IMG/VR virus record: IMGVR_UViG_2565956620_000003
Length of the DNA: 37,546 nt
Source: a virus
Taxonomy: Duplodnaviria > Heunggongvirae > Uroviricota > Caudoviricetes
Direction: 5' to 3' (one strand)
The notes below the pieces were generated by a model. The model had not been told where the DNA came from and ran no database searches. It saw nothing but the letters and a program-made list of their open reading frames with translations. Each line of letters opens with the position of its first letter. Positions within the stretch are counted from its first letter, which is position 1. A program made the position numbers and the translations under genes. Shown here one piece after another: positions 1 through 37,546 of the stretch.

Positions 1-43
<43 letters not shown>

Positions 44-44
44 T

Positions 45-122
<78 letters not shown>

Positions 123-131
123 TTGCAGATA

Positions 132-521
132 TTACTCTTTTTTCTCCGTATCTGCATCGGGTTCATCAGCAAATAGCTTGCCCTGCATCCGATCCAGTTC
201 TTCTTTTCTTACCCGCTTAACCACGCTGTAGACCCACTGAAGCGAAACACCAAATTTGCGGGCCAGTTCGTGGTGGTTGCGTCCGTTAAACTCCCTGAAG
301 ATTTCCCGGTCGCGCTGACTGACCTTCCATACCATGCCCATCGGGAAATAAACGTTTTGCCCGCCCCAGACCTGCATCATTCGGTTCGCGACGGCCTGAC
401 CAATCTGGTCGGCAACTTCGGGCTCAATATCAATAATCTCGCGAACGGTCTCAGAGGTATGCTGTGCCAGTTCCACCAGGAGTTCCGGCCCCTTACTTCG
501 AAACTGATTCAGGTCGCTCAT
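132..521 (-). CDS. mor: Mor/C-family transcriptional activator (middle operon regulator)
   Basis: 129 aa; motif GGQNVYFP followed by a C-terminal HTH-like segment (FNGRNHHELARKFGVS..VY..VKR) typical of the Mu Mor/C family; sits directly after a GemA-like gene as in Mu; 5' end overlaps the upstream gene by 29 bp. Confidence 0.75.
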   Translation of the reverse strand: MSDLNQFRSKGPELLVELAQHTSETVREIIDIEPEVADQIGQAVANRMMQVWGGQNVYFPMGMVWKVSQRDREIFREFNGRNHHELARKFGVSLQWVYSVVKRVRKEELDRMQGKLFADEPDADTEKKE

Positions 522-942
522 GTTTGACTCCCGCAGCTCTGCGCTGCCACTTCTTCAGTTTCTCAATAACACTGCTTGCCTGTTCAGTACTGAGCCAGCG
601 CAGGGCGCTGATGCCCGTTTCCCGCTTGATCCACCTCGCTAATGCATTTTCTGAACGGTCACGAACAATGCCGGCAGCAGCCATTTCAAGCCATAGCGCA
701 CGAATTTTCCTGGACTGCGGATGGTTATCAAGCGGTAAACCGGAGCTGGCTTTTCTGGCTGGTTTAACGCGAAAGCCTTTCTTTTTCATGGATTCCAGCA
801 CGCAGTTTAGTTGTGTGGTATCCATTCCTTTGGTTGAGGCTTTACCGGTCAGCCCCTGTAACATCTGGCGGTAGGTGTCTTCATCCATACCCAGTTCATT
901 ACGGGCAATATGGATAAGCTGTATCAGGCGTTTTTTCTGCAT
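493..942 (-). CDS. gemA: GemA / Mu gp16-like early protein
   Basis: 149 aa; N-terminus MQKKRLIQLIHIARNELGMDEDTYRQML..GKAS resembles the Mu gp16/GemA family; position immediately upstream of mor. Confidence 0.65.
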   Translation of the reverse strand: MQKKRLIQLIHIARNELGMDEDTYRQMLQGLTGKASTKGMDTTQLNCVLESMKKKGFRVKPARKASSGLPLDNHPQSRKIRALWLEMAAAGIVRDRSENALARWIKRETGISALRWLSTEQASSVIEKLKKWQRRAAGVKHERPESVSK

Positions 943-943
943 A

Positions 944-1150
944 TCATCTCCTTTTTTTCAGTCTGTCGGCAACAATGTCGGTTGCAGCTGGCAGGGTGAC
1001 TGGCCAGAACAACATGACGGCGGTCATGTACAGGATGTAATGCGCGGTGTCGTAGTGCCTGCCATAGCCCAGGGAACGATGAAGTCTTGCGCTGCATGAT
1101 CCTGCGTACATATACCAGAAAAGAAAACAGACAATGGTTTCAGTAGTCAT
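944..1150 (-). CDS. Small hydrophobic protein, hypothetical
   Basis: ATG at 1150 follows the stop of the upstream gene by a few bases; predicted product MTTETIVCFLFWYMYAGSC... is hydrophobic. The longer track ORF 944..1306 overlaps the upstream gene and is less likely. Confidence 0.35.
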   Translation of the reverse strand: MTTETIVCFLFWYMYAGSCSARLHRSLGYGRHYDTAHYILYMTAVMLFWPVTLPAATDIVADRLKKRR

Positions 1151-1370
1151 TCTGAATACCTCCCCATTCGATATGAATATTACGGGCAGCAATGACAGGG
1201 TCGTTATTCCACCATGCACCTGACATGTATTTTTCAACCTGTTCGCGTCCGGCAATAACACCAATTGTGATCCCCGGCCTGACGTTCTTAAAAAAGGCGC
1301 GGGCAAAAAGGTATCTGGCAGATATTCGGCAGGCTTTTAATTTCCGGCTTTTACCTGATAGCGTAATCAT
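1140..1370 (-). CDS. Hypothetical early protein (76 aa)
   Basis: ORF in the same orientation as the early operon; start overlaps the upstream stop by 4 bp (1367-1370). Confidence 0.4.
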   Translation of the reverse strand: MITLSGKSRKLKACRISARYLFARAFFKNVRPGITIGVIAGREQVEKYMSGAWWNNDPVIAARNIHIEWGGIQNDY

Positions 1371-2050
1371 CTGGCCTCCAGTTTCTGTTGTTCCTGCCCA
1401 CTGACCGGGCGGTGCAGTCTGACGTTCTGCCCTTCACGAAACCCCGCATAGCGCGAGGCGTCGCCATTGCGGCTTCTTCCCGGTTTACGCGCCCTGGTGG
1501 TTTGCGTCTGCGGGTATTTATGTTCCAGCCACTGCTGCATCAGTTCACGCTCATCATCGGTCAGGGCAAAGGACTGTATTTCACTGATAACGGCCAGCAC
1601 CCAGCCTTCGGCAAACTGGTCTCCACGGCTGGTGCGGGTGGCGGTTTTTATTCTTTTGTTCTGTGCACTGATATACTGCTGACGCGCCTTTTTCAGCTGA
1701 CGGGCCAGCACTTCCCAGGTGTATGCAGCCAGTGCCGCACGTTCCCGGTTGCCGTAGAACCCCACAGACGGATGCGTGCCGGGGTGAATGATGGAGTTAA
1801 CACCAAATACCTCGCGGATGATGTTCATCAGGCCCAGCATGTAGCGCGGTGGACGGAGACTGCCTGTCGGCCAGTAGTGACTGATGGTTTCATCAATATC
1901 ACTCATAGCAATGTCGGAATGTGTGATGCCGTGAACATCCATCAGTTTACGGGCTCGGCGCAGTGCCAGAGCGGCCTCGTGCGGGTTGCCGGATGCGGCC
2001 AGCGCCAGCAACTTTTTCAGTTTCTCAATGTGTTTATTCTGGTCTGTCAT
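1367..2050 (-). CDS. Hypothetical early protein, DUF2786-like N-terminus
   Basis: Start chosen at ATG 2050, which forms an ATGA overlap with the stop of the upstream gene (2047); N-terminal KLLALAASGNPHEAALALRRARKLM resembles a prophage-associated domain of unknown function. Confidence 0.55.
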   Translation of the reverse strand: MTDQNKHIEKLKKLLALAASGNPHEAALALRRARKLMDVHGITHSDIAMSDIDETISHYWPTGSLRPPRYMLGLMNIIREVFGVNSIIHPGTHPSVGFYGNRERAALAAYTWEVLARQLKKARQQYISAQNKRIKTATRTSRGDQFAEGWVLAVISEIQSFALTDDERELMQQWLEHKYPQTQTTRARKPGRSRNGDASRYAGFREGQNVRLHRPVSGQEQQKLEAR

Positions 2051-2262
2051 TGTTCTGTATCTCCGGTATTTTTCTGCCGTTTCCATGCCCGGACAGCGTC
2101 GGACAGCTCTTTCAGGCTGTATGCTGCTTTAAGCTTTTCCCATAACCACTGTGTTGTTATGTGCATCAGCAGGGCAGCCAGGGCTGCCCCCGCACTGAGG
2201 CATGTCGCCAGGCCAGTAAGAATCAGTGTCCATGCGGTGATTTCCCTGAGTATGTCAGCCAT
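2047..2262 (-). CDS. Small membrane protein, hypothetical
   Basis: 71 aa with one clear hydrophobic helix (WTLILTGLATCLSAGAALAALLM). Confidence 0.45.
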   Translation of the reverse strand: MADILREITAWTLILTGLATCLSAGAALAALLMHITTQWLWEKLKAAYSLKELSDAVRAWKRQKNTGDTEQ

Positions 2263-2276
2263 TGAATGCCTCCCGG

Positions 2277-2573
2277 TTACTCGTTCGTGTAAATCACGCC
2301 CAGTCGTGCAGCCAGACGTTCCAGTTTTTTCTGTTTGTGGAAGTCAATCAGCCGGTCCATCCCCTGAAGGCGCAGTTGCTCTGTCATGATTTCCACGTCT
2401 GCCAGCTCTGCCGCGAGGTCACTTTCGCTGCCCTGTCCGTTCAGGTTGCGGGCGGCACTGGCCGCCAGTTCAGCGGCCTCTTCTGCCAGTTTCAGGGCCT
2501 GTGCGTCCGGCCCGAAACGCTGCAGGGCCAGACGGTAGAGGGCGGTGCGGGTGAGTTCGGTGTTTCGTGTCAT
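2277..2573 (-). CDS. MazG-like nucleotide pyrophosphohydrolase domain protein (putative)
   Basis: 98 aa; acidic helix pattern EEAAELAAS ... ELADVEIMTEQL matches the EExxE...E..D metal-binding signature of MazG/HisE-type all-alpha NTP pyrophosphatases. Confidence 0.45.
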   Translation of the reverse strand: MTRNTELTRTALYRLALQRFGPDAQALKLAEEAAELAASAARNLNGQGSESDLAAELADVEIMTEQLRLQGMDRLIDFHKQKKLERLAARLGVIYTNE

Positions 2574-2582
2574 GCCGCGCCC

Positions 2583-2855
2583 TCAGTGCTTCCGGCTGAC
2601 GGTGATGTGCAGGCCGCCTTCTGCAGTGGTTTCCATCCGGTACGGCACCTCATGCTCTGCCGTGTGGGTGAGTGTGTTCATCAGTACCTGCAGGGCAGCC
2701 TCCTTTCCGTTGGTCGCCACAATGGCCTGTGTGGCCATGCTGATTAGCGCCGTCAGGACGTGCTTCACATCGGTGAGGTCGCGGCATTCACACTCGTTGA
2801 CATAGTGTTCAACAAGGGTTCGGGTGCGCTGTCGTGCTTCCTGTGGGGTAATCAT
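2583..2855 (-). CDS. Hypothetical early protein (90 aa)
   Basis: ORF packed in the early operon; its start overlaps the downstream gene (2852..3046) by 4 bp. Confidence 0.45.
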   Translation of the reverse strand: MITPQEARQRTRTLVEHYVNECECRDLTDVKHVLTALISMATQAIVATNGKEAALQVLMNTLTHTAEHEVPYRMETTAEGGLHITVSRKH

Positions 2856-3046
2856 TGCGAGTCCTCCCTGTCAGGGCGGGAGAATTCCATGACGGGCACG
2901 TCTGCCGAAAAATGCTGGCTGCAGTACGGGCAGACCAGGGTGACGCGTACCGCAGGGATGTGGTATTTACCGGACATCACGGCGATGGCGCTGTGAAAAC
3001 GCAGGGCTGTTATATCCCTCTCGCACTGAATACATTTAAATATCAT
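2852..3046 (-). CDS. Small Cys-rich (zinc-ribbon-like) protein, hypothetical
   Basis: 64 aa with CIQCE ... CPYC spacing suggestive of a zinc ribbon. Confidence 0.45.
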   Translation of the reverse strand: MIFKCIQCERDITALRFHSAIAVMSGKYHIPAVRVTLVCPYCSQHFSADVPVMEFSRPDREDSQ

Positions 3047-3143
3047 GATTTAATTCTCCTCTGTTTCCGGCGTGCAGAAGCCCGCGGCGCTGACGTCGGA
3101 ATAAAAAAGAAAATGTTTTTATTAAATAATTAACGTGGTGTGT

Positions 3144-3674
3144 TTACTGCACATCCTGCTCAAAAGGAATTATTGAAAAATCCTCAATGTCGCTTTTAAT
3201 GGAAATACCGGGAATATTTTTCACGGCCTCTTTTTCATTCAGGATAGCGTCTTTATTTATTTCCTCTTTTACACGAATAAAGCGCTCAAGCCCCAGACGT
3301 CTCAGTAATTCAATAACATTATCCGCCCCACGGATACTGACTGATGGCGGACGGTTTCGCCACTGCACCTCGCCGGTGGTGAGGTTAGCGAACTTCACCT
3401 TCCCGTTGCCGGTCAGTTCATCACGGTGTGCCTCACACCATGTCTGAATACCGGACTGCAGTTCGGCCATGCGTTTTTTCAGGCTCTCGGTGAGCGGGGC
3501 ATAACGTGCGGTGATATCGCCAATGGCGTCATTCATTTCTGTTTCAGCCCTGACCAGTTCACGTTGTGCGTCACCGAGTAGTCTGATTCCCTCAATGACC
3601 TCTTCACGTGTCCCCGGCACCCAGAGTGCTGCTGCGGCCTTGATACGTTTTGCACCTTTTGTACTTTTTGCCAT
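3144..3674 (-). CDS. gam: Gam host-nuclease inhibitor (DNA-end-binding, Ku-like)
   Basis: 176 aa; near-collinear similarity to Mu Gam as recalled (AKRIK.AAA..VP, ETEMNDAI, WCEA.RDELT..GKVK.ANL.TG.V.WR.RPPSVSIRG, LGL.RFIR.K.EINK.AIL, SIKSDIEDFSIIPFEQ). Confidence 0.9.
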   Translation of the reverse strand: MAKSTKGAKRIKAAAALWVPGTREEVIEGIRLLGDAQRELVRAETEMNDAIGDITARYAPLTESLKKRMAELQSGIQTWCEAHRDELTGNGKVKFANLTTGEVQWRNRPPSVSIRGADNVIELLRRLGLERFIRVKEEINKDAILNEKEAVKNIPGISIKSDIEDFSIIPFEQDVQ

Positions 3675-3701
3675 TTTTTATGATTTCTCCAGTTGTGCTG
3701 A

Positions 3702-3971
3702 TTACCACAAAGATTCCGGCCACACGACGCGACAGCCGTGCAGTTCGAAAACGCCCTGACGGAAATATCCCCTGTGGTCATGTCCGGTATACAGATAACA
3801 GGCCTTTCCCTGCTCAAGCATGCGCATGCAATGCGCACTCCGGGAAACGCGGATGACAGGTTTGTTACCCCTGATGGTGATGCTTTGTACATCCGTGTTC
3901 GTCGCCTTAAGCGCCATAATGGCTGACTGCACTTTGCTGATTTGCTGGTTGATACCTGTGGTGGATTTCAT
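3702..3971 (-). CDS. Hypothetical early protein (89 aa)
   Basis: Starts 3 bp after the stop of the transposition ATPase gene; same strand as the operon. Confidence 0.45.
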   Translation of the reverse strand: MKSTTGINQQISKVQSAIMALKATNTDVQSITIRGNKPVIRVSRSAHCMRMLEQGKACYLYTGHDHRGYFRQGVFELHGCRVVWPESLW

Positions 3972-3973
3972 TA

Positions 3974-5179
3974 TTAAACCCCTTTGACAACGTCAGCGTT
4001 GACCTGTGGAACCCCGATTTCAGCGGCCAGATTCATGGCGGCTATTACCAGGTTACTGACGGCCAGCGGATACAGCAGGCTGACCATATTTTTACGGTGA
4101 CTTCCCGGATTGCTCAGGCGGGCACGTATGGCATCCACTGCACCGGCGTCCATAATGTCCGTCAGCTGTTTACCGGCCCGTTGCAGTTTGAACGTCAGAA
4201 ATTCTTCAAGGTTATTGTCCAGAGGCAGAAGTTCGACCACCTCACAGCGCTGAACGACTTCACGGACTTCCATATTGCGTTCAGACAGTTTTGTCGCCAG
4301 TTCCGGCTGGCCAATCAGCACGATGGACAGCAGTTTTTTGAAACCGGACTCCAGCTCAAAAAAGCGTTTGAGGTGTTTCAGTGTCGGAATGGGCAGACTG
4401 TGGGCCTCCTCAATCACCAGAACGTGGCTGAACCCCGCCTGGCTGCTGTCTTTCAGGACGCGATGCAACTGGCGAAAACGGGCGTCCTGACTGCGTCTGA
4501 TGCTTTCCAGTGGTGCGATGGTACTGATAATGGCTTCGGCAATAGCTGCTGCCTTCAGGGTTTTCCCTTTCACATCGTTGTCTTCCATAGCGATGATGTA
4601 TGGCTCGATAACAATTACCGGCGCATTCTCGCGGTTGATACGTTCAGTCAGGTCGCGGCGCAGCGTGGATTTACCCGCACCGGACTCACCGATGACGGCC
4701 ATAAACCCACCATGACGGGCTGTCTGGTACAGCGCCTCACGCACGTAGCGAATGTCCGGGGTGGTGAACACATCATCAGAACCCTGCATGGCTTCGTCGG
4801 CGAACGGGTCACGGAAAAGACCAAACGCTTTTTTGGTTGCTGGAAATAACACCTGTTTTTTGAGTAACATATTCTCTTCCTCACTGAGGCTCGTTTTATC
4901 TGTGGTACCCGCTGTACGGGGCGTGGCCGCGCCCTGTACAGCATCAAAACTCTTCGTTGTATCAATCCCCTGACTTTCCAGCCAGGACGCAAGACGCCGG
5001 CGCACTTCTCCGGGGCTGGTGCGGGGCCACGCGTTATGATTCACAATCTGGGCCAGCGTGGCCTCAGAAACATCGACAGCTCTCGCCACCACCGCCTGTG
5101 GAATACGGGCCTCTTTCAGTTGCTGCTTCAGTACCAGCATGTTTCCCTCCTCAGTTGCCGTTAACAATGCTGATAACAC
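3974..5179 (-). CDS. Transposition ATPase (MuB/TniB-like AAA+ protein)
   Basis: 401 aa; Walker A GESGAGKST; N-terminal HTH-like segment; lies immediately downstream of, and overlaps, the transposase gene as for Mu B. Confidence 0.85.
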   Translation of the reverse strand: MLSALLTATEEGNMLVLKQQLKEARIPQAVVARAVDVSEATLAQIVNHNAWPRTSPGEVRRRLASWLESQGIDTTKSFDAVQGAATPRTAGTTDKTSLSEEENMLLKKQVLFPATKKAFGLFRDPFADEAMQGSDDVFTTPDIRYVREALYQTARHGGFMAVIGESGAGKSTLRRDLTERINRENAPVIVIEPYIIAMEDNDVKGKTLKAAAIAEAIISTIAPLESIRRSQDARFRQLHRVLKDSSQAGFSHVLVIEEAHSLPIPTLKHLKRFFELESGFKKLLSIVLIGQPELATKLSERNMEVREVVQRCEVVELLPLDNNLEEFLTFKLQRAGKQLTDIMDAGAVDAIRARLSNPGSHRKNMVSLLYPLAVSNLVIAAMNLAAEIGVPQVNADVVKGV

Positions 5180-6920
5180 TGCTGCGGGCCGGTGTGGTCA
5201 GCGTGGCCATGACTTCATCCAGTGCGGCTTCCGGTACGCCGTCCGGGTACTGTGCCGTTAACTGGCGGTAATGTTCCGGCGTCCAGGTAAGGCCGTCGGC
5301 GCTGAACTTATCGCGCAGGGCTTTCGCGGCCTCCACATGAGTCATGGGACGTTGTTCAGTGCGCGGCCCGCGTACGTCAGAGGCCTGACCACGCTTCGGC
5401 ATATAGGCCGGAAGTGTGGTGTCGTCGATATGTTTATACGGGTCAAGCCGCCCGCCGAACGGCAGCGCCTTCGCCTTGCGTGCGGCGGCTGCATCTGCGG
5501 CGTTGTCTGTACCGGTAACCAGCGCTTCGGTTTCTTTTGCCGCCATCTGTGCCGGGGTTTCCGGCAGGGCTTTGTAACTTTCGCCAAATACCGCCGCGCC
5601 TTCAGCAAAGCCAAACTCGTTCTTTCTGACCTCTTCGACCAGGAAGAACGTCTCGTGGCCGTCCTCACCGGTCAGAACCACCTGTGCCACATCGCTGCGC
5701 CATGGGTTACGGGTAATCATCAGTTTTTCACCAACCAGTACGCCCGGTACCGTTGATACGTCAAATTCAGTGCCCCGGAACGAGACACGAAGTTTTGGCG
5801 TGACTTTGCGGAGTTCTGGTGCCGCCACAGCCAGTTCACGACATACCTCAACGGAAGGCGCTTTTTTCAGCTGCTCAGCAGTAATCTTCAGCCAGATATC
5901 CGTGCGGGTTTTACCGTGGCGGCTGTGAACAGCCGTGGCGTTAAAGTGGCTGCGCCATTTCGCGGCCAGCGCGTTGAGTTCTTCCAGACTGTGAACCGGC
6001 CGGAACTTCAGACCCGGCTCCAGCTTGCGTTCGATAATGTCACGCGCCTTTTCCACCTGTCCGGTGGCGCGGGCGTTATGCGGCTTGTGCGCTATCAGGT
6101 CGATGCCCAGTGAGCGGCACATGTTTTTCGTCATACCCGCGGTGTTTGCCGAGCCGGGGTCGAGATAGAGTATTTTCGGCACGCCGTGCAGCACGTCTGC
6201 GCCGCCACGCTCCTGCATGGCGTTGATAAGCACAGAACACAGGTTCTCACCTGATTCCGCGCCCGTCACATACTCAACGTAAATCCAGCCGCTGGCATGG
6301 TCGGTAATCTCGTAACTCCACACGCGGTCACTGGCGATACGGGCAAGGTTAGCGGGCTTGTTCTTGTAGAACTTCGCGCTGTCCATCACCTGCAGCCCTT
6401 TATGTCCATTGCTCAGGTAGTAAAGCGTGCAGAGTGAGGCGTCAATCTGCCAGACATGATTGGGATGCAGACTGGCCACTTCGGTATGTGGTGCAGGGGC
6501 ATCCAGTTGTTCCGGGTGCAGGCCATAGTTACGCAGAGCACGGCTGATGGCATCTTCAGACAACGGGAAAAACTCACTGGTGGTTTCATCTGTTCTGCCT
6601 GCGGTGATAAAGCCGTTAGCCCGCAGGGTTTCCACTGCATCTGCGATGGAATAGAGACGCTTACCGTTCTTGCGGGTGGCCTCACGCAGTGTGGCAGATA
6701 TCAGCGCGGCTTCGTCGCGGGTCAGGGCGCTGCGCCCGGCATCGGCGCGTTTTTTGCGTTTATCAGTCACAGATACCTCCTTCAGCCTGCGCAGCAGAGT
6801 GGCGCGGGACATGCCAAGTTCAGCACAGGCAGCGTCGTATATTGCACCGCGTTTACCATGCCCCGCGTCACGTGCCGCGCGGGCTGTTTCAACCAGTTTT
6901 TCAGTCAGTGCCGGGGTCAT
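5151..6920 (-). CDS. DDE transposase (rve/integrase-core type, BcepMu TnpA-like, not MuA-like)
   Basis: 589 aa; N-terminal HTH (GMSRATLLRRLKEV); integrase-core-like motifs (HPNHVWQIDASL, ILYLDPGSANT); sits between early regulators and the MuB-like ATPase. Confidence 0.85.
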   Translation of the reverse strand: MTPALTEKLVETARAARDAGHGKRGAIYDAACAELGMSRATLLRRLKEVSVTDKRKKRADAGRSALTRDEAALISATLREATRKNGKRLYSIADAVETLRANGFITAGRTDETTSEFFPLSEDAISRALRNYGLHPEQLDAPAPHTEVASLHPNHVWQIDASLCTLYYLSNGHKGLQVMDSAKFYKNKPANLARIASDRVWSYEITDHASGWIYVEYVTGAESGENLCSVLINAMQERGGADVLHGVPKILYLDPGSANTAGMTKNMCRSLGIDLIAHKPHNARATGQVEKARDIIERKLEPGLKFRPVHSLEELNALAAKWRSHFNATAVHSRHGKTRTDIWLKITAEQLKKAPSVEVCRELAVAAPELRKVTPKLRVSFRGTEFDVSTVPGVLVGEKLMITRNPWRSDVAQVVLTGEDGHETFFLVEEVRKNEFGFAEGAAVFGESYKALPETPAQMAAKETEALVTGTDNAADAAAARKAKALPFGGRLDPYKHIDDTTLPAYMPKRGQASDVRGPRTEQRPMTHVEAAKALRDKFSADGLTWTPEHYRQLTAQYPDGVPEAALDEVMATLTTPARSSVISIVNGN

Positions 6921-6935
6921 AGCTTGTCTTCCCTG

Positions 6936-7253
6936 TTATCCGATTCTGGCGGCAATTTTTCTGGCGAGGTCGCACAGTGTTTCGCCATCGCAGGTTTTCA
7001 CCACGGTATTTACCGGTTGCGGTGCAACTACCGGGCGTAATGCTGACTGATTCTGCAGACGTCTTATCTGCTGCATCAGCATCACCTCCATCGTCAGTAC
7101 AAACGGGTGCGTCTCCTGTGCGGGTACGCAGATTTCACCGGAAGGGGTCACCACGCGGAAACCCTGCACCATCTCCGGCAGCAGATTACACAGTGCGTGC
7201 CCCAGTGCCTCCGGGCTGTCCATCAGGGTATTTTGTGTGTTATTCGTATTCAT
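6936..7253 (-). CDS. Hypothetical early protein (105 aa)
   Basis: ORF in operon; start shares a base with the upstream stop at 7253. Confidence 0.5.
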   Translation of the reverse strand: MNTNNTQNTLMDSPEALGHALCNLLPEMVQGFRVVTPSGEICVPAQETHPFVLTMEVMLMQQIRRLQNQSALRPVVAPQPVNTVVKTCDGETLCDLARKIAARIG

Positions 7254-8173
7254 TACTGCATATCCTCCGGTCGGTTGATTTCAGGTTCCGGTTCGGTCAG
7301 CCAGGCGGGGGCATCGTTACCCGATGGAGCGGCCTCAAGGTCAAACGTCTCACGTAATGCATGAACACTGCGTTCAATCTGGCAGACCAGACCGGCCATG
7401 AAATCTCTGGGGGTATCGATCATGTTTTTGGTGCAGTATTCACACAGGGTCTCAAAAACACTGGACAGCCGGACGGCGATAGCCGATTCGGCCTCAACCG
7501 CTAATGCCGTCACTTCCGCCCGCAATTTTTTCAGTTCTTCGTCTGGCGGCGGAGGTTGCAGGCGCGATTTCTTCTCCAGTTTTGTGGCCAGTTCGTTGAT
7601 TTTTTCGTCCTTTCCGGCAAGCACCTGTTGCTGAGCTGCGTTGGTTTCGCGCGCTTCACGCAGGGCGGCCTTCAGTTCGCGGCTGGTCATGCGATCAATA
7701 TCATCAAGCGTTGCACCGGCGACGGTTCCACCATCAGCTAATGCGTCGAGTTCTTCGTCATCCAGAACCATCAGTTCATATAACTTGGTTTTTCCCAAAA
7801 CGCTCAGCGCTGAGCGTTTTGGCTGTTCATCTCCATTGCCGAGAAATTTCACGCTGGCCTGCATCATGCGACGAGCTACCTGTGGTGCTAATCCGAGGTC
7901 GTTTTCCAGAATATTTGTGAAATCACCATGCGGTTCATTTTCTTTTAAGATGATCAGCCGCTTACCCGCTTCCAACATAGATTCAGCACTCTGCGCCATA
8001 TAAAAACGTGCTTCGTGAACGATGCGTTCACGTTCATAAGGCAGTCCATCACCAAACTGCTGCATGATCTCCATGCGATGCTGTGTCATGGCATTCAGGC
8101 TGACGTTGAGATCATCCGACAGCGGTACATCGGCGTTCAGTTCAGTGTTAATCGGTGATTTGGTACGTCCCAT
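7253..8173 (-). CDS. Hypothetical early protein with coiled-coil C-terminal half
   Basis: 306 aa; the charged C-terminal half looks coiled-coil; a protein of this kind is common in Mu-like early regions (possibly a DUF3102-type protein, family assignment from memory only). Confidence 0.55.
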   Translation of the reverse strand: MGRTKSPINTELNADVPLSDDLNVSLNAMTQHRMEIMQQFGDGLPYERERIVHEARFYMAQSAESMLEAGKRLIILKENEPHGDFTNILENDLGLAPQVARRMMQASVKFLGNGDEQPKRSALSVLGKTKLYELMVLDDEELDALADGGTVAGATLDDIDRMTSRELKAALREARETNAAQQQVLAGKDEKINELATKLEKKSRLQPPPPDEELKKLRAEVTALAVEAESAIAVRLSSVFETLCEYCTKNMIDTPRDFMAGLVCQIERSVHALRETFDLEAAPSGNDAPAWLTEPEPEINRPEDMQ

Positions 8174-8183
8174 TGATTACTCC

Positions 8184-8498
8184 TTACAAACGACTACCTG
8201 AAATGACACGTTGGTTAATTTCGTTAATACGATCCTGTGCACGTGCCATCTCGTTACTGTGGGCCATGGCGATCTGCAGTAACTGGATGCCCGGTGCAAA
8301 ACGTCCGTTCTCCAGTTTCAGAGCCAGCCCTTCTTCAATGAGGGTGTTGAGTGCCCGGTTGATGTTTGCCGGTGACTCGTGCAGTGCTGTCGCCAGTTCA
8401 CCGTTAGAAATACCGTTCAGGGCATGACCGCGCAGCGCTTTGAGTACCCGGAGGATGCGACTGCCGGAGCTTGAAACATTCGTCTTACTCATCTGCAT
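8184..8498 (-). CDS. Winged-helix DNA-binding protein, hypothetical regulator
   Basis: 104 aa; segment ISNGELATALHESPANINRALNTLIEEGL looks like a winged HTH. Confidence 0.5.
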   Translation of the reverse strand: MQMSKTNVSSSGSRILRVLKALRGHALNGISNGELATALHESPANINRALNTLIEEGLALKLENGRFAPGIQLLQIAMAHSNEMARAQDRINEINQRVISGSRL

Positions 8499-8544
8499 AC
8501 CTCTTTTGCGATATGTGATAACCTTTTACAAAGACTCAAAATAT

Positions 8545-8733
8545 TTAGGCCGCCTGAGCTGTTGATTTCAGTCCCAACTTCACGGCGATTTCATGGGATT
8601 TACCGTAACGGGCTTTGGTCTGCCCGTTGAGAACGCGGTATACCTCATTGCGGTTGTAGCCGTTTTCTTCTGCCCAGCGGGTGAAAGTGATCCCGCGCTG
8701 GCGGAAGAGAGCTTTGACTTGTTCTGCAGTCAT
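8545..8733 (-). CDS. Ner-like (Cro-like) early transcriptional regulator
   Basis: 62 aa; spacing pattern V.A....RG.T......E.GY........L.G.....G..IA..LG matches the Mu Ner / Nlp family; first gene of the leftward early operon, divergent from the repressor. Confidence 0.7.
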   Translation of the reverse strand: MTAEQVKALFRQRGITFTRWAEENGYNRNEVYRVLNGQTKARYGKSHEIAVKLGLKSTAQAA

Positions 8734-8826
8734 CGTTGTCTCCTTTGTTGATGCAATGATGTTTGCCTTATATGTGTTAGATTATTGCTCATAATTATGA
8801 GCATATCAAGATAGAGATTCACTTTT
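8734..8826. promoter_or_regulatory. Divergent early/repressor control region with operator-like palindromes
   Basis: Perfect 18-bp palindrome TGCTCATAATTATGAGCA at 8786-8803; the half-site TTATGAGCA recurs at 8825-8833, overlapping the repressor start codon; AT-rich spacer between divergent genes. Confidence 0.6.
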
Positions 8827-9183
8827 ATGAGCAAAGATATAGGAGAGCGCGTTATTTCTGTGAGGAAGAAAGCAGGGTTGAACCAGAGAGAATTTGCAGC
8901 TCGTTTAGGTATTTCTAATGGTGGTATCAGTCAGATTGAAAATGGAAAGGCGATGCCTGGAGGGGAGTTTCTGTTAAAGATGCATCAAGAGTTTAATGTT
9001 GATGTAAATTGGTTGCTCACTGGAATGAGCACAGATGGTATGACTAGAAACCAGAATCAAATTTCCCCAGAAAAACAAAAACTAATAGATACTTTTGACG
9101 ACATGACACCAGACCAACAACGCTCATTTCTTGAGATTGGGCGATTCTATACTCAGCCAAAACCAGGAAAAATCGCAGGCTGA
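8827..9183 (+). CDS. XRE-family HTH repressor (prophage maintenance repressor candidate)
   Basis: 118 aa; classic Cro/C1-type HTH (LNQREFAARLGISNGGISQIENGK); divergent from the Ner-like gene. Confidence 0.8.
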   Translation: MSKDIGERVISVRKKAGLNQREFAARLGISNGGISQIENGKAMPGGEFLLKMHQEFNVDVNWLLTGMSTDGMTRNQNQISPEKQKLIDTFDDMTPDQQRSFLEIGRFYTQPKPGKIAG

Positions 9184-9269
9184 TACTGACCCGGACACAA
9201 AGGACAGGTGGTTGATCTGGATGCTTTCAGAAAACATCGCCAGTGACATAGTGGAAGTTGTTTGGTTTA

Positions 9270-9300
9270 CCGGAAAGCATTGTGCTTTCCGGTTTTGTTT
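9270..9300 (+). terminator. Rho-independent terminator after the repressor gene
   Basis: 9-bp perfect stem CCGGAAAGC / GCTTTCCGG with loop ATTGT, followed by TTTTGTTT; sits between the convergent repressor and methyltransferase genes. Confidence 0.6.
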
Positions 9301-10064
9301 CAGAAGTTGCAGATTAGCAGTTCACGGCGCGGCGTGGGTTTACCCGCCAGACTGTAGTTGATATTCACTGTCTGTATGTTCAGTCCAGTGAACACCTCGC
9401 GCATCTGCGGGATGTCGTTCACCGAAATTATCATTTTTCCTCTGATGCACCGGGCCAGCTCTGCCAGCCGCGAGTAGTTCCCTTCAGGAAAATCCACACC
9501 ATAGCCTTCCGTACCCAGGTACGGTGGGTCGCAGTAGAACAGCGTGTGCGGACGATCATAACGCTCAATGCACTGTTGCCAGTCCATGTGTTCTATGACT
9601 GTTCTGGAAAGCCGCAGGTGTGCCGCTGACAGTTCTTCTTCAATACGTAGCAGGTTGAAGCGTGGCGGGGATGTGGTGGAGGTACCGAAGCTGTGCTCTG
9701 CCACCTTGCCGCCAAACGCCTGCTTCTGAAGGTAGTAGAACCGTGCCGCACGCTGGATATCCGTCAGTGTTTCTTCCGGGGTGATCTGCAGCCATTTGTA
9801 GATCTGACGGCTGACCAGCGCCCATTTGAACTGGCGGACAAATTCTTCCAGGTGATGCTTTACCACCCGGTACAGATTCACCAGTTCACCGTTGATATCA
9901 TTGATGACTTCGATCTTGCCGGGTGTCTTAAGAAAATAGAGCGCTGCTGCCCCACAAAACGGCTCCACATAACATTCATGCGCCGGAAACAGCGGCAGAA
10001 TGTGTTTTGCAAGGCGGCGTTTGCCACCAATCCACGGCACGATGGGTAATGTCTGCATTTTCAT
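9300..10064 (-). CDS. Dam-family N6-adenine DNA methyltransferase (orphan)
   Basis: N-terminal PWIGGKRRLAKHILPLFP motif and catalytic DPPY motif (FYCDPPYLGTEGYG). Start placed at ATG 10064 (MKMQTLPIVPW); the track ORF extends to 10154 without support. No adjacent restriction endonuclease gene. Confidence 0.85.
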   Translation of the reverse strand: MKMQTLPIVPWIGGKRRLAKHILPLFPAHECYVEPFCGAAALYFLKTPGKIEVINDINGELVNLYRVVKHHLEEFVRQFKWALVSRQIYKWLQITPEETLTDIQRAARFYYLQKQAFGGKVAEHSFGTSTTSPPRFNLLRIEEELSAAHLRLSRTVIEHMDWQQCIERYDRPHTLFYCDPPYLGTEGYGVDFPEGNYSRLAELARCIRGKMIISVNDIPQMREVFTGLNIQTVNINYSLAGKPTPRRELLICNF

Positions 10065-10254
10065 AATCTGCAAGCCTTTTACAATTATTAAAAAATATGG
10101 CAGTCTGGTCAGGTCTCGCGAGACTGACTGAACCTTGGTCGGCTCACAGCGCATTCCTGTGGGGCGATGACCAGCCCGGCTTTCGGGTGCCGGGCTGGTC
10201 GTTCTTTCATGATGCGGCAGGGATGGCGGGATTTCTGTTAATGTGGTTTAGGGA

Positions 10255-10470
10255 TTATCCGGGGCGATTTTCTGACCTTATCCGGTCCAGGGCATAAGTA
10301 ATACCTTCTGCAAAAACAGAAGTATCAAACTGCTTTTGTATTCCCTGAAAATGAAAAGCGGCACGACAGACACTCAGTTCTCCGCGGTATAACCGGATAA
10401 TATCTTCCAGAACATTGTTCACTGCTTCAGCACGGCGCTGATGTTCTGTTAACGTTAATCGGGGATTCAT
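10255..10470 (-). CDS. Hypothetical protein (71 aa)
   Basis: Strong ribosome-binding site AAGGAG 6 nt upstream of the ATG on the minus strand. Confidence 0.5.
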   Translation of the reverse strand: MNPRLTLTEHQRRAEAVNNVLEDIIRLYRGELSVCRAAFHFQGIQKQFDTSVFAEGITYALDRIRSENRPG

Positions 10471-10873
10471 GATGCACTCCTTAAATGATGATTTTTATGT
10501 ACTCACCGGCAAAATATTCTGCCGATTACTGAACACGCATCCGGCACCTCAGGTTTTGATTTATTCTGGTTTTTTCGATATCCCGGACCAGGTTGATCAC
10601 GACCAGAAAAAGTGCCGGTGTTTTATTGATACGCTGATATGGCTTCGGGATAACAGCTATATTCGTTACTCTCAGTTGCTGGCTGTGGGAGCGGCTGATG
10701 TCGTCCTCACGGAAAAAACGCTCTGTCTGCTCAATGCCATGCCGACCTTTCTGCAGCCCCGGCCCGTACCATTTAAAGAGTCACTTCTGGATGCAGTAAA
10801 AACCGGTGAAAATGCAGTCATCGCTGAATGCGTATCCCGGATTATGCGTTACGTGTTTAATGAACGTAAGTGA
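10469..10873 (+). CDS. Hypothetical protein (134 aa), uncertain
   Basis: Only long ORF filling the 378-bp gap between two minus-strand genes; its start codon overlaps the start of the divergent 71-aa gene within TCATGATG; relatively AT-rich segment. Confidence 0.3.
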   Translation: MMHSLNDDFYVLTGKIFCRLLNTHPAPQVLIYSGFFDIPDQVDHDQKKCRCFIDTLIWLRDNSYIRYSQLLAVGAADVVLTEKTLCLLNAMPTFLQPRPVPFKESLLDAVKTGENAVIAECVSRIMRYVFNERK

Positions 10874-11577
10874 GGTTTATCCGCTGTCTGCATAATCCCG
10901 ATAGCCAGTGCGAGGGGAAGTAATTCCGGGGAAACTCTTTCAAACAGCGATGCCCATTCTCCTCTCGCCATCACTCTGTCCAGCCCGCCCTCCAGTTGCA
11001 TTTCAGCAATCTTCCTGATTTCCCGGAACAACGCCGCTTTGATCTCTTCATGCTCAGCTTTATTTTCCGGTGTCAGAAGGTATTCGTCGAAGAACCGGGG
11101 AGGCTGGTTAATCGGGATGTGTTCCTGTTTGCCGTACTTCGGGGACGAACAACATTCTGTTGACTGACCAGTGAGTTTACGTAACTCCTTCATGAGCAGC
11201 TCCTGATCGTAAACTGTCATCAGTGCCGCAATGGTGGCATGCAGTGCATCGGGCAGTATCCAGGGTTGCCGGCCCGTGGGGCATATAACATCCAGCAGCT
11301 CATTCGTCCGACAGATACGCTCCTCGCCGTATGACAACAGGCCCTGTCCCGTGTATTCCTCCAGCCTGATCACTGTGCCAGCCCGTGGTTTCTGCCATGT
11401 GCTCAGATCATCCCCACTCATACGGCGCTCACCGTCCACGTCTGCGGCGTCGACAATGACGCTGTTTCCGAATTCCTGTTTCACCACTTCCTCTATTCGC
11501 GCCAGTACGTAACTTTTACCGCTGCCCACAGGACCGGACACGGTGACAGTGATGACCGGATTCAGTGTCTGCGTCAT
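10849..11577 (-). CDS. P-loop NTPase of unknown function
   Basis: 242 aa; Walker A SGPVGSGKS near the N-terminus and a candidate Walker B (SVIVDAAD); no resemblance to Mu core proteins that I can recognise. Confidence 0.6.
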   Translation of the reverse strand: MTQTLNPVITVTVSGPVGSGKSYVLARIEEVVKQEFGNSVIVDAADVDGERRMSGDDLSTWQKPRAGTVIRLEEYTGQGLLSYGEERICRTNELLDVICPTGRQPWILPDALHATIAALMTVYDQELLMKELRKLTGQSTECCSSPKYGKQEHIPINQPPRFFDEYLLTPENKAEHEEIKAALFREIRKIAEMQLEGGLDRVMARGEWASLFERVSPELLPLALAIGIMQTADKPHLRSLNT

Positions 11578-11707
11578 ATCGTATTCTCCTCTGTGAATAA
11601 TTCATCGTTTATCCTGCACATCCCGTATCCCCGGCTCTCTTAACGCGCTTTAAAATCCTTCGCGCCCTGTATTTGTGATGCTGTCTCCACCAGATAAGGA
11701 GACACAC

Positions 11708-12058
11708 ATGAAAAACCTGAAAAAATTCATTCCCCCTGTTAAAAAACCTCGCCTCAGCGGCTGGCTGCTGACCTCAGTGCTGTTGCTGGGCACCATCGCT
11801 CTGGTCTCACCACAGCAGCTGCCTGTTGTGATCTACAAGCTGGCACTCATCACGCTGGCAGCAGTGCTGGGTTACTGGCTTGACCGTTCGCTCTTCCCCA
11901 AAGCCCGTCCCGGTCAGTACCTGAAACATGACGACAGGCTGATGGCTGAAGGGCGTTTCCCGGTACAGACCGGCCTTCACCTGGTGTTTTCTGCTGCGTT
12001 AATCCGCCGTGCACTGATTGTTGCAGCGGTCTGCCTGGCTGTTGCGATGGGGCTTTAA
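11708..12058 (+). CDS. Putative holin (three hydrophobic segments)
   Basis: Ribosome-binding site AAGGAGA upstream of ATG 11708; product has about three TM-like segments and a charged C-terminus; directly upstream of the endolysin. In-frame GTG/ATG at 11675/11678 could give a longer form. Confidence 0.5.
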   Translation: MKNLKKFIPPVKKPRLSGWLLTSVLLLGTIALVSPQQLPVVIYKLALITLAAVLGYWLDRSLFPKARPGQYLKHDDRLMAEGRFPVQTGLHLVFSAALIRRALIVAAVCLAVAMGL

Positions 12059-12060
12059 TC

Positions 12061-12801
12061 ATGAACTGGCCGCAGATCACCTGGATTGTATGCATGTCCC
12101 TGAAACTGGCTTTCGAAGCCTTTCGGGTCTTCATCAGAACCGAACGCCTGTCAGTCCGCGCCGGGACCTTTCTGGTTCATATGGCATGGGTATTCTTTGT
12201 CGCAATGTTGCTCTGGTGTGGCGGCTTTTTCAGCCAGGCATGCGCAGCACAACCTCCGCAGGCTGCGCTGCAGTATCGCGATGATGTGATCCGTAATGCC
12301 CGGCTTGAATGGGGACTGTCTGCGCCGGTGGCCGATTTCGCCGCGCAACTGCATCAGGAAAGCGGCTGGCGACCTGATGCGATCTCGCCGGCTGGCGCTC
12401 AGGGACTGGCGCAGTTCATGCCTGCCACTGCCGACTGGATAAGCCAGTTGATACCGATGCTGAGCAGTCGTGAGCCGTTTAATCCGGCATGGGCTATCCG
12501 GGCGCTGGTCAGCTATGACCGCTGGCTGTGGCAGCGTGTCAGCGCCGCCAGTGACTGCGAGCGTATGGCCATGACACTGTCGGGCTATAACGGTGGTCTG
12601 GGCTGGGTACAACGGGACAGGCGGCTTGCATCACAGAAAGGTCTGGACAGCACCCGCTGGTTCGGACATGTCGCCACGGTGAATGCCGGACGCAATGCGG
12701 CCAGCTGGCGGGAGAACCGCCATTATCCGCAGCGCATCCTGCGCGAACTGGCACCGCGATATCTCACATGGGGAGGCAGCAGTTGTGTGGCATCTGGTTA
12801 A
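12061..12801 (+). CDS. Endolysin: lytic transglycosylase with N-terminal signal-anchor (SAR-like)
   Basis: SLT-type catalytic region (LHQESGWRPDAISPAGAQGLAQFMPAT); N-terminal hydrophobic stretch MAWVFFVAMLLWCGGFF; alternative start at ATG 12181. Confidence 0.8.
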   Translation: MNWPQITWIVCMSLKLAFEAFRVFIRTERLSVRAGTFLVHMAWVFFVAMLLWCGGFFSQACAAQPPQAALQYRDDVIRNARLEWGLSAPVADFAAQLHQESGWRPDAISPAGAQGLAQFMPATADWISQLIPMLSSREPFNPAWAIRALVSYDRWLWQRVSAASDCERMAMTLSGYNGGLGWVQRDRRLASQKGLDSTRWFGHVATVNAGRNAASWRENRHYPQRILRELAPRYLTWGGSSCVASG

Positions 12802-13435
12802 AAAGCTGCCGTGGCGCGGCATTCTGCTGGCCATTCTTATCAATGCCTTTCTGGTCGGCCTGTATGCCATGGGATACAGAAGTGGTCATGACTCTGCAAA
12901 GCGTGACGGTGATACCGCGCTAAGTCAGTTGCAGTCAGCATTTGACGCGTACAAAACGGAGCAGGCAACGCTTGAGAATGCTGCGCTGCGGGCCTGGGCC
13001 AGACGGTATCAGGAGCAGGTGGCCGCCGGGCAGCGGGCTGAAGCCGGTTATCTTGAGCAGATTGCTCAACTGGAGAGCCGGAACAAACAACTACAGGGGC
13101 AAATTAACGATGTCACACAGCGCTGGATTGATGAAAAAGGTAAGAGTCATCCCATTGAGTGCGTGTTTACTCGCGGTTTCGTGCGCCAGTACAACGCCGC
13201 ACTCGGATATGACAACGCATCCGTCGACACCGGTCATTCAGACTCAGTTGCCGCCACTGGCACCCGCTCTGGCACAGCGACCGGGCAACCTGAAACCACT
13301 GACACCCGGTTACGCGATTCGGGTGTCTCCCAGCGTGACGTTCTCGCCAACATCATCGACAACGCATGGCAATGTCGTCGCTGGCGGAACCAGATAAACG
13401 CGCTGCTGGATGAACGGGAAGGATTACAGAAATGA
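12785..13435 (+). CDS. i-spanin (Rz-like inner-membrane spanin subunit)
   Basis: GTG start at 12785 preceded by GGGAGG; one N-terminal TM helix (ILLAILINAFLVGLYAM) followed by a coiled-coil-rich periplasmic domain; overlaps the endolysin 3' end. Confidence 0.7.
   Translation: MWHLVKKLPWRGILLAILINAFLVGLYAMGYRSGHDSAKRDGDTALSQLQSAFDAYKTEQATLENAALRAWARRYQEQVAAGQRAEAGYLEQIAQLESRNKQLQGQINDVTQRWIDEKGKSHPIECVFTRGFVRQYNAALGYDNASVDTGHSDSVAATGTRSGTATGQPETTDTRLRDSGVSQRDVLANIIDNAWQCRRWRNQINALLDEREGLQK
13131..13397 (+). CDS. o-spanin (Rz1-like outer-membrane lipoprotein), embedded in the i-spanin gene
   Basis: Starts MKKVRVIPLSACLLAVSCAS: lipoprotein signal peptide with lipobox AVSC; Pro-rich mature region; entirely inside the i-spanin gene in another frame. 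Confidence 0.7.
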   Translation: MKKVRVIPLSACLLAVSCASTTPHSDMTTHPSTPVIQTQLPPLAPALAQRPGNLKPLTPGYAIRVSPSVTFSPTSSTTHGNVVAGGTR

Positions 13436-13758
13436 CACTGCAGGTTGAATTCTGGACGGTGGTGAGTTTTCTGCTCACCTTCATGAGGTTTGTGGGAGGG
13501 CTCGCCAAATGGTTGTTCAGTAAAACAGAAGAACGCCAGGCGGCACGATTCGCCTCCCTTGAACAGGCCCTGCAACAATCCGCCTCCAACTGGGGCGAGC
13601 TGGAAAAAGAATTTATGCGATTTAAAGCGGATTTACCGCTGAATTATGTCCGTCGAGAGGATTATATCCGTGGCCAGACAGTCATTGAGGCCAAACTGGA
13701 CGCGCTTTATAACAAACTGGAAGTGGTACAGCAGTACCGCAATACCGGAGGTCAATAA
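13432..13758 (+). CDS. Hypothetical membrane protein (108 aa)
   Basis: ATGA overlap with the i-spanin stop; N-terminal TM helix (FWTVVSFLLTFMRFVGGLAKWLF). Confidence 0.5.
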   Translation: MTLQVEFWTVVSFLLTFMRFVGGLAKWLFSKTEERQAARFASLEQALQQSASNWGELEKEFMRFKADLPLNYVRREDYIRGQTVIEAKLDALYNKLEVVQQYRNTGGQ

Positions 13759-14069
13759 TGGTCGATATTACCCGGGTACGCCGCGAATCCCTGCGCTGGA
13801 GTCTGCTGGTTGCCCTGAACAAGACCCGCCCTTACACCGCCAGCGAGACGCTGCTGCTGGATGTGTCCCGTGCCATCTACCCGGACACCACACCGCTGGA
13901 ACTGCGCCGCGAACTGGATTATCTGGCTGACCGTAAAATGGTTGAGCTGGAGAAAAAACCTTCTGGCGACTGGTTTGCTGACCTGACCCGCCTCGGCGTA
14001 GACCTGGTGGAATACACCGTGGAATGTGGTCCGGGTATTGCCCGCCCGGAAAAGTACTGGAGTGAATAA
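13758..14069 (+). CDS. Hypothetical protein (103 aa)
   Basis: Tightly packed ORF in the late operon upstream of the terminase genes. Confidence 0.5.
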   Translation: MVDITRVRRESLRWSLLVALNKTRPYTASETLLLDVSRAIYPDTTPLELRRELDYLADRKMVELEKKPSGDWFADLTRLGVDLVEYTVECGPGIARPEKYWSE

Positions 14070-14614
14070 TGGCCAGACGCAGCACAATAGAAAAGCTGCC
14101 GGAAGACGTGCGCCGCTGGCTTGAACGGGCGCTGACTGAATCCGGCTTCAGCGGGTATAACGAGCTGGAGTCACTGTTGCGTGAGCGGGGGTACGTCATC
14201 AGCAAATCCGCTATCCATCGCTATGGACAGAAGATTGAGCGCCGCTATGGTGCTATCCGTGCGGCAACAGAAGCGGCCCGCATGCTGACCGAAGGCGCAG
14301 CAGACGATCAGGATGCGCGTTCGGAGGCTGTGATAGCCCTTATTCAGACCGAGCTGTTCGAGAGTATTGTCCAGTTGCAGGAGGCGGAAGAAGGCGAAGT
14401 CGATCCTAAAGAACGCGTGGCCCTGCTGTCGAAGGTGGCGAAGAATGTGGCTACGCTGTCCCGCGCGTCCGTCAACCTCAAAAAGTTCCAGTCTGAAGTA
14501 CGGGCCAGAGCGCAGCAGGCAGCCAGCAACGCCGAGAAAATTGCCCGTAAGGGGGGACTGTCAAGCGACGCAGTACAGGCGCTTCGTCGCGAGATTCTGG
14601 GGATTGCCACATGA
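14069..14614 (+). CDS. Putative terminase small subunit (Mu gp27-like)
   Basis: 181 aa; N-terminal DNA-binding-like region; immediately upstream of and overlapping the large terminase. Confidence 0.6.
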   Translation: MARRSTIEKLPEDVRRWLERALTESGFSGYNELESLLRERGYVISKSAIHRYGQKIERRYGAIRAATEAARMLTEGAADDQDARSEAVIALIQTELFESIVQLQEAEEGEVDPKERVALLSKVAKNVATLSRASVNLKKFQSEVRARAQQAASNAEKIARKGGLSSDAVQALRREILGIAT

Positions 14615-16206
14615 CAAAATCATCCGGAGTGATTTTAAACGCCGCTGGCGGCGGCCCCGAAGGGATGAGTCCCATGGACGGGAGGAATAACCTTGCTCCC
14701 GTTTTGCCTGATACCTCGGCGCTGGATGCCCCTCCCGTTCTGTTGCCTTACCAGCAGCGCTGGGTGGCAGACACCTCTCCGCTTAAGGTGATAGAAAAGA
14801 GCCGTCGTACCGGTATTACATGGGCTGAGGCATCCGATAACGTACTGACCGCCGCCTCTTCTGCGCCAGCAGGCGGGATGAATGTGTATTACATCGCTTA
14901 TAACCAGGACATGACCGTCGAATACATTCAGGCGTGTGCGATGTGGGCACGGGCATTCAACTATGCGGCCAGTGAAATTGAAGAAGGATTCTGGGAAGAG
15001 GACGACGACGACAAACACATCAAGACTTACACCATCAAATTTCCTGACTCCGGCTTTCGTATTGTTGCGCTCTCCAGCCGCCCGTCTAACCTGCGTGGCC
15101 GTCAGGGTATTATTGTTATCGACGAAGCGGCGTTCCATGAGCAACTGGACGAACTGCTGAAAGCGGCGCTGGCGATGCTTATCTGGGGGGGAAAGGTACG
15201 CGTTATCTCCACCCATGACGGTGACGACAATCCGTTCAATACGCTTATCGGGGATATCCGTGCCGGACGTCAGGGAGGCAGCATACATCGCATCACTTTC
15301 CGGGAAGCCGTATCTGAGGGGCTGTTCCGGCGCGTCTGTCTGCGCACCGGGAAGGAATGGTCGGAGGCATCCGAGCAGGCCTGGATGGCATCGGTGTACA
15401 AATTCTACGGTGCCGGCGCATCCGAAGAGCTTGACTGTATTCCGGCCAACGGTGGCGGTGCCTGGCTGTCCCGTGCCCTGATAGAGTCCCGCATGTCCGC
15501 TGATACGCCGGTATTGCGTCTGACCTGCAAGGAAGGTTATGAACTGCTGTCTGATGAGGTTCGCTTCCGCGAGACGCAGGACTGGCTTGATGAGTATCTG
15601 AAACCATTGCTGGAGGCACTCCCCACTGATGCCCGCTCTTTCCTGGGGCGCGACTTTGGCCGTAGCGGTGATTTGTCGGTGGACTATCCCCTGCTGCAGG
15701 AGAAGAACCTGGTACGACGCGTGCCATTCGTACTGGAGCTGCGTAACGTGCCGTTCAGACAGCAGGAGCAAATCACCTGGTATCTGATGGATGGCCTGCC
15801 CGGTCTGCTGGGTGCAGCGTTTGATGCCCGTGGTAATGGTGCCTATCTGGCTGAATACGCCATGCAGCGCTACGGCTCCGGCCGGGTTCAGCAGGTGATG
15901 CCAACCGAAGGCTGGTACCGGGAGCATATGCCTCCGGTCAAAGCTGCACTGGAAGACGGCAACCTGGTGGACTTACCAAAGGATGAAGACACACTGGATG
16001 ACCTGCGGGCCGTTCAGGTGGTGAACGGTGTCCCCCGCGTACCGGAGCAACGCTCAAAAGCAAAGGCTGACGGTGGTAAACGCCACGGGGATTCAGCCAT
16101 CGCACTGGCGCTGGCGTATTTCGCCAGCCGTGAAATTAACAAAGGGCCGGTGAAGGCAAGCTCACGCCGTCGTCGTCAGGCGGCCCGTATGCTGGAGGGA
16201 TTCTGA
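14611..16206 (+). CDS. Terminase large subunit (Mu gp28-like)
   Basis: 531 aa; ATPase and nuclease-type acidic motifs (GIIVIDEAAF, VISTHDGDDNPF); position upstream of the portal. Confidence 0.8.
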   Translation: MTKSSGVILNAAGGGPEGMSPMDGRNNLAPVLPDTSALDAPPVLLPYQQRWVADTSPLKVIEKSRRTGITWAEASDNVLTAASSAPAGGMNVYYIAYNQDMTVEYIQACAMWARAFNYAASEIEEGFWEEDDDDKHIKTYTIKFPDSGFRIVALSSRPSNLRGRQGIIVIDEAAFHEQLDELLKAALAMLIWGGKVRVISTHDGDDNPFNTLIGDIRAGRQGGSIHRITFREAVSEGLFRRVCLRTGKEWSEASEQAWMASVYKFYGAGASEELDCIPANGGGAWLSRALIESRMSADTPVLRLTCKEGYELLSDEVRFRETQDWLDEYLKPLLEALPTDARSFLGRDFGRSGDLSVDYPLLQEKNLVRRVPFVLELRNVPFRQQEQITWYLMDGLPGLLGAAFDARGNGAYLAEYAMQRYGSGRVQQVMPTEGWYREHMPPVKAALEDGNLVDLPKDEDTLDDLRAVQVVNGVPRVPEQRSKAKADGGKRHGDSAIALALAYFASREINKGPVKASSRRRRQAARMLEGF

Positions 16207-17702
16207 TGGCGAGGGGTATCTGGGTTTCACCCGATGAATTTGTTGCTTTTTCTGAGCCTCAGAAATCACTGACCGCGCAGATTGCCTCCCGCAGCCGCGC
16301 GATCGACTTTTACGGACTGGGCATGTATCTGCCCAATCCTGATCCCATTCTCAAGGCTCAGGGACGGGATATCCGTATCTACCGCGAACTGCGCACCGAC
16401 CCGCTGGTCGGGGGCTGTATCCGCAGACGTAAAGCAGCGCTCAAATCGCTGGAGCGTGGACTGGAGCGTGGTCACGCCTCTGCCCGGGTCTTCCGTTTCA
16501 TCCGCGACATGCTCGACGATCTGGATCTGTCCCGCATCATCGGTGAAATGAGCGATGCCGTGCTCTACGGGTATCAGCCCTGTGAAATCATGTGGGGCCG
16601 TTCGGTCAGGTCGTGGGCGGTGACGGATATTGTCGGCAAACCGCCTGAGTGGTTTCAGTTTGATACGGACAACTGCCTGCGCTTTCGGGCGCGTGATGCG
16701 GGTGTGGAGGGTGAGCTGCTGTCACCGTCAAAATTCGTGGTGCCGGCACAGGATGCCTCGTATGACAATCCTTACGGTTTCCCGGACCTGTCCATGTGCT
16801 TCTGGCCGGTCGCCTTCAAGAAAGGCGGGATGAAATTCTGGCTCCGCTTTGCCGAAAAGTTTGGCTCCCCGTGGGTGATCGGTAAGCACCCGAGGGGCGC
16901 AAATGATGCAGAGATTGAAAAACTGCTGGACTCCATGGAGCAGATGGTGGAGGACGCGGTGGCCGCCATCCCCGATGACAGCAGTATTGAGCTCAGGGCA
17001 GCGGATGGCAAGGCAGACAGCAGCGAGGTATTTCGCGAGCTGATCACACTGTCACGCAGTGAGATCTCCATTGCATTACTCGGTCAGAATCAGACCACGG
17101 AAGCGAACAGTAACAAGGCCTCTGCACAGGCCGGGCTGGAGGTAACGGCTGATATCCGCGATGCGGATGCGGACATCATTCAGGCGGCAGTGAATCAGGT
17201 CATCAGAACGGTGGTCACCCTGAACTTCGGCGATGTGCCGTGTCCGGTCTGGGCCATGTGGGAACAGGAGGCCATTGATGACACCCGTGCCACCCGCGAC
17301 GAAAAACTCACCCGGGCGGGTCTGCGTCTGACCCCGCAGTACTTCAAGCGTGAGTACCAACTGCAGGACGGCGATATTGACGAGACACCACCGTCGGAAC
17401 GCCAGAATAACATGCTGCCGCTGTCATTTGCCGAGGCGATTGATGCTGATATTCAGGCTCAGCAGCAGCTTGACGACGCGCTGGACATTCTGATGAACGG
17501 AGGCGCGTTAAATGGCACGCTGGAACCCGTCCTGGCACCTCTGTTCAGGCGGGTCGAAAACGGGGTTAACCCGTCTGAGCTGCTGGGCGAACTGGCGGAG
17601 CTCTACCCTCAGATGAACACGGACGATCTGCAGGAGCGGCTGGCCCGCATTCTCTTTGTGGCAAATATCCGGGGACGTCTGCATGAGCGTGACAACGGCT
17701 GA
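16206..17702 (+). CDS. Portal protein (Mu gp29-like)
   Basis: 498 aa; position between terminase and the head morphogenesis gene; start overlaps the terminase stop. Confidence 0.8.
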   Translation: MARGIWVSPDEFVAFSEPQKSLTAQIASRSRAIDFYGLGMYLPNPDPILKAQGRDIRIYRELRTDPLVGGCIRRRKAALKSLERGLERGHASARVFRFIRDMLDDLDLSRIIGEMSDAVLYGYQPCEIMWGRSVRSWAVTDIVGKPPEWFQFDTDNCLRFRARDAGVEGELLSPSKFVVPAQDASYDNPYGFPDLSMCFWPVAFKKGGMKFWLRFAEKFGSPWVIGKHPRGANDAEIEKLLDSMEQMVEDAVAAIPDDSSIELRAADGKADSSEVFRELITLSRSEISIALLGQNQTTEANSNKASAQAGLEVTADIRDADADIIQAAVNQVIRTVVTLNFGDVPCPVWAMWEQEAIDDTRATRDEKLTRAGLRLTPQYFKREYQLQDGDIDETPPSERQNNMLPLSFAEAIDADIQAQQQLDDALDILMNGGALNGTLEPVLAPLFRRVENGVNPSELLGELAELYPQMNTDDLQERLARILFVANIRGRLHERDNG

Positions 17703-18504
17703 ACTGGCGTACTGCATGACGCTTCCCCCGAAGCGGGCAATCAACTACCTGAAGTCCAAAGGATATCAGATTACCTGGGACTGGGAAGAAATGTGGCAGG
17801 AGGCCCATGCCCGCGCCTTTACCGTTGCTAAAGTGACCCGCCTGGATATCCTGGAAGATATTCGCGGGGCACTGCAGCAGGCTGTCGATGAAGGAAAAAC
17901 CGATCGCTGGTTCCGGCAGGAGCTGGAGCCGGTGCTGAAGCGTAAGGGATGGTGGGGACCACGTGACACGACTGACCCGGTAACGGGTGAGCCGGTCACC
18001 ATTCAGCAGGGCAGTCCGTGGCGGCTCGATACCATCTTTCGCACCAATATGTCCGTACTCTACAGCGCCGGTCGTTGGGCGGAACAGATGGAAAACGTCG
18101 ACGACAGGCCGTACTGGATGTATACCGGCATCAACGACAGCCATACCCGCAGGAGCCATCTGGCGCTGCATGGTCTGGTGCTGCGCTGGGATGACCCGTT
18201 CTGGCAGGCATTTTACCCGCCGAACGGCTGGCGCTGCCGCTGTAGTGTTATTGCCCTGAGTGCGGCGGATGTACGTGCCCGTGGCCTGAAGGTTATCAGC
18301 TCCGGCTCTGCCATGGGCCAGGAACTGAAACTGGTCTCAGAGAAAACCGGCGAAATGCGGAACGTGGCCACCTTTAATACCGGCACCACGAAGGTGACCA
18401 CCGACGTCGGCTGGTCTTATGCTCCGGGGGCAGCATACCGTCCCGACCTGGCCCGCTATCAGGGTACGCTTCAGCCACTGGCACAACAGGAACTGAGAGG
18501 ATAA
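17683..18504 (+). CDS. Head morphogenesis protein (Mu F-like)
   Basis: ATG at 17683 (MSVTTAELAYCMTLPP...); conserved position after the portal. Confidence 0.7.
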   Translation: MSVTTAELAYCMTLPPKRAINYLKSKGYQITWDWEEMWQEAHARAFTVAKVTRLDILEDIRGALQQAVDEGKTDRWFRQELEPVLKRKGWWGPRDTTDPVTGEPVTIQQGSPWRLDTIFRTNMSVLYSAGRWAEQMENVDDRPYWMYTGINDSHTRRSHLALHGLVLRWDDPFWQAFYPPNGWRCRCSVIALSAADVRARGLKVISSGSAMGQELKLVSEKTGEMRNVATFNTGTTKVTTDVGWSYAPGAAYRPDLARYQGTLQPLAQQELRG

Positions 18505-18506
18505 CA

Positions 18507-18965
18507 ATGGCTTCCGATAACCTGGTCAGTATCACCATTAACGATAAGTCCCTGCGCCGGAGCCTCCGTGCGCTGGATCTTGCTGCCACAGACCTGGAGC
18601 CCGCGATGCGCAAAATCGCCGGAACCCTGCTGGCGGAAACACAGTTTAACTTTCTTGATGAGGGGCGTCCGGGGTGGATGCCCTCGCTGGCAGCGGAAGA
18701 ACGTGACGGGCAGACACTGCAGGATACCGGGCGTCTGATGGGGTCAGTATCAACCGACCATGACGACCGGCAGGCTGTTGTGGGGACCAACGTTGTTTAC
18801 GGTGCCATTCACCAGTTCGGGGGTAAAACGGGGCGTAATGAGTCTGTTGAACTTCCGGCCCGCCCGTTCCTGCCGGTGACGGGGGATGGAGAACTACAGC
18901 CTGAAGTGGTAATCCCCATCCTCGATACCATTGTCCGCCATCTTGAATCAGCGGCCCGTCGCTGA
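18507..18965 (+). CDS. Virion morphogenesis protein (Mu G-like)
   Basis: 152 aa; position and size as for Mu G. Confidence 0.65.
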   Translation: MASDNLVSITINDKSLRRSLRALDLAATDLEPAMRKIAGTLLAETQFNFLDEGRPGWMPSLAAEERDGQTLQDTGRLMGSVSTDHDDRQAVVGTNVVYGAIHQFGGKTGRNESVELPARPFLPVTGDGELQPEVVIPILDTIVRHLESAARR

Positions 18966-19021
18966 GTTTTCTCTCTTCAGGCGGGTGATTTATCATTGCC
19001 AGCGAATGAGGGGCTGTATTA

Positions 19022-19053
19022 CCTTTATAAAGGCTTTACAGCCTCTGTTTTAT
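19022..19053 (+). terminator. Candidate weak terminator/attenuator in the 214-bp gap before the protease gene
   Basis: 12-bp palindrome CCTTTATAAAGG (19022-19033) overlapping a short hairpin AGGCT-TTAC-AGCCT, followed by CTGTTTTAT. Confidence 0.3.
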
Positions 19054-19179
19054 AACCGCCTCCGGTTCACCGCATTGCTTTCCCTGTCCTTCTCCCCTGA
19101 TGTTTTCTAAAGCAGATTAAAATCGCCGGGCCTGCATTTCTCACAAACTGTCTCCGACAACATAACGCGGGACAGCAAA

Positions 19180-20295
19180 ATGTCAGCCATTCACATTTTT
19201 AAAGCCGGTACTCATACCGATATGCACGGCAAAAAACTGCCGTTCACGCCAGACGATCTTGCCGCCTGCGTGAAAGCCTATGACCCGTCCGTCCATGAAG
19301 CACCACTCGTGATTGGTCATCCCAGAACGGAAGACCCGGCGTGGGGCTGGGTGAAAGCCCTGTCGCTCAGCGGCGTCGATCTGATGGCAGAGCCTGCCCA
19401 GCTGGACCCGCAGTTTGCTGAGATGGTCACCGACGGACGATTCAAAAAAGTGTCCGCCTCTTTCTACCTCCCGGATTCACCGTCCAATCCGAAGCCCGGC
19501 GTGCTCTACCTTCGCCATGTGGGCTTTCTCGGGGCACAGCCACCTTCCGTCAAGGGGCTGAAACAGGTGTCCTTCAGTGAGCAGGAAGAAGGTGTGGTGG
19601 AGTTCGCCGACTGGCAGGCCATCACGAATGCCTCCCTGTGGGGAAAGCTGCGCGATTTTCTGATCGCCCGCTTCAGTCTGGACGAGGCAGAAAAAGTCCT
19701 GCCGGAATGGCAGCTCAACAGTCTGCGCGAAGAGGCGTACCGCGACACACTGTCGCAGGATGCAGCAGGTGCACAATTCAGTGAGACAGGCCCGGGGCCG
19801 TCTTCCGCAAGTAACGAGGAATCATCGATGACAAAAGAAGAGATTGAAGCCCTTCAGGAGGAGAACCGCCGCCTGAAGCAGCAGGCTGCTGATCGCGATG
19901 CGCGTGATGCACAGGTCAGACAGGAGCAACTGCATAAGGACAATGTGGCCTTTGCAGAAAAACTGGTCGCAGAGGGCCGTCTGGCTCCCCGCGCCTCCTC
20001 CGTGGTGGTTGCCCTGCTGGATGCCGTCGCCGGTGGCGACAAGCCGGTGGAGTTTGCTGAGGGGGAAAGCCGCACACCGCTGGCCACCGCCTTTCGTTCA
20101 TTGCTCTCCGACGGGGAGCCGGTGATGAATTTCGCCGAACAGGCCACAAAAGAGCGTGTCGGCGACACGGTGAAGGTGGATGTGGCAGAGTTTGCGGAAG
20201 CCGATCCTGAGCGTCTGGCCCTGCATCAGAAAGCAGTGGCCCTGTCCAAAAAAGAAGGCATCAGCTATGAGGCTGCTGTCGCACGCTGCCTGTAA
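19180..20295 (+). CDS. Head maturation protease / scaffold (Mu I-like)
   Basis: 371 aa; N-terminal protease-like domain and acidic coiled-coil C-terminal half, upstream of the major capsid gene. Confidence 0.75.
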   Translation: MSAIHIFKAGTHTDMHGKKLPFTPDDLAACVKAYDPSVHEAPLVIGHPRTEDPAWGWVKALSLSGVDLMAEPAQLDPQFAEMVTDGRFKKVSASFYLPDSPSNPKPGVLYLRHVGFLGAQPPSVKGLKQVSFSEQEEGVVEFADWQAITNASLWGKLRDFLIARFSLDEAEKVLPEWQLNSLREEAYRDTLSQDAAGAQFSETGPGPSSASNEESSMTKEEIEALQEENRRLKQQAADRDARDAQVRQEQLHKDNVAFAEKLVAEGRLAPRASSVVVALLDAVAGGDKPVEFAEGESRTPLATAFRSLLSDGEPVMNFAEQATKERVGDTVKVDVAEFAEADPERLALHQKAVALSKKEGISYEAAVARCL

Positions 20296-20309
20296 TTTAA
20301 GGAGAGAGC

Positions 20310-21263
20310 ATGTCTGATTACTTAAAAGGTAAACGTGTCGTTGATCCGGTACTGACCAGTATCGCCCGTGGCTATAAAAATGCCGCATTCATCGGCGAAC
20401 GTATTTTCCCCGTCGTGCTGACGGACAAGGAAGGCGTGCGTGTACCGACCTTCGGGAAAACCGCCTTTGTGGAATATGACACCGAGCGTGCCGTCGGGGC
20501 GGACAGCAATGTTCTGGTCCGTGAAAAAACAGGCACGCTGGACCTGGTGCTGGGTGAACACGATCTGGCTGCGCCGGTGGACTATCGCGAGCAGGCGGAG
20601 TCCATGTTTAACGAAGAGAGCAAGGCCATCCGTCGCGCCACGAATGGCGTGAACCTGCGCCGTGAACTTATCGCTGCCCGTCTGGCTCAGGATGAAAAGG
20701 TCTACCGTACCGGGCACGTCAAAAAACTGACAGCCAGTGATCGCTGGGCCGGTGGTAAGGGGGACCCCATCGGGGTGATTGAAGCCGGTATGGAAGCGGT
20801 CCGTACGGCCACGGGGCTGCGTCCTAACCTGATGACCATGGGGGCCGGCGTGATGGCGCTGCTGAAGTTCCACCCGGCGATTCAGGCCGCCATCGGAGCC
20901 AACGAACGCAAGCGCATCACCACAGAAATCCTGCAGGACCTCTTTCAGATCGAAGAGATCGTCATCGGTGCCCCAGTCTCCCTGCCGTCCATGAAAGCGG
21001 CAATGGATAAGAACAGCGTGCCGGCGGATATCTGGGGAGACAATCTGATGCTGCACTATGTCGGCAAACCGCAGCCGGGGGCGGACAGCGCGGACGAGAA
21101 CGAGCCGTCCTTCGGCTACACCCTGCGTCGTAAGGGGATGCCTGTTGCCGACAAATACGACGGAGCCGGTGGCAAGGTGAAGTACTGCCGTTATACCGAT
21201 ATCTACAAAGTCGCCGTGGTTGGTGGCGATGCCGGGTATCTCATTACCGGTATCAGTAAATAA
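20310..21263 (+). CDS. Major capsid protein (Mu T-like)
   Basis: 317 aa; good ribosome-binding site (AAGGAGAGAGC before ATG); position after protease/scaffold. Confidence 0.8.
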   Translation: MSDYLKGKRVVDPVLTSIARGYKNAAFIGERIFPVVLTDKEGVRVPTFGKTAFVEYDTERAVGADSNVLVREKTGTLDLVLGEHDLAAPVDYREQAESMFNEESKAIRRATNGVNLRRELIAARLAQDEKVYRTGHVKKLTASDRWAGGKGDPIGVIEAGMEAVRTATGLRPNLMTMGAGVMALLKFHPAIQAAIGANERKRITTEILQDLFQIEEIVIGAPVSLPSMKAAMDKNSVPADIWGDNLMLHYVGKPQPGADSADENEPSFGYTLRRKGMPVADKYDGAGGKVKYCRYTDIYKVAVVGGDAGYLITGISK

Positions 21264-21272
21264 GGAGGCGTT

Positions 21273-21611
21273 ATGGGAACCACTCAGCAGGTCATTCTGA
21301 TCACAACCGTAACGGCAGGGGCAGCACTGGCACAGCAGCGTTTTGTCGGGGCAGATAATACCCCCTGTAAAGCCGGTGCCGCAGCGCTCGGGGTTGCCGA
21401 AGTGGATGCTGTTACCGGCGACAGCACGCCGGTGAGCGTTCTGGGCATTATTGCTGTCGAGGCCGGGGCCGCTGTCAGCCGTGGTGTGGCTGTTCAGTCA
21501 GATGCTCAGGCCAGAGCCGTGCCGCAGTCCGGCGACGGTAAATCCTGTGGTATTGCACTTGATGAAGCCGGGGGTGAAGGCGACGTCATTCGTATCCTGC
21601 GCGGGGTGTGA
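21273..21611 (+). CDS. Hypothetical head-associated protein (Ala/Gly/Val-rich)
   Basis: 112 aa; ribosome-binding site AAGGAGG upstream; position directly after the major capsid gene. Confidence 0.5.
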   Translation: MGTTQQVILITTVTAGAALAQQRFVGADNTPCKAGAAALGVAEVDAVTGDSTPVSVLGIIAVEAGAAVSRGVAVQSDAQARAVPQSGDGKSCGIALDEAGGEGDVIRILRGV

Positions 21612-21612
21612 C

Positions 21613-22059
21613 ATGTACTGCACCCTGGAGGATTTGCTTGCGCAGGTGCCGGAGCGGACGCTTATCGAGCTCACCAGTGAAGAGATGGACTTCGACTCAC
21701 CTGCAACAGTGAATACCCGTGTGGTGGACAGCTGTATCCGCTATGCCGACGAGCTGATTGATGCCCATCTGCGCGGACGCTATATCCTGCCACTGGCAGA
21801 GATACCGACTGTTCTGCGGGACATTGCCATCACGCTGGTCCGTTACCGGCTCTACGCCCGCCGCCCGGAAGGTGACCTCCCGGATACGGTGAAGGATGAC
21901 CACAAAGAAGCGCTGCGGCAACTCAGGGAGTTACGTGATAACAGGCTCACGCTGGGGCTGCCGTCCACTCAGAAAGATGTGCCTGAGCCTGGCGAGTTTC
22001 GTGTACGCAGTCGCCCGGCCACTTTCGGCGGTCGTGACGGTTTACTGGAGAAATACTGA
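21613..22059 (+). CDS. Mu gp36-like head-tail joining protein
   Basis: ATG at 21613 (MYCTLEDLLAQVPERTLIELT...), typical N-terminus for this family; the track ORF starting at 21451 is an upstream extension. Confidence 0.6.
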   Translation: MYCTLEDLLAQVPERTLIELTSEEMDFDSPATVNTRVVDSCIRYADELIDAHLRGRYILPLAEIPTVLRDIAITLVRYRLYARRPEGDLPDTVKDDHKEALRQLRELRDNRLTLGLPSTQKDVPEPGEFRVRSRPATFGGRDGLLEKY

Positions 22060-22523
22060 TGAACGTTCTGCCCGTCCTTGATGCGGTACTGGCCCGGTTA
22101 CGCGAGAAGCTGCCGCAACTGCAGGTGGAGTACTTCCCGGAGAAACCGGCTGAATATCGCCTGAACCATCCGGTTGGCGCGTTGCTGTTGAGCTATGCCG
22201 GTTCGCGCTTTGACAGGCCGGATGATACCGGTGCGGTGATCCAGTCTCAGACTATCCAGCTCTGCGTCACGGTGGTCTTCCGCCAGCTCAACGGTAAAAA
22301 AGGGGCGATTAATGTCCTGGATGCTGTCCGCCGCATTCTCGGTGGCCACACCCCGCCCGGCTGCCGCCGCCGTATCTGGCTGACCCGCGAGGTGTTTATC
22401 GGTGAAGTCAGGGGGCTGTGGCAGTACGCCCTCGACTTCGCGACTGAAAGCGTCTTTATCGAAGACAGCGATTTACCGTCCGGCCCGCTGTTAACCGAAG
22501 TGAACTATGAGGAAAGCGAGTGA
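22059..22523 (+). CDS. Mu gp37-like protein
   Basis: 154 aa; position between gp36-like gene and sheath; start overlaps the preceding stop. Confidence 0.55.
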   Translation: MNVLPVLDAVLARLREKLPQLQVEYFPEKPAEYRLNHPVGALLLSYAGSRFDRPDDTGAVIQSQTIQLCVTVVFRQLNGKKGAINVLDAVRRILGGHTPPGCRRRIWLTREVFIGEVRGLWQYALDFATESVFIEDSDLPSGPLLTEVNYEESE

Positions 22524-22774
22524 TGAAAGAATACCGCTATTCCGGCCCGGCCAGCGGCGTCACGCTGTCGGACGGAACCGAAATCCTGCTCTGGCCGGGG
22601 AAGACGGTTTCCCTGCCGGAGGAGCATGACTACGTGAAGGTACTGGTGGCGCTGAAACATCTGACGCCGGTACCTGAAGAGACTAAACCCGCCGGCACAC
22701 CGGCTGTGCAGTCACCAAAGCGCAGAAGCAGCAGTGACAGCGAAGTGAAAACGGAGGACACCCATGGCAGCTAA
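22520..22774 (+). CDS. Hypothetical structural-module protein (84 aa)
   Basis: Packed ORF with 4-bp overlap at the start. Confidence 0.5.
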   Translation: MMKEYRYSGPASGVTLSDGTEILLWPGKTVSLPEEHDYVKVLVALKHLTPVPEETKPAGTPAVQSPKRRSSSDSEVKTEDTHGS

Positions 22775-24191
22775 CTATCTGCATGGTCCCGAAACCATTG
22801 AGGTGGAAAACGGTGCCCGCCCGGTTAAAACGGTGAAATCTGCCGTTATTGGCCTGATTGGTACCGCCCCGATGGGGGATGTCAATACGCTGGTACAGTG
22901 CCTGTCTGAGAAAGACGCAGCGGCATTTGGCAGCCAGTTCACCGGCTTTACCATTCCGCAGGCGCTGGATGCGATTTATGACCATGGTGCAGGCACCGTT
23001 CTGGTCATTAACGTCCTCGACCCGGCGAAACATAAAACGGCGATCGAGGATGAGGTGGTTACCTTTGACAAATCGACAGGGCAGGCCAGACTGGCGCATC
23101 CGGTTGTCGCTAATGTGGTGGTGAAAAACAGTGAAGGCAGCACCACCCACACGGCGAACACGGACTACCGTGTTGATGCGCAGGCGGGTGTGCTCACGAA
23201 CCTGGGCAAGGCTATTGAGGCCGGTGGCAGCGTGAAGGTGAGCTATGAGTACGCGGACCCGTCGAAGGTGACTGCGGCGGACATCATCGGCGGGGTGAAC
23301 AGCGCCGGAAACCGAACCGGCATGAAGCTGCTTAACGACAGCTTCAACCTGTACGGCTATTTCGCCAAAATTCTGATTGCGCCGGTGTTCTGCACCCAGA
23401 AGAGTGTCGCAGTTGAGCTTATCGCCATGGCAGAGAAGCTGGGCGCGGTAACCTACATTGATGCGCCTGTCGGTACCACCTTTGCACAGGCTCTGGCAGG
23501 TCGTGGCCCGGAAGGCACCATCAACTTCAATACCAGCTCCGACCGCGTCCGTCTGTGCTATCCGCATGTGAAGGTATATGACCCGGTGACAAACACAGAG
23601 CGTCTGGAGCCGCTCAGCCAGCGTGCAGCAGGTCTGCGTGCCAGAGTCGATCTGGACAAGGGCTACTGGTGGTCATCCTCCAATCAGGAGATTCTGGGGA
23701 TCACCGGCGTGGAGCGCCAGCTGTCCGCGATGATTGATGACCCGCAGAGTGAGGTGAACCTGCTTAACGAACAGGGGATCACCACGGTATTCAGCAGTTA
23801 CGGCAGCGGCCTTCGTCTGTGGGGTAACCGGACGGCAGCATGGCCAACGGTCACCCATATGCGTAACTTTGAGAACGTTCGCCGCACCGGTGATGTGATC
23901 AACGAGTCCATTCGTTATTTCAGCCAGCAGTACATCGACATGCCGATTACTCAGGCGCTGATTGATGCACTGACGGAGTCGGTCAACGCCTACGGTCGCA
24001 AAATGACTGGTGATGGTGCGGTACTGGGCTTCCGTTGCTGGTTTGATCCGGCCCGCAATCCGGAGACGGAGCTGGCCGCCGGGCACCTGTTGCTGAGCTA
24101 CAAATATACGCCACCACCGCCGCTGGAGCGACTGACGTTTGAGACTGAGATCACCTCGGAATACCTGTTAACCCTGAAAGGGGGCAACTGA
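22764..24191 (+). CDS. Contractile tail sheath protein (Mu L-like)
   Basis: 475 aa; followed by the tube gene. Confidence 0.85.
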   Translation: MAANYLHGPETIEVENGARPVKTVKSAVIGLIGTAPMGDVNTLVQCLSEKDAAAFGSQFTGFTIPQALDAIYDHGAGTVLVINVLDPAKHKTAIEDEVVTFDKSTGQARLAHPVVANVVVKNSEGSTTHTANTDYRVDAQAGVLTNLGKAIEAGGSVKVSYEYADPSKVTAADIIGGVNSAGNRTGMKLLNDSFNLYGYFAKILIAPVFCTQKSVAVELIAMAEKLGAVTYIDAPVGTTFAQALAGRGPEGTINFNTSSDRVRLCYPHVKVYDPVTNTERLEPLSQRAAGLRARVDLDKGYWWSSSNQEILGITGVERQLSAMIDDPQSEVNLLNEQGITTVFSSYGSGLRLWGNRTAAWPTVTHMRNFENVRRTGDVINESIRYFSQQYIDMPITQALIDALTESVNAYGRKMTGDGAVLGFRCWFDPARNPETELAAGHLLLSYKYTPPPPLERLTFETEITSEYLLTLKGGN

Positions 24192-24712
24192 TGTCAAAGA
24201 TTGAGATAAACCGCATCACGAATGCCAACATCTATCTGGATGGTACTAACCTGCTGGGACGGGCTGAGGAAGTTAAACTCCCCGATGTCTCCATGATTAT
24301 GCAGGAACACAAGGCGCTGGGGATGGTGGGTAAGGTGGAACTCCCGGCTGGTTTTGACAAACTGGAAGGCGAAATCAAATGGAACAGCTTTTACCGCGAT
24401 GCGATGCTGTCTGCCGCGAACCCGTACAGGTCGCTGGCACTGCAGTGTCGTTCCAGCGTCCAGCGCTACAGCTCGCAGGGGCTGATTGACGAAATCCCGC
24501 TGGTCACCTTCCTGACGATTATGTTCAAGAAGAACCCGCTGGGGACGTTCAAACAGCACGAGAACGCCGAGTTCTCCAGTAGCTTCACCTGCACGTATAT
24601 CAGACAGGTACTGGATGGTGAAGAGCTGCTGCAACTGGACTATCTGGCCAACATCTTCCGGGTCGGCGGTGTTGATCAACTGACTGACTACCGTATCAAT
24701 ATCGGGGGCTGA
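24191..24712 (+). CDS. Tail tube protein (Mu M-like)
   Basis: 173 aa; start overlaps the sheath stop. Confidence 0.8.
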   Translation: MSKIEINRITNANIYLDGTNLLGRAEEVKLPDVSMIMQEHKALGMVGKVELPAGFDKLEGEIKWNSFYRDAMLSAANPYRSLALQCRSSVQRYSSQGLIDEIPLVTFLTIMFKKNPLGTFKQHENAEFSSSFTCTYIRQVLDGEELLQLDYLANIFRVGGVDQLTDYRINIGG

Positions 24713-24714
24713 CG

Positions 24715-24996
24715 GTGAGTGTTGAACTGACGGATAAAGGAGGACGATGTGCGGCACTGGGCATGTCAAATGGTACGTGGTTTACCCTCCTTGATATTCC
24801 GGGGGTGGAAACCCTTTTTAATACCCGTAAAACCAATGACCCGATTGACTGCACACGTTCAAAGGCCCGCAAACTGGCGGATTTGATTGAAGCATGGGAG
24901 CCTCCCGACCACTGGTTCTCCGGCATCGGCAAATCTGAGGGAAAGACGCTTCTCATCGCTTTCCTGCGTAACTGCAAGGGGTTTCGCACTTGCTGA
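24715..24996 (+). CDS. Hypothetical protein (start uncertain)
   Basis: Track ORF uses GTG at 24715; an in-frame ATG lies at 24766. Confidence 0.35.
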   Translation: MSVELTDKGGRCAALGMSNGTWFTLLDIPGVETLFNTRKTNDPIDCTRSKARKLADLIEAWEPPDHWFSGIGKSEGKTLLIAFLRNCKGFRTC

Positions 24997-25003
24997 CATC
25001 ACA

Positions 25004-25028
25004 GGGGCTCCGGCCCCTTCTTCTTAAT
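25004..25028 (+). terminator. Short GC hairpin, possible intra-operon attenuator
   Basis: GGGGC-TCCG-GCCCC followed by TTCTTCTT; only a 5-bp stem. Confidence 0.25.
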
Positions 25029-25093
25029 CTCCTTTAATATCCGTCACGCGCTTCTCCCGACATACTGCCCTGAACTTACACAGGAGCACAATC

Positions 25094-25429
25094 ATGTCAC
25101 AGACCCCATCCGATACTTTTAAATTGTCTTATCCCTTCACCACTGCTGCAGGCACCAGAATTGAGCTGGTTGAACTGAAACGCCTGACGGTAAAAGACCT
25201 GAAGCAGGTGCGCAAAATCAGCAAAAACCCGGCAGACTGGGACGAACCGCTGATTGCCCGCAGTACTGGTCTTCTCCCGGAGGATCTCGACAATATGGAT
25301 CTGGCTGATTACCTGCAGTTACAGAAACGATTTCAGCTCATCACGGGGATGGGTGAGAGCAACCAGGGCGCTGACGCAGGCGCAGGGGCTGCTGGCGAGA
25401 TGGTTCCGGTTTCAGCCGGGGGAGATTGA
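25094..25429 (+). CDS. Tail assembly chaperone (upstream frame)
   Basis: 111 aa; ribosome-binding site CAGGAGC; immediately upstream of the tape measure gene. Confidence 0.65.
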   Translation: MSQTPSDTFKLSYPFTTAAGTRIELVELKRLTVKDLKQVRKISKNPADWDEPLIARSTGLLPEDLDNMDLADYLQLQKRFQLITGMGESNQGADAGAGAAGEMVPVSAGGD

Positions 25430-25511
25430 TGCCCTCGATACTGACGATCTGGAGATGTGGCTGGAGCAGGCTGAAGAGCAAATCAAAAGCGAGTACGGCG
25501 ACAAATCATAG
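25254..25511 (+). CDS. Overlapping ORF, candidate frameshift extension of the tail assembly chaperone
   Basis: Open in the +1 frame relative to 25094..25429 and runs past its stop; the G-run CCGGGGGAG at 25416-25424 sits at the end of the upstream frame. Confidence 0.4.
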   Translation: MPAVLVFSRRISTIWIWLITCSYRNDFSSSRGWVRATRALTQAQGLLARWFRFQPGEIDALDTDDLEMWLEQAEEQIKSEYGDKS

Positions 25512-25586
25512 TACAGACAGCCGCCAGTAGCGGCTGTTCTGCGTTATCCCCTCACGTCTTTTCACCTTCCCCGGAGGTTAACCACT

Positions 25587-28538
25587 ATGTCGGGACAGTT
25601 TTCAGTCGGCGTTGTTATCGGCGGGATGATTGGCAGCACATTCCGTTCTGCAATGAGCGGTACCCGCCGTGCGCTTGATTCCCTGAGCGATACCTCACGC
25701 CGCCTGCAGGAACGTCAGAACGCTTTAACCCGTGCAACAGAACGTTATGGTCAACTGGGTTCTTCCCGGATGCAGCATCTCAACAGCGAGCTGCTGCGGG
25801 TAAGCCGCACCATGGAGCAAATTGAGCGCCAGCAGCGCCGTCTGTCAGCGGCATCCGCTACCAGTGATGCGCTGAAAGCTAACCGCATGGCGCTGTATGG
25901 TCAGGGGATTGAAGCGTATGGCATGGCACAGACTGTTTATCATACGGTTTCCCCTGCCGTTCAGCAGTCCATGTCTTTTCAGGACAAAATGATTGATATG
26001 TCGATCACCGCAAAATATGACAATAAAACGCGGGATGCACTTGCCGGACAGATAAAAGGCTGGGCGCTTAAATACAATCAGTATCAGGATGAGCTGCAGG
26101 AGGCGATGGGTTCACTCATCAGCGACAATATTGATAATGTGTCAGATATCGGTTTTCTGATGCCGGATATTGCCCGCGCGGCAACGGCAACACGCACGTC
26201 TGCTCAGGACTGGGCAAAAGTGGCCGCAGTCTGGCAAAACTCCCTGAAAGGCGCGGCCAGAGATTTTGGTGCCGTTCAGAATATTATGGCTTATGCCGGT
26301 GACCAGGGGTCATTTGAAATCCCGGATCAGGTCAAGTGGATGCAGTCCCTGGCCCCAATGATGGCGGGTATTGCCAGTGGAAAAGAGGCTGTTGCTGAAA
26401 TCGGGGCCAGTCTCCAGATAGCAAAAATCGGTGCAGGTTCCACCGACGAAGCAGCCAATAATTTTAAAAACTTTCTTACCAAAATTTTTGCCCGCGATAC
26501 TCAGAAACAGTTTGCTGATCTGGGTATTGATTTGCAGGGATCTATTGCGAGTTATAAAGCTGCGGGGATCTCTCCGATTGAAGGGATGTTGAGTGTTATA
26601 GAACGTTACCTCAATGCCAAAAGCCCCGAAGCGCTGGCCGGCTTCAAATCAGCCATGAAAATAAAGAATGATACGGCAAGAGATGAGGCACTTCAGGCTC
26701 TGGCGAAAAACTTTGGTCTGGGCGATATGTTCGCGGATATGCAGGTCATGGCATTTATCCGCCCGATGCTGGCCAACATGGACAGATATCGAGAGATCCG
26801 TGCCGGTGCTCTCAGGGCTGCGGATAACGATTTGCTTGCCAGTGCTTATGATCAGCGGCTGAAATCTCCCCTTGAAGCCACTAAAACACTTATGGTCAGC
26901 AGTCGCGATCTGGCAATTACGCTGGGCGATCAATTAGCTCCATCTTTTATTTCTCTGACTCAGGACTTGCTCCCACTCATTCAGGGGACAAAACACTGGG
27001 TGGCGACTCACCCGCAATTTGTCAGTGGGGCTTTTAAGCTCATCAGTGCGCTCCTTGCGATTAAGATAGCGACTGTTGGTCTCAAACTGGGGCTGAATCT
27101 CCTTATTTCCCCCTTTGTGAACGTCTGGAAAACTGCTGTTTTACTCCGGACCAACTGGCATCGACTGACTACCGCACTCGGAGAAGGTGGCAAATTACGC
27201 TGGCTTGTCACTGGATTCAGCCGACTGACCAGCGGAGGACTGAAACTCAGCAAAGTTCTGGCGGGCAGCCTCGTTCGCGGTTTTATGAGCGCTGCACGTG
27301 CCGTTCTCTGGATTGGGCGAGCGCTGATGATGAATCCCATCGGTCTCGTTATCACCGCTGTCGCGGCAGCAGCTTACCTTATCTACCGCAACTGGGGGGC
27401 AGTCAGTGGCTGGTTTAAACAGCGCTGGGCTGACATTCAGGAAGCCTTTAACGGCGGTATCGCGGGAACTGGTAAGCTGCTGATTAACTGGTCGCCGGCA
27501 GGCCTGCTCTATAAAGCCTTTGCGGCTGCGCTGAAATATTTCGGCGTTACTCTGCCGGCAAAGTTCACCGACTTCGGTGGCCATCTTATCGACGGTTTGA
27601 TTAACGGTATCAAAAACAAATGGGGGTCGCTCAAATCCAGTGTAACCGGAATGGGTGACAGCATCAGTAGCTGGTTTAAACAATGCTGGGCTGACATTCA
27701 GGAAGCCTTTAACGGCGGTATCGCGGGAACTGGTAAGCTGCTGATTAACTGGTCGCCGGCAGGCCTGCTCTATAAAGCCTTTGCAGCTGCGCTGAAATAT
27801 CTTGGTGTTGATCTGCCGGCAAAGTTTACCGACTTCGGTGGCCATCTTGTCGATGGTCTGATTAACGGTATCAAAAACAAATGGGAGTCGCTCAAATCCA
27901 GTGTAACCGGAATGGGCGACAGCATCAGTGGCTGGTTCAGCGAAAAGCTGGGCATTCATTCGCCGAGCCGCGTGTTTATGGGCTTTGGTGACAATATCGC
28001 GCAGGGGGCCGCCATTGGCCTGCAGCGGACCACTCCGCTTGCAGCTCTGGCCGGGCAGCGAATGGCCAGTGAACTGCTCCCCAGAATGCCCGTGAGCATT
28101 CAGGGGCCAGAAATACGGGATAACACTTCAGGTGTTCGCTTCAGTATGCCGTTGCCCGATATCAATGGGTTTATGTCGTCTGCTAAAAATGCGATCGGAG
28201 CCGTAATCAATAGTTTGTCTTCCATGCCCGCTATTCCGCTCTCCACCCGGGCATCGATTTTACCAGGGCAACGTCTGGCAAATGAGATGACACCGGATGT
28301 TCCCCGTATCCCCTCGCCTGAAATCCTGGCTGCCGGATATTCAGGCCGTGGTGCAGCTGCAACCGGCGGTGGAACGTCTGGTGGTATCCAGGTCAGCTTT
28401 AATCCTCAGTTTTTCCTCAATGGCAGGGAAACCACAGCGCCTGCAGGACTGACTGGTGCCCTGAATATGAGTCTGCATGAGCTGGAAAAAATGCTGGAGC
28501 GTCTGCTGGCTCAGAAACAACGTAAGGAGTACCGCTGA
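25587..28538 (+). CDS. Tail tape measure protein
   Basis: 983 aa; long helical N-terminal part, hydrophobic central segments, position after the chaperone pair. Confidence 0.9.
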   Translation: MSGQFSVGVVIGGMIGSTFRSAMSGTRRALDSLSDTSRRLQERQNALTRATERYGQLGSSRMQHLNSELLRVSRTMEQIERQQRRLSAASATSDALKANRMALYGQGIEAYGMAQTVYHTVSPAVQQSMSFQDKMIDMSITAKYDNKTRDALAGQIKGWALKYNQYQDELQEAMGSLISDNIDNVSDIGFLMPDIARAATATRTSAQDWAKVAAVWQNSLKGAARDFGAVQNIMAYAGDQGSFEIPDQVKWMQSLAPMMAGIASGKEAVAEIGASLQIAKIGAGSTDEAANNFKNFLTKIFARDTQKQFADLGIDLQGSIASYKAAGISPIEGMLSVIERYLNAKSPEALAGFKSAMKIKNDTARDEALQALAKNFGLGDMFADMQVMAFIRPMLANMDRYREIRAGALRAADNDLLASAYDQRLKSPLEATKTLMVSSRDLAITLGDQLAPSFISLTQDLLPLIQGTKHWVATHPQFVSGAFKLISALLAIKIATVGLKLGLNLLISPFVNVWKTAVLLRTNWHRLTTALGEGGKLRWLVTGFSRLTSGGLKLSKVLAGSLVRGFMSAARAVLWIGRALMMNPIGLVITAVAAAAYLIYRNWGAVSGWFKQRWADIQEAFNGGIAGTGKLLINWSPAGLLYKAFAAALKYFGVTLPAKFTDFGGHLIDGLINGIKNKWGSLKSSVTGMGDSISSWFKQCWADIQEAFNGGIAGTGKLLINWSPAGLLYKAFAAALKYLGVDLPAKFTDFGGHLVDGLINGIKNKWESLKSSVTGMGDSISGWFSEKLGIHSPSRVFMGFGDNIAQGAAIGLQRTTPLAALAGQRMASELLPRMPVSIQGPEIRDNTSGVRFSMPLPDINGFMSSAKNAIGAVINSLSSMPAIPLSTRASILPGQRLANEMTPDVPRIPSPEILAAGYSGRGAAATGGGTSGGIQVSFNPQFFLNGRETTAPAGLTGALNMSLHELEKMLERLLAQKQRKEYR
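27411..27932 (+). repeat. In-frame tandem duplication (2 x 261 bp) inside the tape measure gene
   Basis: Two adjacent, nearly identical 87-aa units beginning WFKQ(R/C)WADIQEAFNGGIAGTGKLLINWSPAGLLYKAFAAALKY...; copies start at 27411 and 27672. Confidence 0.85.
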
Positions 28539-29422
28539 TGTTTGCCGTACTGGGTGATATTGAGTTTGAGCTGATTACCTACTGGGACGGCTTCGAGGCC
28601 ACGTTCGGCGTCGATTATGCGGAGCATGCCCGCATCGGGGGTAAGCCTGGTCTGCAGTTCGTCGGCGACAGGCTGGACGAAATCCAGATAACTCTGGTTT
28701 TCCATCAGCATTATTGTGTACCCGATGTGGAGCTGGCGAGACTGCGAACAGCCATGAAAGCCCATCAGGCACTGGCGCTGGTCTTCGGCAACGGTGACTA
28801 TCGCGGCTGGTTCGTGATCACCGATGTGACTGCAACCAGCGAGCAGACTGACAGTACCGGCAACGTGCTGGCTGTCAGTGCCACCGTGTCTCTCCGGGAA
28901 TACACCGGTGACCCGAAAAATCCTCTGCAACCACCGGCAATACGCACGAAGCTCCCGGGTGTCGGGGCGGTCTCCGGTGCCATACCTTCACCTTCAGGGG
29001 TGGCGCAGTTCATCCGCAACGGCGTCAACTATGCGAAACAGGCGCAGTCTGTACTCCAGACCACTATCAGCGCCGTTCGGGTGACACAGAAAATGAAGGA
29101 TAACCCCGTTGTCGCACTGACCCGTGTGCCGGGGCTGATGAGCGGACTGGGTAATATCTCCGGGGCTCTGGGGAAAAGTGTTCCGGCGTTTAACGCACTC
29201 TCTGAATCCATGCCCGATGCCATCAGTCTGGCCAGAACAGCCAGCGAAGCAGCCACGTATGTACAGCAGGCACAGTCTGCGCTGAGTGGTGTGGACAAAA
29301 GAAATATTGCAGGTGCTCTGGATACCGTTTCCGGGCAGCTTAACGCCGTCGGCACAGCATTCAACCGCATGTCTCCGGGATTAAGTGCAATGGCCGCCAG
29401 AATACTGACGAGGAGTGTGTGA
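28538..29422 (+). CDS. Tail protein, P2 gpU-like N-terminal domain with C-terminal extension
   Basis: N-terminus MFAVLGDIEFEL ... ARIGGKPGLQFVGDRLDEIQI resembles P2 gpU; ATGA overlap with the tape measure stop. Confidence 0.55.
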   Translation: MFAVLGDIEFELITYWDGFEATFGVDYAEHARIGGKPGLQFVGDRLDEIQITLVFHQHYCVPDVELARLRTAMKAHQALALVFGNGDYRGWFVITDVTATSEQTDSTGNVLAVSATVSLREYTGDPKNPLQPPAIRTKLPGVGAVSGAIPSPSGVAQFIRNGVNYAKQAQSVLQTTISAVRVTQKMKDNPVVALTRVPGLMSGLGNISGALGKSVPAFNALSESMPDAISLARTASEAATYVQQAQSALSGVDKRNIAGALDTVSGQLNAVGTAFNRMSPGLSAMAARILTRSV

Positions 29423-29634
29423 TGTTTCTTGAACATGTTACCCGTGACGGAGAGCGCTGGGATTCGCTGGCATGGCAGTACTACGGTGACCCGCTGGGCT
29501 ATCCCCGGATTATTGCCGCCAATCCGCACGTGGCCATCACGCCGGTGCTGCCCTCCGGGCTGTTGTTACTGATCCCGGTGATTGAGGCTGAAGAAGCCCG
29601 TACAGAAGAGGATATTGCCCCATGGCTGAGATAA
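29419..29634 (+). CDS. Tail protein X-like (P2 gpX-type)
   Basis: 71 aa; small ORF in the conserved position before the gpD-like gene. Confidence 0.55.
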   Translation: MMFLEHVTRDGERWDSLAWQYYGDPLGYPRIIAANPHVAITPVLPSGLLLLIPVIEAEEARTEEDIAPWLR

Positions 29635-30776
29635 ACAGCACTGCGCAAGTCACATCAGCGTTAACCGGCGTCAGCGATGTGCTGACACCGGTGTTCACTC
29701 TGTGGTATCTGCAGAAAAACATCACCTCTGATATCGCGCCTTATGTCACCCGTGTGACCTGGAGCGATAACATCAAAAATGAGTCCGATACCATTGAGGT
29801 GGAGCTGGACGACACCGATGGCCGCTGGCTGGATAAATGGTATCCGGGCAAGGGTGACACGCTGACGCTGAAAATGGGCTATCAGGGCGAGAAGCTGCTG
29901 TCCTGCGGTACGTTCTCTATAGACGAGATCGAAGTGAGTTCGCCCGCTTCCGTTGTTTCTATCCGTGGGGTGGCCACCTCGGTTAACAGTGCCCTGCGGA
30001 CTAAAACCAGTCGTGGTTTTGAGAACACCACGCTGGCAGCTGTTGCGGGGCGGATTGCCAGAAAGCACCGGCTGAAACTGGTGGGCAGCATTGAGTCCAT
30101 CAGAATCGACCGGGTGACCCAGTATGCTGAAACCGACGTGGGTTTTCTGCGCCGGCTGGCCAGCGAGTATGGTTATGCAGTGAAAGTGGTCAGTGACCAG
30201 CTGATTTTTTCTCATCTGGCCACACTGCGCAGTCAGGAGCCGGTCAGGCAGTTAAAACCGCAGGATGTGGCCCGCTTTTCCCTGCGTGACACCATCAACC
30301 GGGTCTATAAATCTGCAAAGGTAAAACACCAGAAAAGCAGCAGTAAAAAACTGATCGTCTACGAAGCTGATGGTGGTACCCGTGAAAGCGACAAAAAGCT
30401 CAAAGGTGGTAAGGTTACCAGCGCTGACTCACTTAAAGTTAACAGCCGCGTCAGCGACCCGGACAGTGCCCGGATTAAAGCGGATTCAGCACTGGCCAGA
30501 CATAACGAATACCAGCAGAACGGCTCCCTGACGCTGACGGGAACACCTCAACTGACAGCAGGCAACAAAATTGAACTGGTGAGTTTTGGGCAGTTATCCG
30601 GGCCATGGCTCATAACCACTGCCCGCCATGCGTTTGACCGTAACAGCGGCTACACCACAGAGCTGGAAGTGGCACGGGGGCCAGTCACAAGAGGGAAAAA
30701 ACAAAAAACTCAGAAACTCACGGTTTATCACCCGGATGGCAGTACATCGACGGTGATTAAGGAGAAGAAAAAATGA
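29622..30776 (+). CDS. Baseplate hub / late control gene D-like tail protein
   Basis: 384 aa; order and size match the P2 D / Mu P position. Confidence 0.7.
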   Translation: MAEINSTAQVTSALTGVSDVLTPVFTLWYLQKNITSDIAPYVTRVTWSDNIKNESDTIEVELDDTDGRWLDKWYPGKGDTLTLKMGYQGEKLLSCGTFSIDEIEVSSPASVVSIRGVATSVNSALRTKTSRGFENTTLAAVAGRIARKHRLKLVGSIESIRIDRVTQYAETDVGFLRRLASEYGYAVKVVSDQLIFSHLATLRSQEPVRQLKPQDVARFSLRDTINRVYKSAKVKHQKSSSKKLIVYEADGGTRESDKKLKGGKVTSADSLKVNSRVSDPDSARIKADSALARHNEYQQNGSLTLTGTPQLTAGNKIELVSFGQLSGPWLITTARHAFDRNSGYTTELEVARGPVTRGKKQKTQKLTVYHPDGSTSTVIKEKKK

Positions 30777-31369
30777 CTGGTGTCACTCGTCAGGTCGGTA
30801 CGGTCAGTGCCGTTGATGCCGACAGGGTTCAGGCCCGCGTTCGTCTGCCTGAATGCGATAACCTGCGCACAAACTGGCTTAACGTGCTGCAGCGCAATAC
30901 CCAGGATAACAAAGATTACTGGCTCCCTGACGTGGGGGAGCAGGTTGAGGTGCTGCTCGATGCCAACGGCGAGGATGGTGTTATTCTGGGCGCGGTGTAT
31001 TCAGACGTCGATAAACCACCGTTCAGTGACAAAAATATCCGGGGAACCCGGTTTGCTGATGGTGCAGAGTACAGCTACAACCGGAAGACGCACACTCTGA
31101 TCATCCGGGGCGGCATTGAGCATATTGTCATTGAGTGTGGTGCTGATGTGGTATTGAAAACACAGAAAGCCACGATTGACGCACCGGAAACCGAACTTAC
31201 CGGAGATCTGCGTGTCAGGGGTAAGCTGATTTACGAAGGAGGCATGGCGGGTTCTGGTGGTGAAGGTGTTACCGCGACCATCCATGGCAATATCGAGATT
31301 AAAGGGAATGTCCATGCCACGGGCAGTATGTTGTCTGATGGCGAAAACTCCAGCCACCACTCCCACTGA
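30773..31369 (+). CDS. Baseplate spike protein (gpV-like)
   Basis: 198 aa; gpV-like N-terminal domain (WLPDVGEQVEVLLDANGEDGVILGAVYSD). Confidence 0.75.
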   Translation: MTGVTRQVGTVSAVDADRVQARVRLPECDNLRTNWLNVLQRNTQDNKDYWLPDVGEQVEVLLDANGEDGVILGAVYSDVDKPPFSDKNIRGTRFADGAEYSYNRKTHTLIIRGGIEHIVIECGADVVLKTQKATIDAPETELTGDLRVRGKLIYEGGMAGSGGEGVTATIHGNIEIKGNVHATGSMLSDGENSSHHSH

Positions 31370-31423
31370 GCTTTTTAAACGCCTTTAATATCAGCGTTCC
31401 CGCACGGGGGCAATACTGCCCCC

Positions 31424-31771
31424 ATGAAAACAACCTCAGTATTCTGGCAACCAGCCCTGCAGGCTCCCGGCGAAATTGTCCGGGGGCTGGATGATATCCG
31501 GCAGGCGATTCAAATTATCCTGCGGACTCCCCGCGGCAGCGACCCGCATCGCCCGGAGTTCGGCAGCAATCTGCATCTTTATATCGACTGGCCTGTAGAC
31601 CGGGCCATTCCGCATGTGGTGCGCGAATCCGTCGATGCCATCCGGCGCTGGGAGCCCCGCTGCCAGCTTATGTCAGTTAAACCCGCCGTCGACGGCGAAC
31701 ATCTTACGCTCCGGGTGAGCTGGAAAGGCTCAGACGGACAGACCCGGACTCAGGAGCTGCTATGGCGCTGA
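31424..31771 (+). CDS. Baseplate wedge protein (gpW / gp25-like)
   Basis: 115 aa; motif VRGLDDIRQAIQIILRTPRGSDPHRPEFGSNLHLYID typical of the gpW/gp25 family. Confidence 0.75.
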   Translation: MKTTSVFWQPALQAPGEIVRGLDDIRQAIQIILRTPRGSDPHRPEFGSNLHLYIDWPVDRAIPHVVRESVDAIRRWEPRCQLMSVKPAVDGEHLTLRVSWKGSDGQTRTQELLWR

Positions 31772-32865
31772 CAGAACCCGATTTTATTGAACGCGATGCC
31801 GACAAAATCACGGCAGAAATGATTGCGAAGTATGAAGCGGATACCGGCAAAACGCTGTACCCGGCACAGGCAGAACGTCTGCTGATTGATCTGTGGGCCT
31901 ATCGCGAAATGCTGGTCAGGGTTGCGGTACAGGAGGCAGCAAAGCAGAATCTGGTCGCCTTTGCCCGTGAGCCGATGATTGATTACCTCGGTGAACTGGT
32001 CGGTGTATACCGTCTTGCCGCGCAGCCTGCCACCACCACGCTCCAGTTCTCCGTAGATGAGGCACTGGCCATTGATGTGCTGATCCCGGCAGGCACCCGC
32101 GTCAGCGCTTCCGACAGCGTTATTTTTGCCACCGATACAGATGTGGTACTGAAGGCCGGATTGCTGCTGGTCAATGTCACGGCCACCTGTACCGAACCCG
32201 GTACCGCTGGTAACGGCTGGCAACCTGCGCAGGTCAGTCAGTTACTCGATGAGATTGATAACGTTAACCTGCTGGTGAGCAATCTGATGGCCAGTTCCGG
32301 CGGTTCAGAACAGGAAGACGATGACAGGCTCCGGGAGCGTATCAGGCTGGCCCCGGAGTCATTCACCAATGCCGGAAGCCGTGGCGCATACCGCTTTCAT
32401 GCCATGCAGGCCCATCCCAACATTGTCGATGTTGCTGTGCTTTCCCCGGTTCCCGGGACCGTAGATCTGTATCCGCTGCTCAGTACCGGTCTGCCGGACG
32501 GCGGTGTTCTCACGCTGGTAGAGAGTTTCTGCTCTGATGAGAAAGTCAGGCCACTCACTGATACAGTGCGGGCTAAAACACCAGTGAAGGTGGATTACAC
32601 CATTGAAGCCAGGATTACGATCTATCGTGATCAGGATGCCAGGTCTGTAAAAGATGCCGCTAACAGCGCCATACAGAACTGGGTGGCATCACGTGCCGCC
32701 ACGCTGGGGCGCGATATTGTCCCCAGCCAGATTATCAGTGCATTGTCCGTTTCCGGGGTGTACCAGGTTGAACTGGTGACACCGGCACTGCGGGTGGTGG
32801 CAGAAAACGAATGGGCAAACTGTACGGCAATCACTCTTAACATGACTGGAGTGTCTGATGACTGA
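31762..32865 (+). CDS. Baseplate J-like protein
   Basis: 367 aa; position after the gpW-like gene. Confidence 0.8.
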   Translation: MALTEPDFIERDADKITAEMIAKYEADTGKTLYPAQAERLLIDLWAYREMLVRVAVQEAAKQNLVAFAREPMIDYLGELVGVYRLAAQPATTTLQFSVDEALAIDVLIPAGTRVSASDSVIFATDTDVVLKAGLLLVNVTATCTEPGTAGNGWQPAQVSQLLDEIDNVNLLVSNLMASSGGSEQEDDDRLRERIRLAPESFTNAGSRGAYRFHAMQAHPNIVDVAVLSPVPGTVDLYPLLSTGLPDGGVLTLVESFCSDEKVRPLTDTVRAKTPVKVDYTIEARITIYRDQDARSVKDAANSAIQNWVASRAATLGRDIVPSQIISALSVSGVYQVELVTPALRVVAENEWANCTAITLNMTGVSDD

Positions 32866-33436
32866 GCCATTACAACTCCCGCCACCGCTTGAGGGTGATA
32901 TCAGTCTCAGGACGCTGGGAAGACTGGCAGGACGGCTGGATAACATCGACCTGAGCGTACTGATGGTCTTTCTCGTCGATATCGTCGACAGTTCCGCGCT
33001 GCCATGGCTGGGCGAGCAGTTCTCACTGTCTGGCGATGGCTGGGAGCTGGCGGAATCGGACGATGTTCGCCGCATGCTTATAAAAGCAGCCATCGAACTG
33101 CACCGGTATAAAGGGACGCCGTGGTCAATCCGGGAAGTTATCCGCCGTTTTGGCTTTGGTGAAGTGGATCTGATTGAAGGCACAGGTCGTCTCAGTTACG
33201 ACGGCAATCGCAGCTATAACGGACTGTTTGTTCATGGAGATGCAGCCGCCTGGGCAGTTTATCGCGTTATTCTGAAACAGCCCATTACTAACGATCAGGC
33301 CGCGATGCTGCGTCAGACGCTGGCTGCATTTGCACCGGCCCGCTGCCATCTGGCCAGCCTGGAGTATCAGTCTGTGGCCATTCGCTATAACAATACCGCC
33401 ATCCATGATGGCAGTTATAACCACGGGAGCAGTTGA
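32858..33436 (+). CDS. Tail protein I-like (baseplate, fibre attachment)
   Basis: 192 aa; P2 gpI position, directly upstream of the fibre gene. Confidence 0.7.
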   Translation: MTEPLQLPPPLEGDISLRTLGRLAGRLDNIDLSVLMVFLVDIVDSSALPWLGEQFSLSGDGWELAESDDVRRMLIKAAIELHRYKGTPWSIREVIRRFGFGEVDLIEGTGRLSYDGNRSYNGLFVHGDAAAWAVYRVILKQPITNDQAAMLRQTLAAFAPARCHLASLEYQSVAIRYNNTAIHDGSYNHGSS

Positions 33437-34770
33437 TTATGGGAAACCTGAATGAAACAGAAAAGTGGGAAGAAAATATCTATCAACTGGAGACATCAGA
33501 TCCGGTTCTGGGTGGTGCAGACGGGATATCAAATCGAGCCCCCCGGCAACTGGCAAACAGGACGAAATGGCTGAAGAAGAAAACGGAGGAAGCCGCACAG
33601 TCACTGGCTGAACACGTACGTTCCCGTAACCACCCGGACGCGACACTGACAGCTAAGGGGTTCACCCAACTGAGCAGTGCCACCAACAGCACCTCTGAAA
33701 CGCTGGCCGCCACACCAAAAGCGGTCAAGGCTGCATACGACCTGGCAGCCGGCAAGGCGCCTGCCAGCCACACTCACCCGTGGAGTCAGATAACGGGAGT
33801 GCCTGCGGCTTCACTGACGGCAAAAGGCACCGTACAACTGAGCAGCGCCACGGACAGTCAATCAGAAACTGAGGCTGCCACGCCGAAGGCGGTCAAGGCT
33901 GCATACGACCTTGCAGCCGGCAAGGCGCCCGTCAGCCACACTCACCCGTGGAGTCAGATAACGGGAGTGCCTGCTGCCTCGCTGACGGCAAAAGGCACCG
34001 TACAATTGAGCAGTGCCATCAACAGCACGTCTGAAATACTGGCCGCCACACCGAAAGCGGTCAAGGCTGCATACGATCTGGCAAACGGAAAACAACCGGC
34101 AGATGCCACGCTCACTGCTCTGGCAGGACTTGCCACTGCAGCAGATCGGTTGCCTTATTTTACCGGAGCAGACCGCGCAGAGCTGGCAACCCTTACAGCT
34201 ATTGGTCGCGCTATTATCGCTAAGGGCAGTATAAAAGATGTCCTCAATTACCTTGGTTTAGGAGAAGGCTCGGCGCTACCCGTTGGTGTGCCTGTTCCGT
34301 GGCCCACCGCCACACCGCCAGCAGGCTGGTTAAAGTGCGACGGGCGCGCCTTTACAAAAGAACAATATCCTGTTCTGGCCAGAGTCTACCCGACCCTCCG
34401 TCTTCCCGATTTACGCGGTGAGTTTATCCGTGGATGGGACGACGGGCGCAAAGTTGATACAGGACGTAAGTTGCTGTCCGCACAAGGGGCAACGCTGTTA
34501 AGAACAGCAATGCTGGATTATTATAACCAGGACACTACGGGAACCTCGGGGATAGTCGGCATGGGATTCAACAATGAAGATTCCATTACAGACCTTCGTG
34601 AGGGCAGCTTTAAAATGCCGGACGGGACAACATTCAGCGATCCTGTCGTGGCAATGTCAGACAATGGTATGCAGGCTACTATTCTGACCTCTATCAGAAG
34701 CGGGTATGCGAAGGGTATCACTGTCAGACCCCGTAGCATTGCACTTAATTACATTGTGAGGGCAGTTTAA
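33433..34770 (+). CDS. Tail fibre protein: constant N-terminal part plus the currently expressed variable C-terminal cassette 1
   Basis: 445 aa; internal 56-aa tandem repeats; its C-terminal about 170 aa begin with the sequence GEGSALPVGVPVPWPTATPPAGWL that is also found at the start of two minus-strand cassettes. Confidence 0.85.
   Translation: MIMGNLNETEKWEENIYQLETSDPVLGGADGISNRAPRQLANRTKWLKKKTEEAAQSLAEHVRSRNHPDATLTAKGFTQLSSATNSTSETLAATPKAVKAAYDLAAGKAPASHTHPWSQITGVPAASLTAKGTVQLSSATDSQSETEAATPKAVKAAYDLAAGKAPVSHTHPWSQITGVPAASLTAKGTVQLSSAINSTSEILAATPKAVKAAYDLANGKQPADATLTALAGLATAADRLPYFTGADRAELATLTAIGRAIIAKGSIKDVLNYLGLGEGSALPVGVPVPWPTATPPAGWLKCDGRAFTKEQYPVLARVYPTLRLPDLRGEFIRGWDDGRKVDTGRKLLSAQGATLLRTAMLDYYNQDTTGTSGIVGMGFNNEDSITDLREGSFKMPDGTTFSDPVVAMSDNGMQATILTSIRSGYAKGITVRPRSIALNYIVRAV
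33646..34100 (+). repeat. About 2.7 tandem copies of a 168-bp (56-aa) tail-fibre repeat
   Basis: Units starting CTGAC at 33646, 33814 and 33982; protein unit LTAKG..QLSSA..S.SE..AATPKAVKAAYDLA.GKAP.SHTHPWSQITGVPAAS. Confidence 0.75.
34246..34271 (+). other. Candidate recombination crossover site A (gix/hix-like), inside the fibre gene
   Basis: TTACCTTGGTTTAGGAGAAGG; its reverse complement aligns with sites B and C around an AAACC-AA core. Confidence 0.5.
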
Positions 34771-35384
34771 TGAGTAACACTGCAGTTCTGGATGAAAACG
34801 GTATCGCCACTGTAGCGGGCGATATCACTGTATATCACTATGACGAGGAAACCCGGGAATACACCTCATCCTCTGTGGAGTATCTCGCCCTTGGGGTGGG
34901 TACTCCGGCACATTCGTGCGCCGATGCACCGCCGGAAGCAATTTCGGGTTACGTGGTTTGCCGGACTGCCACGCTGAACGGGTGGGAGCATGTGCCTGAT
35001 CACCGCGGCGAGACGGTATACAGCACGGAGAACGGTAACCCCGTTCTGATTACCCAACCGGGTGATTACCCGGCGGACACCACCACAAAACAGCCAGCCA
35101 CGCCATGGGATACCTGGAACGGTGAGGCGTGGGTAACCGATACTGAACGGCAGCGAGCCGCAGAACTGGAGGTTGCCAGACAGCAACGCCAGCAACGGGT
35201 GAAACAGGCGATGGCGTCCGTCGATCTTATCAACCTCAAACTGCGTGCTGGTCGCAGTCTGAAACCAGAAGAAACGGCAAAACTGAACGCCGTGCTGGAT
35301 TATATCGACGAGCTGAACGCACTGGATATCAGCAAGGCACCTGAAATCAGCTGGCCGGAAGCGCCACTGGCGCTTGCCGGCTGA
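34770..35384 (+). CDS. Tail fibre assembly protein (Mu U / Tfa-like)
   Basis: 204 aa; start overlaps the fibre stop (TAATG); located inside the invertible segment. Confidence 0.7.
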   Translation: MSNTAVLDENGIATVAGDITVYHYDEETREYTSSSVEYLALGVGTPAHSCADAPPEAISGYVVCRTATLNGWEHVPDHRGETVYSTENGNPVLITQPGDYPADTTTKQPATPWDTWNGEAWVTDTERQRAAELEVARQQRQQRVKQAMASVDLINLKLRAGRSLKPEETAKLNAVLDYIDELNALDISKAPEISWPEAPLALAG

Positions 35385-35390
35385 ACGGTA

Positions 35391-35852
35391 TCACGCCGCC
35401 CTCACGATATAGTTAAATGCGATATTGCGGGGGCGAGCTGATACATAAGCCCACCAGTCATATCTTTGTGCACCTTTAGAGGATGCATCAAATATCCACT
35501 TTTTGCCATTTAAGACCCCCAGTTGATTAGAGGTTAAAGCGTCACCAAATCCGTATTGTGTAGAGCCGAGCGAACTGATATCTCCGGTATCATTATCATC
35601 AAAACCGGATACGATAGTCCCTTCCTGAAATGAAAGTAGCGCACGCCCGGTATCAACCTTGCGACCACCGTCCCATCCACGGATAAACTCACCGCGCAAA
35701 TCGGGAAGACGGAGGGTCGGGTAGACTCTGACCAGAACAGGATATTGTTCTTTGGTGAACGTAGCTCCGTTGCACTGTAACCAGCCTGCTGGCGGTGTGG
35801 CGGTGGGCCATGGAACCGGTACACCAACAGGCAATGCAGAGCCTTCCCCCAA
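35391..35852 (-). CDS. Silent alternative tail-fibre C-terminal cassette 2 (no start codon of its own)
   Basis: Begins at the crossover-like site with TTG (Leu in the fused reading frame) and LGEGSALPVGVPVPWPTATPPAGWLQCNG, about 90% identical at DNA level to the start of cassette 1; ends with the shared motif RPRNIAFNYIVRAA. Confidence 0.7.
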   Translation of the reverse strand: MGEGSALPVGVPVPWPTATPPAGWLQCNGATFTKEQYPVLVRVYPTLRLPDLRGEFIRGWDGGRKVDTGRALLSFQEGTIVSGFDDNDTGDISSLGSTQYGFGDALTSNQLGVLNGKKWIFDASSKGAQRYDWWAYVSARPRNIAFNYIVRAA

Positions 35853-35863
35853 ACCAACGTTTC
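35838..35863 (-). other. Candidate recombination crossover site B
   Basis: Plus-strand sequence CCTTCCCCCAAACCAACGTTTCTATG at the 5' end of cassette 2. Confidence 0.5.
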
Positions 35864-36291
35864 TATGCCGCCCTTACGATGTAATTAAACGCAATGTTAC
35901 GGGGACGAATGGTCACATAATTAACCCCATCGCCTCGCGAAGGACCTGCAAATGAAAAACGGGAGAATCCAGGTTGGTTGTCAACGATTTGGTCATAGTT
36001 ATTGATTGAATGACCAGACCCAATGTCAAAATTACCTGCGTAATGAGAAAAACTTGTACCATCCTGCCGTGAAAGCAGATCGCGCCCTGTATCCACTTTT
36101 CGCCCGTCGTCCCATCCACGGATAAACTCACCGCGTAAATCGGGAAGACGGAGGGTCGGGTAGACTCTGGCCAGAACAGGATATTGTTCTTTTGTAAAGG
36201 CGCGCCCGTCGCACTTTAACCAGCCTGCTGGCGGTGTGGCAGTGGGCCACGGAACAGGTACACCAACGGGCAGCGCCGAGCCTTCCCCCAA
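35863..36291 (-). CDS. Silent alternative tail-fibre C-terminal cassette 3 (no start codon of its own)
   Basis: Begins with TTG at the crossover-like site; first ~200 bp about 97% identical (inverted) to 34262-34460 of the fibre gene; ends with RPRNIAFNYIVRAA; an in-frame TGA lies just upstream of the site on the minus strand. Confidence 0.7.
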   Translation of the reverse strand: MGEGSALPVGVPVPWPTATPPAGWLKCDGRAFTKEQYPVLARVYPTLRLPDLRGEFIRGWDDGRKVDTGRDLLSRQDGTSFSHYAGNFDIGSGHSINNYDQIVDNQPGFSRFSFAGPSRGDGVNYVTIRPRNIAFNYIVRAA

Positions 36292-36308
36292 ACCAACGTT
36301 TATCTCTC
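36283..36308 (-). other. Candidate recombination crossover site C
   Basis: Plus-strand sequence CCTTCCCCCAAACCAACGTTTATCTC at the 5' end of cassette 3, about 55 bp upstream of the invertase gene. Confidence 0.5.
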
Positions 36309-36362
36309 AAATCCTCCCCACATTATCTCAGTACTTTAACCACTCAAAAGGGAGTATTTTTA

Positions 36363-36935
36363 ATGCTGATTGGCTACATACGTGTGTCAACAAATGACCA
36401 AAACACAGATTTGCAACGCAATGCATTAATGTGCGCAGGATGTGAACAGATTTTTGAGGACAAAATGAGCGGAACCAAGTCGGAACGACCAGGCCTGAAA
36501 CGCGCTTTAAAGTGCCTTAAAAGAGGGGATACATTGGTGGTCTGGAAGCTGGATCGGTTGGGTAGAAGAATGAAACACCTCATTGCTCTCACAGAAGAGC
36601 TACGCGCAAAAGGTGTCAATTTTCGCAGTCTGACGGATTCAATCGATACCAGCACTCCGATGGGAAGGTTCTTTTTTCATATGATGGGTGCACTGGCAGA
36701 AATGGAGCGTGAACTGATAGTTGAGCGCACGCTGGCTGGACTGGCTGCTGCGCGAGCACAAGGAAGAGTTGGAGGACGTCGCCCGAAACTGACGAAGGAG
36801 CAGCATGAGCAGATCGCAAGATTGCTCCAGAAAGGGTATGACAGAAAGCGGCTGGCAATTATCTATGATATTGGACTGTCAACGATCTACCGCTATCACC
36901 CTGTTGGGACTGTCATAACGCAACCTGAAATGTAA
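36363..36935 (+). CDS. Serine DNA invertase (Gin/Hin/Cin/Pin family)
   Basis: 190 aa from ATG 36363; N-terminus MLIGYIRVSTNDQNTDLQ with the catalytic serine in RVST; C-terminal HTH; ribosome-binding site AAGGGAG upstream. The track ORF start at 36234 is an unsupported upstream extension. Confidence 0.9.
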   Translation: MLIGYIRVSTNDQNTDLQRNALMCAGCEQIFEDKMSGTKSERPGLKRALKCLKRGDTLVVWKLDRLGRRMKHLIALTEELRAKGVNFRSLTDSIDTSTPMGRFFFHMMGALAEMERELIVERTLAGLAAARAQGRVGGRRPKLTKEQHEQIARLLQKGYDRKRLAIIYDIGLSTIYRYHPVGTVITQPEM

Positions 36936-36967
36936 TTCTTTTTCAAATAATGAAACGCCGCGTGGAT

Positions 36968-37013
36968 GCCATTTATCGCACAAGATAGAGTGCATTTATC
37001 GCGCGGCGCATCA
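36968..37013 (+). other. Prophage right end with two direct transposase-binding-like repeats
   Basis: CATTTATCGC at 36970-36979 and 36994-37003; terminal sequence GCATTTATCGCGCGGCGCATCA resembles the Mu right end as recalled and ends in CA at 37013. Confidence 0.5.
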
Positions 37014-37546
37014 CCACCGGGATTGGCATTCTTTATGTCAAAGAAGCCTTGTTGCAGGAGATGCCGCCGTGGGAAGGGGGCGGTTCTATGATCGCCACCG
37101 TCAGCCTGAGTGAAGGCACTACCTGGACCAAAGCACCATGGCGGTTTGAAGCCGGTACACCCAATACCGGGGGCATCATTGGTCTTGGCGCGGCGCTGGA
37201 GTATGTGTCGGCGCTGGGGCTTAATAACATAGCCGAGTATGAACAGAATCTGATGCACTACGCGCTATCACAGCTGGAATCTGTACCGGATCTCACTCTC
37301 TATGGCCCGCAGAACAGGCTTGGCGTTATTGCTTTTAATCTCGGTAAACACCACGCCTATGATGTTGGCAGTTTTCTCGATAACTACGGCATTGCTGTGC
37401 GTACCGGACATCACTGCGCAATGCCATTGATGGCCTATTACAACGTTCCTGCTATGTGTCGGGCGTCGCTGGCCATGTATAACACCCATGAAGAAGTGGA
37501 TCGTCTGGTGACCGGCCTGCAACGTATTCACCGTTTGCTGGGATAA
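37014..37546 (+). pseudogene. sufS: 3' fragment of host cysteine desulfurase gene sufS (about codons 230 to 406), cut off from its 5' part by the prophage
   Basis: Translation from 37016 reads [31 protein letters not shown] ... [50 protein letters not shown], matching the C-terminal part of E. coli SufS as I recall it; reading frame is lost upstream of 37014. Confidence 0.85.

Follow-up and report, generated by a model that had tools for sequence, protein, structure and literature searches.

A probable repressor-operator immunity switch in a BcepMu-like transposable prophage of Escherichia coli

Gene organization of the immunity region

The window analysed here, a single stretch of 37,546 nucleotides, is a BcepMu-like transposable prophage. 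It showed 100% identity to phage PhiKM (PQ738613.1), which is classified as Bcepmuvirus, and the identical prophage was carried by about 390 of the 5,426 complete E. coli genomes, many of which belong to the pandemic ST131 lineage. The early operon encodes gp16, an IclR-like protein, a DUF3102 protein, a transposase and a MuB-like AAA ATPase, the last two being recognised by rve and AAA_22 matches respectively. The divergent regulatory region described in the sequence-only reading was confirmed, as the gene of the Ner-like gp16 lies on the minus strand (8545-8733) and the repressor gene on the plus strand (8827-9183). A terminator-like hairpin having an 11-bp stem followed by TTTTGTTT lies 3' of the repressor gene (8827-9183) on the same strand at 9269-9293. 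In the GenBank record of PhiKM the repressor gene is wholly unannotated.

The repressor is a protein of 118 aa and its start codon at 8827 agrees with the RefSeq/PGAP annotation. The N-terminus, residues about 5-66, is a helix-turn-helix (HTH) domain of the 434/P22 type, which is followed by a disordered linker and a C-terminal two-helix hook. The domain matched HTH_3 (PF01381) with an E value of 4.6e-15 and the 434 repressor with an E value of 3e-8. The structure model had a pLDDT of 80 and superposed on the N-terminal domain of P22 c2 with a TM score of 0.91 and an rmsd of 1.2 A, the two helices beyond the linker being modelled at residues 81-91 and 95-109. The best full-length structural match was SinR (1b0n_A), with 110 aligned columns and 24% identity; owing to the flexible linker this superposition was poor, with an rmsd of 10.8 A, and SinR was also a sequence match to residues 5-106. 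The oligomeric state proposed below for the repressor derives from this monomer model and its flexible linker. The domain search revealed no Peptidase_S24 domain in the repressor, the C-terminal part being a two-helix hairpin. A CI of the SOS-inducible lambda type was therefore rejected, the protein having 118 aa and no S24 peptidase domain. A repressor of the Mu c type was likewise rejected, since the domain is HTH_3 and the intergenic region is of 93 bp with 18-bp palindromes.

The first gene of the early operon encodes gp16, a small DNA-binding protein of 62 aa, which matched TIGR04111 (BcepMu_gp16) with 97.4 bits against a cut-off of 34. The match to Pfam HTH_35 (Ner/Nlp) stayed below threshold (17.9 bits, cut-off 25, E = 0.0032), the label "Ner-like" being derived from gene position and from the annotation of other records. 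A search of the PDB gave no relative of gp16.

The probable operators and the early promoter

The perfect 18-bp palindrome claimed in the sequence-only reading was recovered by direct reading and by a repeat finder as TGCTCATAATTATGAGCA at 8786-8803, and is designated O1 (TGCTCA-TAATTA-TGAGCA). Scanning of positions 6900-9350 gave a single sigma70-like promoter match, TTGATA-17-AATAAT on the minus strand, in which 10 of 12 positions agree with the consensus. The -35 hexamer TTGATA of this promoter, Pe, is at 8804-8809 and the -10 hexamer AATAAT is at 8781-8786, and the 17-bp spacer between them is occupied by the O1 palindrome. Pe would drive the operon of gp16, the IclR-like and DUF3102 proteins, the transposase and the MuB-like ATPase. 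A perfect palindrome of 18 bp is expected 0.17 times per dinucleotide shuffle of the window, and at least one was found in 16% of the shuffles. As the palindrome is not very rare by chance, the case rests on its position and on comparison with relatives and not on its existence.

The frequency of the half-site was analysed over both strands of the 37.5-kb window. Exact copies of TTATGAGCA numbered only three, against about 0.29 expected for a random 9-mer, and all three cluster within 48 bp. Allowing up to one mismatch, 12 copies were found against 6.9 expected, which is a weak excess, as 3 of 100 shuffles reached 12. The expectation of a half-site frequency above chance thus holds for the exact copies and only weakly for the one-mismatch copies. 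O1 of same-type relatives has its arms kept and its centre variable, and this supports TGCTCA-N6-TGAGCA with a variable centre, rather than TTATGAGCA, as the unit that would be recognised.

The comparison of about 160 related loci revealed more than 20 immunity types, each having its own palindrome at the position of O1. Of the 166 related loci, 141 have such a promoter, with a TTGAcA-like equivalent of the -35 hexamer, upstream of gp16 at a distance of 40-80 nt. In 61% of 77 distinct promoter strings, 7 or more of 9 pairs about an axis in the spacer were complementary, compared with 1.3% of the background axes. The identity of HTH domains correlated with the identity of operators (Mantel r = 0.74), and none of 2000 permutations reached this value; the related loci are phylogenetically non-independent, so that permutation p-values overstate their independence. 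Pairwise Mantel comparison was used because single-linkage clustering of the repressors at 45% identity chained nearly all of them into one cluster. The leader beyond the -10 hexamer gave no correlation with operator identity (Spearman 0.03), and the operator sequence follows neither the C-terminal domain of the repressor nor gp16, the IclR-like protein or the leader.

The recognition helices and the arm sequences pair one-to-one; GISNGGISQIENGK is one recognition helix in this helix-to-arm pairing. Domain swaps were observed in both directions: one HTH domain occurs with two different C-terminal domains and an unchanged operator, and the C-terminal domain of the window's repressor, where it is attached to different HTH domains, is accompanied by different palindromes. 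The homology between E. coli immunity variants breaks at 8785/8786. These comparisons support the HTH domain as the carrier of operator specificity. The proposal that the palindromes are repressor operators shutting off the early operon thereby gained strong comparative support from the spacer position, the more than 20 types, the HTH co-variation and the swaps, and the 18-bp palindrome is very probably the repressor binding site that silences the transposition genes. The conserved early segment was found at 682 places in 623 genomes and the immunity segment at 399 places in 397 genomes; therefore, co-resident relatives are almost always heteroimmune.

A second, degenerate operator, O2, is at 8816-8833 (GATTCA-CTTTTA-TGAGCA; GATTCACTTTTATGAGCA) and was identified by its match to O1 and its conservation in relatives. 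It agrees with O1 at 12 of 18 positions and at 9 of the 12 arm positions, the left arm sharing only 3 of 6 bases, and the two centres are 30 bp apart. The half-site that had been noticed over the repressor start codon is an exact TTATGAGCA at 8825-8833 spanning the ATG at 8827; it is not an isolated half-site but an arm of O2. The right arm of O2 holds this ATG and codon 2 (AGC), which is invariant. Both arms are conserved in same-type relatives, including the weak left arm in the form (G/T)ATTCA, and part of this conservation could come from the translation start region. Of 81 distinct regions, 63 have a second operator copy at 29-34 bp from the first. This copy overlies the start codon in 71 of 80, and such copies recur across unrelated arm sequences.

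A third site, the auxiliary operator O3, had been overlooked in the sequence-only reading and was found inside the repressor gene at 9014-9031 (TGCTCA-CTGGAA-TGAGCA) by arm match, conservation and a synonymous-site test. Both arms are exact, for which about 0.002 matches are expected per window. O3 covers repressor codons 63-69 (LLTGMST), and its centre is 228 bp from that of O1 and 198 bp from that of O2. It is present at +187 in every enterobacterial lineage keeping the C-terminal domain of the window, at identities of 57-78%, and in lineage L198 it is still conserved although the encoded LLTG is changed to LLSG. The degenerate codons with an invariant amino acid numbered 47; four of these were invariant in nucleotide sequence, and three of the four lie in the arms of O2 and O3 (Fisher p = 0.0011), while the third positions of the Thr and Gly codons in the uncontacted centre of O3 vary. 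The computation thus shows selection on synonymous positions in O2 and O3, and for O3 this is selection as DNA.

Among the relatives compared, the Pseudomonas members and lineage L201 lack O3, and a strong third site was not found in most of the other immunity types; the architecture can therefore do without O3. The idea that all immunity types have a third operator was rejected, because convincing intragenic sites occur only in two, the type of the window and the GTGAG/CTGCAC type, the latter having its own intragenic palindrome at another codon position than O3. Beyond O1 and O3, arm matches with up to two mismatches numbered four in the window against about 1.4 expected in total under uniform base frequencies, which is marginal. 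A symmetric TGTTCA-N6-TGAACA is present at 9377-9394. A 28-bp palindrome of the DUF3102 gene containing GCTCA..TGAGC was considered as a repressor site and rejected, as it does not track the immunity type.

The promoter of the repressor gene was also searched for, and the consensus scan of 6900-9350 gave no plus-strand promoter for it. A tentative candidate for the repressor promoter Pc is an extended -10 element (TGtTAGATT) at 8775-8783 on the plus strand, overlapping the -10 hexamer of Pe; among 84 distinct related regions, 38 have the pattern TGnTAnnnT at this same place, compared with 0.8% of background windows. Use of this element would put the transcription start of the repressor near 8790. 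Overlapping pC2 and pE promoters have been predicted in B3 and Fc02, and the lysogenic repressor transcript of Fc02 seems to start at a distal promoter (PMC9936078). Autoregulation of the repressor, which had been suggested along with the silencing of the early operon, remains only plausible because the repressor promoter could not be located.

Proposed switch and alternative explanations

The above observations are best accounted for by an immunity switch of a BcepMu-like transposable prophage in which the repressor acts on O1, O2 and O3, a reading to which a probability of roughly 80% was assigned. The 118-aa repressor most likely binds TGCTCA-N6-TGAGCA as a dimer, and an occupied O1 should exclude RNA polymerase from Pe. 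With Pe silent, the operon of the Ner-like gp16, the transposase and the MuB-like protein would be off, lysogeny would be maintained and the cell would be immune. O2 would be a weaker site three helical turns from O1, over the translation start of the repressor. O2 and O3 probably help to load O1, by pairwise cooperativity and by DNA looping over about 200 bp, for which a higher oligomer would be responsible. As every plausible promoter of the repressor gene would have them downstream or overlap them, a further role in limiting repressor synthesis by negative autoregulation is probable. Inferred elements of this scheme are repressor binding with its stoichiometry and cooperativity, the DNA loop, the place of Pc and the direction in which autoregulation works.

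The strongest of the other explanations, which was nevertheless considered unlikely, takes O1 as the true operator and O2 and O3 as by-products. O2 would then come from the conserved translation start, which is consistent with its three arm mismatches, and O3 from a conserved WLLTG(M/V)S peptide and from shared ancestry, the LLTG motif that it encodes being widely conserved in this HTH class; the lack of O3 in the Pseudomonas members and L201, and the lack of a strong third site in most types, also fit this explanation. Against it, almost all synonymous positions outside the arms have changed, and the Thr and Gly third positions of the O3 centre vary, but those inside the arms are invariant, O3 outlives the amino-acid change to LLSG in L198, another immunity type has evolved its own intragenic palindrome at different codons, and O2-like copies at 29-34 bp recur with unrelated arm sequences. 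Control at the RNA level was rated as very improbable. Here the left arm of O1 would pair with the AUGAGCA start region, or O1 would form a hairpin, and translation of the repressor would be governed in this way, supposing a repressor mRNA that starts upstream of O1 and DNA binding that is secondary. The segments 8778-8794 and 8825-8841 form an inverted repeat with 82% complementarity, and the minimum-free-energy fold of 8770-8850 pairs them and buries the AUG. This fold, however, was no better than that of shuffled sequences (z = -1.5; 9 of 200 folded at least equally well), and RNA structure of 8770-8850 as the main mechanism was rejected on this ground. Any palindromic site present twice brings such complementarity with it, a transcript beginning at the candidate Pc would lack most of the left arm of O1, and the explanation gives no account of the fixed position in the Pe spacer, the HTH co-variation or O3.

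The palindrome could also belong to another protein than the 118-aa repressor. Mu Ner binds between divergent promoters, and gp16 and the IclR-like protein are both small HTH proteins encoded beside the region, so that a Cro-type site of either of them was weighed. This is highly improbable, as an identical gp16 (WP_000123378.1) is found beside TGCTCA...TGAGCA in EC958 and beside GGTGCAG...CTCACC in SCU-101, an identical IclR-like protein (WP_000047758.1) is found beside two operator types, and operator identity correlates with the HTH domain of the repressor and not with the leader on the gp16 side. Binding of the Ner-like protein to the O1 palindrome, which the sequence-only reading had left open, is thus very unlikely in view of this comparison, and any site of gp16 should fall in the co-inherited block 8734-8785. 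Least credible of all is a palindrome arising by chance or serving a host factor (LexA, IHF or an activator of the MerR type in the spacer) and unrelated to the repressor. Shuffled windows do contain 18-bp palindromes in 16% of cases, and AT-rich spacers are able to bind nucleoid proteins. A single host factor, on the other hand, cannot account for palindromes that differ from type to type, in more than 20 types, and yet keep their position unchanged; the spacer of Pe is of the optimal 17 bp and not of the 19-20 bp of MerR-type promoters, there is no LexA box, and the exact 9-mers all fall within 48 bp.

Beyond the repressor acting on O1, O2 and O3, a wider and more speculative proposal can be put forward, which was rated as less likely than not. 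The BcepMu/B3 cassette may represent a natural collection of orthogonal pairs of small repressor and operator, more than 20 in number, on a constant promoter scaffold with a readable helix-to-arm code. Intragenic operators would then have appeared independently in two or more specificities. A SinR-like oligomer might clamp the early promoter by looping the DNA across the gene that encodes it, over about 200 bp. Induction might proceed by an antirepressor or protease acting on the shared, freely swapped C-terminal hook and not by RecA cleavage, because the repressor is without a peptidase domain.

Comparison with known systems

The proposed switch is of a textbook kind, in a phage family where it was unmapped so far. 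The operators indicate how the transposition and lytic genes of the prophage stay silent and which co-resident relatives are heteroimmune. The comparison also yields testable repressor-operator pairs of dozens of specificities in one promoter frame, which would be useful for work on the specificity code and for synthetic circuits.

The closest known systems are those of the Beetrevirus phages B3 and Fc02, which have a homologous divergent repC/ner-like switch with pE and pC2 and the same gene order. gp16 is 71% identical to B3 ORF17, and the repressor is 25% identical to B3 ORF18 over 100 aa. As in the window, an 18-bp palindrome is present in the pE spacer of B3 and Fc02 and a second site lies over the repressor ATG, although their operator sequences differ from those of the window and O1 and O2 are 24 bp apart in Fc02 but 30 bp apart in the prophage. 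Additional genes and a distal promoter, pC1, are further features of Fc02, and the scan of 6900-9350 gave no counterpart of pC1. In a temperature-sensitive repressor mutant of Fc02, thermal inactivation fires pE and the ner-like operon (PMC9936078). Firing of the ner-like operon on repressor inactivation has thus been shown experimentally only in this homologue, and by analogy it may apply to the present prophage. The Fc02 paper describes promoters only and no operators (PMC9936078). Operators were likewise undescribed in the literature found on BcepMu, B3, D3112 and Fc02, in which subscription journals are partly covered, so that an earlier description is possible.

With 434 and P22 c2, the window shares the HTH fold, palindromic operators and divergent repressor and lytic genes. 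The operator plan agrees as well, with a length of 14-18 bp, outer arms that are contacted, an AT-rich centre that varies and is left uncontacted, and 2-3 helical turns between neighbouring sites. The differences are that the repressor of the window has no S24 peptidase or RecA-cleavable C-terminal domain, that two adjacent sites replace the tripartite OR, that the main operator is in the promoter spacer and that the lytic operon is a transposition operon. The CI/MOR system of the lactococcal phage TP901-1 resembles the present one in its HTH N-terminal domain, the lack of a peptidase domain, the divergent promoters and the small second regulator. Its CI has an oligomerising C-terminal part and acts on three palindromic operators, OR, OL and OD (PMC7250872). 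It is, however, a hexameric protein of 180 aa with site positions differing from those of the window, and the likeness is one within the HTH class. The layout of HTH domain, linker and C-terminal two-helix hook is that of Bacillus SinR/SinI and of the phi106 repressor-AimX pair. SinR-like repressors act with small antirepressors, and by analogy the repressor of the window may tetramerise and be inactivated by an antirepressor.

Like Mu with c and Ner, the prophage is transposable and has a repressor divergent from an operon with a Ner-like gene first and with a transposase and a MuB-like ATPase. Its repressor, in contrast, has an XRE/434-type HTH whereas Mu c is a winged helix related to the I-alpha domain of MuA, and the HTH_35 (Ner family) match of gp16 does not reach the Pfam threshold. 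The operator region of Mu comprises O1-O3 over roughly 200 bp with an IHF site, compared with a region of about 93 bp with 18-bp palindromes here. O3 finally recalls O2 of the lac operon, which lies in lacZ, as both are auxiliary operators in coding sequence downstream of the main operator with constrained synonymous positions. Looping of the lac type through an oligomeric repressor would be expected here by analogy. The protein families are unrelated and the auxiliary site of the prophage lies in the repressor's own gene, where an operator hidden in coding sequence constrains the synonymous sites.

Promoter geometry of the palindrome

The perfect 18-bp palindrome of operator O1 (TGCTCATAATTATGAGCA, 8786-8803) and the repetition of TTATGAGCA at 8825-8833, across the ATG (8827) of the 118-aa plus-strand ORF of the repressor, both described in the sequence-only reading, were confirmed by reading of the sequence and by a repeat finder. 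The search for further copies gave three exact matches of the 9-mer TTATGAGCA over both strands of the 37.5-kb window, and the arm search added an operator which that reading had overlooked, O3 (9014-9031). When the window is dinucleotide-shuffled, 16% of the shuffles contain a perfect palindrome of at least 18 bp; the existence of the palindrome by itself therefore proves little, and the argument is carried by position and comparison.

The consensus scan of 6900-9350 revealed a single sigma70-like promoter, the leftward early promoter Pe, with TTGATA (8809-8804), a 17-bp spacer and AATAAT (8786-8781) on the minus strand (10/12 positions), directed into gp16. The spacer of Pe is the O1 palindrome; a protein bound there would therefore occlude Pe. 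The early operon, leftward from 8733, begins with the gp16-family protein (62 aa; TIGR04111, 97 bits), termed Ner-like by position, and includes an IclR-type HTH protein (104 aa), a DUF3102 protein, an rve transposase and a MuB-like AAA ATPase. No plus-strand promoter for the repressor was given by the consensus scanner in 6900-9350. The best candidate for the repressor's own promoter, Pc, is an extended -10 element, TGtTAGATT (8775-8783), overlapping the Pe -10; TGnTAnnnT was found at this position in 38 of 84 distinct regions compared to 0.8% of background windows. The lysogenic transcript of the related phage Fc02 seems to begin far upstream (PMC9936078). As none of the three operators is upstream of the start under either origin, negative autoregulation of the repressor would be the likelier direction.

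The layout was compared across about 160 related loci, anchored on gp16 and drawn from both genomes and viral contigs, and across six E. coli variants. The E. coli variants lose homology to the window at 8785/8786, which marks the palindrome's left edge. The aligned upstream regions comprised more than 20 distinct immunity types (classes of repressor/operator specificity), and the spacer separating a TTGAcA-like -35 from an nATAAT -10 carries a different palindrome in each, such as GGTGAG-N5-CTGCACC, TATCCCA-N4-TGGGATA, GAGAAC-N4-GTTCTC, ATACAC-N4-GTGTAT and TGTGATC-N4-GATCACA. A promoter of this layout was present in 141/166 loci, and B3 and Fc02 share it. Spacer-centred symmetry (at least 7/9 complementary pairs) was observed in 61% of 77 distinct promoter strings versus 1.3% of background axes.

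Co-variation of the operators with the repressor HTH domain

The 118-aa repressor is an HTH_3/XRE protein; among solved structures, those closest to it are the 434 and P22 c2 repressor DNA-binding domains. Its PGAP start is the same ATG. In the AlphaFold model (mean pLDDT 80) a five-helix HTH (residues 5-65) is followed by a disordered linker and, at the C-terminal end, by a two-helix hairpin; SinR is the best full-length structural match. Both a Mu c-type and a LexA-like CI repressor were rejected for this protein. No peptidase domain was found in it, and an antirepressor or a protease is therefore the likely inducing signal.

The identity of the HTH domains was strongly correlated with that of the 18-mer operators (Mantel r=0.74, reached in 0/2000 permutations): mean operator identity was 0.28-0.31 for HTH identity below 40%, 0.39-0.51 for 40%-60% and 0.76-0.93 above 60%. 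No relation to HTH identity was seen for the 40-nt leader beyond the -10 (Spearman 0.03). Recognition helices pair consistently with arm sequences among the related loci, GISNGGISQIENGK with GCTCA-N6-TGAGC, GVAKRTFIDWEK with GTGAG-N5-CTGCAC, GASYKSQLRWEKDE with ATCCCA-N4-TGGGAT and GVSREMWGKYERG with GAGAAC-N4-GTTCTC. HTH domains of the GVAKRT/EIAKRT type are joined to two unrelated C-terminal domains with the operator unchanged. The C-terminal 50-60 residues of the window repressor (~85% identical) are joined to unrelated HTH domains in loci L179-L181 and L182 and proteins P0138, P0140 and P0143, which go with other palindromes; such natural chimeras are the equivalent of domain-swap experiments, and the C-terminal hook is a freely exchanged module. 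The other candidate binders were rejected, as identical gp16 (WP_000123378.1) adjoins a window-type palindrome in EC958 and a GTGAG-type palindrome in SCU-101, and an identical IclR-like protein (WP_000047758.1) adjoins two operator types. In the window type the arms TGCTCA/TGAGCA are invariant across Enterobacterales and Pseudomonas while the central six bases vary (TAATTA, TTATTT, CAATAA, AAATAA, AAATAT, TTATTA, TTTAAA), which matches the contacted arms and uncontacted centre of 434 and P22. The earlier interpretation of these sites as operators of the 118-aa protein, which probably binds them, is supported and extended.

The window HTH and operator type was also seen outside the gp16 context. 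It adjoins a Mor-family gene in L200; the L201 copy, from a phage where its neighbour is of the pRha family, has another C-terminal domain and starts with GTG. The immunity cassette moves between phage families. Over 8100-9400 the window matches Escherichia phage PhiKM (PQ738613.1, genus Bcepmuvirus) at 100% identity, and ~390 complete E. coli genomes, EC958 among them, match it at 99% or more; many of these are ST131. The early segment (8184-8785) occupies 682 places in 623 E. coli genomes and the immunity segment (8786-9183) 399 places in 397 genomes; two prophages of the family but a single window-type immunity region are present, for example, in strain AR_0067. Double lysogens of the family are thus nearly always heteroimmune, which is what a determination of immunity by 8786-9183 would predict; the weight of this point is limited by clonal structure.

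Probable operators at the start of and inside the repressor gene

The half-site that the sequence-only reading placed over the ATG is a real copy, but not an isolated one; it is the good arm of O2 (GATTCA-CTTTTA-TGAGCA, 8816-8833), an imperfect 18-bp operator centred 30 bp from the O1 centre. The weak arm is kept as (G/T)ATTCA or similar in same-type relatives and is nearly perfect in one Pseudomonas member. Family-wide, 63/81 distinct regions have their best second copy at 29-34 bp from O1, and an in-frame repressor start codon falls within its footprint in 71/80, a count somewhat favoured by start choice. In Fc02 the pE spacer contains TGGGAC-ATCAAA-GTCCCA, and another copy, half-conserved, covers an in-frame ATG. 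Its annotated repressor CDS (L197, MH719189.1) begins at ATC (locus position 1022); the ATG 12 nt upstream (1010), within this second operator-like site, is the more plausible start. The repeat finder also gave AAGATAGAG or AAGATATAG after each right-hand half-site, offset 4 bp (8808-8816 and 8834-8842), which hints at a common older duplication of the right halves of O1 and O2 or at a longer recognition element.

O3 (TGCTCA-CTGGAA-TGAGCA, 9014-9031) has both arms exact, with ~0.002 such matches expected per window. It falls within codons 63-69 (LLTGMST), with centre-to-centre distances of 228 bp to O1 and 198 bp to O2. The perfect arms stand at +187 from the ATG in every same-type enterobacterial lineage retaining this C-terminal domain, at protein identities from 78% down to 57%, one lineage having the peptide altered to LLSG. 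Among nine distinct repressor genes synonymous sites are near saturation, and only 4 of the 47 amino-acid-invariant degenerate codons of residues 1-69 are nucleotide-invariant: codon 2 AGC (O2 arm), codon 20, and codons 64 CTC and 68 AGC (O3 arms), giving a Fisher p=0.0011 for operator-arm synonymous invariance. Within the O3 centre, the third positions of the Thr and Gly codons are variable. In the GTGAG/CTGCAC type a separate perfect palindrome, GTGCAGTTATCTGCAC, lies inside the repressor gene at another place (codons 44-48) and is invariant in 13 distinct genes (p=0.023). No strong third site was found in the other immunity types examined, and O3 is absent in Pseudomonas members and L201; it is therefore an optional reinforcement outside the core design. 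The (L/V)TG motif at the chimera junction is the centre of O3, and L179-181 keep its right arm TGAGCA and have lost the left.

Neighbouring elements and known systems

Several further elements were observed around the switch. A leader block just upstream of the gp16 ribosome-binding site (8749-8765; TGATGCAATGATGTTTG, or CAAACATCATTGCATCA in gp16 sense) has been kept across Enterobacterales, Pseudomonas and betaproteobacteria, including loci whose leader is otherwise different, and is co-inherited with gp16; it is a candidate gp16 site or RNA element. The DUF3102 gene contains a 28-bp perfect palindrome (7795-7822, minus strand; CCAAAACGCTCAGCGCTGAGCGTTTTGG) coding for PKRSALSVLG, and many related loci have a perfect palindrome of 24-32 bp at the equivalent place. 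The inner sequence varies within a constant frame, CAAA(A/T), GC-rich arm, ACGT or GCGC, arm, (A/T)TTTG, so symmetry is kept via compensatory changes while the peptide changes. It showed no tracking of immunity type among the related loci and may serve either as a terminator-like hairpin working in both directions or as the target of a dimeric protein. Downstream, a terminator-like hairpin (9269-9293) separates the repressor gene from a convergent D12-class Dam methyltransferase gene (9300-10154) in the window and in E. coli variants L002-L004; variants L005-L007 have other genes in its place. At the 3' end of the dam gene, 363 bp past O3, TGTTCA-GTCCAG-TGAACA (9377-9394, minus strand) departs from the operator arms by two symmetrically placed mismatches; it may be there by chance, sites with at most two mismatches being just marginally enriched in the window. 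The PhiKM GenBank record (4635-5200, window 8734-9299) leaves the repressor gene unannotated and has in its stead a 41-aa ORF on the opposite strand; RefSeq genomes do annotate the repressor, e.g. WP_000031013.1.

No earlier description of these operators was found in the searchable literature, whose coverage leaves out key subscription papers. The main value of the analysis lies in the table of co-variation across the family and in the operator within a coding sequence. The system belongs to the BcepMu/B3 regulatory module. In Fc02, a B3-like phage homologous to the window prophage, shifting a temperature-sensitive repressor mutant to 40 C set off a burst of pE transcription that enters the ner-like operon, and overlapping pE/pC2 promoters were predicted; that paper describes no operators (PMC9936078). 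The window system would operate much as a 434/P22-type repressor-operator switch does, here built into a Mu-like transposable phage. Cooperativity, looping and the oligomeric state of the repressor are presumed, and the three-operator logic of O1, O2 and O3 resembles that of TP901-1 (PMC7250872) and recalls lac O2.

Follow-up and report, generated by a model that had tools for sequence, protein, structure and literature searches.

In bacteriophage Mu, the com-mom system holds a late accessory DNA-modification gene under tight control, its ribosome-binding site (RBS) being hidden in mRNA structure and a dedicated activator being needed, and the mom promoter region contains overlapping divergent promoters that are switched by C. 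IS10/Tn10 combines the RNA-OUT/RNA-IN antisense pair with fold-back inhibition of read-through transposase transcripts. The Corynebacterium plasmid pGA1 encodes ctRNA_pGA1 (Rfam family RF00236), which is antisense to rep, overlaps the rep start and promoter, and lowers the Rep level (PMC9592669). The methyltransferase gene discussed here has been reported as M.EcoMIV (EC958_1101), a D12-class orphan of prophage Phi2 whose homologues with >65% identity have no known recognition site; it gave neither an RT-PCR signal nor a methylation motif in the EC958 lysogen and was predicted to be inactive from the RT-PCR (PMC4659465). That study concerns the same gene as the dam of the present window, and the upstream RNA element is absent from its description. 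From sequence comparison, the region upstream of this gene is a conserved, previously unannotated, predicted RNA control module.

The window, i.e., the whole stretch of 37,546 nucleotides analyzed, is the Escherichia coli ST131 prophage Phi2 (99.99% identity to Phi2 of EC958), a transposable phage of the BcepMu-like type. Its dam gene (9300..10064, minus strand) encodes an orphan D12/Dam-family N6-adenine DNA methyltransferase of 254 amino acids, identical to M.EcoMIV; the start codon is located at 10064-10062, and the same 765-bp coding sequence (CDS) is given in RefSeq for EC958. A 284-residue Dam starting at 10154 and running through the palindrome described below (GenBank PQ738613) was rejected, because a 1-nt indel in relatives disrupts the extension and RefSeq places the start at 10064. 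The assignment to the Dam family in the first-pass annotation is borne out by PF02086 (residues 11-234, 102 bits vs. a cut-off of 22, E 6e-29), by TIGR00571 (116.6 bits, barely over the cut-off of 114.85), and by phrog_56 (E 1.5e-100), and the translation contains the catalytic motif YCDPPYLG (DPPY) and the SAM-binding motif EPFCGAAAL (FxGxG-type), both of which line up with their counterparts in E. coli Dam and DpnM. K9 and R124 of E. coli Dam contact guanines of GATC. In a phmmer alignment to 2g1p, these residues are replaced by Pro and Ala, respectively, in the phage Dam, and the GATC-specific E. coli Dam equivalog NF008152 is not reached (67 bits vs. a cut-off of 441); GATC specificity is therefore not to be assumed.

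No Pfam or NCBIfam nuclease match was found among the ORFs adjoining dam, in agreement with the earlier statement that a restriction partner is lacking; these ORFs belong to PHROGs without known function, and the neighbors vary among relatives. To judge from its surroundings, Dam is a solitary methyltransferase in an accessory position. As also stated previously, dam is convergent with a repressor-like HTH_3 gene (8827-9183), the only HTH gene nearby and located at the place expected of a phage repressor. A bidirectional terminator-like hairpin (9269..9293; a stem of 11 pairs, with TTTGTTTC after it on the plus strand), also recovered in a search for hairpins of at least 9 bp, lies between the two genes. 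Furthermore, a Mor-family late activator is encoded at 132-521.

The first-pass annotation placed a perfect 12-bp palindrome and a 9-bp-stem hairpin in the 190 bp upstream of dam. The palindrome GTCTCGCGAGAC is indeed located at 10113-10124, and the motif occurs once in the window. The hairpin arms CAGCCCGGC/GCCGGGCTG are correctly positioned (10172-10180/10189-10197), but the stem had been taken too short, as the perfect stem comprises 12 bp (10169-10180/10189-10200) with an 8-nt loop. Perfect 12-bp palindromes number 7 in the window vs. 10.2 ± 3.1 in Markov shuffles, and hairpins with 12-bp stems number 2 vs. 0.01 expected; the significance of the palindrome and the hairpin rests on conservation and covariation among relatives.

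Briefly, the plus strand of the element, opposite to dam, is predicted to fold into three hairpins (minimum free energy -57.5 kcal/mol, z -4.4); thermodynamic stability was rejected as a basis for choosing the strand, being uninformative with z about -4.5 on both strands. The 5' hairpin HP1 (10107..10129, plus strand) consists of an outer helix (10107-10110/10126-10129) and an inner helix (10113-10116/10121-10124) closed by the loop CGCG, and its apex is the palindrome. In the wider alignment, all 8 of the 8 HP1 pairs carry changes on both sides; the apex variants in relatives include GTTCTCGAGAAC, GTCATCGATGAC, GCCTCGCGAGGC, and the CGTCGACG type, and the outer stem, which has G.U pairs, co-changes with the palindrome. 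HP2 (10143..10163, plus strand) is formed by CUCACAG, a 7-nt loop, and CUGUGGG. Its stem is invariant and its loop hypervariable (6 or 7 nt) in close relatives, compensatory changes (CGCAG/CUGCG, CACUG/CAGUG, and CACGG/CCGUG) are found in distant relatives, and the U.G combination at 10144-10162 pairs on the plus strand only. HP3 (10169..10209, plus strand) comprises the G+C-rich 12-bp stem with its 8-nt loop and the tail GUUCUUUCA. In A3, in which 47 distinct close relatives were aligned with MAFFT and which was not fitted to the model, 4 pairs of HP3 show compensatory changes and G.U cells number 41 on the plus strand vs. 1 on the minus strand; in the wider set, 9 of its 12 pairs covary, and the tail is U/C-rich in all relatives.

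That the hairpin is an element of the dam strand is not supported by its wobble pairs, which fit the opposite strand only. Since HP3 pairs as RNA on the plus strand only and is followed by a U-rich tail, we read it, by its form, as the putative intrinsic terminator of a countertranscript; a simple terminator scan did not flag HP3, the U-tract of which is interrupted. As the last of the three hairpins has the form of a terminator, the 5' end of the predicted RNA would be located somewhere from the dam start codon to 10105 and its 3' end at approximately 10209. The predicted countertranscript (10092..10209, plus strand) is approximately 105-120 nt long, with the 5' end at approximately 10092-10104 and the 3' end within the U-rich tail. 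Of the 27 pairs in the three hairpins, 20 show substitutions in both partners in the wider alignment A5, where the covariation score is 0.391 vs. 0.149 in shuffles (0 of 500 reach 0.391) and at most 0.093 in slid controls; these counts lean towards structure, because A5 was fitted to the model and many loci are near-identical relatives. What lies on the strand opposite to dam is a conserved structure with strand-specific pairing and covariation. A coding explanation is ruled out by indels in the hairpin loops, which shift the frame: a minus-strand small ORF from 10211 (MKERPAR...) is broken by indels of +1, -1, and +3 and begins with ATG, TTG, GTG, or CTG, and a plus-strand ORF (10097-10297) is interrupted by a stop codon in KP12. 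HP1 was also rejected as a dam-sense attenuator, as the U-run is located 5-10 nt past the stem and is absent in VP882.

An AT-rich patch (10058..10103) contains overlapping divergent promoter-like elements predicted by a consensus scan. On the plus strand, these are the promoter-like TTTTCA-16-TACAAT (10058-10085) and the candidate hexamer AAAAAT (10091-10096), and in the dam sense, a putative extended -10 element TGcCATATT (10102..10094, minus strand). Of 53 distinct relatives, 39 have a plus-strand GAAAAT/AAAAAT hexamer at a distance of 16 nt ahead of HP1, and in 32-33 a dam-sense CATATT/TATTTT overlaps this hexamer. If the proximal dam promoter TGcCATATT is real, its mRNA would lack segment X described below and would not overlap the countertranscript. 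By contrast, CTGTTAATGTGGTTTA (10235-10250) was rejected as a dam promoter, because it has the orientation of the holin-promoter motif and such motifs directly precede plus-strand late genes in relatives, at a variable spacing (25, 32, and 38 nt) from the element.

R1, a covariance model built from the element in this analysis, finds a single plus-strand copy in the window (142 bits) and matches upstream of dam in 39 of 70 loci encoding a Dam with 65-85% identity; furthermore, it finds the element in VP882 (59.7 bits), vB_HM795, phiE125, KS9, B3, and TJ1. The matches lie directly upstream of dam or com-dam and invariably on the opposite strand, and the element keeps a constant position, spacing, and orientation with respect to dam or com even among highly divergent phages. 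Among relatives, identity amounts to 85% in the region 10088-10211, 80% in the dam CDS, and approximately 54% in the flank, and the homology of the element stops exactly at the U-rich tail. A full dam stands beside the element at 63 of 73 loci and only a dam remnant at 5, and the element is intact in prophages that have lost dam. Among 5426 E. coli genomes, 556 carry it, always without annotation. A literature search returned no paper with the element sequence or with a link between ctRNA_pGA1 and phages; the primary papers on pGA1 ctRNA, phiE125 gp27, and VP882 VpdS were outside this search. We consider the chances roughly balanced that the 190 bp upstream of dam constitute an RNA-level control module travelling with the phage dam clade.

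The window copy matches no Rfam family, and RF00236 gave no match to it at E <= 10 in a 131-nt search. Among G+C-rich relatives, which are linked to the window through R1, RF00236 scores over HP2, HP3, and the tail with 45.1 (L150), 44.9 (L139), and 44.4 bits (L154), only the first of which passes the gathering score of 45 bits, and with 27-36 bits in the others. The likeness extends to the overall layout, all of it predicted in the present case: transcription of a short antisense RNA proceeds away from the regulated gene from a promoter at the 5' end of that gene, and the RNA has two hairpins rich in G+C and a terminator tail rich in U. The element differs in having an additional 5' hairpin, HP1, and in standing beside a phage dam or com-dam instead of a plasmid replication gene; the likeness may reflect either homology or convergent architecture.

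A second structure is predicted on the dam strand itself. In the leader of dam mRNA, segment X (10141..10149, minus strand; CUGUGAGCC), made up of GCC and the 3' arm of HP2 as copied in the sense strand, forms the 5' partner of a fold-back whose 3' partner is segment Y (10068..10076, minus strand; GGCUUGCAG), consisting of the GG of the Shine-Dalgarno sequence and the spacer. The Shine-Dalgarno sequence AAGG is located at 10078..10075, Y ends 3 nt before the AUG, and the X-Y duplex energy is about -14 to -15 kcal/mol. Across relatives, the X-Y helix covaries (CUGUGAGCC/GGCUUACAG, CUGCGAGCC/GGUUUGCAG, CUGCAAGUC/GGCUUGCAG, and CCGUGAGCC/GGCUCACG) and tracks the first start codon, com or dam, so that in com-bearing relatives it covers the com AUG. 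Y and both arms of HP2 show triple covariation (e.g., in L121, L093, and L134). In most loci, the true X-Y site falls within roughly the best 1% of the background windows, and in 17 of 39 it comes first. The helix is present in the minimum-energy leader folds of KP12, L084, L121, L095, phiE125, KS9, and vB_HM795, B3 forms a fold-back helix via a different arm, and the minimum-energy fold of the window's own leader does not contain the X-Y helix. For the covarying helix to form, dam mRNAs would have to reach further upstream than 10149, and the predicted pairing indicates that dam-sense read-through transcripts can hide the RBS of the first gene of the operon. It may be added that the module is a natural example of two overlapping, predicted RNA structures selected on the two strands of one DNA.

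The arrangement resembles that of IS10/Tn10 in having opposing promoters where the gene begins, an antisense RNA that folds into a stable stem-loop, and an upstream RBS-pairing sequence, each of which is predicted here, and in the proposal that transcripts entering from outside remain untranslated. There is no sequence relationship between the two, and RNA-OUT overlaps the RBS of RNA-IN, whereas the countertranscript predicted here, with a start no less than 28 nt upstream of the AUG, would overlap long-leader transcripts only. The comparison with the tight control of Mu mom, drawn in the first-pass annotation, is apt because more distant relatives carry a Mu Com-like gene before dam; a Com-like zinc-finger ORF directly precedes dam in B3 and 12 IMG/VR relatives. 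The present gene, too, appears to be tightly controlled, in view of the RT-PCR silence of the identical M.EcoMIV (PMC4659465). Divergent overlapping promoters and an RBS hidden in mRNA structure, both predicted at dam, are likewise shared with mom, although the enzyme is a Dam-family methyltransferase and not Mom. In the window, no Com-like gene was found, as 10065-10254 contains no Cys-rich ORF and indels in relatives disrupt the frame of the 33-codon ORF on its minus strand; an R1 search upstream of Mu com gave no match, and the palindrome shows no evident C-type site.

We regard sense/antisense control of Dam translation as the best reading and give it an about even chance of being correct. 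Long-leader dam mRNAs, which in most relatives would be read-through from upstream late genes, would be translationally silent by default. The countertranscript, fully complementary to the leader, would pair with it and probably lead to cleavage or decay as a second layer of control, and the overlap of its promoter with the dam RBS/promoter region may add further control. The outcome would be no Dam in the lysogen and limited Dam in lytic growth.

The same module might act with the opposite sign, the countertranscript activating translation by pairing with X or by directing RNase III cleavage of the leader and thereby freeing the RBS. X is the partner of the Shine-Dalgarno segment and also part of the stretch complementary to the countertranscript, which makes the two pairings mutually exclusive; pairing of the complementary antisense RNA with X would therefore free the Shine-Dalgarno sequence, which speaks for activation over repression. 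Removal of an inhibitory fold activates translation when DsrA acts on rpoS and when RNase III processes the leader of lambda N. The module holds no other candidate for opening the fold-back, and in com-bearing relatives the fold-back lies over the com start, which would give a cascade. Such an activator would be an RNA counterpart of Mu Com, capping or timing Dam synthesis from heavily transcribed late operons. However, structured, terminator-ended cis-antisense RNAs are mostly inhibitory, as exemplified by plasmid countertranscripts, RNA-OUT, Sok, and Sar. With a constitutive activator, the fold-back would be pointless and Dam would not be kept off in the lysogen, where the dam transcript was undetected (PMC4659465). 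An activating sign appears rather unlikely, and similarly doubtful is its broader form, in which a portable, self-contained RNA switch has spread with orphan dam or com-dam among temperate gamma- and betaproteobacterial phages that are unrelated to each other, and Dam is made only when late read-through meets the antisense RNA. From the base rate of structured cis-antisense RNAs, we consider the predicted antisense RNA more likely inhibitory than activating.

The first-pass annotation proposed the palindrome as a regulator-binding site. It would then be a DNA operator at which a dimeric regulator, e.g., a Mor/C-type late activator or a repressor, controls a dam promoter inside the element in the way C controls Pmom in Mu, with the hairpin serving only as an insulator. 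The phage encodes the Mor-family activator noted above, and the palindrome lies where the candidate dam-sense promoters would have their -35 region. The HP1 apex is perfectly palindromic through its center in nearly all variants (CGCG, UCGA, UGCA, CCGG, CUAG, and GGCC), and a DNA-level role of the palindrome may therefore still be entertained. Central dyad symmetry of the apex is no requirement of an RNA hairpin. On the other hand, relatives exchange one palindrome for another by paired substitutions across BcepMu-like, B3-like, and phiE125-like phages and VP882, the regulators of which are unrelated, and imperfect variants keep their plus-strand pairing by way of G.U. The palindrome was also rejected as a copy of a repressor operator or of a late-promoter site, since it resembles neither the operator-like palindrome at 8787-8802 nor the late-promoter-like motif CTNTTAACGCGNTTTA (11637-11652, upstream of the holin gene), and nothing resembling it was found in other promoter regions of Phi2. 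A C-box of a restriction-modification controller was likewise rejected, as the polarity is AGTC...GACT instead of GACT...AGTC and no C gene adjoins dam. For the palindrome, the tip of the predicted RNA hairpin is a better explanation than a protein operator, and we judge control through such an operator to be quite improbable.

It is very unlikely that the RNA of the plus strand acts in trans as a prophage sRNA ("moron"), reaching host or phage mRNAs via the ultra-conserved linker GACUGACUGAACCYYGGUYGG and standing beside dam incidentally. The element is intact in prophages without dam, its linker is invariant save for C/U changes, and VP882, a carrier of the element, uses Hfq-binding sRNAs (PMC12197685). 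Nevertheless, its place and orientation relative to dam or com are constant in very divergent phages, X accounts for part of the linker conservation, the U-tail is shorter and less continuous than suits an Hfq-type sRNA, and a target scan of the phage genome was unconvincing, with the best non-self duplex (-35.8 kcal/mol) inside the transposase ORF. Equally slight is the prospect that no functional RNA is made, with HP3 only stopping divergent transcription that leads from the dam promoter region into neighboring late genes and HP1 and HP2 acting solely in the dam-sense leader, since the late-promoter-like motif of relatives 20-40 nt past the terminator and the location of HP1 and HP2 inside the X-Y loop, where they could serve the sense leader alone, are set against HP2 and inner-HP1 wobble pairs that favor the plus strand, three hairpins with a terminator as is typical of stable antisense RNAs, and relatives that score as an Rfam countertranscript.

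To our knowledge, few accessory genes of temperate phages are as common as those for orphan Dam-like methyltransferases, most of which are silent in lysogens. A conserved RNA module before the whole dam clade would provide a concrete and testable mechanism for this silence, e.g., for M.EcoMIV in the pandemic ST131. The model phages VP882, B3, and phiE125 carry the module, and transcriptome data exist for VP882, so that a quick check is possible. Finally, the element represents a predicted, unannotated RNA gene in approximately 10% of complete E. coli genomes.

The palindrome (10113-10124) and the hairpin upstream of the orphan Dam-family methyltransferase gene (dam) are real and lie at the positions reported in the first-pass annotation, but the hairpin pairs perfectly over 12 bp (10169-10180/10189-10200) instead of the 9 bp originally described. 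Seven 12-bp palindromes are found in the window versus 10.2 ± 3.1 expected, which is within chance on its own, and a 12-bp-stem hairpin is expected only 0.01 times by chance and is therefore beyond it. The sole other hairpin of the window as strong is a 28-bp near-perfect palindrome (7795-7822; stem of at least 12 bp, loop of 4 nt; chance expectation 0.01) within the DUF3102 gene (7253-8173, minus strand).

Over 37 kb, the window shares 99.99% identity with a prophage of Escherichia coli ST131 EC958 that is inserted between aroA and ycaL and corresponds to Phi2 (Forde et al., 2015; PMC4659465), and the region matches Escherichia phage PhiKM, a Bcepmuvirus, at 100% identity. The leftward early genes include a Ner-like gene, the transposase, Gam, and a late activator of the Mor family (132-521). 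A repressor-like HTH_3 gene (8827-9183) is rightward, and the lysis and structural genes start at approximately 11708; dam occupies a variable accessory region that separates the repressor from the holin gene. A perfect 16-bp palindrome, GCTCATAATTATGAGC (8787-8802), in the divergent gap between the repressor-like gene and the Ner-like gene (8545-8733) is a likely operator of the immunity switch. Inverted repeats of approximately 214 bp (34250-34463 and 36083-36296) border the tail-fibre region, which looks like an invertible host-range segment akin to the Mu G segment, in an orientation differing from EC958; the two sequences diverge beyond 37013, and a recombinase is annotated alongside in EC958. 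Furthermore, the motif CTNTTAACGCGNTTTA, a TTAA-N6-TTAA-like dyad, occurs on the plus strand at 10235-10250 and again at 11637-11652, approximately 55 nt before the holin start, and is a candidate Mor/C-type late activator site at rightward late promoters.

The dam ORF (9300-10064, minus strand) encodes 254 amino acids matching PF02086 (E 6e-29), TIGR00571 (116.6 bits versus 114.85), and phrog_56, with approximately 25-30% identity to DpnM and E. coli Dam; it misses the cut-off of the E. coli Dam equivalog model (67 bits versus 441). In E. coli Dam, K9 and R124 read the guanines of GATC; alignment places Pro and Ala at these positions in the window enzyme, and GATC specificity thus cannot be assumed. 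Profile searches revealed no nuclease-like neighbour and the adjacent genes vary among relatives, which bears out the proposed orphan status. The enzyme is already known as M.EcoMIV/EC958_1101, an orphan D12 enzyme carried by Phi2, its homologues above 65% identity have no known recognition site, and no EC958 motif could be assigned to the enzyme, which was predicted inactive from RT-PCR (PMC4659465); an orphan phage Dam is in itself unremarkable. The 284-aa start in the PhiKM record (GenBank PQ738613; start 10154, reading through the RNA element described below) was rejected, as RefSeq and comparative data favour the 254-aa start at 10064.

Among relatives with approximately 80% identical dam, conservation of the stretch that begins slightly ahead of the hairpin and reaches the start codon equals or exceeds that of the coding sequence: relatives average 0.85 identity to the window in this element, 0.80 in dam, and 0.54 in the adjoining 120 bp, and homology ends immediately past GTCGTTCTTTCA. 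Two pattern scans with different anchors recovered the block in 56 viral contigs and 11 GTDB species representatives across Enterobacterales (Mixta, Erwinia, Buttiauxella, Trabulsiella, Limnobaculum, and others), and of 5426 complete E. coli genomes, 556 carry it, with no annotation found over it. A full dam adjoins the element in 63 of 73 loci; the gene is cut by the locus end in four, reduced to its first 23-31 codons in five, and truncated in one. Three BcepMu-like prophages, L004 (E. coli 503440, 3001-3225), L005 (E. coli A24, 3001-3193), and L072, carry other cargo instead of dam (extra plus-strand genes after the repressor) beside an intact element and the initial 23-31 codons of dam; their deletions end at two or more different points. 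The viral contig L054 has two element copies approximately 630 bp apart (4798-4921 and 5433-5556; 147 and 74.5 bits), a dam match to residues 1-212 only, and a decayed ribosome-binding segment next to the first copy (TGTTTACAG), and may represent a tandem or recombinant dam module. Loop indels of 1 or 3 nt in the hairpins, together with a stop codon in the relative KP12, rule out small ORFs on either strand. In phage B3 (L156, 2264-2489), the annotated mini-ORFs B3ORF45 and B3ORF46 (26-43 aa) cross the predicted element on the dam-sense strand and are probably not genes; VP882 gp36 likewise overlaps it.

All structural claims derive from comparative sequence analysis. In an alignment of 47 distinct close relatives generated by MAFFT without model fitting, the hairpin (HP3) has four pairs changed on both sides, and all one-sided changes but one retain G.U on the plus strand, opposite dam (41 G.U cells versus one pairing on the minus strand only). 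An invariant tail, GUUCUUUCA, follows HP3. The dyad motif at 10235-10250 lies a short way past this terminator-like structure, and in the relatives L087 and L088 a version of the motif, CTCTTAACGCCCTTTAAAAT, directly follows the structure. In HP2 (10143-10163, plus), the 7-bp stem is invariant and includes one U.G that pairs on the plus strand only, and the loop, 6 or 7 nt long, is hypervariable. The palindrome forms the apex of HP1 (10107-10129, plus), whose internal-loop positions 10111-10112 vary freely; the three substitutions within the palindrome among close relatives fall in the central CGCG or convert U-A to U.G. The predicted folding energy is -57.5 kcal/mol (z -4.4) for the plus-strand RNA and comparable for the minus strand, so thermodynamics does not pick the strand.

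A covariance model of the close-relative sequences (R1) detected diverged copies in 39 of 70 viral loci with Dam of only 65-85% identity, and one more with filters off, on the strand opposite dam and ending 20-25 nt before its start codon. R1 also detected the element in VP882 (NC_009016, complement of 20855-20979, 59.7 bits), phiE125 (NC_003309, complement of 22778-22894), B3 (NC_006548, complement of 25725-25849), vB_HM795, KS9, and TJ1; phage Mu gave no R1 match. A Com-like zinc-finger ORF separates the element from dam in B3 and in three IMG/VR loci. In a 60-sequence alignment, which was fitted to the model and is biased toward the structure, the unfitted MAFFT result being the cleaner test, 20 of 27 pairs show two-sided changes (161 cells), covariation reaches a score of 0.391 versus 0.149 for column shuffles (0 of 500 reaching 0.391) and at most 0.093 for slid partners, and G.U outnumbers A.C (140 versus 26). 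The palindrome is swapped for other palindromes (GTTCTCGAGAAC, GTCATCGATGAC, GCCTCGCGAGGC, and CGTCGACG- or GTGCAC-centred), and the outer stem co-changes.

When the dam-sense leaders of relatives were folded, the ribosome-binding region paired with the 3′ arm of the sense HP2 copy. In the window, these segments are X (10149..10141, CUGUGAGCC) and Y (10076..10068, GGCUUGCAG), the latter covering the GG of the Shine-Dalgarno AAGG and ending 3 nt before the AUG. The X-Y helix covaries jointly with both HP2 arms: X and Y are CUGUGAGCC and GGCUUACAG in most Enterobacterales, CUGCGAGCC and GGUUUGCAG in L121, CUGCAAGUC and GGCUUGCAG in L093, CCGUGAGCC and GGCUCACG in L134, CUGCAAG and CUUGCAG in the com-first locus L120 (with which L107, X = CUGCAGG, is grouped), and UGUGAGCC and GGCUCACA, overlapping the com AUG, in L151/L155. 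The true site ranks within approximately the top 1% of all 40-nt windows per locus in most of 39 distinct loci, and first in 17; a few loci in which X is mutated or the register is extended depart from this. The fold-back appears in the minimum-energy leader structures of phiE125, KS9, and vB_HM795, and via the other HP2 arm in B3; the minimum-energy folds of the VP882 leader and the window's own leader lack it. The helix would explain why CTGTAAGCC by the start codon is conserved far past Shine-Dalgarno needs, and would point to dam mRNAs that extend across the element. Furthermore, the module lies downstream of same-orientation late genes in phiE125, KS9, vB_HM795, VP882, B3, and PseuP_222, and late read-through transcripts would therefore carry the leader.

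Rfam returned no match for the window copy, including in a search of that copy alone at E ≤ 10. Among GC-rich relatives, HP2, HP3, and the tail match RF00236 (ctRNA_pGA1), with L150 just passing the gathering score of 45 (45.1 bits), followed by L139 (44.9), L154 (44.4), and others (27-36). This plasmid countertranscript overlaps the rep start and promoter and lowers Rep expression (PMC9592669). It appears to be the closest known kind to the element, and the match is treated as likeness, not as proof of homology; our literature search found no paper tying ctRNA_pGA1 or the element's sequence to phages.

At the sequence level, these comparisons establish an antisense-oriented structured element with a predicted terminator-like hairpin at its end, a predicted fold-back sequestering the ribosome-binding site in the sense leader, and a close physical association of both with dam or com-dam in phages of unrelated types. 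Translation of dam transcripts with the long leader would be off, and a countertranscript complementary to this leader would add antisense control together with promoter or collision interference. Its predicted promoter would overlap the dam ribosome-binding-site region; the candidates are TTTTCA-16-TACAAT (10058-10085, plus) or the hexamer AAAAAT (10091-10096, plus), which is conserved in position in 39 of 53 relatives and is overlapped by a candidate dam-sense promoter element, TGcCATATT (10102..10094). Jointly, fold-back and antisense control would leave the lysogen without Dam, in line with the inactivity of M.EcoMIV predicted from RT-PCR (PMC4659465), and would hold Dam low in lytic growth. 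The sign of antisense control is the weak point of this mechanism, and activation of Dam by the countertranscript, acting like Com but as an RNA, is an alternative to be taken seriously because pairing with X should free the Shine-Dalgarno. The earlier suggestion that the palindrome is a regulator-binding DNA operator stays alive at low probability, because no RNA model accounts for the persistent perfect symmetry of the HP1 apex. We read the palindrome and the hairpin as belonging to a putative, unannotated sense/antisense RNA control module, which is undescribed as far as we have found; it is widespread and directly testable.

What the first reader, a model, noticed from the sequence alone, without database searches (positions are those of the whole stretch)
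10255..11577. Uncharacterised accessory module: P-loop NTPase plus small ORFs with overlapping divergent start codons
Between the regulatory region and the lysis genes sits a 242-aa protein with a Walker A motif but no recognisable phage-core function. Next to it are a 71-aa ORF with a near-ideal ribosome-binding site and a 134-aa opposite-strand ORF whose start codon overlaps the 71-aa gene start within the palindromic TCATGATG. The segment is more AT-rich than the surrounding phage genes. Such non-essential blocks at module boundaries in transposable phages often carry superinfection-exclusion or anti-defence genes.
Basis: inference. Interest (0 to 1): 0.6.

Follow-up and report, generated by a model that had tools for sequence, protein, structure and literature searches.

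The report
Two unrelated accessory units in a prophage
The three genes are real but of unknown function: a patchwork protein with a very small nucleotide-binding-loop domain, plus a mobile head-to-head gene pair that also sits in the defence-gene hotspot of an unrelated phage family.

Summary
The window is a BcepMu-like transposable prophage of E. coli, identical to phage PhiKM, and some part of this 1.6-kb block occurs in 614 of 5,426 complete E. coli genomes. All three ORFs are real genes.

The block is two units, not one.

1. The 242-aa protein is a patchwork. A conserved ~75-residue N-terminal mini P-loop domain is followed by modules that are shuffled, lost or stand-alone in relatives. 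It is too small and scores too low to be called an ABC or KAP ATPase.

2. The 71-aa and 134-aa genes are an AT-richer, mobile cassette. The 134-aa protein is a mostly acidic winged-helix protein. Its start abuts or overlaps the small gene's start in a CATG. This layout is kept in E. coli, Serratia and other BcepMu-like prophages, and in the cos-proximal hotspot of P2-like phages. Both genes are under purifying selection.

Relatives carry different cargo in this slot, so it is variable.

No function is shown. My best guess, with low confidence, is antisense-coupled, mutually exclusive expression: the winged-helix protein in the lysogen, the small protein during leftward read-through.

Superinfection exclusion or anti-defence is plausible from context only.

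The parts
10166..10203 (+). Strong hairpin followed by a moderately U-rich tract, lying between dam and the 71-aa gene. It looks like a + strand terminator. On the - strand it is not followed by a U-run.
   Evidence: Folding energy -34.7 kcal/mol, z = -5.8. The Serratia orthologous position has a 14-bp stem followed by UUUUUU. The first ~110 nt of the query (10100-10210) are kept in relatives that have replaced the rest of the block.
10255..10470 (-). Gene for a 71-aa hydrophilic protein: the small partner of the head-to-head pair.
   Evidence: Matches phrog_4490 at E = 7e-53. The Serratia 73-aa orthologue is 31% identical, E = 3e-11. L033 has a 69-aa orthologue in the same layout. dN/dS is 0.32 against L028. 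GC is 44.4%.
10467..10474 (.). The junction TCATGATG. The two divergent start codons overlap by 2 nt, or abut if the ATG at 10472 is the true start.
   Evidence: The same CATG junction is found in L006, L010-L016 and L033.
10477..10482 (-). Ribosome-binding site AAGGAG of the 71-aa gene, encoded inside codons 3-5 of the 134-aa gene.
10469..10873 (+). Gene for the 134-aa winged-helix protein (133 aa if it starts at 10472). It lies antisense between two - strand genes.
10849..10873 (.). Convergent 25-nt overlap of the 3' ends of the 134-aa and 242-aa genes.
   Evidence: The equivalent overlaps are 37 nt in L006, 4 nt in L033 and 54 nt in L031.
10852..11070 (-). C-terminal helical module of the 242-aa protein (residues 170-242).
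   Evidence: Residues 177-228 are 46% identical to the stand-alone Serratia 89-aa protein, E = 2e-11. The module links through that protein to the C-termini of P0053 and P0043. It is present in all four BcepMu-like lineages that carry the winged-helix gene.
11170..11328 (-). Middle module of the 242-aa protein (residues 84-136).
   Evidence: It recurs at the C-terminus of P0037, P0039 and P0062 and in P0074. It is deleted in the 182-aa variant P0014. pLDDT is only ~50-60.
11350..11577 (-). N-terminal mini P-loop domain of the 242-aa protein (residues 1-76). Walker A is at 11512-11535.
   Evidence: 60 representative proteins at E <= 0.001. About a dozen artefactual fragments of this same protein and two long repeat proteins are not family members. 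Most of the remainder share only this domain. G20 and K21 are invariant; G15, G18, S22, I28 and E50 are at least 90% conserved. pLDDT is ~90 over residues 10-70.
11578..11707 (.). 130-nt divergent control region between the 242-aa gene and the holin gene. The promoters are unmapped.
   Evidence: The same ~130-nt divergent spacing from holin to the mini-P-loop gene is seen in L003, L024, L031, L033, L035 and L036; in L004 it is 86 nt. Window positions 11122-11700 are 95-99% conserved even where the rest of the block is replaced.

Best explanation
The interval holds two unrelated accessory units. They sit in the hypervariable cargo slot of a BcepMu-like prophage, between the repressor/dam genes and the lysis cassette.

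**Unit 1: the 242-aa gene.** This is the resident first gene of a leftward unit that diverges from the holin promoter region. Its product is a patchwork: a conserved ~75-residue mini domain with a phosphate-binding loop, then shuffled helical modules. Here the last module is one that Serratia encodes as a separate 89-aa gene. It probably binds a nucleotide or phosphate. It is unlikely to be a conventional ATPase.

**Unit 2: the 71-aa and 134-aa genes.** This is a horizontally mobile, AT-richer cassette. The large gene encodes a winged-helix protein (acidic in the homologues tested, near-neutral here). The small gene encodes a small hydrophilic protein. Their start codons sit back to back in a CATG.

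**Inferred mechanism.** The winged-helix gene lies antisense inside a longer leftward run of genes, and each gene's ribosome-binding site lies inside the other's first codons. The two mRNAs must therefore overlap and be complementary across both translation starts. Expression should be mutually exclusive.
- The winged-helix protein would be made from a promoter inside the small gene when leftward transcription is low, as in the lysogen.
- Leftward read-through after induction would silence it and make the small protein, which may counteract it.

**Inferred role.** I think the likeliest role is a lysogen-expressed accessory factor that acts through protein-protein contacts in phage-phage or phage-host conflict.

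**Shown versus inferred.** The gene anatomy, the homologies, the mobility and the selection are shown. The transcription pattern, the partner binding and the biological role are inferred.
For: **Identity and slot.**
- The block is 100% identical to Escherichia phage PhiKM, a Bcepmuvirus. Some part of it matches in 614 of 5,426 complete E. coli genomes, and 482 carry at least 80% of it.
- The window also encodes Mor, GemA, a MuB-like ATPase, a DDE transposase (PGAP and PhiKM annotation) and a Gin-like invertase.
- Cargo in the slot differs in UPEC129, A24, B7A, L024, L035 and L036.

**Unit 1.**
- The exhaustive search found 60 representative proteins. About a dozen are artefactual fragments of this same protein and two are long repeat proteins. 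Most of the remainder share only residues ~1-76. Their lengths run from 73 to 364 aa.
- The other modules recur in different orders in these proteins.
- The N-terminal domain is modelled with confidence; the rest is not.

**Unit 2, large and small partners.**
- The large partner has 85 homologues and a winged-helix fold. The family is acidic, pI 4.6-5.4, though this copy is 6.8.
- The same head-to-head CATG junction with a 60-74-aa opposite-strand ORF occurs in Serratia, L028 and L033 BcepMu-like prophages.
- It also occurs in P2-like phages and prophages: Midge, ST147-VIM1phi7.1, FSL SP-004 and L013-L018.
- Both partners are under purifying selection.
- The type of small partner tracks the clade of the large partner: phrog_4490 in one, phrog_2454 in the other.
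- GC is 44-46% against 55% for the window.

**Antisense embedding.**
- The flanking genes on both sides run opposite to the winged-helix gene in every locus that keeps the small gene, and in L031/L032, where none is called.
- A terminator-like hairpin on the + strand just upstream of the pair implies the winged-helix gene's promoter lies within or next to the small ORF. This holds in the window and in Serratia.
- No terminator was detected between the 242-aa gene and the small gene on the - strand.

**Context.**
- P2-like homologues lie between gpA and the portal gene (also implied by 39-41). This is the published P2 hotspot of genetic diversity (PMC9122126).
- Neighbours there include a YobI-type ATPase (Pfam) and a Fic protein. 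Two neighbours match defence models: NsnB/AriA-like in the P2-like locus L017, and PDC-S06 in the K. aerogenes island L021-L023, which is not a P2-like hotspot.
Against: - No transcript data exist here, and the promoter scans found no consistent sigma-70 site inside either gene.
- The small gene is missing in Kluyvera L019 and decayed in the K. aerogenes island L021-L023, while the winged-helix gene stays intact. The large protein therefore does not depend on the small one.
- There are no PADLOC, Pfam or NCBIfam matches for either partner. There is no significant match to a solved structure by sequence and none among viral structure models.
- A winged-helix fold fits a plain DNA-binding regulator equally well.
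- In the window's own clade selection looks relaxed: dN/dS is 0.55 for the large gene against L028, and there are 8 non-synonymous and 0 synonymous changes against L029.
- Walker A is degenerate in a few mini-P-loop homologues (GAESSGKN, SSPTGSGKS).
Confidence: 0.4

Rival explanations
1. The 134-aa protein is an ordinary winged-helix DNA-binding regulator of the MarR/PadR type. It would control the divergent small gene and perhaps neighbouring cargo, making the pair a local regulator-target pair.
Confidence: 0.25
2. The pair is a toxin-antitoxin or abortive-infection module: one partner is toxic and the other neutralises it.
For: Two small, tightly coupled genes occur in phage hotspots next to defence genes. 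The small partner evolves faster than the large one; for example the large partner is 94% identical and the small one 65% between L010 and L011. Overlapping divergent 5' ends recall type I systems such as tisB/istR-1 and zor/orz (my own knowledge). In P2-like loci a 33-aa hydrophobic ORF follows the small gene.
Against: The genes are on opposite strands, unlike type II operons. Both are protein-coding, unlike type I. The 71-aa protein is hydrophilic (GRAVY -0.48), and the window has no hydrophobic peptide ORF downstream. No toxin, antitoxin or PADLOC model matches. The small gene can decay while the large one persists, which rules out 'large partner is the toxin'.
Confidence: 0.15
3. The block encodes anti-defence or host-takeover factors made during lytic growth. 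The acidic proteins would bind host proteins, in the manner of T7 gp5.5/5.7 or DNA mimics, alongside the dam methylase.
For: Eight of the eleven products tested across the window and homologous loci are acidic, and none is strongly basic; this window's own 71-aa (pI 8.0) and 134-aa (pI 6.8) proteins are near-neutral. The - strand run of 242-aa gene, 71-aa gene and dam could be one transcription unit, and dam can protect against restriction (inference). The Midge depositors note an HHpred similarity of the large partner to T7 gp5.5/5.7 at 91% probability.
Confidence: 0.12
4. The 242-aa protein is a working ABC-type or KAP-type ATPase, as PGAP names its truncated variants.
For: Walker A is intact, and G20 and K21 are invariant. 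The profile aligns to the Walker A-helix-strand segment of ABC transporter nucleotide-binding domains. An acidic residue after the third hydrophobic stretch (E74) is conserved and could act as a Walker B.
Against: Every Pfam P-loop match is below its cut-off: AAA_30 scores 16.5 against 27, KAP_NTPase 13.4 against 20. Per-domain E-values against solved structures are ~2. There is no ABC signature motif in the sequence. Only ~75 residues are conserved, and stand-alone versions are 73-90 aa, well under a full P-loop core. Foldseek of the whole model against the PDB found nothing. Some homologues have lost the Walker A Ser/Thr or the first Gly.
Confidence: 0.1

Closest known systems
Cargo of the P2-like phage hotspot between gpA and gpQ, such as old and tin (Rousset et al. 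2022, PMC9122126)
   Same: Homologues of the 134-aa gene and its small partner lie in that hotspot, beside different neighbours from one phage to the next. In the window the pair likewise sits in a variable slot between conserved phage genes.
   Different: The pair matches no PADLOC defence model. I could not find it in the stored parts of that paper's tables. No phenotype is known for it. Here it lies in a transposable phage with no cos site.
Face-to-face promoter switches of coliphages 186 (pR/pL) and P2 (Pe/Pc), and divergent type I toxin-antitoxin loci (tisB/istR-1, zor/orz) - from my own knowledge
   Same: Two divergent genes whose transcripts must overlap at their 5' ends. Transcriptional interference or antisense pairing could then make expression mutually exclusive.
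   Different: Here there is no intergenic space at all. Both RNAs encode proteins, and each ribosome-binding site lies inside the other gene. No promoter has been mapped. The products are not repressor/Cro-like or hydrophobic toxins.
Winged-helix domains: MarR/PadR regulators and protein-binding versions such as kleisin Scc1-C and JetA/B
   Different: There is no sequence-family membership. The family is acidic. Two extra C-terminal helices are present.
Minimal P-loop polypeptides ('phosphate-loop protein' 6c2u; de novo ATPase 9jix) and the Walker A segment of ABC nucleotide-binding domains
   Same: These are the best sequence matches to the N-terminal domain. The match covers strand, P-loop, helix and strand only.
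   Different: The matches are weak (E = 1e-4 to 0.2) and confined to the motif region. The natural family has its own conserved ER and W motifs and a terminal acidic residue.
The BcepMu gp18-gp20 and KS10 gp11-gp12 slot
   Same: The same genomic position, between the repressor and the holin, filled with hypothetical genes (PMC2628397).
   Different: Homology to those proteins was not tested directly. tblastn of the phage collection with the 134-aa protein and with the N-terminal domain returned no Burkholderia phage.

Membership tests
P-loop NTPase (ABC-type or KAP-type, as PGAP names the truncated variants) | Walker A motif GxxxxGK[ST] | tested here: met
   GPVGSGKS at residues 15-22. G20 and K21 are invariant in the 25-sequence domain alignment. 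A few homologues are degenerate.
P-loop NTPase (ABC-type or KAP-type, as PGAP names the truncated variants) | Walker B (a hydrophobic strand ending in Asp or Glu) | tested here: inconclusive
   VIRLEE at residues 69-74 has E74 at least 90% conserved in the wider alignments. The structure tool's secondary-structure read-out (DSSP) assigned no strands in the model, so its position relative to the P-loop could not be checked.
P-loop NTPase (ABC-type or KAP-type, as PGAP names the truncated variants) | A full alpha/beta core that scores above the family threshold; for ABC, also the LSGGQ signature | tested here: not met
   All Pfam and NCBIfam matches are below their cut-offs and cover only residues ~3-50. 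The conserved domain is ~75 residues. There is no LSGGQ-like motif in the sequence. Foldseek against the PDB found no match.
MarR/PadR-type winged-helix transcription regulators | Winged-helix fold | tested here: met
MarR/PadR-type winged-helix transcription regulators | Match to the family profile | tested here: not met
   No Pfam, NCBIfam or PADLOC match at E <= 1. A profile search of PDB sequences gave a best E of 0.11.
MarR/PadR-type winged-helix transcription regulators | DNA binding to an operator near the regulated promoter | not testable with these tools
   Indirect evidence only. The family is acidic (pI 4.6-5.4; this copy 6.8). The only palindrome, at 10507-10524, is not conserved.
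DUF2513 (the UniRef name of the Serratia homologue P0031) | Match to Pfam PF10711 | tested here: not met
   Neither P0031 nor the window protein matches it at E <= 1.
Type II toxin-antitoxin module | Co-directional two-gene operon with a recognisable toxin or antitoxin domain | tested here: not met
   The genes are divergent. No toxin or antitoxin family matches.
Type I toxin-antitoxin module | A small hydrophobic toxin plus a non-coding antisense RNA overlapping its 5' region | tested here: not met
   Both partners are protein-coding and under purifying selection. The 71-aa protein is hydrophilic. There is no Rfam match. Whether the transcripts overlap could not be tested.
Known anti-phage defence systems (PADLOC-DB v2) | Match to a defence-system protein model | tested here: not met
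   Only P-loop noise for the 242-aa protein (best E = 0.003). Nothing for the pair or its homologues.
Phage accessory cargo ('moron') in a variable hotspot | Lies between conserved core genes, with content that varies among close relatives | tested here: met
Phage accessory cargo ('moron') in a variable hotspot | Base composition that differs from the host phage | tested here: met
   True for the pair only: 44-46% GC against 54.9%. The 242-aa gene is 53.4%.
Phage accessory cargo ('moron') in a variable hotspot | Its own promoter and terminator, with expression from the prophage | tested here: inconclusive
   An upstream + strand hairpin implies an internal promoter, but no promoter or downstream terminator was detected. 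There are no expression data.

The most novel reading that the evidence does not exclude
The head-to-head pair would be a new kind of phage-borne switch. Two protein-coding mRNAs would act as each other's antisense regulators, because each ribosome-binding site lies inside the other gene. The switch would flip between a lysogen-specific winged-helix effector and a lytic-phase small counter-protein. The cassette moves between unrelated temperate phage families (BcepMu-like and P2-like) and would act in phage-phage conflict. Separately, the ~75-residue mini P-loop domain would be a natural, free-standing phosphate-binding module of the size proposed for ancestral P-loop peptides.
Probability: 0.15. 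Interest if true: 0.7.

Novelty: new variant of a known kind. Interest (0 to 1): 0.45.

Why it matters
- **Hotspot cargo.** Much of the cargo in prophage hotspots is uncharacterised. This block occurs in about 11% of complete E. coli genomes, including strains labelled ST131.
- **Gene layout.** A pair that keeps back-to-back start codons across two phage families suggests regulation built into the layout itself. That can be tested directly with strand-specific RNA-seq and simple clones.
- **The mini P-loop family.** If it binds nucleotide, it would be among the smallest natural P-loop domains. Its shuffled modules show how phage accessory proteins are assembled by fusion and fission.
- **Annotation.** The names 'ABC transporter ATPase' and 'KAP family NTPase' given to truncated variants are not justified.

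Tried and rejected
- **Family libraries.** Pfam, NCBIfam and PADLOC gave nothing above P-loop noise for any of the three proteins. PHROGs gave only families of unknown function.
- **Solved structures by sequence.** Single sequences and profiles gave no significant relatives.
- **Fold searches.**
  - Foldseek of the 242-aa model against the PDB found nothing; the model is confident only at its N-terminus.
  - The viral structure library (BFVD) gave no match at E <= 0.001 for the winged-helix model.
  - The afdb50 library was not available.
- **RNA families.** Rfam has no match on 8400-12200.
- **LexA box.** I looked for one in case the block is SOS-controlled like tum of phage 186. There is none in the block.
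- **18-bp palindrome at 10507-10524.** I considered it as an operator and rejected it, because it is not kept at that position in other family members.
- **Promoter scans.** Scans of the window and three orthologous loci gave no consistent embedded promoter.
- **Scan for related loci with the N-domain alignment.** The genome-collection scan for the winged-helix family returned only 3 loci.
- **Is the pair the untyped three-gene anti-P1 system of Rousset et al.?** No sequence match in the stored (truncated) supplementary tables, so this is unresolved.
- **Literature.** No paper mentions these PHROG families or DUF2513.
- **C-terminal module and the winged-helix gene.** I asked whether the module always accompanies the gene. 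It does in 4 of 4 lineages that carry the gene. P0045 has a distant variant of the motif next to an unrelated antisense gene, so the link is suggestive, not strict.
- **Spurious ORFs.** Rejected on homology and dN/dS.
Full report
**What the window is.** The 1.6 kb around the finding is 100% identical to Escherichia phage PhiKM, classified as a Bcepmuvirus. Some part of it matches in 614 of 5,426 complete E. coli genomes. In 482 of them one match covers at least 80% of the query. The window carries a whole transposable prophage:
- a leftward early operon with a Ner-like gene, a DDE transposase (PGAP and PhiKM annotation), a MuB-like ATPase, GemA and Mor;
- a rightward repressor gene at 8827-9183;
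- a leftward dam methylase gene;
- the block under study;
- a rightward late region: holin, SLT lysin, Mu gp27-like, portal, tail genes, and an invertible tail-fibre segment with a Gin-like invertase;
- a host gene from 37049.

**The observation.** PGAP calls all three ORFs. I add three corrections.
- The 134-aa gene may start at the second ATG (10472). The start codons would then abut rather than overlap in this clade. In clades with a single ATG the overlap is 2 nt.
- The 3' ends of the 134-aa and 242-aa genes overlap by 25 nt.
- Only the 71-aa and 134-aa genes are AT-rich: 44.4% and 46.2% GC, against 53.4% for the 242-aa gene and 54.9% for the window.

**The slot is variable.** Between the repressor and the holin, related E. 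coli prophages carry different genes:
- UPEC129 has 328-aa and 193-aa proteins plus a 158-aa truncated P-loop protein.
- A24 has a 182-aa protein plus a 128-aa 'KAP NTPase'.
- B7A has a DUF2441 protein and no P-loop gene.
- Other BcepMu-like prophages place the P-loop gene directly before dam (L024), or next to unrelated antisense genes (L035 and L036).

BcepMu gp17 is the repressor and gp21 the holin, so gp18-20 fill the same slot. KS10 has two hypothetical genes there (PMC2628397).

**The 242-aa protein.**
- *Close homologues.* The word-indexed search found only close E. coli homologues. They include 247-aa forms, a 182-aa form with an internal deletion, and 141-aa N-terminal forms.
- *Wider family.* The exhaustive search of 1.8 billion representative proteins found 60 at E <= 0.001. 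About a dozen are artefactual fragments of this same protein and two are long repeat proteins. Most of the remainder match only residues ~1-76. They range from stand-alone 73-90-aa proteins to 364 aa.
- *Conservation.* In the 25-sequence domain alignment G20 and K21 are invariant, and G15, G18, S22, I28 and E50 are at least 90% conserved. A tryptophan near position 61 recurs in most sequences. E74 is at least 90% conserved in the wider alignments.
- *Structure.* AlphaFold2 models residues ~10-70 at pLDDT ~90. The rest is at 35-65.
- *Similarity to known families.* It is limited to the Walker A-helix-strand segment of ABC nucleotide-binding domains and to minimal or designed P-loop proteins, all below family thresholds.
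- *Modules.* The rest of the protein is modular.
  - Residues 84-136 recur at the C-termini of P0037, P0039 and P0062.
  - Residues 177-228 are 46% identical to a separate 89-aa Serratia gene, E = 2e-11. Through that protein they link to the C-termini of P0053 and P0043.
- *Position.* In the ten contexts examined that carry the mini-P-loop gene, it is the first gene diverging from the holin. The intergenic spacer is ~130 nt, or 86 nt in A24.

I conclude it is a patchwork accessory protein with a phosphate-binding mini domain. It is not a demonstrable NTPase, and it is not a replication or packaging protein.

The key result is that the layout is conserved.
- *BcepMu-like prophages:*
  - Serratia: 73 aa (-), 139 aa (+), 89 aa (-), then holin.
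  - L028: 74 aa (-), 133 aa (+).
  - L033: P-loop protein with the C-terminal module, then a 147-aa homologue antisense, then a 69-aa gene, with a 2-nt start overlap.
  - L031: a 168-aa homologue.
- *P2-like phages and prophages:*
  - Midge, ST147-VIM1phi7.1 and FSL SP-004 have a 143-aa homologue head to head with a 63-64-aa ORF, again overlapping by 2 nt.
  - The same holds in Citrobacter, Scandinavium, Escherichia sp. and Serratia prophages.
- *Small partners.* They fall into two groups, phrog_4490 and phrog_2454, and each group goes with one clade of the large partner.
- *Selection.* Both genes are under purifying selection in the P2-like clade, with dN/dS of 0.04-0.17 and 0.14-0.33. In the window's own clade selection is weaker: 0.55 and 0.32 against L028, compared with 0.075 for dam.
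- *Loss of the small gene.* It is absent in a Kluyvera P2-like prophage. It is decayed in a K. aerogenes island, where the large gene is followed by a PDC-S06 ATPase.
- *Frequency.* The P2-like version occurs in 94 of 5,426 complete E. coli genomes.

**Context of the P2-like copies.** They lie between the replication gene gpA and the portal gene, next to cos (also implied by 39-41). This is the published P2 hotspot of genetic diversity (PMC9122126). Neighbours there vary: a YobI-type ATPase, an NsnB/AriA-like ATPase, a Fic protein, DinI, and a 316-aa protein annotated 'polymerase'. The pair itself matches no defence model.

**Topology and inferred mechanism.**
- In every locus that keeps the small gene, and in L031/L032 where none is called, the large gene lies antisense between genes of the opposite strand. 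In the window these are the 242-aa gene upstream and the 71-aa gene and dam downstream.
- Each gene's ribosome-binding site lies within the first codons of the other. Leadered mRNAs must therefore overlap and be complementary across both translation starts.
- A strong + strand hairpin sits just upstream of the pair at 10166-10203 (-34.7 kcal/mol). Serratia has a canonical terminator at the same place. If the large gene is expressed, its promoter must therefore lie in or beside the small ORF.
- No - strand terminator was detected between the 242-aa gene and the small gene.

From this I infer mutually exclusive expression, but I have not shown it. The winged-helix protein would be made when leftward transcription is low. 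The small protein would be made when leftward transcription is high. Promoter scans gave no support either way.

**Function.** Nothing identifies a function. The context suggests a role in phage-phage or phage-host conflict: a variable slot in one phage family, a diversity hotspot in another, a composition typical of acquired DNA, mostly acidic small proteins, and a fast-evolving small partner. The rival readings cannot be excluded without experiments. They are a plain transcription regulator, a toxin-antitoxin-like pair, lytic-phase anti-defence, and a true ATPase.

**Verdict.**
- The families are already catalogued as unknowns. The new points are the conserved back-to-back layout shared by two phage families and the patchwork mini-P-loop family.
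- Interest is moderate.

Noticed in passing
window 10166-10203: A very stable hairpin (-34.7 kcal/mol, z = -5.8) between dam and the 71-aa gene. The surrounding ~110 nt (10100-10210) are conserved at 85-93% in relatives that share nothing else of the block (E. coli B7A, Klebsiella phage KP12, phage Phi06_2974 B). In E. coli IGC_RcoliRes_1.1 an extra 126-aa + strand ORF lies just upstream, so the hairpin may be that gene's terminator.
   Followed up: partly
window 9269-9293: An 11-bp stem between the convergent repressor and dam genes. It is followed by a U-tract on the + strand only, so it looks like a + strand terminator. The hairpin is equally stable on the - strand, but the sequence after it there is A-rich.
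   Followed up: partly
window 9300-10154: The longest dam ORF is 284 aa and PhiKM annotates it that way. PGAP starts it at 10064 (254 aa). A promoter-like site lies at 10112-10084 on the - strand, inside the longer ORF.
   Followed up: no
window 33433-36935: A Mu G-segment-like arrangement. It has a tail-fibre gene and its assembly gene on the + strand, and two alternative ORFs with a tail-collar domain on the - strand (35391-35852, 35863-36291). A Gin-like serine invertase follows at 36234-36935. A host aminotransferase gene begins at 37049, so the prophage's right end lies at about 36950-37040.
   Followed up: partly
L013 about 4680-4790 (- strand); also ST147-VIM1phi7.1 gp06 (L011 3675-3776): In P2-like loci the small partner is followed on the same strand by a 33-aa hydrophobic ORF (MLSLVYENPWTTIFLLIVASMCLNSVIGALRGQ). 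It has its own AAGGA ribosome-binding site and is followed by a terminator. The window has no equivalent.
   Followed up: partly
window 10507-10524: An 18-bp near-perfect palindrome, CGGCAAAATATTCTGCCG, inside the 134-aa gene. It uses the codons ATA and CGA, which are rare in E. coli (my own knowledge). It is largely kept in Serratia but not in L028 or the other clades.
   Followed up: yes
L003 4980-5456 and L004 5100-5486: PGAP names truncated versions of the mini-P-loop protein 'ABC transporter ATPase' and 'KAP family NTPase'. The only basis is Walker A similarity below the family thresholds.
   Followed up: yes
window 10469-10873 versus L029 1872-2276: The two E. coli alleles of the 134-aa gene differ by 8 non-synonymous and 0 synonymous changes. 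The dam genes of the same two prophages have dS of 0.46. The number is too small to be significant, but it hints at recombination or diversifying selection.
   Followed up: partly
E. coli hits H85-H87: Some E. coli genomes match only the small-gene half, or only the large-gene half, of the P2-like pair. This suggests recombination breakpoints at or near the start-codon junction.
   Followed up: no
L035 4034-4507: In another BcepMu-like prophage the position antisense to the end of the mini-P-loop gene holds an unrelated 157-aa protein, which from its sequence looks like a coiled coil with a Cys-rich zinc-ribbon motif. An antisense gene embedded in this slot is therefore not unique to the winged-helix family.
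   Followed up: partly

Follow-up and report, generated by a model that had tools for sequence, protein, structure and literature searches.

The window, the whole stretch of 37,546 nucleotides that was analysed (IMGVR_UViG_2565956620_000003), is a BcepMu-like E. coli prophage with a Mu head and a P2-type tail; the tail module lies inside a Mu-like phage that has a Mu-like head and replication module. The region studied here is 100% identical to Escherichia phage PhiKM (genus Bcepmuvirus), and the same 493 bp are found in 637 of 5,426 complete E. coli genomes. A pair of overlapping ORFs is positioned between the tail tube and tape measure genes (Table 1), as in the G/GT-type chaperone pairs of lambda. 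The first, ORF1, matches PF10109 over residues 8-81 (E=5.5e-21; 74.8 bits, cut-off 25), and is annotated as 'tail protein E' in PhiKM and as 'phage tail assembly protein' in RefSeq. An earlier reading of the DNA from sequence alone (the sequence-only reading) had placed a tail assembly chaperone pair upstream of the tape measure gene, and the PF10109 domain of ORF1 and its location between the tube and tape measure genes bear this out. The tape measure protein is the presumed client of the chaperones. By analogy with lambda gpGT and gpV, the tube protein is the presumed partner of E', the domain encoded by the second ORF.

Table 1. Tail genes, overlap features and predicted shift site in the window
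Feature	Position	Strand	Remarks
Sheath gene	22764-24191		PF04984/PF17482
Tail tube gene	24191-24712	+	PF04985 Phage_tube, E=2.9e-53
Small extra ORF, 93 aa	24715-24996		Between the tube gene and ORF1
ORF1, zero-frame tail assembly chaperone, gpE-like, 111 aa	25094-25429	+	PF10109 Phage_TAC_7
Predicted +1 shift site CGA_UUU_C	25328-25334	+	Arg79, Phe80, first base of Gln81
Dual-coding stretch: end of functional gpE (frame 0) and start of E' (+1)	25335-25352	+	Synonymous fractions 0.52/0.43, against a background of 0.09-0.17
+1-frame E' (probable GpE-family) extension, 58 codons and stop	25335-25511	+	Codons 25335-25508
Zero-frame ORF1 tail with no detectable coding constraint	25353-25429	+	Synonymous fractions 0.17 and 0.11, equal to background
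Tape measure gene	25587-28538	+	PF10145 PhageMin_Tail, E=1.3e-20
gpU, gpX and gpD homologues	3' of tape measure gene

ORF1 opens with the ATG at 25094 and ends with the TGA at 25427-25429. The second ORF is open from 25254 to a stop at 25509-25511, giving an overlap of 173 nt in the window. Since 25094 mod 3 is 2 and 25254 mod 3 is 0, it lies in the +1 (equivalently -2) frame relative to ORF1, and the -1 frame at the overlap is closed by stops. The sequence-only reading was therefore correct in assigning the second ORF to the +1 rather than the -1 frame. It also pointed to a G-run at the end of the first frame, which is present just before the TGA: CCGGGGGAG at 25416-25424, with its five Gs at 25418-25422. 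This run is read GCC GGG GGA GAT TGA in frame 0, at the end of ORF1 (25415-25429), and CAG CCG GGG GAG ATT GAT in frame +1. Two other short G-runs lie in the overlap, GGGG at 25345-25348 and GGGG at 25385-25388. Any +1 shift would give a fusion of 138 aa, and any -2 shift one of 139 aa.

The E' of the window matches PHROG 8286 (E=3e-34). Its match to PF06528 Phage_P2_GpE is at E=0.0015 (18.4 bits, cut-off 23), and matches at E<=0.01 are found in 18 of 29 aligned family members, one of which is P2 itself. The window E' aligns end to end with P2 E', and this full-length alignment is plausible. A search of NCBIfam gave no match for E' or for the fusion.

Relatives and the frame of E'

Three sets of relatives were compared: 64 loci from species-representative genomes (GTDB), seeded on the peptides EDLDNMD and LLARWFRF; 80 close relatives from IMG/VR; and 35 loci of a separate BcepMu clade, for which different seed peptides were used. 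The comparison also took in annotated phages, among them BcepMu, P2 and Mu. Each locus was anchored with the N-domain and the E' core by tblastn. E' occupies the +1 frame in 61 of 66 GTDB, 49 of 50 close IMG/VR and 30 of 30 BcepMu-clade distinct loci; the relatives are phylogenetically related, and these counts are not numbers of independent events. Three Pasteurellaceae loci carry E' in the -1 frame, preceded by the canonical heptamer G_GGA_AAG. This is the only canonical -1 heptamer in the family and is confined to these three loci. E' is in frame with ORF1 in L011 and L012 (GTDB) and L099 (IMG/VR), and the two of these that were examined have one-off single-base indels.

Comparison of the overlap in related phages had been proposed as a check on the frameshift, and the same +1-frame peptide proved to be kept in about 140 loci, far above chance. 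The conservation bears on the possibility that the overlap is a relic or a chance ORF and that the 111-aa protein alone matters, in keeping with the annotation of only the 111-aa ORF in RefSeq and in the PhiKM record. In these ~140 loci, from Enterobacterales to Burkholderiales, the +1 frame has stayed intact and is subject to purifying selection, whereas the zero-frame tail of ORF1 is unconstrained. A relic or chance ORF is thus effectively refuted.

Another explanation dispenses with the frameshift and makes E' a small protein of ~52 aa translated from an internal +1-frame start, the GTG at 25353, which is preceded by GGGGA. Existing annotation points in this direction: PHROG 8286 is a family of stand-alone calls of ~54 aa, the RefSeq entry WP_001202894.1 ('GpE family phage tail protein') is a 52-aa ORF in a degraded prophage copy that begins at the position equivalent to GTG 25353, and BcepMu gp42 is annotated from an internal ATG. 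However, just 5 of 48 distinct relatives have a +1-frame ATG or GTG in the interval from TTT_C (the F80 codon and next base, see below) to a point 21 nt ahead of the first Leu codon of LLARWF, and the position of the window's GTG is occupied in relatives by GCA, CTG, ATA, CTA or GTT. The +1 constraint, including an invariant Trp, begins upstream of GTG 25353. Furthermore, P2 produces its homologous E' solely in fused form, the P2 record stating 'shares amino terminus with gpE; -1 frameshift; essential'. We regard an internal start as quite improbable.

The +1 frame is therefore conserved and under purifying selection with no conserved start codon, and its product is homologous to P2 E'. Together these findings indicate that a fusion, as the sequence-only reading anticipated, is very probably made, through a programmed shift into the +1 frame that joins E to E'. 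The fusion is absent from the PhiKM record and from RefSeq, where the 111-aa ORF alone is annotated, with no slippage. In the BcepMu record the +1 ORF follows gp41 as gp42 ('Lambda G-like'), and the slippage product is instead a -1-frame 'gp43' that overlaps the tape measure gene. Our alignment indicates that BcepMu would make a gp41-gp42 +1 fusion at TCC TTT CGC, and the slippage product in the record appears misplaced.

Fused single-ORF homologues were considered for reading off the junction directly. These are 138-aa entries with heterogeneous homopolymer junctions, consistent with assembly indels, and they were set aside for this purpose. Similar one-off indels are present in L011 and L012.

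The frame under selection across the overlap

We measured the synonymous fraction among codon pairs differing at one base in a gap-free alignment of 41 distinct Enterobacterales sequences. In the 60 nt upstream of Phe80 it is 0.75 in frame 0, 0.14 in frame +1 and 0.17 in frame -1. In the 18 nt after Phe80 (25335-25352) the corresponding values are 0.52, 0.43 and 0.09. They become 0.17, 0.55 and 0.19 over 25353-25388, 0.11, 0.86 and 0.04 over the segment encoding LLARWFRFQP (25389-25418), and 0.11, 0.62 and 0.10 over the rest of E'. The +1 constraint starts directly after Phe80 and is strongest in the whole region at LLARWFRFQP. The frame-0 constraint stops about six codons past Phe80 and covers approximately the first 86 codons of ORF1 (to ~25351). 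The C-terminal ~25 residues of the protein annotated with 111 aa evolve as non-coding in frame 0, and this tail is apparently read-through over the E' coding sequence until a chance stop. The +1 frame contains an invariant Trp codon (TGG), and the Gly codon before it is GGA, GGC, GGG or GGT across relatives, variants that read Met, Leu, Val and Leu in frame 0.

Purifying selection switches to the +1 frame ~70-85 nt upstream of the G-run, which the sequence-only reading had proposed as the shift site. A shift there (+1, or -2 as in Mu), on GCC_GGG_GGA (25418-25423), would join ~110 aa of frame 0 to 28-29 aa of the +1 frame, with a predicted junction peptide ...PVSAGGEIDALDTDDLEMWLEQAEEQIK or ...EMVPVSAGGEIDALDTDDLEMWLEQAEEQIK (or with a single G). 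The idea was reasonable a priori, since the experimentally verified -2 site of Mu is also a five-G run, GAA CGG GGG CGA, located shortly before the zero-frame stop. The zero frame does reach the G-run in the window itself, and tRNA-Gly could re-pair from GGA to GGG (-2) or from GGG to GGG (+1). In addition, database assemblies with GGGG in place of GGGGG (P0003-5, P0007-9 and L011) encode exactly this fusion in one frame. These variants are, however, best explained as homopolymer indels, their junctions being just one of several kinds.

The relatives argue strongly against the G-run. In 30 of 50 distinct close relatives, a TAG located 10 nt upstream of the run closes the zero frame. In Klebsiella phage KP12 and Escherichia phage Phi06_2974 B (84-87% identity), CCGGGGGAG is kept and the TAG lies 10 nt upstream of it. 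Among relatives in general, the position of the zero-frame stop varies between -43 and +38 nt, counted from the first Leu codon of LLARWF. It lies upstream of LLARWF in L007, L056, L058-60, L063, L064 and L168-177, so that no site near the window's G-run is possible in those loci. The run itself is broken by changes that are synonymous in the +1 frame (CCT GGG GAG, CCA GGG GAG and CCG GGT GAG), and it is absent in most clades, where AGT (Ser) replaces the Gly codon and QP-S-EID takes the place of QP-G-EID. Between the window and KP12, all four differences in 25400-25409 are +1-synonymous, leaving R-W-F-R-F unchanged, whereas in frame 0 they change Met to Val, Pro to a stop and Val to Ile. Therefore, at least over these positions upstream of the run, selection acts on the +1 frame.

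A shift at the G-run would also omit LLARWFRFQP and the ~15 residues before it, the best conserved and +1-constrained part of E' and the start of the Pfam GpE domain. The length of 111 aa plus about 28 aa that had been given for the fusion is arithmetically right for a shift at the G-run, but +1 selection begins far upstream and such a product is unsupported. We judge the run to be incidental, its bases encoding Pro-Gly-Glu in the +1 frame as part of the E' motif QP[S/G]EID, and a shift on it to be very unlikely. With LLARWFRFQP constrained in the +1 frame and the G-run failing these tests, the shift must take place at least ~70 nt upstream of the run. The sequence-only reading is right on the frame and the phenomenon and wrong on the site and the product. 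The GGG_G at 25385-25388 was also considered as a site and dropped. The zero frame stops upstream of LLARWF in L007, L056, L058-60, L063 and L064, and the run is missing in L004 and others.

The candidate site CGA_UUU_C

In the window, TTT_C occupies 25331-25334, and the motif lies ~87 bases upstream of the G-run. The column of F80, identified through the protein alignment and not through the motif, contains TTT followed by C in all 61 +1-type loci; in the -1-type loci it contains Leu, Ile or Val. TTT_C is also present in 49 +1-type close relatives and in 30 loci of the BcepMu clade, where TTT is followed by CGC, CGT or CGG. In this clade, when the Phe codons of the permitted window were listed without selection, TTT_C was the sole zero-frame one close to where the chaperone domain ends.

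The permitted window is the interval from the last upstream +1-frame stop to the first zero-frame stop, within which a shift has to occur. The zero frame of L064 reads TTT TTT CGC TGA, with the stop one codon past TTT_CGC, and the +1 frame of L005, L052-55 and L066 becomes open 8 nt ahead of TTT. The interval permitted by L005 and L064 combined is 14 nt and contains TTT_C. In L170-177 both limits fall within one locus and leave 29 nt that offer no plausible slippery element other than TTT_C. Every permitted window includes TTT_C, which is the only candidate common to all +1-type loci.

The codon after TTT varies (CAG, CAA, CAT, CTG, CGC, CGG or CGT, encoding Gln, His, Leu or Arg) and its first base is always C, which is therefore conserved beyond the amino-acid requirement. 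In the lineages with CTG, replacing this C by T would leave the amino acids of both frames unaltered, but no such change is observed. TTT makes up 4-29% of Phe codons in flanking genes in 14 of 15 GC-rich representative lineages and 42% in the fifteenth. The product of the smoothed TTT fractions over the 15 lineages is ~1.5e-11, a value that is indicative only since the lineages are related. Of 57 distinct sequences, 47 have Arg before TTT, and in 46 of these the codon is CGA. The share of CGA among Arg codons is 4% in the long ORFs of the window and 12% in the pooled relatives. Invariance of TTTC is partly expected from dual coding, because a C to T change creates a zero-frame stop where the next codon is CAG or CAA, and because TTT to TTC turns a Phe into Ser if the codon is read in the +1 frame.

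A lineage-specific site a few codons past TTT_C, within 25335-25352, was weighed as well. In this phage it would be ACG_GGG_A (25343-25349), where tRNA-Gly could slip from GGG to GGA with the junction ...FQLITG|WVRAT.... GGG_N lies just before the invariant +1 TGG in many Enterobacterales relatives, the product would retain the conserved G-W, frame 0 is still partly constrained over these codons (0.52), and a noisy database entry (P0006) has its junction at the GGG_A position. Against this, GGG_N is found in only some of the relatives: its place is taken by AGC A in L004 and L039 and by CTG G in L058-60, and the BcepMu clade lacks such a run. The zero frame of L064 terminates before it reaches this position, and L170-177 contain no GGG_N-type run in their permitted 29 nt. 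A shift at GGG_N also gives no reason why TTT should be invariant despite codon bias, or why the C after it and CGA should be. We consider such a site unlikely.

Taken together, the comparisons favor a +1 shift at CGA_UUU_C as the event that makes the second chaperone, and we assign this reading a probability of roughly 0.7. Given the 173-nt overlap and the other G-runs in the window, the assignment of the site to this particular phage rests on homology. The predicted fusion consists of amino acids 1-80 of ORF1 followed by SSSRGWVRATRALTQAQGLLARWFRFQPGEIDALDTDDLEMWLEQAEEQIKSEYGDKS, 138 aa in total.

Elements known to stimulate frameshifting were searched for around the site. RNAalifold on 24 diverse sequences gave no conserved downstream RNA structure (-0.92 kcal/mol, 3 pairs), and the RNA fold at the window has z = -1.8. 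A conserved upstream SD-like element was not found, the upstream columns showing a coding-type pattern only. The search for a slow A-site codon gave CAG, CAA, CTG or CGC in relatives and CAG, a common sense codon, here. With no stimulatory element found, the efficiency of the shift may be very low.

Proposed mechanism and known systems

E. coli has one tRNA-Phe (anticodon GAA), which pairs with UUU by G-U wobble and with UUC by Watson-Crick pairing. UUU followed by a pyrimidine is reportedly an intrinsically shift-prone sequence in the +1 direction in E. coli, in work said to be that of Fu and Parker in 1994 (argI) and of Schwartz and Curran in 1997. We propose that most ribosomes would stay in frame 0 and produce gpE, whose functional part would end ~6 residues after Phe80 and whose remaining ~25 residues would be an unconstrained tail. 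A minority of ribosomes would shift +1 at CGA_UUU_C. The peptidyl-tRNA-Phe in the P-site would re-pair from UUU (25331-25333) to UUC (25332-25334), where its pairing would be fully Watson-Crick. Decoding would then resume at AGC 25335 and continue through the 58-codon E' segment, yielding the 138-aa gpE+E'. The CGA before it, which is decoded by an I-A wobble, may loosen pairing in the E-site or delay the step before the shift, although this is speculation. A -2 event at TTT_C is not plausible, because tRNA-Phe and the next tRNA have no cognate two bases back, except in two TTT TTT C loci.

By analogy with lambda, the shared N-domain could coat the tape measure protein and the rare E' domain could recruit the tube protein. 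A low efficiency would fit the small need for fusion seen in lambda. More broadly, and tentatively, CGA_UUU_C may be an unrecognised, evolutionarily fixed +1 signal that operates with no stop or hungry codon, SD or RNA structure and extends across BcepMu-like gpE/E' systems, in which the direction of the shift would have been switched and its site and product kept. The scope of this possibility is phages, prophages and probably tailocins in Enterobacterales, Burkholderiales and Pseudomonas. A +1 or UUU_C site for BcepMu-like chaperones was not found in the literature searched; key papers lie outside that search, and the novelty is provisional.

If true, a fixed UUU_C site would extend the repertoire by a minimal +1 signal that works with no stimulator, and would provide a clean system for studying how low-level +1 slippage is tuned, for instance by the E-site CGA. 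In 637 of 5,426 complete E. coli genomes the fusion goes unannotated, and PGAP gives the 111-aa 'phage tail assembly protein' only. Predictors that scan near the zero-frame stop, or for rare A-site codons, would choose the wrong site here.

Frameshifting in tail chaperone genes is a textbook case of recoding. To our knowledge, nearly all defined tail-chaperone sites are -1 heptamers, with the -2 site of Mu as the main exception, and we know of few natural +1 sites in bacteria, which depend on a stop codon. Versions with -1, -2 and +1 shifts have been reported for tail chaperones, and lambda gpGT is made at ~1:30 of gpG (PMC5009743). Like the products predicted here, lambda gpG and gpGT share a common N-terminus and come from overlapping ORFs directly upstream of the tape measure gene; the lambda shift, however, is a -1 event on G_GGA_AAG, and the lambda proteins have no detectable sequence similarity to those of the window.

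Mu makes its gp41/gp41-42 fusion by a -2 shift at CGG_GGG_CGA, according to AF083977 (Xu, Hendrix & Duda 2004, PMID 15469818). The chaperone genes lie between the tube and tape measure genes in both phages, and the second frame is +1/-2 in both. The G5 site of Mu is ~8 codons before the zero-frame stop, whereas the candidate here lies at the domain boundary, 32 codons before the stop. The Mu chaperone belongs to another subfamily: Mu gp41 matches PF23746 Gp41_Mu (9e-35) and PF10109 weakly, and the window protein matches PF10109 only. The G5 look-alike in the window fails each comparative test as a Mu-type -2 site.

UUU-pyrimidine sites in E. coli and the UUU_UGG of Yersinia yopN-tyeA have the same minimal motif, with tRNA-Phe moving from UUU to UUY and no RNA structure. 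The Yersinia sequence is a proposed site, and mutation of the yopN site had no effect (PMC3789692). The literature treats those cases as translational errors or as unconfirmed, whereas the motif studied here has been kept throughout a family of phage genes and opens onto an ORF under selection. The sites of prfB (RF2) and of Listeria phage PSA would share with ours a +1 slip of the P-site tRNA onto an overlapping cognate or near-cognate codon. They combine a slow A-site stop (CUU_UGA and CCC_UGA) with an upstream SD or a downstream pseudoknot; the window, in contrast, has the sense codon CAG in the A-site and no conserved stimulator.

The closest known system is that of P2, whose E/E' frameshift is reportedly attributed to Christie and colleagues in 2002. 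In P2 the gpE and gpE+E' pair depends on an experimentally mapped -1 site, GGT TTT TTG (G_TTT_TTG), annotated in AF063097. Both phages have the gene order tube, E/E', tape measure, U and D, a PF10109 N-domain and a homologous E', probably of the PF06528 family, although identity is low and BLASTP finds the E' core only (E=0.03). Phe84 of P2 is at about profile position 77 of PF10109, and F80 of the window and F74 of BcepMu are both at position 74, so that the mapped site of P2 and the predicted site of the window both fall on Phe codons bordering the C-terminal end of the chaperone domain, no more than ~3 profile positions apart. From the slip Phe to the C-terminus there are 57 aa in P2 and 59 aa in the window. 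In the Pasteurellaceae relatives, G_GGA_AAG lies near the position where P2 uses its -1 heptamer. The two systems differ in that P2 shifts -1 on a tandem heptamer, U_UUU_UUG, whereas the predicted shift here is +1 on a single UUU followed by C and usually preceded by CGA; the T_TTT_TTG heptamer is absent from the window, where the -1 frame is stopped. Judged from these alignments, we regard the window system as the gpE/E+E' system of P2 with the direction of the frameshift changed.

Frameshift direction and in-frame variants

In three loci from Pasteurellaceae (L006, L070 and L071) that encode the same chaperone family, the GpE-like C-terminal extension E' lies in the -1 frame and is preceded by a canonical G_GGA_AAG heptamer. 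The heptamer is found a few codons after the position where the loci with E' in the +1 frame have Phe. Therefore, the chaperone family has switched its frameshift direction.

Several sequences join the chaperone and E' in one frame. In a locus from Erwinia tracheiphila (L011) and six database proteins (P0003-P0005 and P0007-P0009), coming from several independent assemblies, GGGG replaces the GGGGG at the G-run in the window, and frame 0 runs directly into the final 28 aa of E' (…VSAGEIDAL…). These variants probably reflect homopolymer errors made in sequencing or assembly, or else mutations that inactivate the gene, but their recurrence is notable. The Apirhabdus apintestini locus (L012) carries a single-base deletion ~15 nt upstream of TTTC, the predicted +1 shift site. 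The deletion brings the entire E' in frame and the locus therefore encodes only a fusion-like protein (…DYLGCRPDFKKSQGW…). Two readings are offered for this locus: a pseudogene, or a fusion that has become 'fixed' naturally.

Related loci and the BcepMu annotation

The same +1-type chaperone pair is found in many Pectobacterium species (L032-L043 and L057). Not all of these loci need be prophages, as some may belong to tailocin clusters of the carotovoricin-like kind. An 8.2-kb contig assigned to 'Arthrobacter sp. GMC3' (NZ_PJIO01000028.1, L010) has a predicted chaperone-E' fusion 99% identical to that of the window. The contig is probably contamination of the assembly. Such identity is implausible for an actinobacterium.

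In the BcepMu reference record, gp42 and gp43 look mis-assigned. The gp42 product is the E' frame of gp41. [quoted passage not shown]

Location of features in the window and in the BcepMu record
Feature	Sequence	Coordinates	Position or annotation
Extra 93-aa ORF	window	24715-24996	between tube and chaperone genes
Terminator-like hairpin, AGGGGCTCCGGCCCCT then TCTTCTTAAT	window	25003-25028	between 93-aa ORF and chaperone gene
Hairpin CAGCCGC-loop-GCGGCTG	window	25519-25537	between E' stop and tape measure start
Tape measure tandem duplication	window	27403-27937	
BcepMu chaperone locus (L075)	AY539836	24602-25363	gp42 'Lambda G-like', gp43 'slippage product'

Tape measure gene and elements flanking the chaperone gene

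The tape measure protein has 983 aa in the window vs 821 aa in the Klebsiella phage KP12 and the Escherichia phage Phi06_2974B, due to a tandem duplication in its gene (261-bp or 87-aa unit, 2.0 copies, 94% identity). The Escherichia phage PhiKM record has a sequencing gap at this position, and the gene is annotated as an incomplete pseudogene in RefSeq strain SK1144. If the duplication is real, a proportionally longer tail is predicted.

The hairpin preceding the tape measure gene is stable (part of a -18.1 kcal/mol fold, z = -3.9), and both KP12 and Phi06_2974B have the same stem with a different loop. Its role may be that of a partial terminator, or of an element for mRNA stability, by which the ratio of chaperone to tape measure is set. 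The terminator-like hairpin upstream of the chaperone gene falls within what should be a single late operon.

The sole match of the 93-aa ORF was DUF7739, below threshold (24.7 vs 27 bits). Unlike P2, which is without a counterpart of this ORF, KP12 and E. coli prophages have kept it.

Follow-up and report, generated by a model that had tools for sequence, protein, structure and literature searches.

The 983-aa ORF considered here encodes the tape measure protein (TMP) of the EC958 prophage Phi2, which is Mu-like, has a contractile tail of P2 type and is common in E. coli ST131. Phi2 was recognized through the match of its TMP gene in genome comparisons, and its Mu-like nature through the Mu-like head and early genes found by an ORF scan of the window, that is, the whole 37,546-nt stretch of DNA that was analysed; the tail is assigned to the contractile type because a tail sheath gene is present (Table 1). 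The TMP scored above the curated cut-offs of two TMP family models, PF10145 PhageMin_Tail (1.3e-20, 74.6 bits against a cut-off of 33.2) and TIGR01760 of NCBIfam (2e-16, 59.9 bits against 28.8), also matched PHROG tape measure families, and is identical to a sequence labelled phage tail tape measure protein in RefSeq. The gene order (sheath, tube, DUF7739, gpE-type chaperone with a second-frame ORF, TMP, gpU, gpX, gpD, gpV and, after one 115-aa ORF, baseplate J) places the gene 3' of the tube and the chaperone pair and 5' of the baseplate hub genes, as is typical for a TMP. In the chaperone region, a first ORF (25094-25429) overlaps the second-frame ORF (25254-25511), which in a related prophage locus (L002) is labelled 'GpE family phage tail protein' in RefSeq. 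A PDB sequence search with the whole TMP returned no match, and the structure model of aa 572-816 (pLDDT 40, pTM 0.21) gave hints of helices but was too poor for use; given this low confidence, a helical, extended geometry of the repeat region is an assumption.

Table 1. Coordinates of the TMP gene, its repeat array and neighbouring features in the window.
Feature	Position	Strand	Remarks
Tail sheath gene	22764..24191	+	Pfam Phage_sheath_1 and Phage_sheath_1C
Tail tube gene	24191..24712	+	Pfam Phage_tube, 2.9e-53
Tail assembly chaperone, gpE type	25094..25511	+	Pfam Phage_TAC_7; directly 5' of TMP gene
Tape measure protein (TMP) gene	25587..28538	+	983-aa ORF holding the repeat
Antisense ORFs, no gene support	27195..27959	-	254-aa ORF; also 27509-27697 and 27770-27955 in another frame
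Repeat unit 1, first-type	27403..27663	+	Codons in frame from 27405; diagnostic residues G2 R7 F46 T49 I62 G74
100-nt tract in unit 1	27424..27523	+	Longest identical run, shared with unit 2
Repeat unit 2, last-type	27664..27924	+	Diagnostic residues S2 C7 L46 D49 V62 E74
100-nt partner tract in unit 2	27685..27784	+	Longest identical run
13-nt start of third unit, TCAGTGGCTGGTT	27925..27937	+	Encodes SGWF; array end in Tandem Repeats Finder
gpU-type tail protein	28538..29422	+	Pfam Phage_P2_GpU, 7.4e-39; directly 3' of TMP gene

Tandem Repeats Finder reported a single array within the TMP gene (27403-27937; period 261, 2.05 copies, 94% matches, no indels, score 965), and a 261-nt ungapped match at 94% identity is beyond chance. 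A second repeat search set the units at 27403-27663 and 27664-27924. With 261 = 87 x 3, the repeat unit is in frame, and the 983-aa ORF runs unbroken across both units. Repeat analysis, TMP family matches and synteny thus bear out the in-frame tandem duplication of 87 codons proposed for the TMP gene in the initial annotation, whose coordinates (27411-27932) denote the same array shifted by 8 nt onto a codon boundary; either repeat phase is valid, the array being followed by 13 nt of a third unit. This 13-nt microhomology is found also 3' of the lone unit in one-copy alleles (junctions compared in L002, L003, L010, L005, L008 and the allele of this phage, hereafter W) and is present in the single-unit outgroup too. 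The units, described initially as almost identical, differ at 15 nucleotide positions (94.3% identity) with 6 amino-acid replacements, corresponding to a dS of 0.15 and a dN/dS of 0.24. The differences are unevenly spread: nt 22-121 have none, nt 1-21 have 3 and the remaining 12 lie in nt 122-261; an identical run of 100 nt is improbable under permutation (P = 0.009). Unequal crossover or conversion probably uses this tract, and short-read assemblies are likely to collapse the repeat there.

The array lies directly 3' of a long hydrophobic stretch (aa ~570-600 of the TMP). Scanned alone against NCBIfam, the 87-codon unit matched no family. Hand reading of one unit located W/F residues at unit positions 3, 4, 8, 15, 29, 39, 46, 54, 57 and 73, with spacings of 11 (4 to 15 and 46 to 57) and 18 (73 to 91) in an irregular series; a sub-period of 3 x 29 aa, which the unit length would permit, was dropped, the thirds being dissimilar by eye. 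A diversity-generating retroelement pair was likewise rejected: 14 of the 15 differences are transitions, they run in both directions, involve all four bases and are not adenine-specific, and the units are adjacent and in frame, unlike such a pair. No reverse transcriptase was found among the scanned ORFs, which were part of those in the window. On the minus strand, the two shorter ORFs overlying the array lie exactly one unit length (261 nt) apart, with 84% identity, the translation of the 254-aa ORF repeats in step with the unit, and none of these ORFs is annotated in RefSeq records; we accordingly ruled them out as genes, in keeping with their initial description as mirror artefacts of the repeat.

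We compared W with related prophage loci (L002-L011). Complete genomes with identical gene neighbourhoods contain one, two or three units at the orthologous site, which correspond to TMPs of 896, 983 and 1070 aa, respectively, and the 896-aa and 1070-aa ORFs are intact. RefSeq lists TMPs of 896 aa for L002, 983 aa for L007-L009 and L011, 1070 aa for L005 and 821 aa for L003 and L010, the 821-aa lineage being more distant (~89% identical) with one non-hybrid unit. Partial sequences aside, the closest 120 proteins all fall in the 896-, 983- or 1070-aa class. Among Phi2-type prophages, that of FDAARGOS_1258 has three units and those of IPCEC48 and TUM14759 have one, these two being otherwise identical over the 561-nt region compared. 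Single-unit alleles are present in 70 of 634 complete genomes, and three-unit alleles accounted for 12 of 60 and 8 of 30 entries in evenly spaced samples, as read from match spans in the sampled rows only. The initial annotation had predicted a tail longer than in relatives with one copy; such relatives do exist, but with two and three units also represented among the relatives, this phage belongs to the middle length class. Homologues of the module extend much further, with 573 representative clusters matched, and 34 of 90 distant full-length TMP matches contained 2-4 module matches with periods of 76, 42, 49 and 113 aa.

The two-unit form itself is sound. Short-read assemblies are indeed disrupted by tandem repeats as large as these, drafts are rich in single-unit versions, and the nearly identical 'phage PhiKM' record, on which no paper appeared among the five hits listed in a literature search, is interrupted by a 100-N gap exactly where the repeat lies. 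Nevertheless, that one unit was expanded during assembly is vanishingly unlikely, given 15 differences between the units that spurious expansion would not make. The W gene is matched at >=99% in 371 complete genomes, the best 60 of which are all 100% identical over 2952 nt; they come from many laboratories and platforms and include EC958, assembled from PacBio reads only, for which the part of the published PacBio/454 discrepancy table that we consulted has no TMP entry. The check for an assembly artefact called for initially was therefore passed, and if any form were artefactual, it would be the collapsed single-unit one.

Comparison of individual units across prophages gives no support to a recent duplication. 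Corresponding units of different prophages have only 0-5 differing sites, so that first and last units each form a cluster: the last units of eight phages differ by 0-5 nt, and unit 2 of W differs from the other seven by 2-5 nt. By comparison, 14-20 nt separate the first unit of a phage from its last. Unit 1 of W has its nearest counterparts in the middle unit of the three-unit L005 (2 nt) and in unit 1 of L011 (3 nt), and differs from the remaining first units by 7-9 nt. The dS between units is 0.13-0.21, as opposed to 0.01-0.10 for alleles outside the repeat, with a dN/dS of 0.24 in both. The recent date assigned in the initial annotation is thus not supported, in view both of the unit dS of 0.15 in W, which is above the range for two-unit alleles outside the repeat, even for those most diverged, and of the clustering of first and last units across prophages of unrelated strains. 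Judged from these distances, the repeat is an old module widely shared by related prophages. The TMP alleles are mosaic, the 5' part being up to 4% divergent and the 3' part 0.2-0.5% in most relatives (2.1% in L009); between W and L008, divergence drops across the repeat from 3.8% in the 5' part to 0.3% in the 3' part. This recent sharing of the 3' segment partly accounts for how nearly identical last units are from phage to phage, and so blurs the dating.

Hybrid units, the signature of unequal exchange, are evident both in the variable sites tabulated for the units and in the diagnostic residues. The single unit of L002 equals unit 1 of L008 in its 5' part, save for a private change at nt 87, and unit 2 of L008 exactly in its 3' part. 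At the protein level, one-unit alleles have the signature GR+LDVE and middle units SC/SR+FA(I/V)G. In the hybrids, crossover intervals map inside or next to the 100-nt identical tract. On this evidence, the hybrid units of the sampled three-unit and 896-aa alleles fit unequal crossover inside an array of two units, with changes from two to three units or from three to two both compatible. Because their units are hybrid, combining a first-type tip with a last-type body, the sampled 896-aa one-unit alleles seem to have arisen by secondary collapse and not to preserve the ancestral state.

These observations bear directly on the possibility that the duplication is recent and private to this phage, with single-copy relatives preserving the ancestral state. 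Relatives with a single unit exist, and nt 22-121 of both units are identical, as that scenario would have it, but the 896-aa single-unit alleles are hybrid and hence derived, and the identical tract better fits later conversion or crossover, since other alleles differ there. Moreover, the units have accumulated 15 differences (dS 0.15), and unrelated strains harbour prophages with the same order of first and last units and with TMP 5' parts that have diverged by up to 4%. We regard a private recent duplication as very unlikely and largely refuted.

Under the reading that we favour, an old repeat reshaped by unequal exchange, a 261-bp segment between 13-nt direct repeats (TCAGTGGCTGGTT) would have been duplicated once the ~89%-identical single-unit lineage had branched off but before the spread of today's two-unit alleles; the microhomology probably seeded this first duplication. 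Since then, purifying selection has acted on the diverging units as it has on the rest of the TMP gene. Recombination between misaligned units has produced three-unit alleles, with a middle unit that joins a last-type tip to a first-type body, and also one-unit alleles, with a unit that joins a first-type tip to a last-type body. Unit 1 of W is mosaic as well, with a first-unit tip on a body like that of the middle unit of a three-unit allele, and it shares the 100-nt identical tract with unit 2, so W itself has passed through such an exchange.

The units might instead have diverged before the array was born, if unequal recombination joined the single-unit TMP genes of two co-resident phages; unit divergence would then be uninformative on the age of the array. 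The mosaic TMP alleles with divergence falling across the repeat (W versus L008) are consistent with such a join, as are the bodies of the two types, which differ at 12 of 140 nt and are each nearly invariant across phages, and the 13-nt border repeat of single-unit alleles could mediate the joining. Still, among the loci and 120 proteins examined there is no pure first-type or last-type single-unit allele, the one-unit alleles all being hybrids or the distant outgroup, and the outgroup unit is roughly equidistant from the first and last types (23-32 differences), as for a duplication within one lineage. We therefore consider the joining of two phages unlikely as the origin of the array.

Part of the one-unit class is probably the product of assembly collapse rather than recombination. 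Single-unit alleles that equal W outside the repeat are common in short-read drafts and are present in only 3 of 634 complete genomes, and some of these W-type alleles display first-last-first mosaic signatures that are impossible by one crossover. Since the join lies in the 100-nt identical core, graph collapse and recombination yield the same sequence, and single-unit versions of the TMP gene in short-read assemblies are unreliable; many of the single-copy 'relatives' in such drafts may be collapse artefacts.

The tail tube polymerizes around the tape measure protein, and gpH of phage lambda is a tail-length ruler, with engineered in-frame deletions and duplications. In TP901-1, TMP deletions and duplications scale tail length, and the loss of 347 aa took the tail from 118 nm down to 65 nm, or 0.153 nm per aa (PMC5099701); T4 gp29 is a ruler in a contractile tail (PMC12929629). 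If the Phi2 TMP acts likewise, the tube and sheath would polymerize from the baseplate up to the end of the TMP, each unit would contribute ~13 nm (87 aa x ~0.15 nm), or about three tube/sheath rings, and TMPs of 896, 983 and 1070 aa would define three tail-length classes. By analogy with these rulers, a tail ~13 nm longer per repeat unit is a reasonable inference. Conceivably, the repeat alters the protein and not the length of the tail, for example as a module for membrane insertion or DNA ejection or as a cleaved part, with copy number being neutral or related to infection. The position of the units directly after the hydrophobic stretch is in line with such a role, some regions of the TP901-1 TMP are needed for infectivity and not for length alone (PMC5099701), and myovirus TMPs mostly lacked tandem repeats in one survey (PMC13585406). 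However, deletion in TP901-1 of either the repeats or the hydrophobic Tm2-3 segment directly 5' of them gave a proportionally shorter tail (PMC5099701), and gp29 truncations shorten the contractile tail of T4 (PMC12929629). In addition, the dN/dS of 0.24, equal to that of the rest of the gene, indicates that both units are kept as functional protein. An effect on the protein without one on tail length hence seems improbable to us. Taken as a whole, the locus is very probably explained by an old 87-codon TMP repeat whose copy number has been changed by unequal crossover and which would serve in a ruler, adding ~13 nm per unit.

The Phi2 TMP belongs to the same protein family and occupies the same position in the tail cluster as the rulers of lambda (gpH), T4 (gp29) and TP901-1, and the change is an in-frame one in an internal part of the TMP, of the kind that altered the TP901-1 tail proportionally (PMC5099701). 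Unlike the engineered changes in these systems, the variation in Phi2 is natural and spans one to three units in a Mu-like prophage with a P2-type tail. Tandem repeats contribute to TMP length variation, and contractile-tail phages are reported mostly to lack them in the TMP (PMC13585406), unlike Phi2. As with the 11/18-residue aromatic repeats of TP901-1 and other phages, repetition within the TMP provides a substrate for duplication and deletion, although the Phi2 unit is long (87 aa), is present in one to three copies and shows only partial 11/18 spacing by hand reading. The hybrid units are composed as reciprocal products should be, with exchange in or beside the longest identical tract, as in the classical crossover of bacterial tandem duplications; unlike classical expansion and collapse, the Phi2 case is inferred from population data only.

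The Phi2 repeat is, in these respects, an ordinary example of length change in phage TMP genes. A bolder and quite unlikely reading is that the 87-codon module is a quantized length cassette, with frequent unequal exchange keeping populations of this prophage family polymorphic for tail length, in three classes set apart by ~13-nm steps (about three tube rings), and with selection by the thickness of the host surface (capsule or O-antigen) maintaining the polymorphism. If true, it would be a contingency-like locus for the geometry of the virion in a phage with a contractile tail, within the group reported to be mostly devoid of TMP tandem repeats. The locus provides a clean natural case of TMP genes changing length in discrete steps, in which the microhomology that probably gave rise to the first duplication is found together with both kinds of product that unequal crossover should yield. 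A clinically common lineage of E. coli here offers a natural series of 896-, 983- and 1070-aa alleles, on which the ruler rule could be tested for contractile tails of the P2/Mu type.

Tandem Repeats Finder detected a single array in the region, at 27403-27937, with a period of 261 nt, 2.05 copies, 94% matches and no indels. The array lies inside the 983-aa ORF for the tape measure protein (TMP), confirming the in-frame 87-codon tandem duplication described in the initial annotation; the span given there, 27411-27932, denotes the same array shifted by 8 nt onto a codon boundary, and the minus-strand ORFs were correctly regarded as echoes of the repeat. To call the two units almost identical was an overstatement, as they differ at 15 positions, resulting in 6 amino-acid replacements (unit positions 2, 7, 46, 49, 62 and 74; GRFTIG in unit 1, SCLDVE in unit 2) and 7 purely synonymous codon changes. 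The differences are clustered, nt 1-21 holding 3 and nt 122-261 holding 12, with the 100 nt between them (nt 22-121) identical in both units; an identical run of this length has P = 0.009 under random placement. Fourteen of the 15 differences are transitions, a marked skew given the small number of sites.

Features of the window around the TMP repeat and in its prophage context
Feature	Coordinates	Strand	Details
AAA ATPase	3974-5179	-	Mu-like gene, left part of the window
rve-family transposase	5151-6920	-	Mu-like gene, left part of the window
Mu-type portal	16206-17702		Mu-like head gene
Mu F	17656-18504		Mu-like head gene
Tail chaperone gene	25094-25429	+	Phage_TAC_7
Overlapping second-frame ORF	25254-25511	+	Stops shortly ahead of the TMP gene
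TMP ORF holding the array	25587-28538	+	983 aa; 87 codons per unit
Unit 1	27403-27663	+	Ungapped repeat search
Unit 2	27664-27924	+	Ungapped repeat search
Invertible tail-fibre segment	34250-36935		Inverted-repeat arms 34250-34478 and 36071-36299, 229 nt, 94% complementary
Third arm copy	35632-35860		85%
Pair of alternative Collar-domain fibre C-termini	35391-35852, 35863-36291	-	
Gin-type invertase	36234-36935		

The ORF carrying the array matches the tape measure families of Pfam (PF10145), NCBIfam (TIGR01760) and PHROG. It is preceded by genes for the sheath, the tube, a DUF7739 ORF and a gpE-type chaperone with its second-frame ORF, and followed by gpU, gpX, gpD, gpV, one further ORF and baseplate J, a content and order indicative of a P2-type contractile tail. 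The chaperone ORFs (25094-25511) are the usual frameshift pair; in one relative, the second frame carries the RefSeq annotation 'GpE family phage tail protein'. The tail module is joined to Mu-like early and head genes (3974-8173 and 14611-21263), and the nearest phage record, PhiKM, is classified under Bcepmuvirus. E. coli EC958 has the TMP gene at 1013310-1016261 with 100% identity, a location adjoining the invertible tail-fibre region described for prophage Phi2 (Forde et al., PMC4134206); by conversion of the coordinates reported there, the tail-fibre segment of the window is the known Phi2 inversion system.

The repeat is real. The TMP gene is matched at ≥99% in 371 complete E. coli genomes, and the best 60 of these, including EC958, are 100% identical across all 2952 nt. 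The EC958 assembly is described as built from PacBio reads only, and the portion of the PacBio/454 discrepancy table considered here lists none at the TMP gene (PMC4134206). Long reads therefore retain both units rather than the single copy expected of an assembly artefact. Spurious expansion is ruled out, the 15 sites that distinguish the units being unlike an artefactual copy.

The earlier description of the duplication as recent is not supported. The window's two units have a dS of 0.15, and those of relatives 0.13-0.21, exceeding the 0.09-0.10 found outside the repeat for the most diverged two-unit alleles, and the table of variable sites groups the units by position, not by phage. Last units from eight prophages are only 0-5 nt apart and first units likewise resemble one another across prophages, whereas first and last units inside one phage are 14-20 nt apart. 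The dN/dS of the units (0.24) equals that of the 5' part of the gene (~0.23-0.24 when the four most divergent allele pairs are compared), and hence both units have been maintained as functional protein. In the outgroup, an 821-aa single-unit lineage (L003, L010), the unit is about equidistant from both unit types (23-32 differences), which fits a duplication later than the outgroup split.

The alleles are mosaic, so that the similarity of the last units partly reflects a recently shared 3' segment. Over the 5' 1816 nt of the gene (25587-27402), the window diverges by 3.7-4.1% from relatives L002, L008, L009 and L011, and over the 3' 614 nt (27925-28538) by 0.2-0.5% from L002, L008 and L011 and by 2.1% from L009; for L008, divergence falls from 3.8% upstream of the repeat to 0.3% downstream. 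Such a contrast implies that a recombination breakpoint lies within the repeat or close to it. Inter-phage recombination might also have joined two single units that had already diverged, an origin that we consider unlikely beside duplication after the outgroup split. Whichever origin holds, the two-unit arrangement is common to many unrelated strains and is neither recent nor private.

Comparison of ten loci in which the order of genes from tube to gpV is shared, together with the PhiKM record, revealed three copy-number classes: one unit in an 896-aa TMP (L002) and in the ~89%-identical 821-aa lineage (L003, L010), two units in 983 aa (L007, L008, L009, L011), and three units in 1070 aa (L005, as well as L004 and L006, both annotated as frameshifted). 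The 896-, 983- and 1070-aa classes recur among the 120 closest database proteins, partial sequences aside. Seventy of 634 complete genomes are single-unit, defined as covering at least 80% of a single-unit query in one piece. Two evenly spaced samples, of 60 and 30 rows, contain 12 and 8 three-unit alleles, respectively. Of the 12 in the first sample, seven have spans consistent with three units and five show one common match pattern, three units being confirmed among these five in L006 only. Alleles with more than three units were absent from the loci, proteins and sampled rows. The outgroup TMP gene is ~37% diverged in its 5' part, and 213 nt (71 codons) are missing from its 3' part as well, at columns 135-347 past the repeat; thus, TMP length varies at more than one site in the group. 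In PhiKM (L001, PQ738613), the sole closely related phage record, the TMP is annotated as two fragments and a 100-N gap (L001 4915-5014) lies exactly where the repeat starts.

Composition of the units points to unequal exchange. The single unit of L002 equals unit 1 of the two-unit L008 at the variable sites of nt 1-117, save a private change at nt 87, and unit 2 at all those from nt 122 onward. At the protein level, the six diagnostic residues of most 896-aa single-unit alleles are GR followed by LDVE, which combines a first-type tip (5' part) with a last-type body (3' part), and middle units of three-unit alleles carry SC or SR with FA(I/V)G, a last-type tip and a first-type body. These hybrids match the compositions expected of reciprocal products of a misaligned crossover in a two-unit array. 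Unit 1 of the window, nearest to the middle unit of L005 (2 nt) and unit 1 of L011 (3 nt) and 7-9 nt from other first units, is itself a mosaic; together with the 100-nt tract common to unit 2, this indicates that the window allele underwent such an exchange, in one direction or the other.

One single-unit allele, P0103 (L012, L013), matches the window exactly on both sides of the repeat and is very common in short-read drafts. The assembly collection has it in 545 blocks, mostly draft contigs, but just 3 of the 634 complete genomes carry it (NZ_CP128877.1, NZ_CP124460.1, NZ_AP026794.1). Its join falls inside the 100-nt identical core, so a real crossover and short-read graph collapse look alike. 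Further window-type single-unit proteins are first-last-first mosaics (GRLDIG, GRLDVG, GRLDIE), which lie beyond the reach of one crossover and look like collapsed consensus sequences. Some seeming single-copy relatives are therefore probably artefacts, and TMP length comparisons over draft genomes need caution.

The role of the TMP as a ruler is established in general. In TP901-1, TMP deletions and one duplication altered tail length proportionally, and removal of 347 aa shortened the tail from 118 nm to 65 nm, or 0.153 nm per residue (PMC5099701); in T4, which has a contractile tail, gp29 is called a ruler and its truncation yields shorter tails (PMC12929629). At 0.15 nm per residue, one unit would add ~13 nm. 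Rings of tube and sheath rise by ~4 nm, and the increment would equal roughly three of each. The longer tail initially predicted should best be framed as a one-, two- or three-unit polymorphism, in which the window phage would reasonably occupy the middle of three tail-length classes. The AlphaFold model of the repeat region is unusable (pLDDT 40), and sequence search found no solved structural homologue of the TMP.

The initial 13 nt of the unit, TCAGTGGCTGGTT (SGWF), are present again directly after the last unit, and the single-unit outgroup has flanking copies TCAGTAGCTGGTT and TCAGTGACTGGTT; thus, a short direct repeat bounded the segment beforehand. Short direct repeats are a classical substrate for initial duplication via slippage or illegitimate recombination, and either process, acting at this pre-existing 13-nt repeat, may have produced the first duplication. 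A search of the 87-aa unit against 1.84 billion representative proteins retrieved 573 clusters at E ≤1e-3 and 320 at ≤1e-10. Among the best 150 matches, 90 were at least 700 aa long, 56 with one copy, 25 with two, 7 with three and 2 with four, and distant TMPs showed repeat periods of 76, 42, 49 and 113-114 aa. Multiple copies with differing periods indicate that this part of the TMP has been duplicated many times, with varying borders. The window is one further case of this recurrent duplication.

Follow-up and report, generated by a model that had tools for sequence, protein, structure and literature searches.

Related tail-fibre inversion systems

A tail-fibre module with three inverted repeats and four variants has been described in a P2-like prophage of EPEC O127:H6 E2348/69 (NC_011601.1, 1891695-1893703; Goldberg et al. 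2014, Genome Med, PMC4272514), where PCR and paired-end deep sequencing revealed four variants with three C-termini that coexist in cultures grown from a single colony. That study termed the repeats IRs and borrowed the name 'shufflon' for the module; the crossover was not assigned to sites of the pix type, and the single tfa received no discussion (PMC4272514). PCR-confirmed switching has also been reported in a preprint for the present locus in ST131 (10.1101/2022.05.07.487787).

The locus considered here lies near the right end of the window, by which we mean the whole 37,546-nt (37.5-kb) stretch of phage DNA that was analysed. It comprises the constant 5' part of a tail-fibre gene (Sc), three alternative C-terminal ends (Sv1, Sv2 and Sv3), one tail-fibre assembly gene (tfa), three crossover sites (A, B and C) and a serine invertase gene. 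The EPEC module is homologous and has the same architecture. Its three sites share the inner half-site TTCCCCCAAACC-AA, and ~68 bp separate the last of them from the invertase gene; the one tfa, 59% identical, lies in a large segment of ~1.6 kb that is accompanied by a small cassette segment of ~440 bp. The invertase is 84% and the Sv3 end 86% identical. The two differ in their carrier, which is P2-like in EPEC and a BcepMu-like transposable prophage here, and in two of the three variable ends, which are merely 52-59% identical, so that the receptor specificities probably differ. The design is already known, its architecture having been demonstrated in EPEC in 2014, and the present locus is an ordinary new member.

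More distant relatives share parts of this plan. In the Pin/P segment system of e14 (E. coli K-12) the fibre gene is also split at the site, the invertase PinE is 76% identical to ours (~185 aa), the sites, with inner half-site TTCTCCCAAACC and an AA core, are nearly the same, and the gene-proximal site continues AACGTTTAT in both; in e14, however, there are two sites and two states, and each of the two ends has an assembly gene of its own (stfP-tfaP, stfE-tfaE), whereas the present locus has three sites, four states, three ends and a single tfa. The order of fibre gene, invertible segment and invertase is that of the Mu Gin/G segment and P1 Cin/C segment systems, and the 5' part of the invertase gene has 75% DNA identity with Mu gin over 260 nt. 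Mu nevertheless differs in having two states, a GA core dinucleotide and its own S/U gene pair for each orientation, and the collar-type fibre ends found here are unrelated to Mu Sv; the N-terminal repeats alone match Mu S. We rejected assignment to the two-state class of Mu G and P1 C, given three sites and three ends, one tfa in the window, and a smaller invertible segment (Y, 437 nt) that is Sv3.

The Min system of plasmid p15B likewise combines a Din-family serine invertase with more than two sites, overlapping segments, and one constant part that can be joined to several 3' ends. Min reportedly has six sites and hundreds of isomers, in a P1-like plasmid prophage, compared with three sites and four isomers here. 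The window does contain three sites, overlapping segments and one Sc that can be joined to three 3' ends, and the original prediction of a Min-like switch is supported; its account of the states has to be amended to four DNA states for three ends, with Sv3 represented twice. Arrays of several cassettes are common among relatives, and close relatives of the invertase occur with five to eight cassettes (L043, L045, L046). For p15B, PMC5903667 refers to Sandmeier et al. 1990 (PNAS 87:1109). The shufflon of IncI plasmids such as R64 is alike in using multiple inversion to give one surface adhesin, PilV, alternative C-termini, but membership of that family was rejected: Rci is a tyrosine recombinase acting with sfx sites, whereas the enzyme here is a serine invertase accompanied by pix-like sites.

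Organization of the fibre gene and its cassettes

The fibre open reading frame is uninterrupted on the plus strand from 33433 to 34770, and its likely true start is the ATG at 33439, which comes after the stop codon of the upstream gpI-like gene in agreement with the annotation of a relative. RefSeq annotation splits this intact gene into fragments. Sc (33439..34252, plus strand) is not part of the invertible DNA; tandem repeats of 168 nt, three in number, occupy 33644-34147 (tandem repeat family D1), and three Phage_fiber_2 repeats were identified. In the present assembly Sc is joined to Sv1 (34255..34770, plus strand). This end has a variable middle between a conserved collar block and a conserved C-terminal strand, and PDB structures of the T4 gp37 tip and of a short tail fibre match its collar region. 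Two silent alternative ends with collar domains follow on the minus strand, Sv2 (35391..35855) and Sv3 (35863..36294), the latter filling segment Y (35858-36294). The corresponding open reading frames, 35391-35852 and 35863-36291, are promoterless 3' cassettes with one Phage Tail Collar domain each; their TTG 'starts' are mechanical artefacts of ORF calling, and the cassettes extend to the crossover sites.

All three ends are laid out alike: ~75 aa of conserved collar come first, 60-85 aa of variable sequence follow, and a conserved 13-aa strand forms the C-terminus. The variable stretch is presumed to be the receptor-binding part that sets host range. Each end can be fused in frame to Sc, giving proteins of 445 (Sv1), 428 (Sv2) and 417 aa (Sv3), in keeping with the three alternative C-termini that had been proposed. 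The tfa gene (34770..35384, plus strand; Pfam Caudo_TAP, E = 5.6e-27) lies within the larger invertible segment; its start overlaps the stop of Sv1 (TAATG) with a GAGGG Shine-Dalgarno motif upstream, and no tfa paralogue was found elsewhere in the 37.5-kb window.

Repeats and crossover sites

The block that the original prediction saw at the beginning of the expressed fibre end and of both minus-strand frames is present as three 229-bp copies, 85-94% identical, each of which stops at a 26-bp site resembling pix and gix. The inverted-repeat arms 34250-34478 and 36071-36299 are complementary at 94% of their 229 nt, and the arms 34250-34478 and 35632-35860 at 85% of the same length; the two copies on the minus strand stand in direct orientation to each other, and the repeats at A and C have in common an identical run of 140 nt.

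At the ends of the blocks the sites take the form TTCYCCYAAACC-AA-SGT. Site A (34241..34266; pattern match 34250-34266) is on the minus strand, where it reads TTCTCCTAAACC AA GGTAATTGAGGA, with its core TT at 34253-34254, and bounds the invertible DNA on its fixed left side. Site B (35844..35869; pattern match 35844-35860), TTCCCCCAAACC AA CGTTTCTATGCC on the plus strand with core AA 35856-35857, is internal, and its orientation flips with the large inversion. Site C (36283..36308; pattern match 36283-36299), TTCCCCCAAACC AA CGTTTATCTCTC on the plus strand with core AA 36295-36296, is the fixed right boundary. With up to two mismatches allowed, the pattern matches three times in 37.5 kb, at A, B and C alone, against 0.03 matches expected, and three or more matches arose in none of 100 shuffles. 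Aligned with sites taken from the public MG1655 and Mu records, the inner half-sites and AA core agree with e14 pix and resemble Mu gix, so that the suspected likeness to known crossover sites is borne out. Site C is separated from the ATG of the invertase gene by 67 bp, a spacing (~66-68 bp) also present in Mu and at least 40 relatives.

The invertase and a candidate enhancer

The gene adjoining site C (36363..36935, plus strand) encodes a serine DNA invertase of 190 aa that belongs, as had been supposed, to the Gin/Pin/Cin/Hin (Din) family. It starts at ATG 36363, not at 36234, contains Resolvase (E = 8e-51) and HTH_7 (E = 1e-12) domains, and is 73% identical to Mu Gin over about the same ~185 aa as to PinE. 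Residues R7, the catalytic Ser9, R65 and R68 are invariant among the three proteins, and the Gin structures 4m6f and 3uj3 match the enzyme at E about 1e-93.

Residues conserved only in Fis/enhancer-dependent invertases have been listed as Q150, R153 and L154 together with the basic residues K46, R47 and K50 (PMC3798978). Our invertase retains all six, the first three being Fis contacts in its DNA-binding domain. Two 15-mers resembling the Fis consensus occur at nt 94-108 and 140-154 of the invertase gene, 46 nt apart and in alignment with counterparts in Mu gin, and delimit a putative, unstranded Fis-bound recombinational enhancer (36456..36516) in the 5' part of the gene, which is where the enhancer is situated in this family. 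Judged from these residues and motifs, inversion may depend on Fis and on this enhancer.

A four-state inversion model

By analogy with its family, the invertase would bind the 26-bp sites A, B and C, cleave each of them in the middle, at AA/TT, and invert whatever DNA separates two oppositely oriented sites. We denote as X the segment 34255-35855, which comprises the Sv1 end, tfa and the Sv2 end, and as Y the segment 35858-36294 with the Sv3 end; a prime marks inversion. Site A on the left and site C on the right stay fixed in place and direction while B, inside, is turned by the large inversion. The reachable arrangements form a cycle: A x B turns (X,Y) into (X',Y), from which A x C leads to (Y',X); B x C then yields (Y',X'), and a further A x C restores (X,Y). 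An A x B or B x C exchange spans 1.6 kb and an A x C exchange 2.0 kb. The end fused to Sc is Sv1 in (X,Y), Sv2 in (X',Y), and Sv3 in both (Y',X) and (Y',X'). We infer that the B x C exchange takes place in the present element as well.

Arrangements in sequenced genomes

The arrangements were sought in 5,426 RefSeq genomes, all at the 'complete genome' level, among which the carriers of the module are E. coli, mostly ST131. All four arrangements reachable by inversion are present, with every segment 100% identical. The (X,Y) arrangement of the window is matched over 3601 nt in one piece at 100% by at least 30 genomes, EC958 (L003) among them. The A x B product (X',Y) occurs in L002 and at least 25 further genomes, and at least 25 genomes carry its Sc-Sv2 junction in a 1061-nt match of 100%. 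The A x C product (Y',X') occurs in L001 and at least 25 others, so the pairing of A with either B or C that had been forecast is evident from its products. The remaining arrangement, (Y',X), is matched over 1491 nt in one piece by at least 12 genomes and is also found in L014, and the Sc-Sv3 fusion is present at 100% identity in both L001 and L014. Exact 122-nt junctions were counted in 201 records for X and 185 for X' at the upstream flank (pre), and in 150 for X and 107 for X' at the downstream flank (post), numbers that are no clean census of states since they include sibling two-site modules sharing the terminal 75 nt of the repeat. The one junction that inversion cannot reach, Sc joined to forward Y, was found in none of the 5,426 genomes.

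The recombinant junctions in L001 and L002 sit exactly at the predicted dinucleotide. Cassette-specific single-nucleotide differences, the first of them 7 nt into the site, remain linked to their own cassette in spite of the 140-nt identical run at A and C; because these differences are never swapped, the exchange must fall within TTGGTTT, the 7 nt at the predicted crossover.

On the strength of this comparison among public genomes, the locus is very probably a working multiple-inversion host-range switch of the Gin/Pin/Min type. The earlier description of the phage as 'locked in state 1' finds no support, given that an assembly can display only one orientation and that the invertase and sites are identical to those of genomes in all four states.

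Alternative explanations

It might be supposed, in line with the 'locked' reading, that the parts are whole but no flipping occurs in the source strain, for example with a silent invertase, so that the single state displayed by the window is the true one. A simple scan did return no sigma-70-like promoter upstream of the invertase gene, but it returned none anywhere in the region and is therefore uninformative about invertase expression. The interval 33400-37000 is 100% identical to ST131 genomes in all four arrangements, among these genomes are groups of isolates with similar names that were submitted together, and in EPEC the homologous module is seen to flip under ordinary culture (PMC4272514); we consider a non-flipping locus very unlikely. 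The alternative arrangements in public genomes could in principle be assembly errors caused by the repeats, as 229-nt inverted repeats are able to mislead short-read assemblers and several draft and viral contigs end in or beside the array (L010-L012, L017, L043). Yet each type of junction is exact in 107-201 complete-genome records and the unreachable arrangement is in none, an assembler would neither obey the orientation rule nor put all breakpoints in the same 7 nt, and PCR has confirmed switching at both the ST131 (10.1101/2022.05.07.487787) and the EPEC (PMC4272514) loci, all of which leaves misassembly with a negligible chance of being right.

RecA-dependent homologous recombination between the inverted repeats, with an irrelevant or inactive invertase, would have ample substrate in 229-nt repeats that are 85-94% identical and include a 140-nt identical run, and the orientation of the repeats by itself predicts the same four reachable arrangements. 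It is the position of the exchange that makes this reading extremely improbable: in every recombinant examined over its whole length (L001, L002, L014 and the one-piece 100% matches across the Sc-Sv2 junction and to (Y',X)), the identity of X and Y is 100% right to the site, chimeric repeats were absent among them, and the exchange always falls within the 7 nt holding the crossover dinucleotide, which is too short for RecA, at sites that match pix and gix and beside an intact enzyme. Site-specific inversion by the resident invertase is the reading that we favour.

Orientation of tfa

In half of the states, (X',Y) and (Y',X'), the single tfa runs antisense to the fibre gene, and it may be either that Sv2 fibres do without tfa or that these states yield defective fibres. 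The arrangements (Y',X) and (Y',X') have the same Sv3 end and differ in the orientation of tfa relative to the late fibre transcript; likewise tfa is sense with Sv1 and antisense with Sv2. It is conceivable, though in our estimation improbable, that (Y',X) and (Y',X') are not redundant. Should Tfa remain on the fibre tip, which is what the Mu record says of the Mu chaperone, or be needed for folding, the switch would also set whether Tfa is present, and the outcome would be four virion phenotypes instead of three, or a deliberate fraction that is fibre-less or of short range. Relatives with as many as eight cassettes (L043, L045) likewise have one tfa, which would make such an effect general in the family.

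Implications

The scientific gain is small, the mechanism being a textbook one and the exact architecture having been shown in 2014. For comparative genomics of ST131, spurious "structural variants", broken contigs and mis-called pseudogenes are to be expected at this locus, and close clinical isolates would differ there owing to the switch alone. The three collar-type ends may serve as natural, interchangeable receptor-binding modules for phage or tailocin engineering, and where several prophages share a cell, a resident invertase could act on similar modules of the others. With Sc fused in frame to Sv1, Sv2 or Sv3, a lysogenic population would release virions with three different fibre tips, and a prophage common in the pandemic ST131 lineage very probably keeps an active three-way host-range switch.

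Organization of the locus and its crossover sites

The locus comprises an intact plus-strand tail-fibre gene (ORF 33433-34770, likely start ATG 33439), a tail-fibre assembly gene, tfa (34770-35384, plus strand, Caudo_TAP domain), two promoterless minus-strand cassettes (35391-35855 and 35863-36294) and a plus-strand recombinase gene (36363-36935) whose 190 aa product has Resolvase catalytic and HTH_7 domains. We denote the constant 5' part of the fibre gene Sc, its present 3' end Sv1, and the alternative ends carried by the two cassettes Sv2 and Sv3, respectively. A 229-nt block at 34250-34478 has inverted copies at 36071-36299 (94%) and 35632-35860 (85%), and each block terminates at the motif TTCYCCYAAACC-AA-SGT, which has exactly three matches in the 37.5-kb window (at most 2 mismatches) against 0.03 expected; none of 100 shuffled sequences gave three. 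The repeat blocks, cassettes, three sites and adjoining invertase described in the original prediction are thus confirmed. Site A lies on the minus strand (core TT 34253-34254, TTCTCCTAAACC AA GGTAATTGAGGA), with B (core AA 35856-35857, TTCCCCCAAACC AA CGTTTCTATGCC) and C (core AA 36295-36296, TTCCCCCAAACC AA CGTTTATCTCTC) both on the plus strand. An additional 35-nt inverted repeat (34729-34763 versus 35870-35904, 86% complementary) was ruled out as a further recombination site, as it lacks the site motif; it marks the C-terminal strand (RPRNIAFNYIVRA) conserved across all three cassettes and reflects protein conservation.

Comparison sites were read from public records. The e14 pix sites are TTCTCCCAAACC AA GGTTTTCGAGAG and TTCTCCCAAACC AA CGTTTATGAAAA, and a Mu gix site is TTCCTGTAAACC GA GGTTTTGGATAA; the expected resemblance to known crossover sites was borne out most closely for pix, and by their sequence A, B and C are essentially pix sites. 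The start codon of the invertase is 67 bp past site C, a spacing shared with Mu and more than 40 relatives. Assignment of the recombinase to the Gin family also holds: it shares 73% identity with Mu Gin and 76% with e14 PinE, Ser9 and the catalytic arginines are invariant, and solved structures of Gin are matched at E about 1e-93. Certain invertase residues are reported to be conserved solely in Fis/enhancer-dependent enzymes (PMC3798978), and these residues, Q150, R153 and L154 as well as the basic K46, R47 and K50, are present here. Two Fis-consensus-like 15-mers, candidate enhancer sites, occur at aligned positions matching those in gin, and we infer only that this invertase may be Fis-dependent. 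A promoter and terminator scan of 33300-37100 found nothing resembling a promoter and was uninformative for both tfa and the invertase.

Predicted inversions and fibre products

B and C have the same orientation and A the opposite. Pairing of A with B would invert segment X (34255-35855, comprising the Sv1 end, tfa and the Sv2 end), and pairing of A with C would invert X together with segment Y (35858-36294, the Sv3 end); the larger inversion would also flip B, making B x C pairing possible. Y never flips alone because its flanking sites are always in direct orientation, and an eight-state model that allowed it to do so is wrong. Inversion instead passes cyclically through four arrangements, namely (X,Y), (X',Y), (Y',X) and (Y',X'), where a prime denotes the inverted segment. 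The in-frame fusions are 445 aa with Sv1, 428 aa with Sv2 and 417 aa with Sv3, the last arising in two arrangements. The original prediction of at least three receptor-binding C-termini therefore stands with respect to the three ends, though not the number of states, since there are four DNA arrangements. Each end consists of a 75-aa collar block shared by all three, a stretch of 60-85 aa in which they differ, and a shared 13-aa C-terminal strand. The collar region matches the T4 gp37 tip collar and a short tail fibre in the PDB, which is consistent with a receptor-binding tip. The constant part of the fibre contains three tandem 168-nt (56-aa) Phage_fiber_2 repeats (33644-34147), with 65-83% identity to the reference copy. 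The fibre is longer in relatives, for example 611 aa in strain AR_0086 compared with 445 aa in the window, and the copy number of this repeat therefore probably varies among them.

Natural arrangements in public genomes

Predicted recombinant junctions were built in silico and searched against 5,426 complete E. coli genomes. EC958, JJ1887 and many other ST131 genomes carry a prophage that is 100% identical to window 33400-37000, and both predicted pairings of A, with B and with C, have products present at 100% identity. At least 25 genomes contain the A x B product at 100% as a single piece of 1061 nt. The A x C product occurs in E41-1 and 24 others among the genomes listed, and at least 12 genomes match (Y',X) at 100% along 1491 nt. 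Three loci retrieved for comparison carry every segment at 100% identity to the window, with segment order and orientation the sole differences: pre-X-Y-post in EC958, pre-X'-Y-post in AR_0055 and pre-Y'-X'-post in E41-1, where pre and post are the flanks of the invertible DNA. The suggestion that the phage is locked in its first state is accordingly not upheld. Sc joined to forward Y, which is unreachable by inversion and served as a negative control, was found in none of the 5,426 genomes. Similarly named isolates within single submissions differ in state (4/0, 4/1-1 and 4/4; the R and S series), and switching must therefore be fast relative to point mutation.

Exact 122-nt junctions were present in 201 (pre|X), 185 (pre|X'), 150 (X|post) and 107 (X'|post) records, counts that take in sibling two-site modules and are no clean census of states. 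Counts from long queries (at least 80% coverage) were unreliable for states, because separate same-strand pieces were joined and the tandem repeats of Sc and the short Y let wrong states pass; they were replaced by one-piece 100% rows and the exact junctions. A Y'|X junction query was also discarded, being the reverse complement of X'|Y and so unable to tell (Y',X) from (X',Y).

The rearrangements might in principle have arisen by RecA-dependent homologous recombination between the repeats, which share identical runs of 140 nt (A/C) and up to 33 nt (A/B). Such exchange would fall within those runs, whereas the observed exchange lies elsewhere: in every recombinant checked full-length, the SNPs specific to a cassette, from 7 nt inside the site onward, all stay with that cassette. 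Exchange is therefore confined to TTGGTTT, a 7-nt interval in which the predicted core dinucleotide lies. We regard a RecA origin as highly improbable, and to judge from these SNPs the recombination is site-specific, not homologous.

Public annotation of the locus varies with switch state. In the RefSeq (PGAP) records of E41-1, AR_0055 and EC958, over the stretch equivalent to window 33433-36294, the intact fibre gene is given as pseudogene fragments ("incomplete; partial in the middle of a contig"), and each silent cassette is called on its own, as a "phage tail protein" gene or a pseudogene. Several draft-genome and viral contigs (L010, L011, L012, L017 and L043) stop in the repeat block or within about 100-400 nt of the invertase gene, as would be expected if mixed orientations in the sequenced populations had broken the assemblies.

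The carrier prophage

Window 1-37013 is a complete BcepMu-type transposable prophage of about 37.0 kb, with an rve-type transposase (5151-6920), a Mu-type portal (16206-17702) and a P2-like tail. From its right end at 37013, the 3' part of sufS fills 37014-37546, and the host SufS gene is therefore disrupted by the prophage. A search of the 5,426 complete genomes gave no match to this prophage|sufS junction; in ST131 the phage lies beside aroA instead.

Relatives and known systems

The older, classical multi-site precedent is the Min system of p15B. Min is cited in PMC5903667. The present switch design has been published before: Goldberg et al. 2014 (PMC4272514) described "three IRs" at a locus within a P2-like prophage in EPEC E2348/69. 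That EPEC locus is homologous to ours, having the same half-sites and spacing, an invertase 84% and an Sv3 end 86% identical, and likewise a single tfa within the large segment. A preprint on ST131 chronic-wound isolates (10.1101/2022.05.07.487787) describes PCR-confirmed, reversible inversions of tail-fibre genes in prophages named "Entero_P88" and "Burkho_phiE255". The GenBank "Entero_P88" record (PV468777.1, "Escherichia phage Entero_P88_NC_026014(23)") carries the host genes pflB, focA, ycaO, serC and aroA and ends inside the invertible region of the window prophage, with the invertase, Sv3, Sv2 and the start of tfa, and the findings of the preprint therefore concern this locus at least in part. 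Titled a "complete phage genome", the record is a prophage-finder region with wrong boundaries. Our locus is thus an additional, naturally well-sampled member of an experimentally demonstrated kind of switch.

A scan of genome_contigs with the invertase returned only 5 loci, mostly at contig ends, and viral_contigs were used instead. Of the viral contigs encoding a close relative of the invertase, 46 had enough upstream DNA; there were two sites in 28 of these, three in 7, four, five and six in one each, and eight in 2. In the larger arrays the only tfa sits in one segment of about 1.6 kb, with cassettes of about 450-520 bp on either side. Contigs L043 (112-5337), L045 (2893-7573), L046 and L034 have close invertase relatives (84-86% identical) beside five to eight collar-type cassettes and a single tfa.

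A second, related prophage carries a two-site module, as seen in AR_0086 (L004, NZ_CP032201.1 2969000-2979000) and in loci L016 and L018. Its Sv1-tfa part is 98.5% identical, its second cassette is different, Y is missing, and the invertase has the identical protein accession. We rejected the idea that these modules are plain deletions of Y, as the second cassette is unlike Sv2 and only positions 1-1181 of X match. With two modules in one cell, either invertase could flip both in trans.

A single invertible tfa gene

Mu, P1 and e14 have a separate assembly gene for each fibre end, unlike the family described here. The window holds one tfa, inside X, with a start that overlaps the Sv1 stop and its own Shine-Dalgarno motif; its direction agrees with that of the fibre gene in (X,Y) and (Y',X), whereas in (X',Y) and (Y',X') it is antisense. 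It may be that Sv2 fibres fold without Tfa, that Tfa comes from elsewhere, or that some states give defective fibres. The single invertible tfa is the only part of this locus that could surprise.
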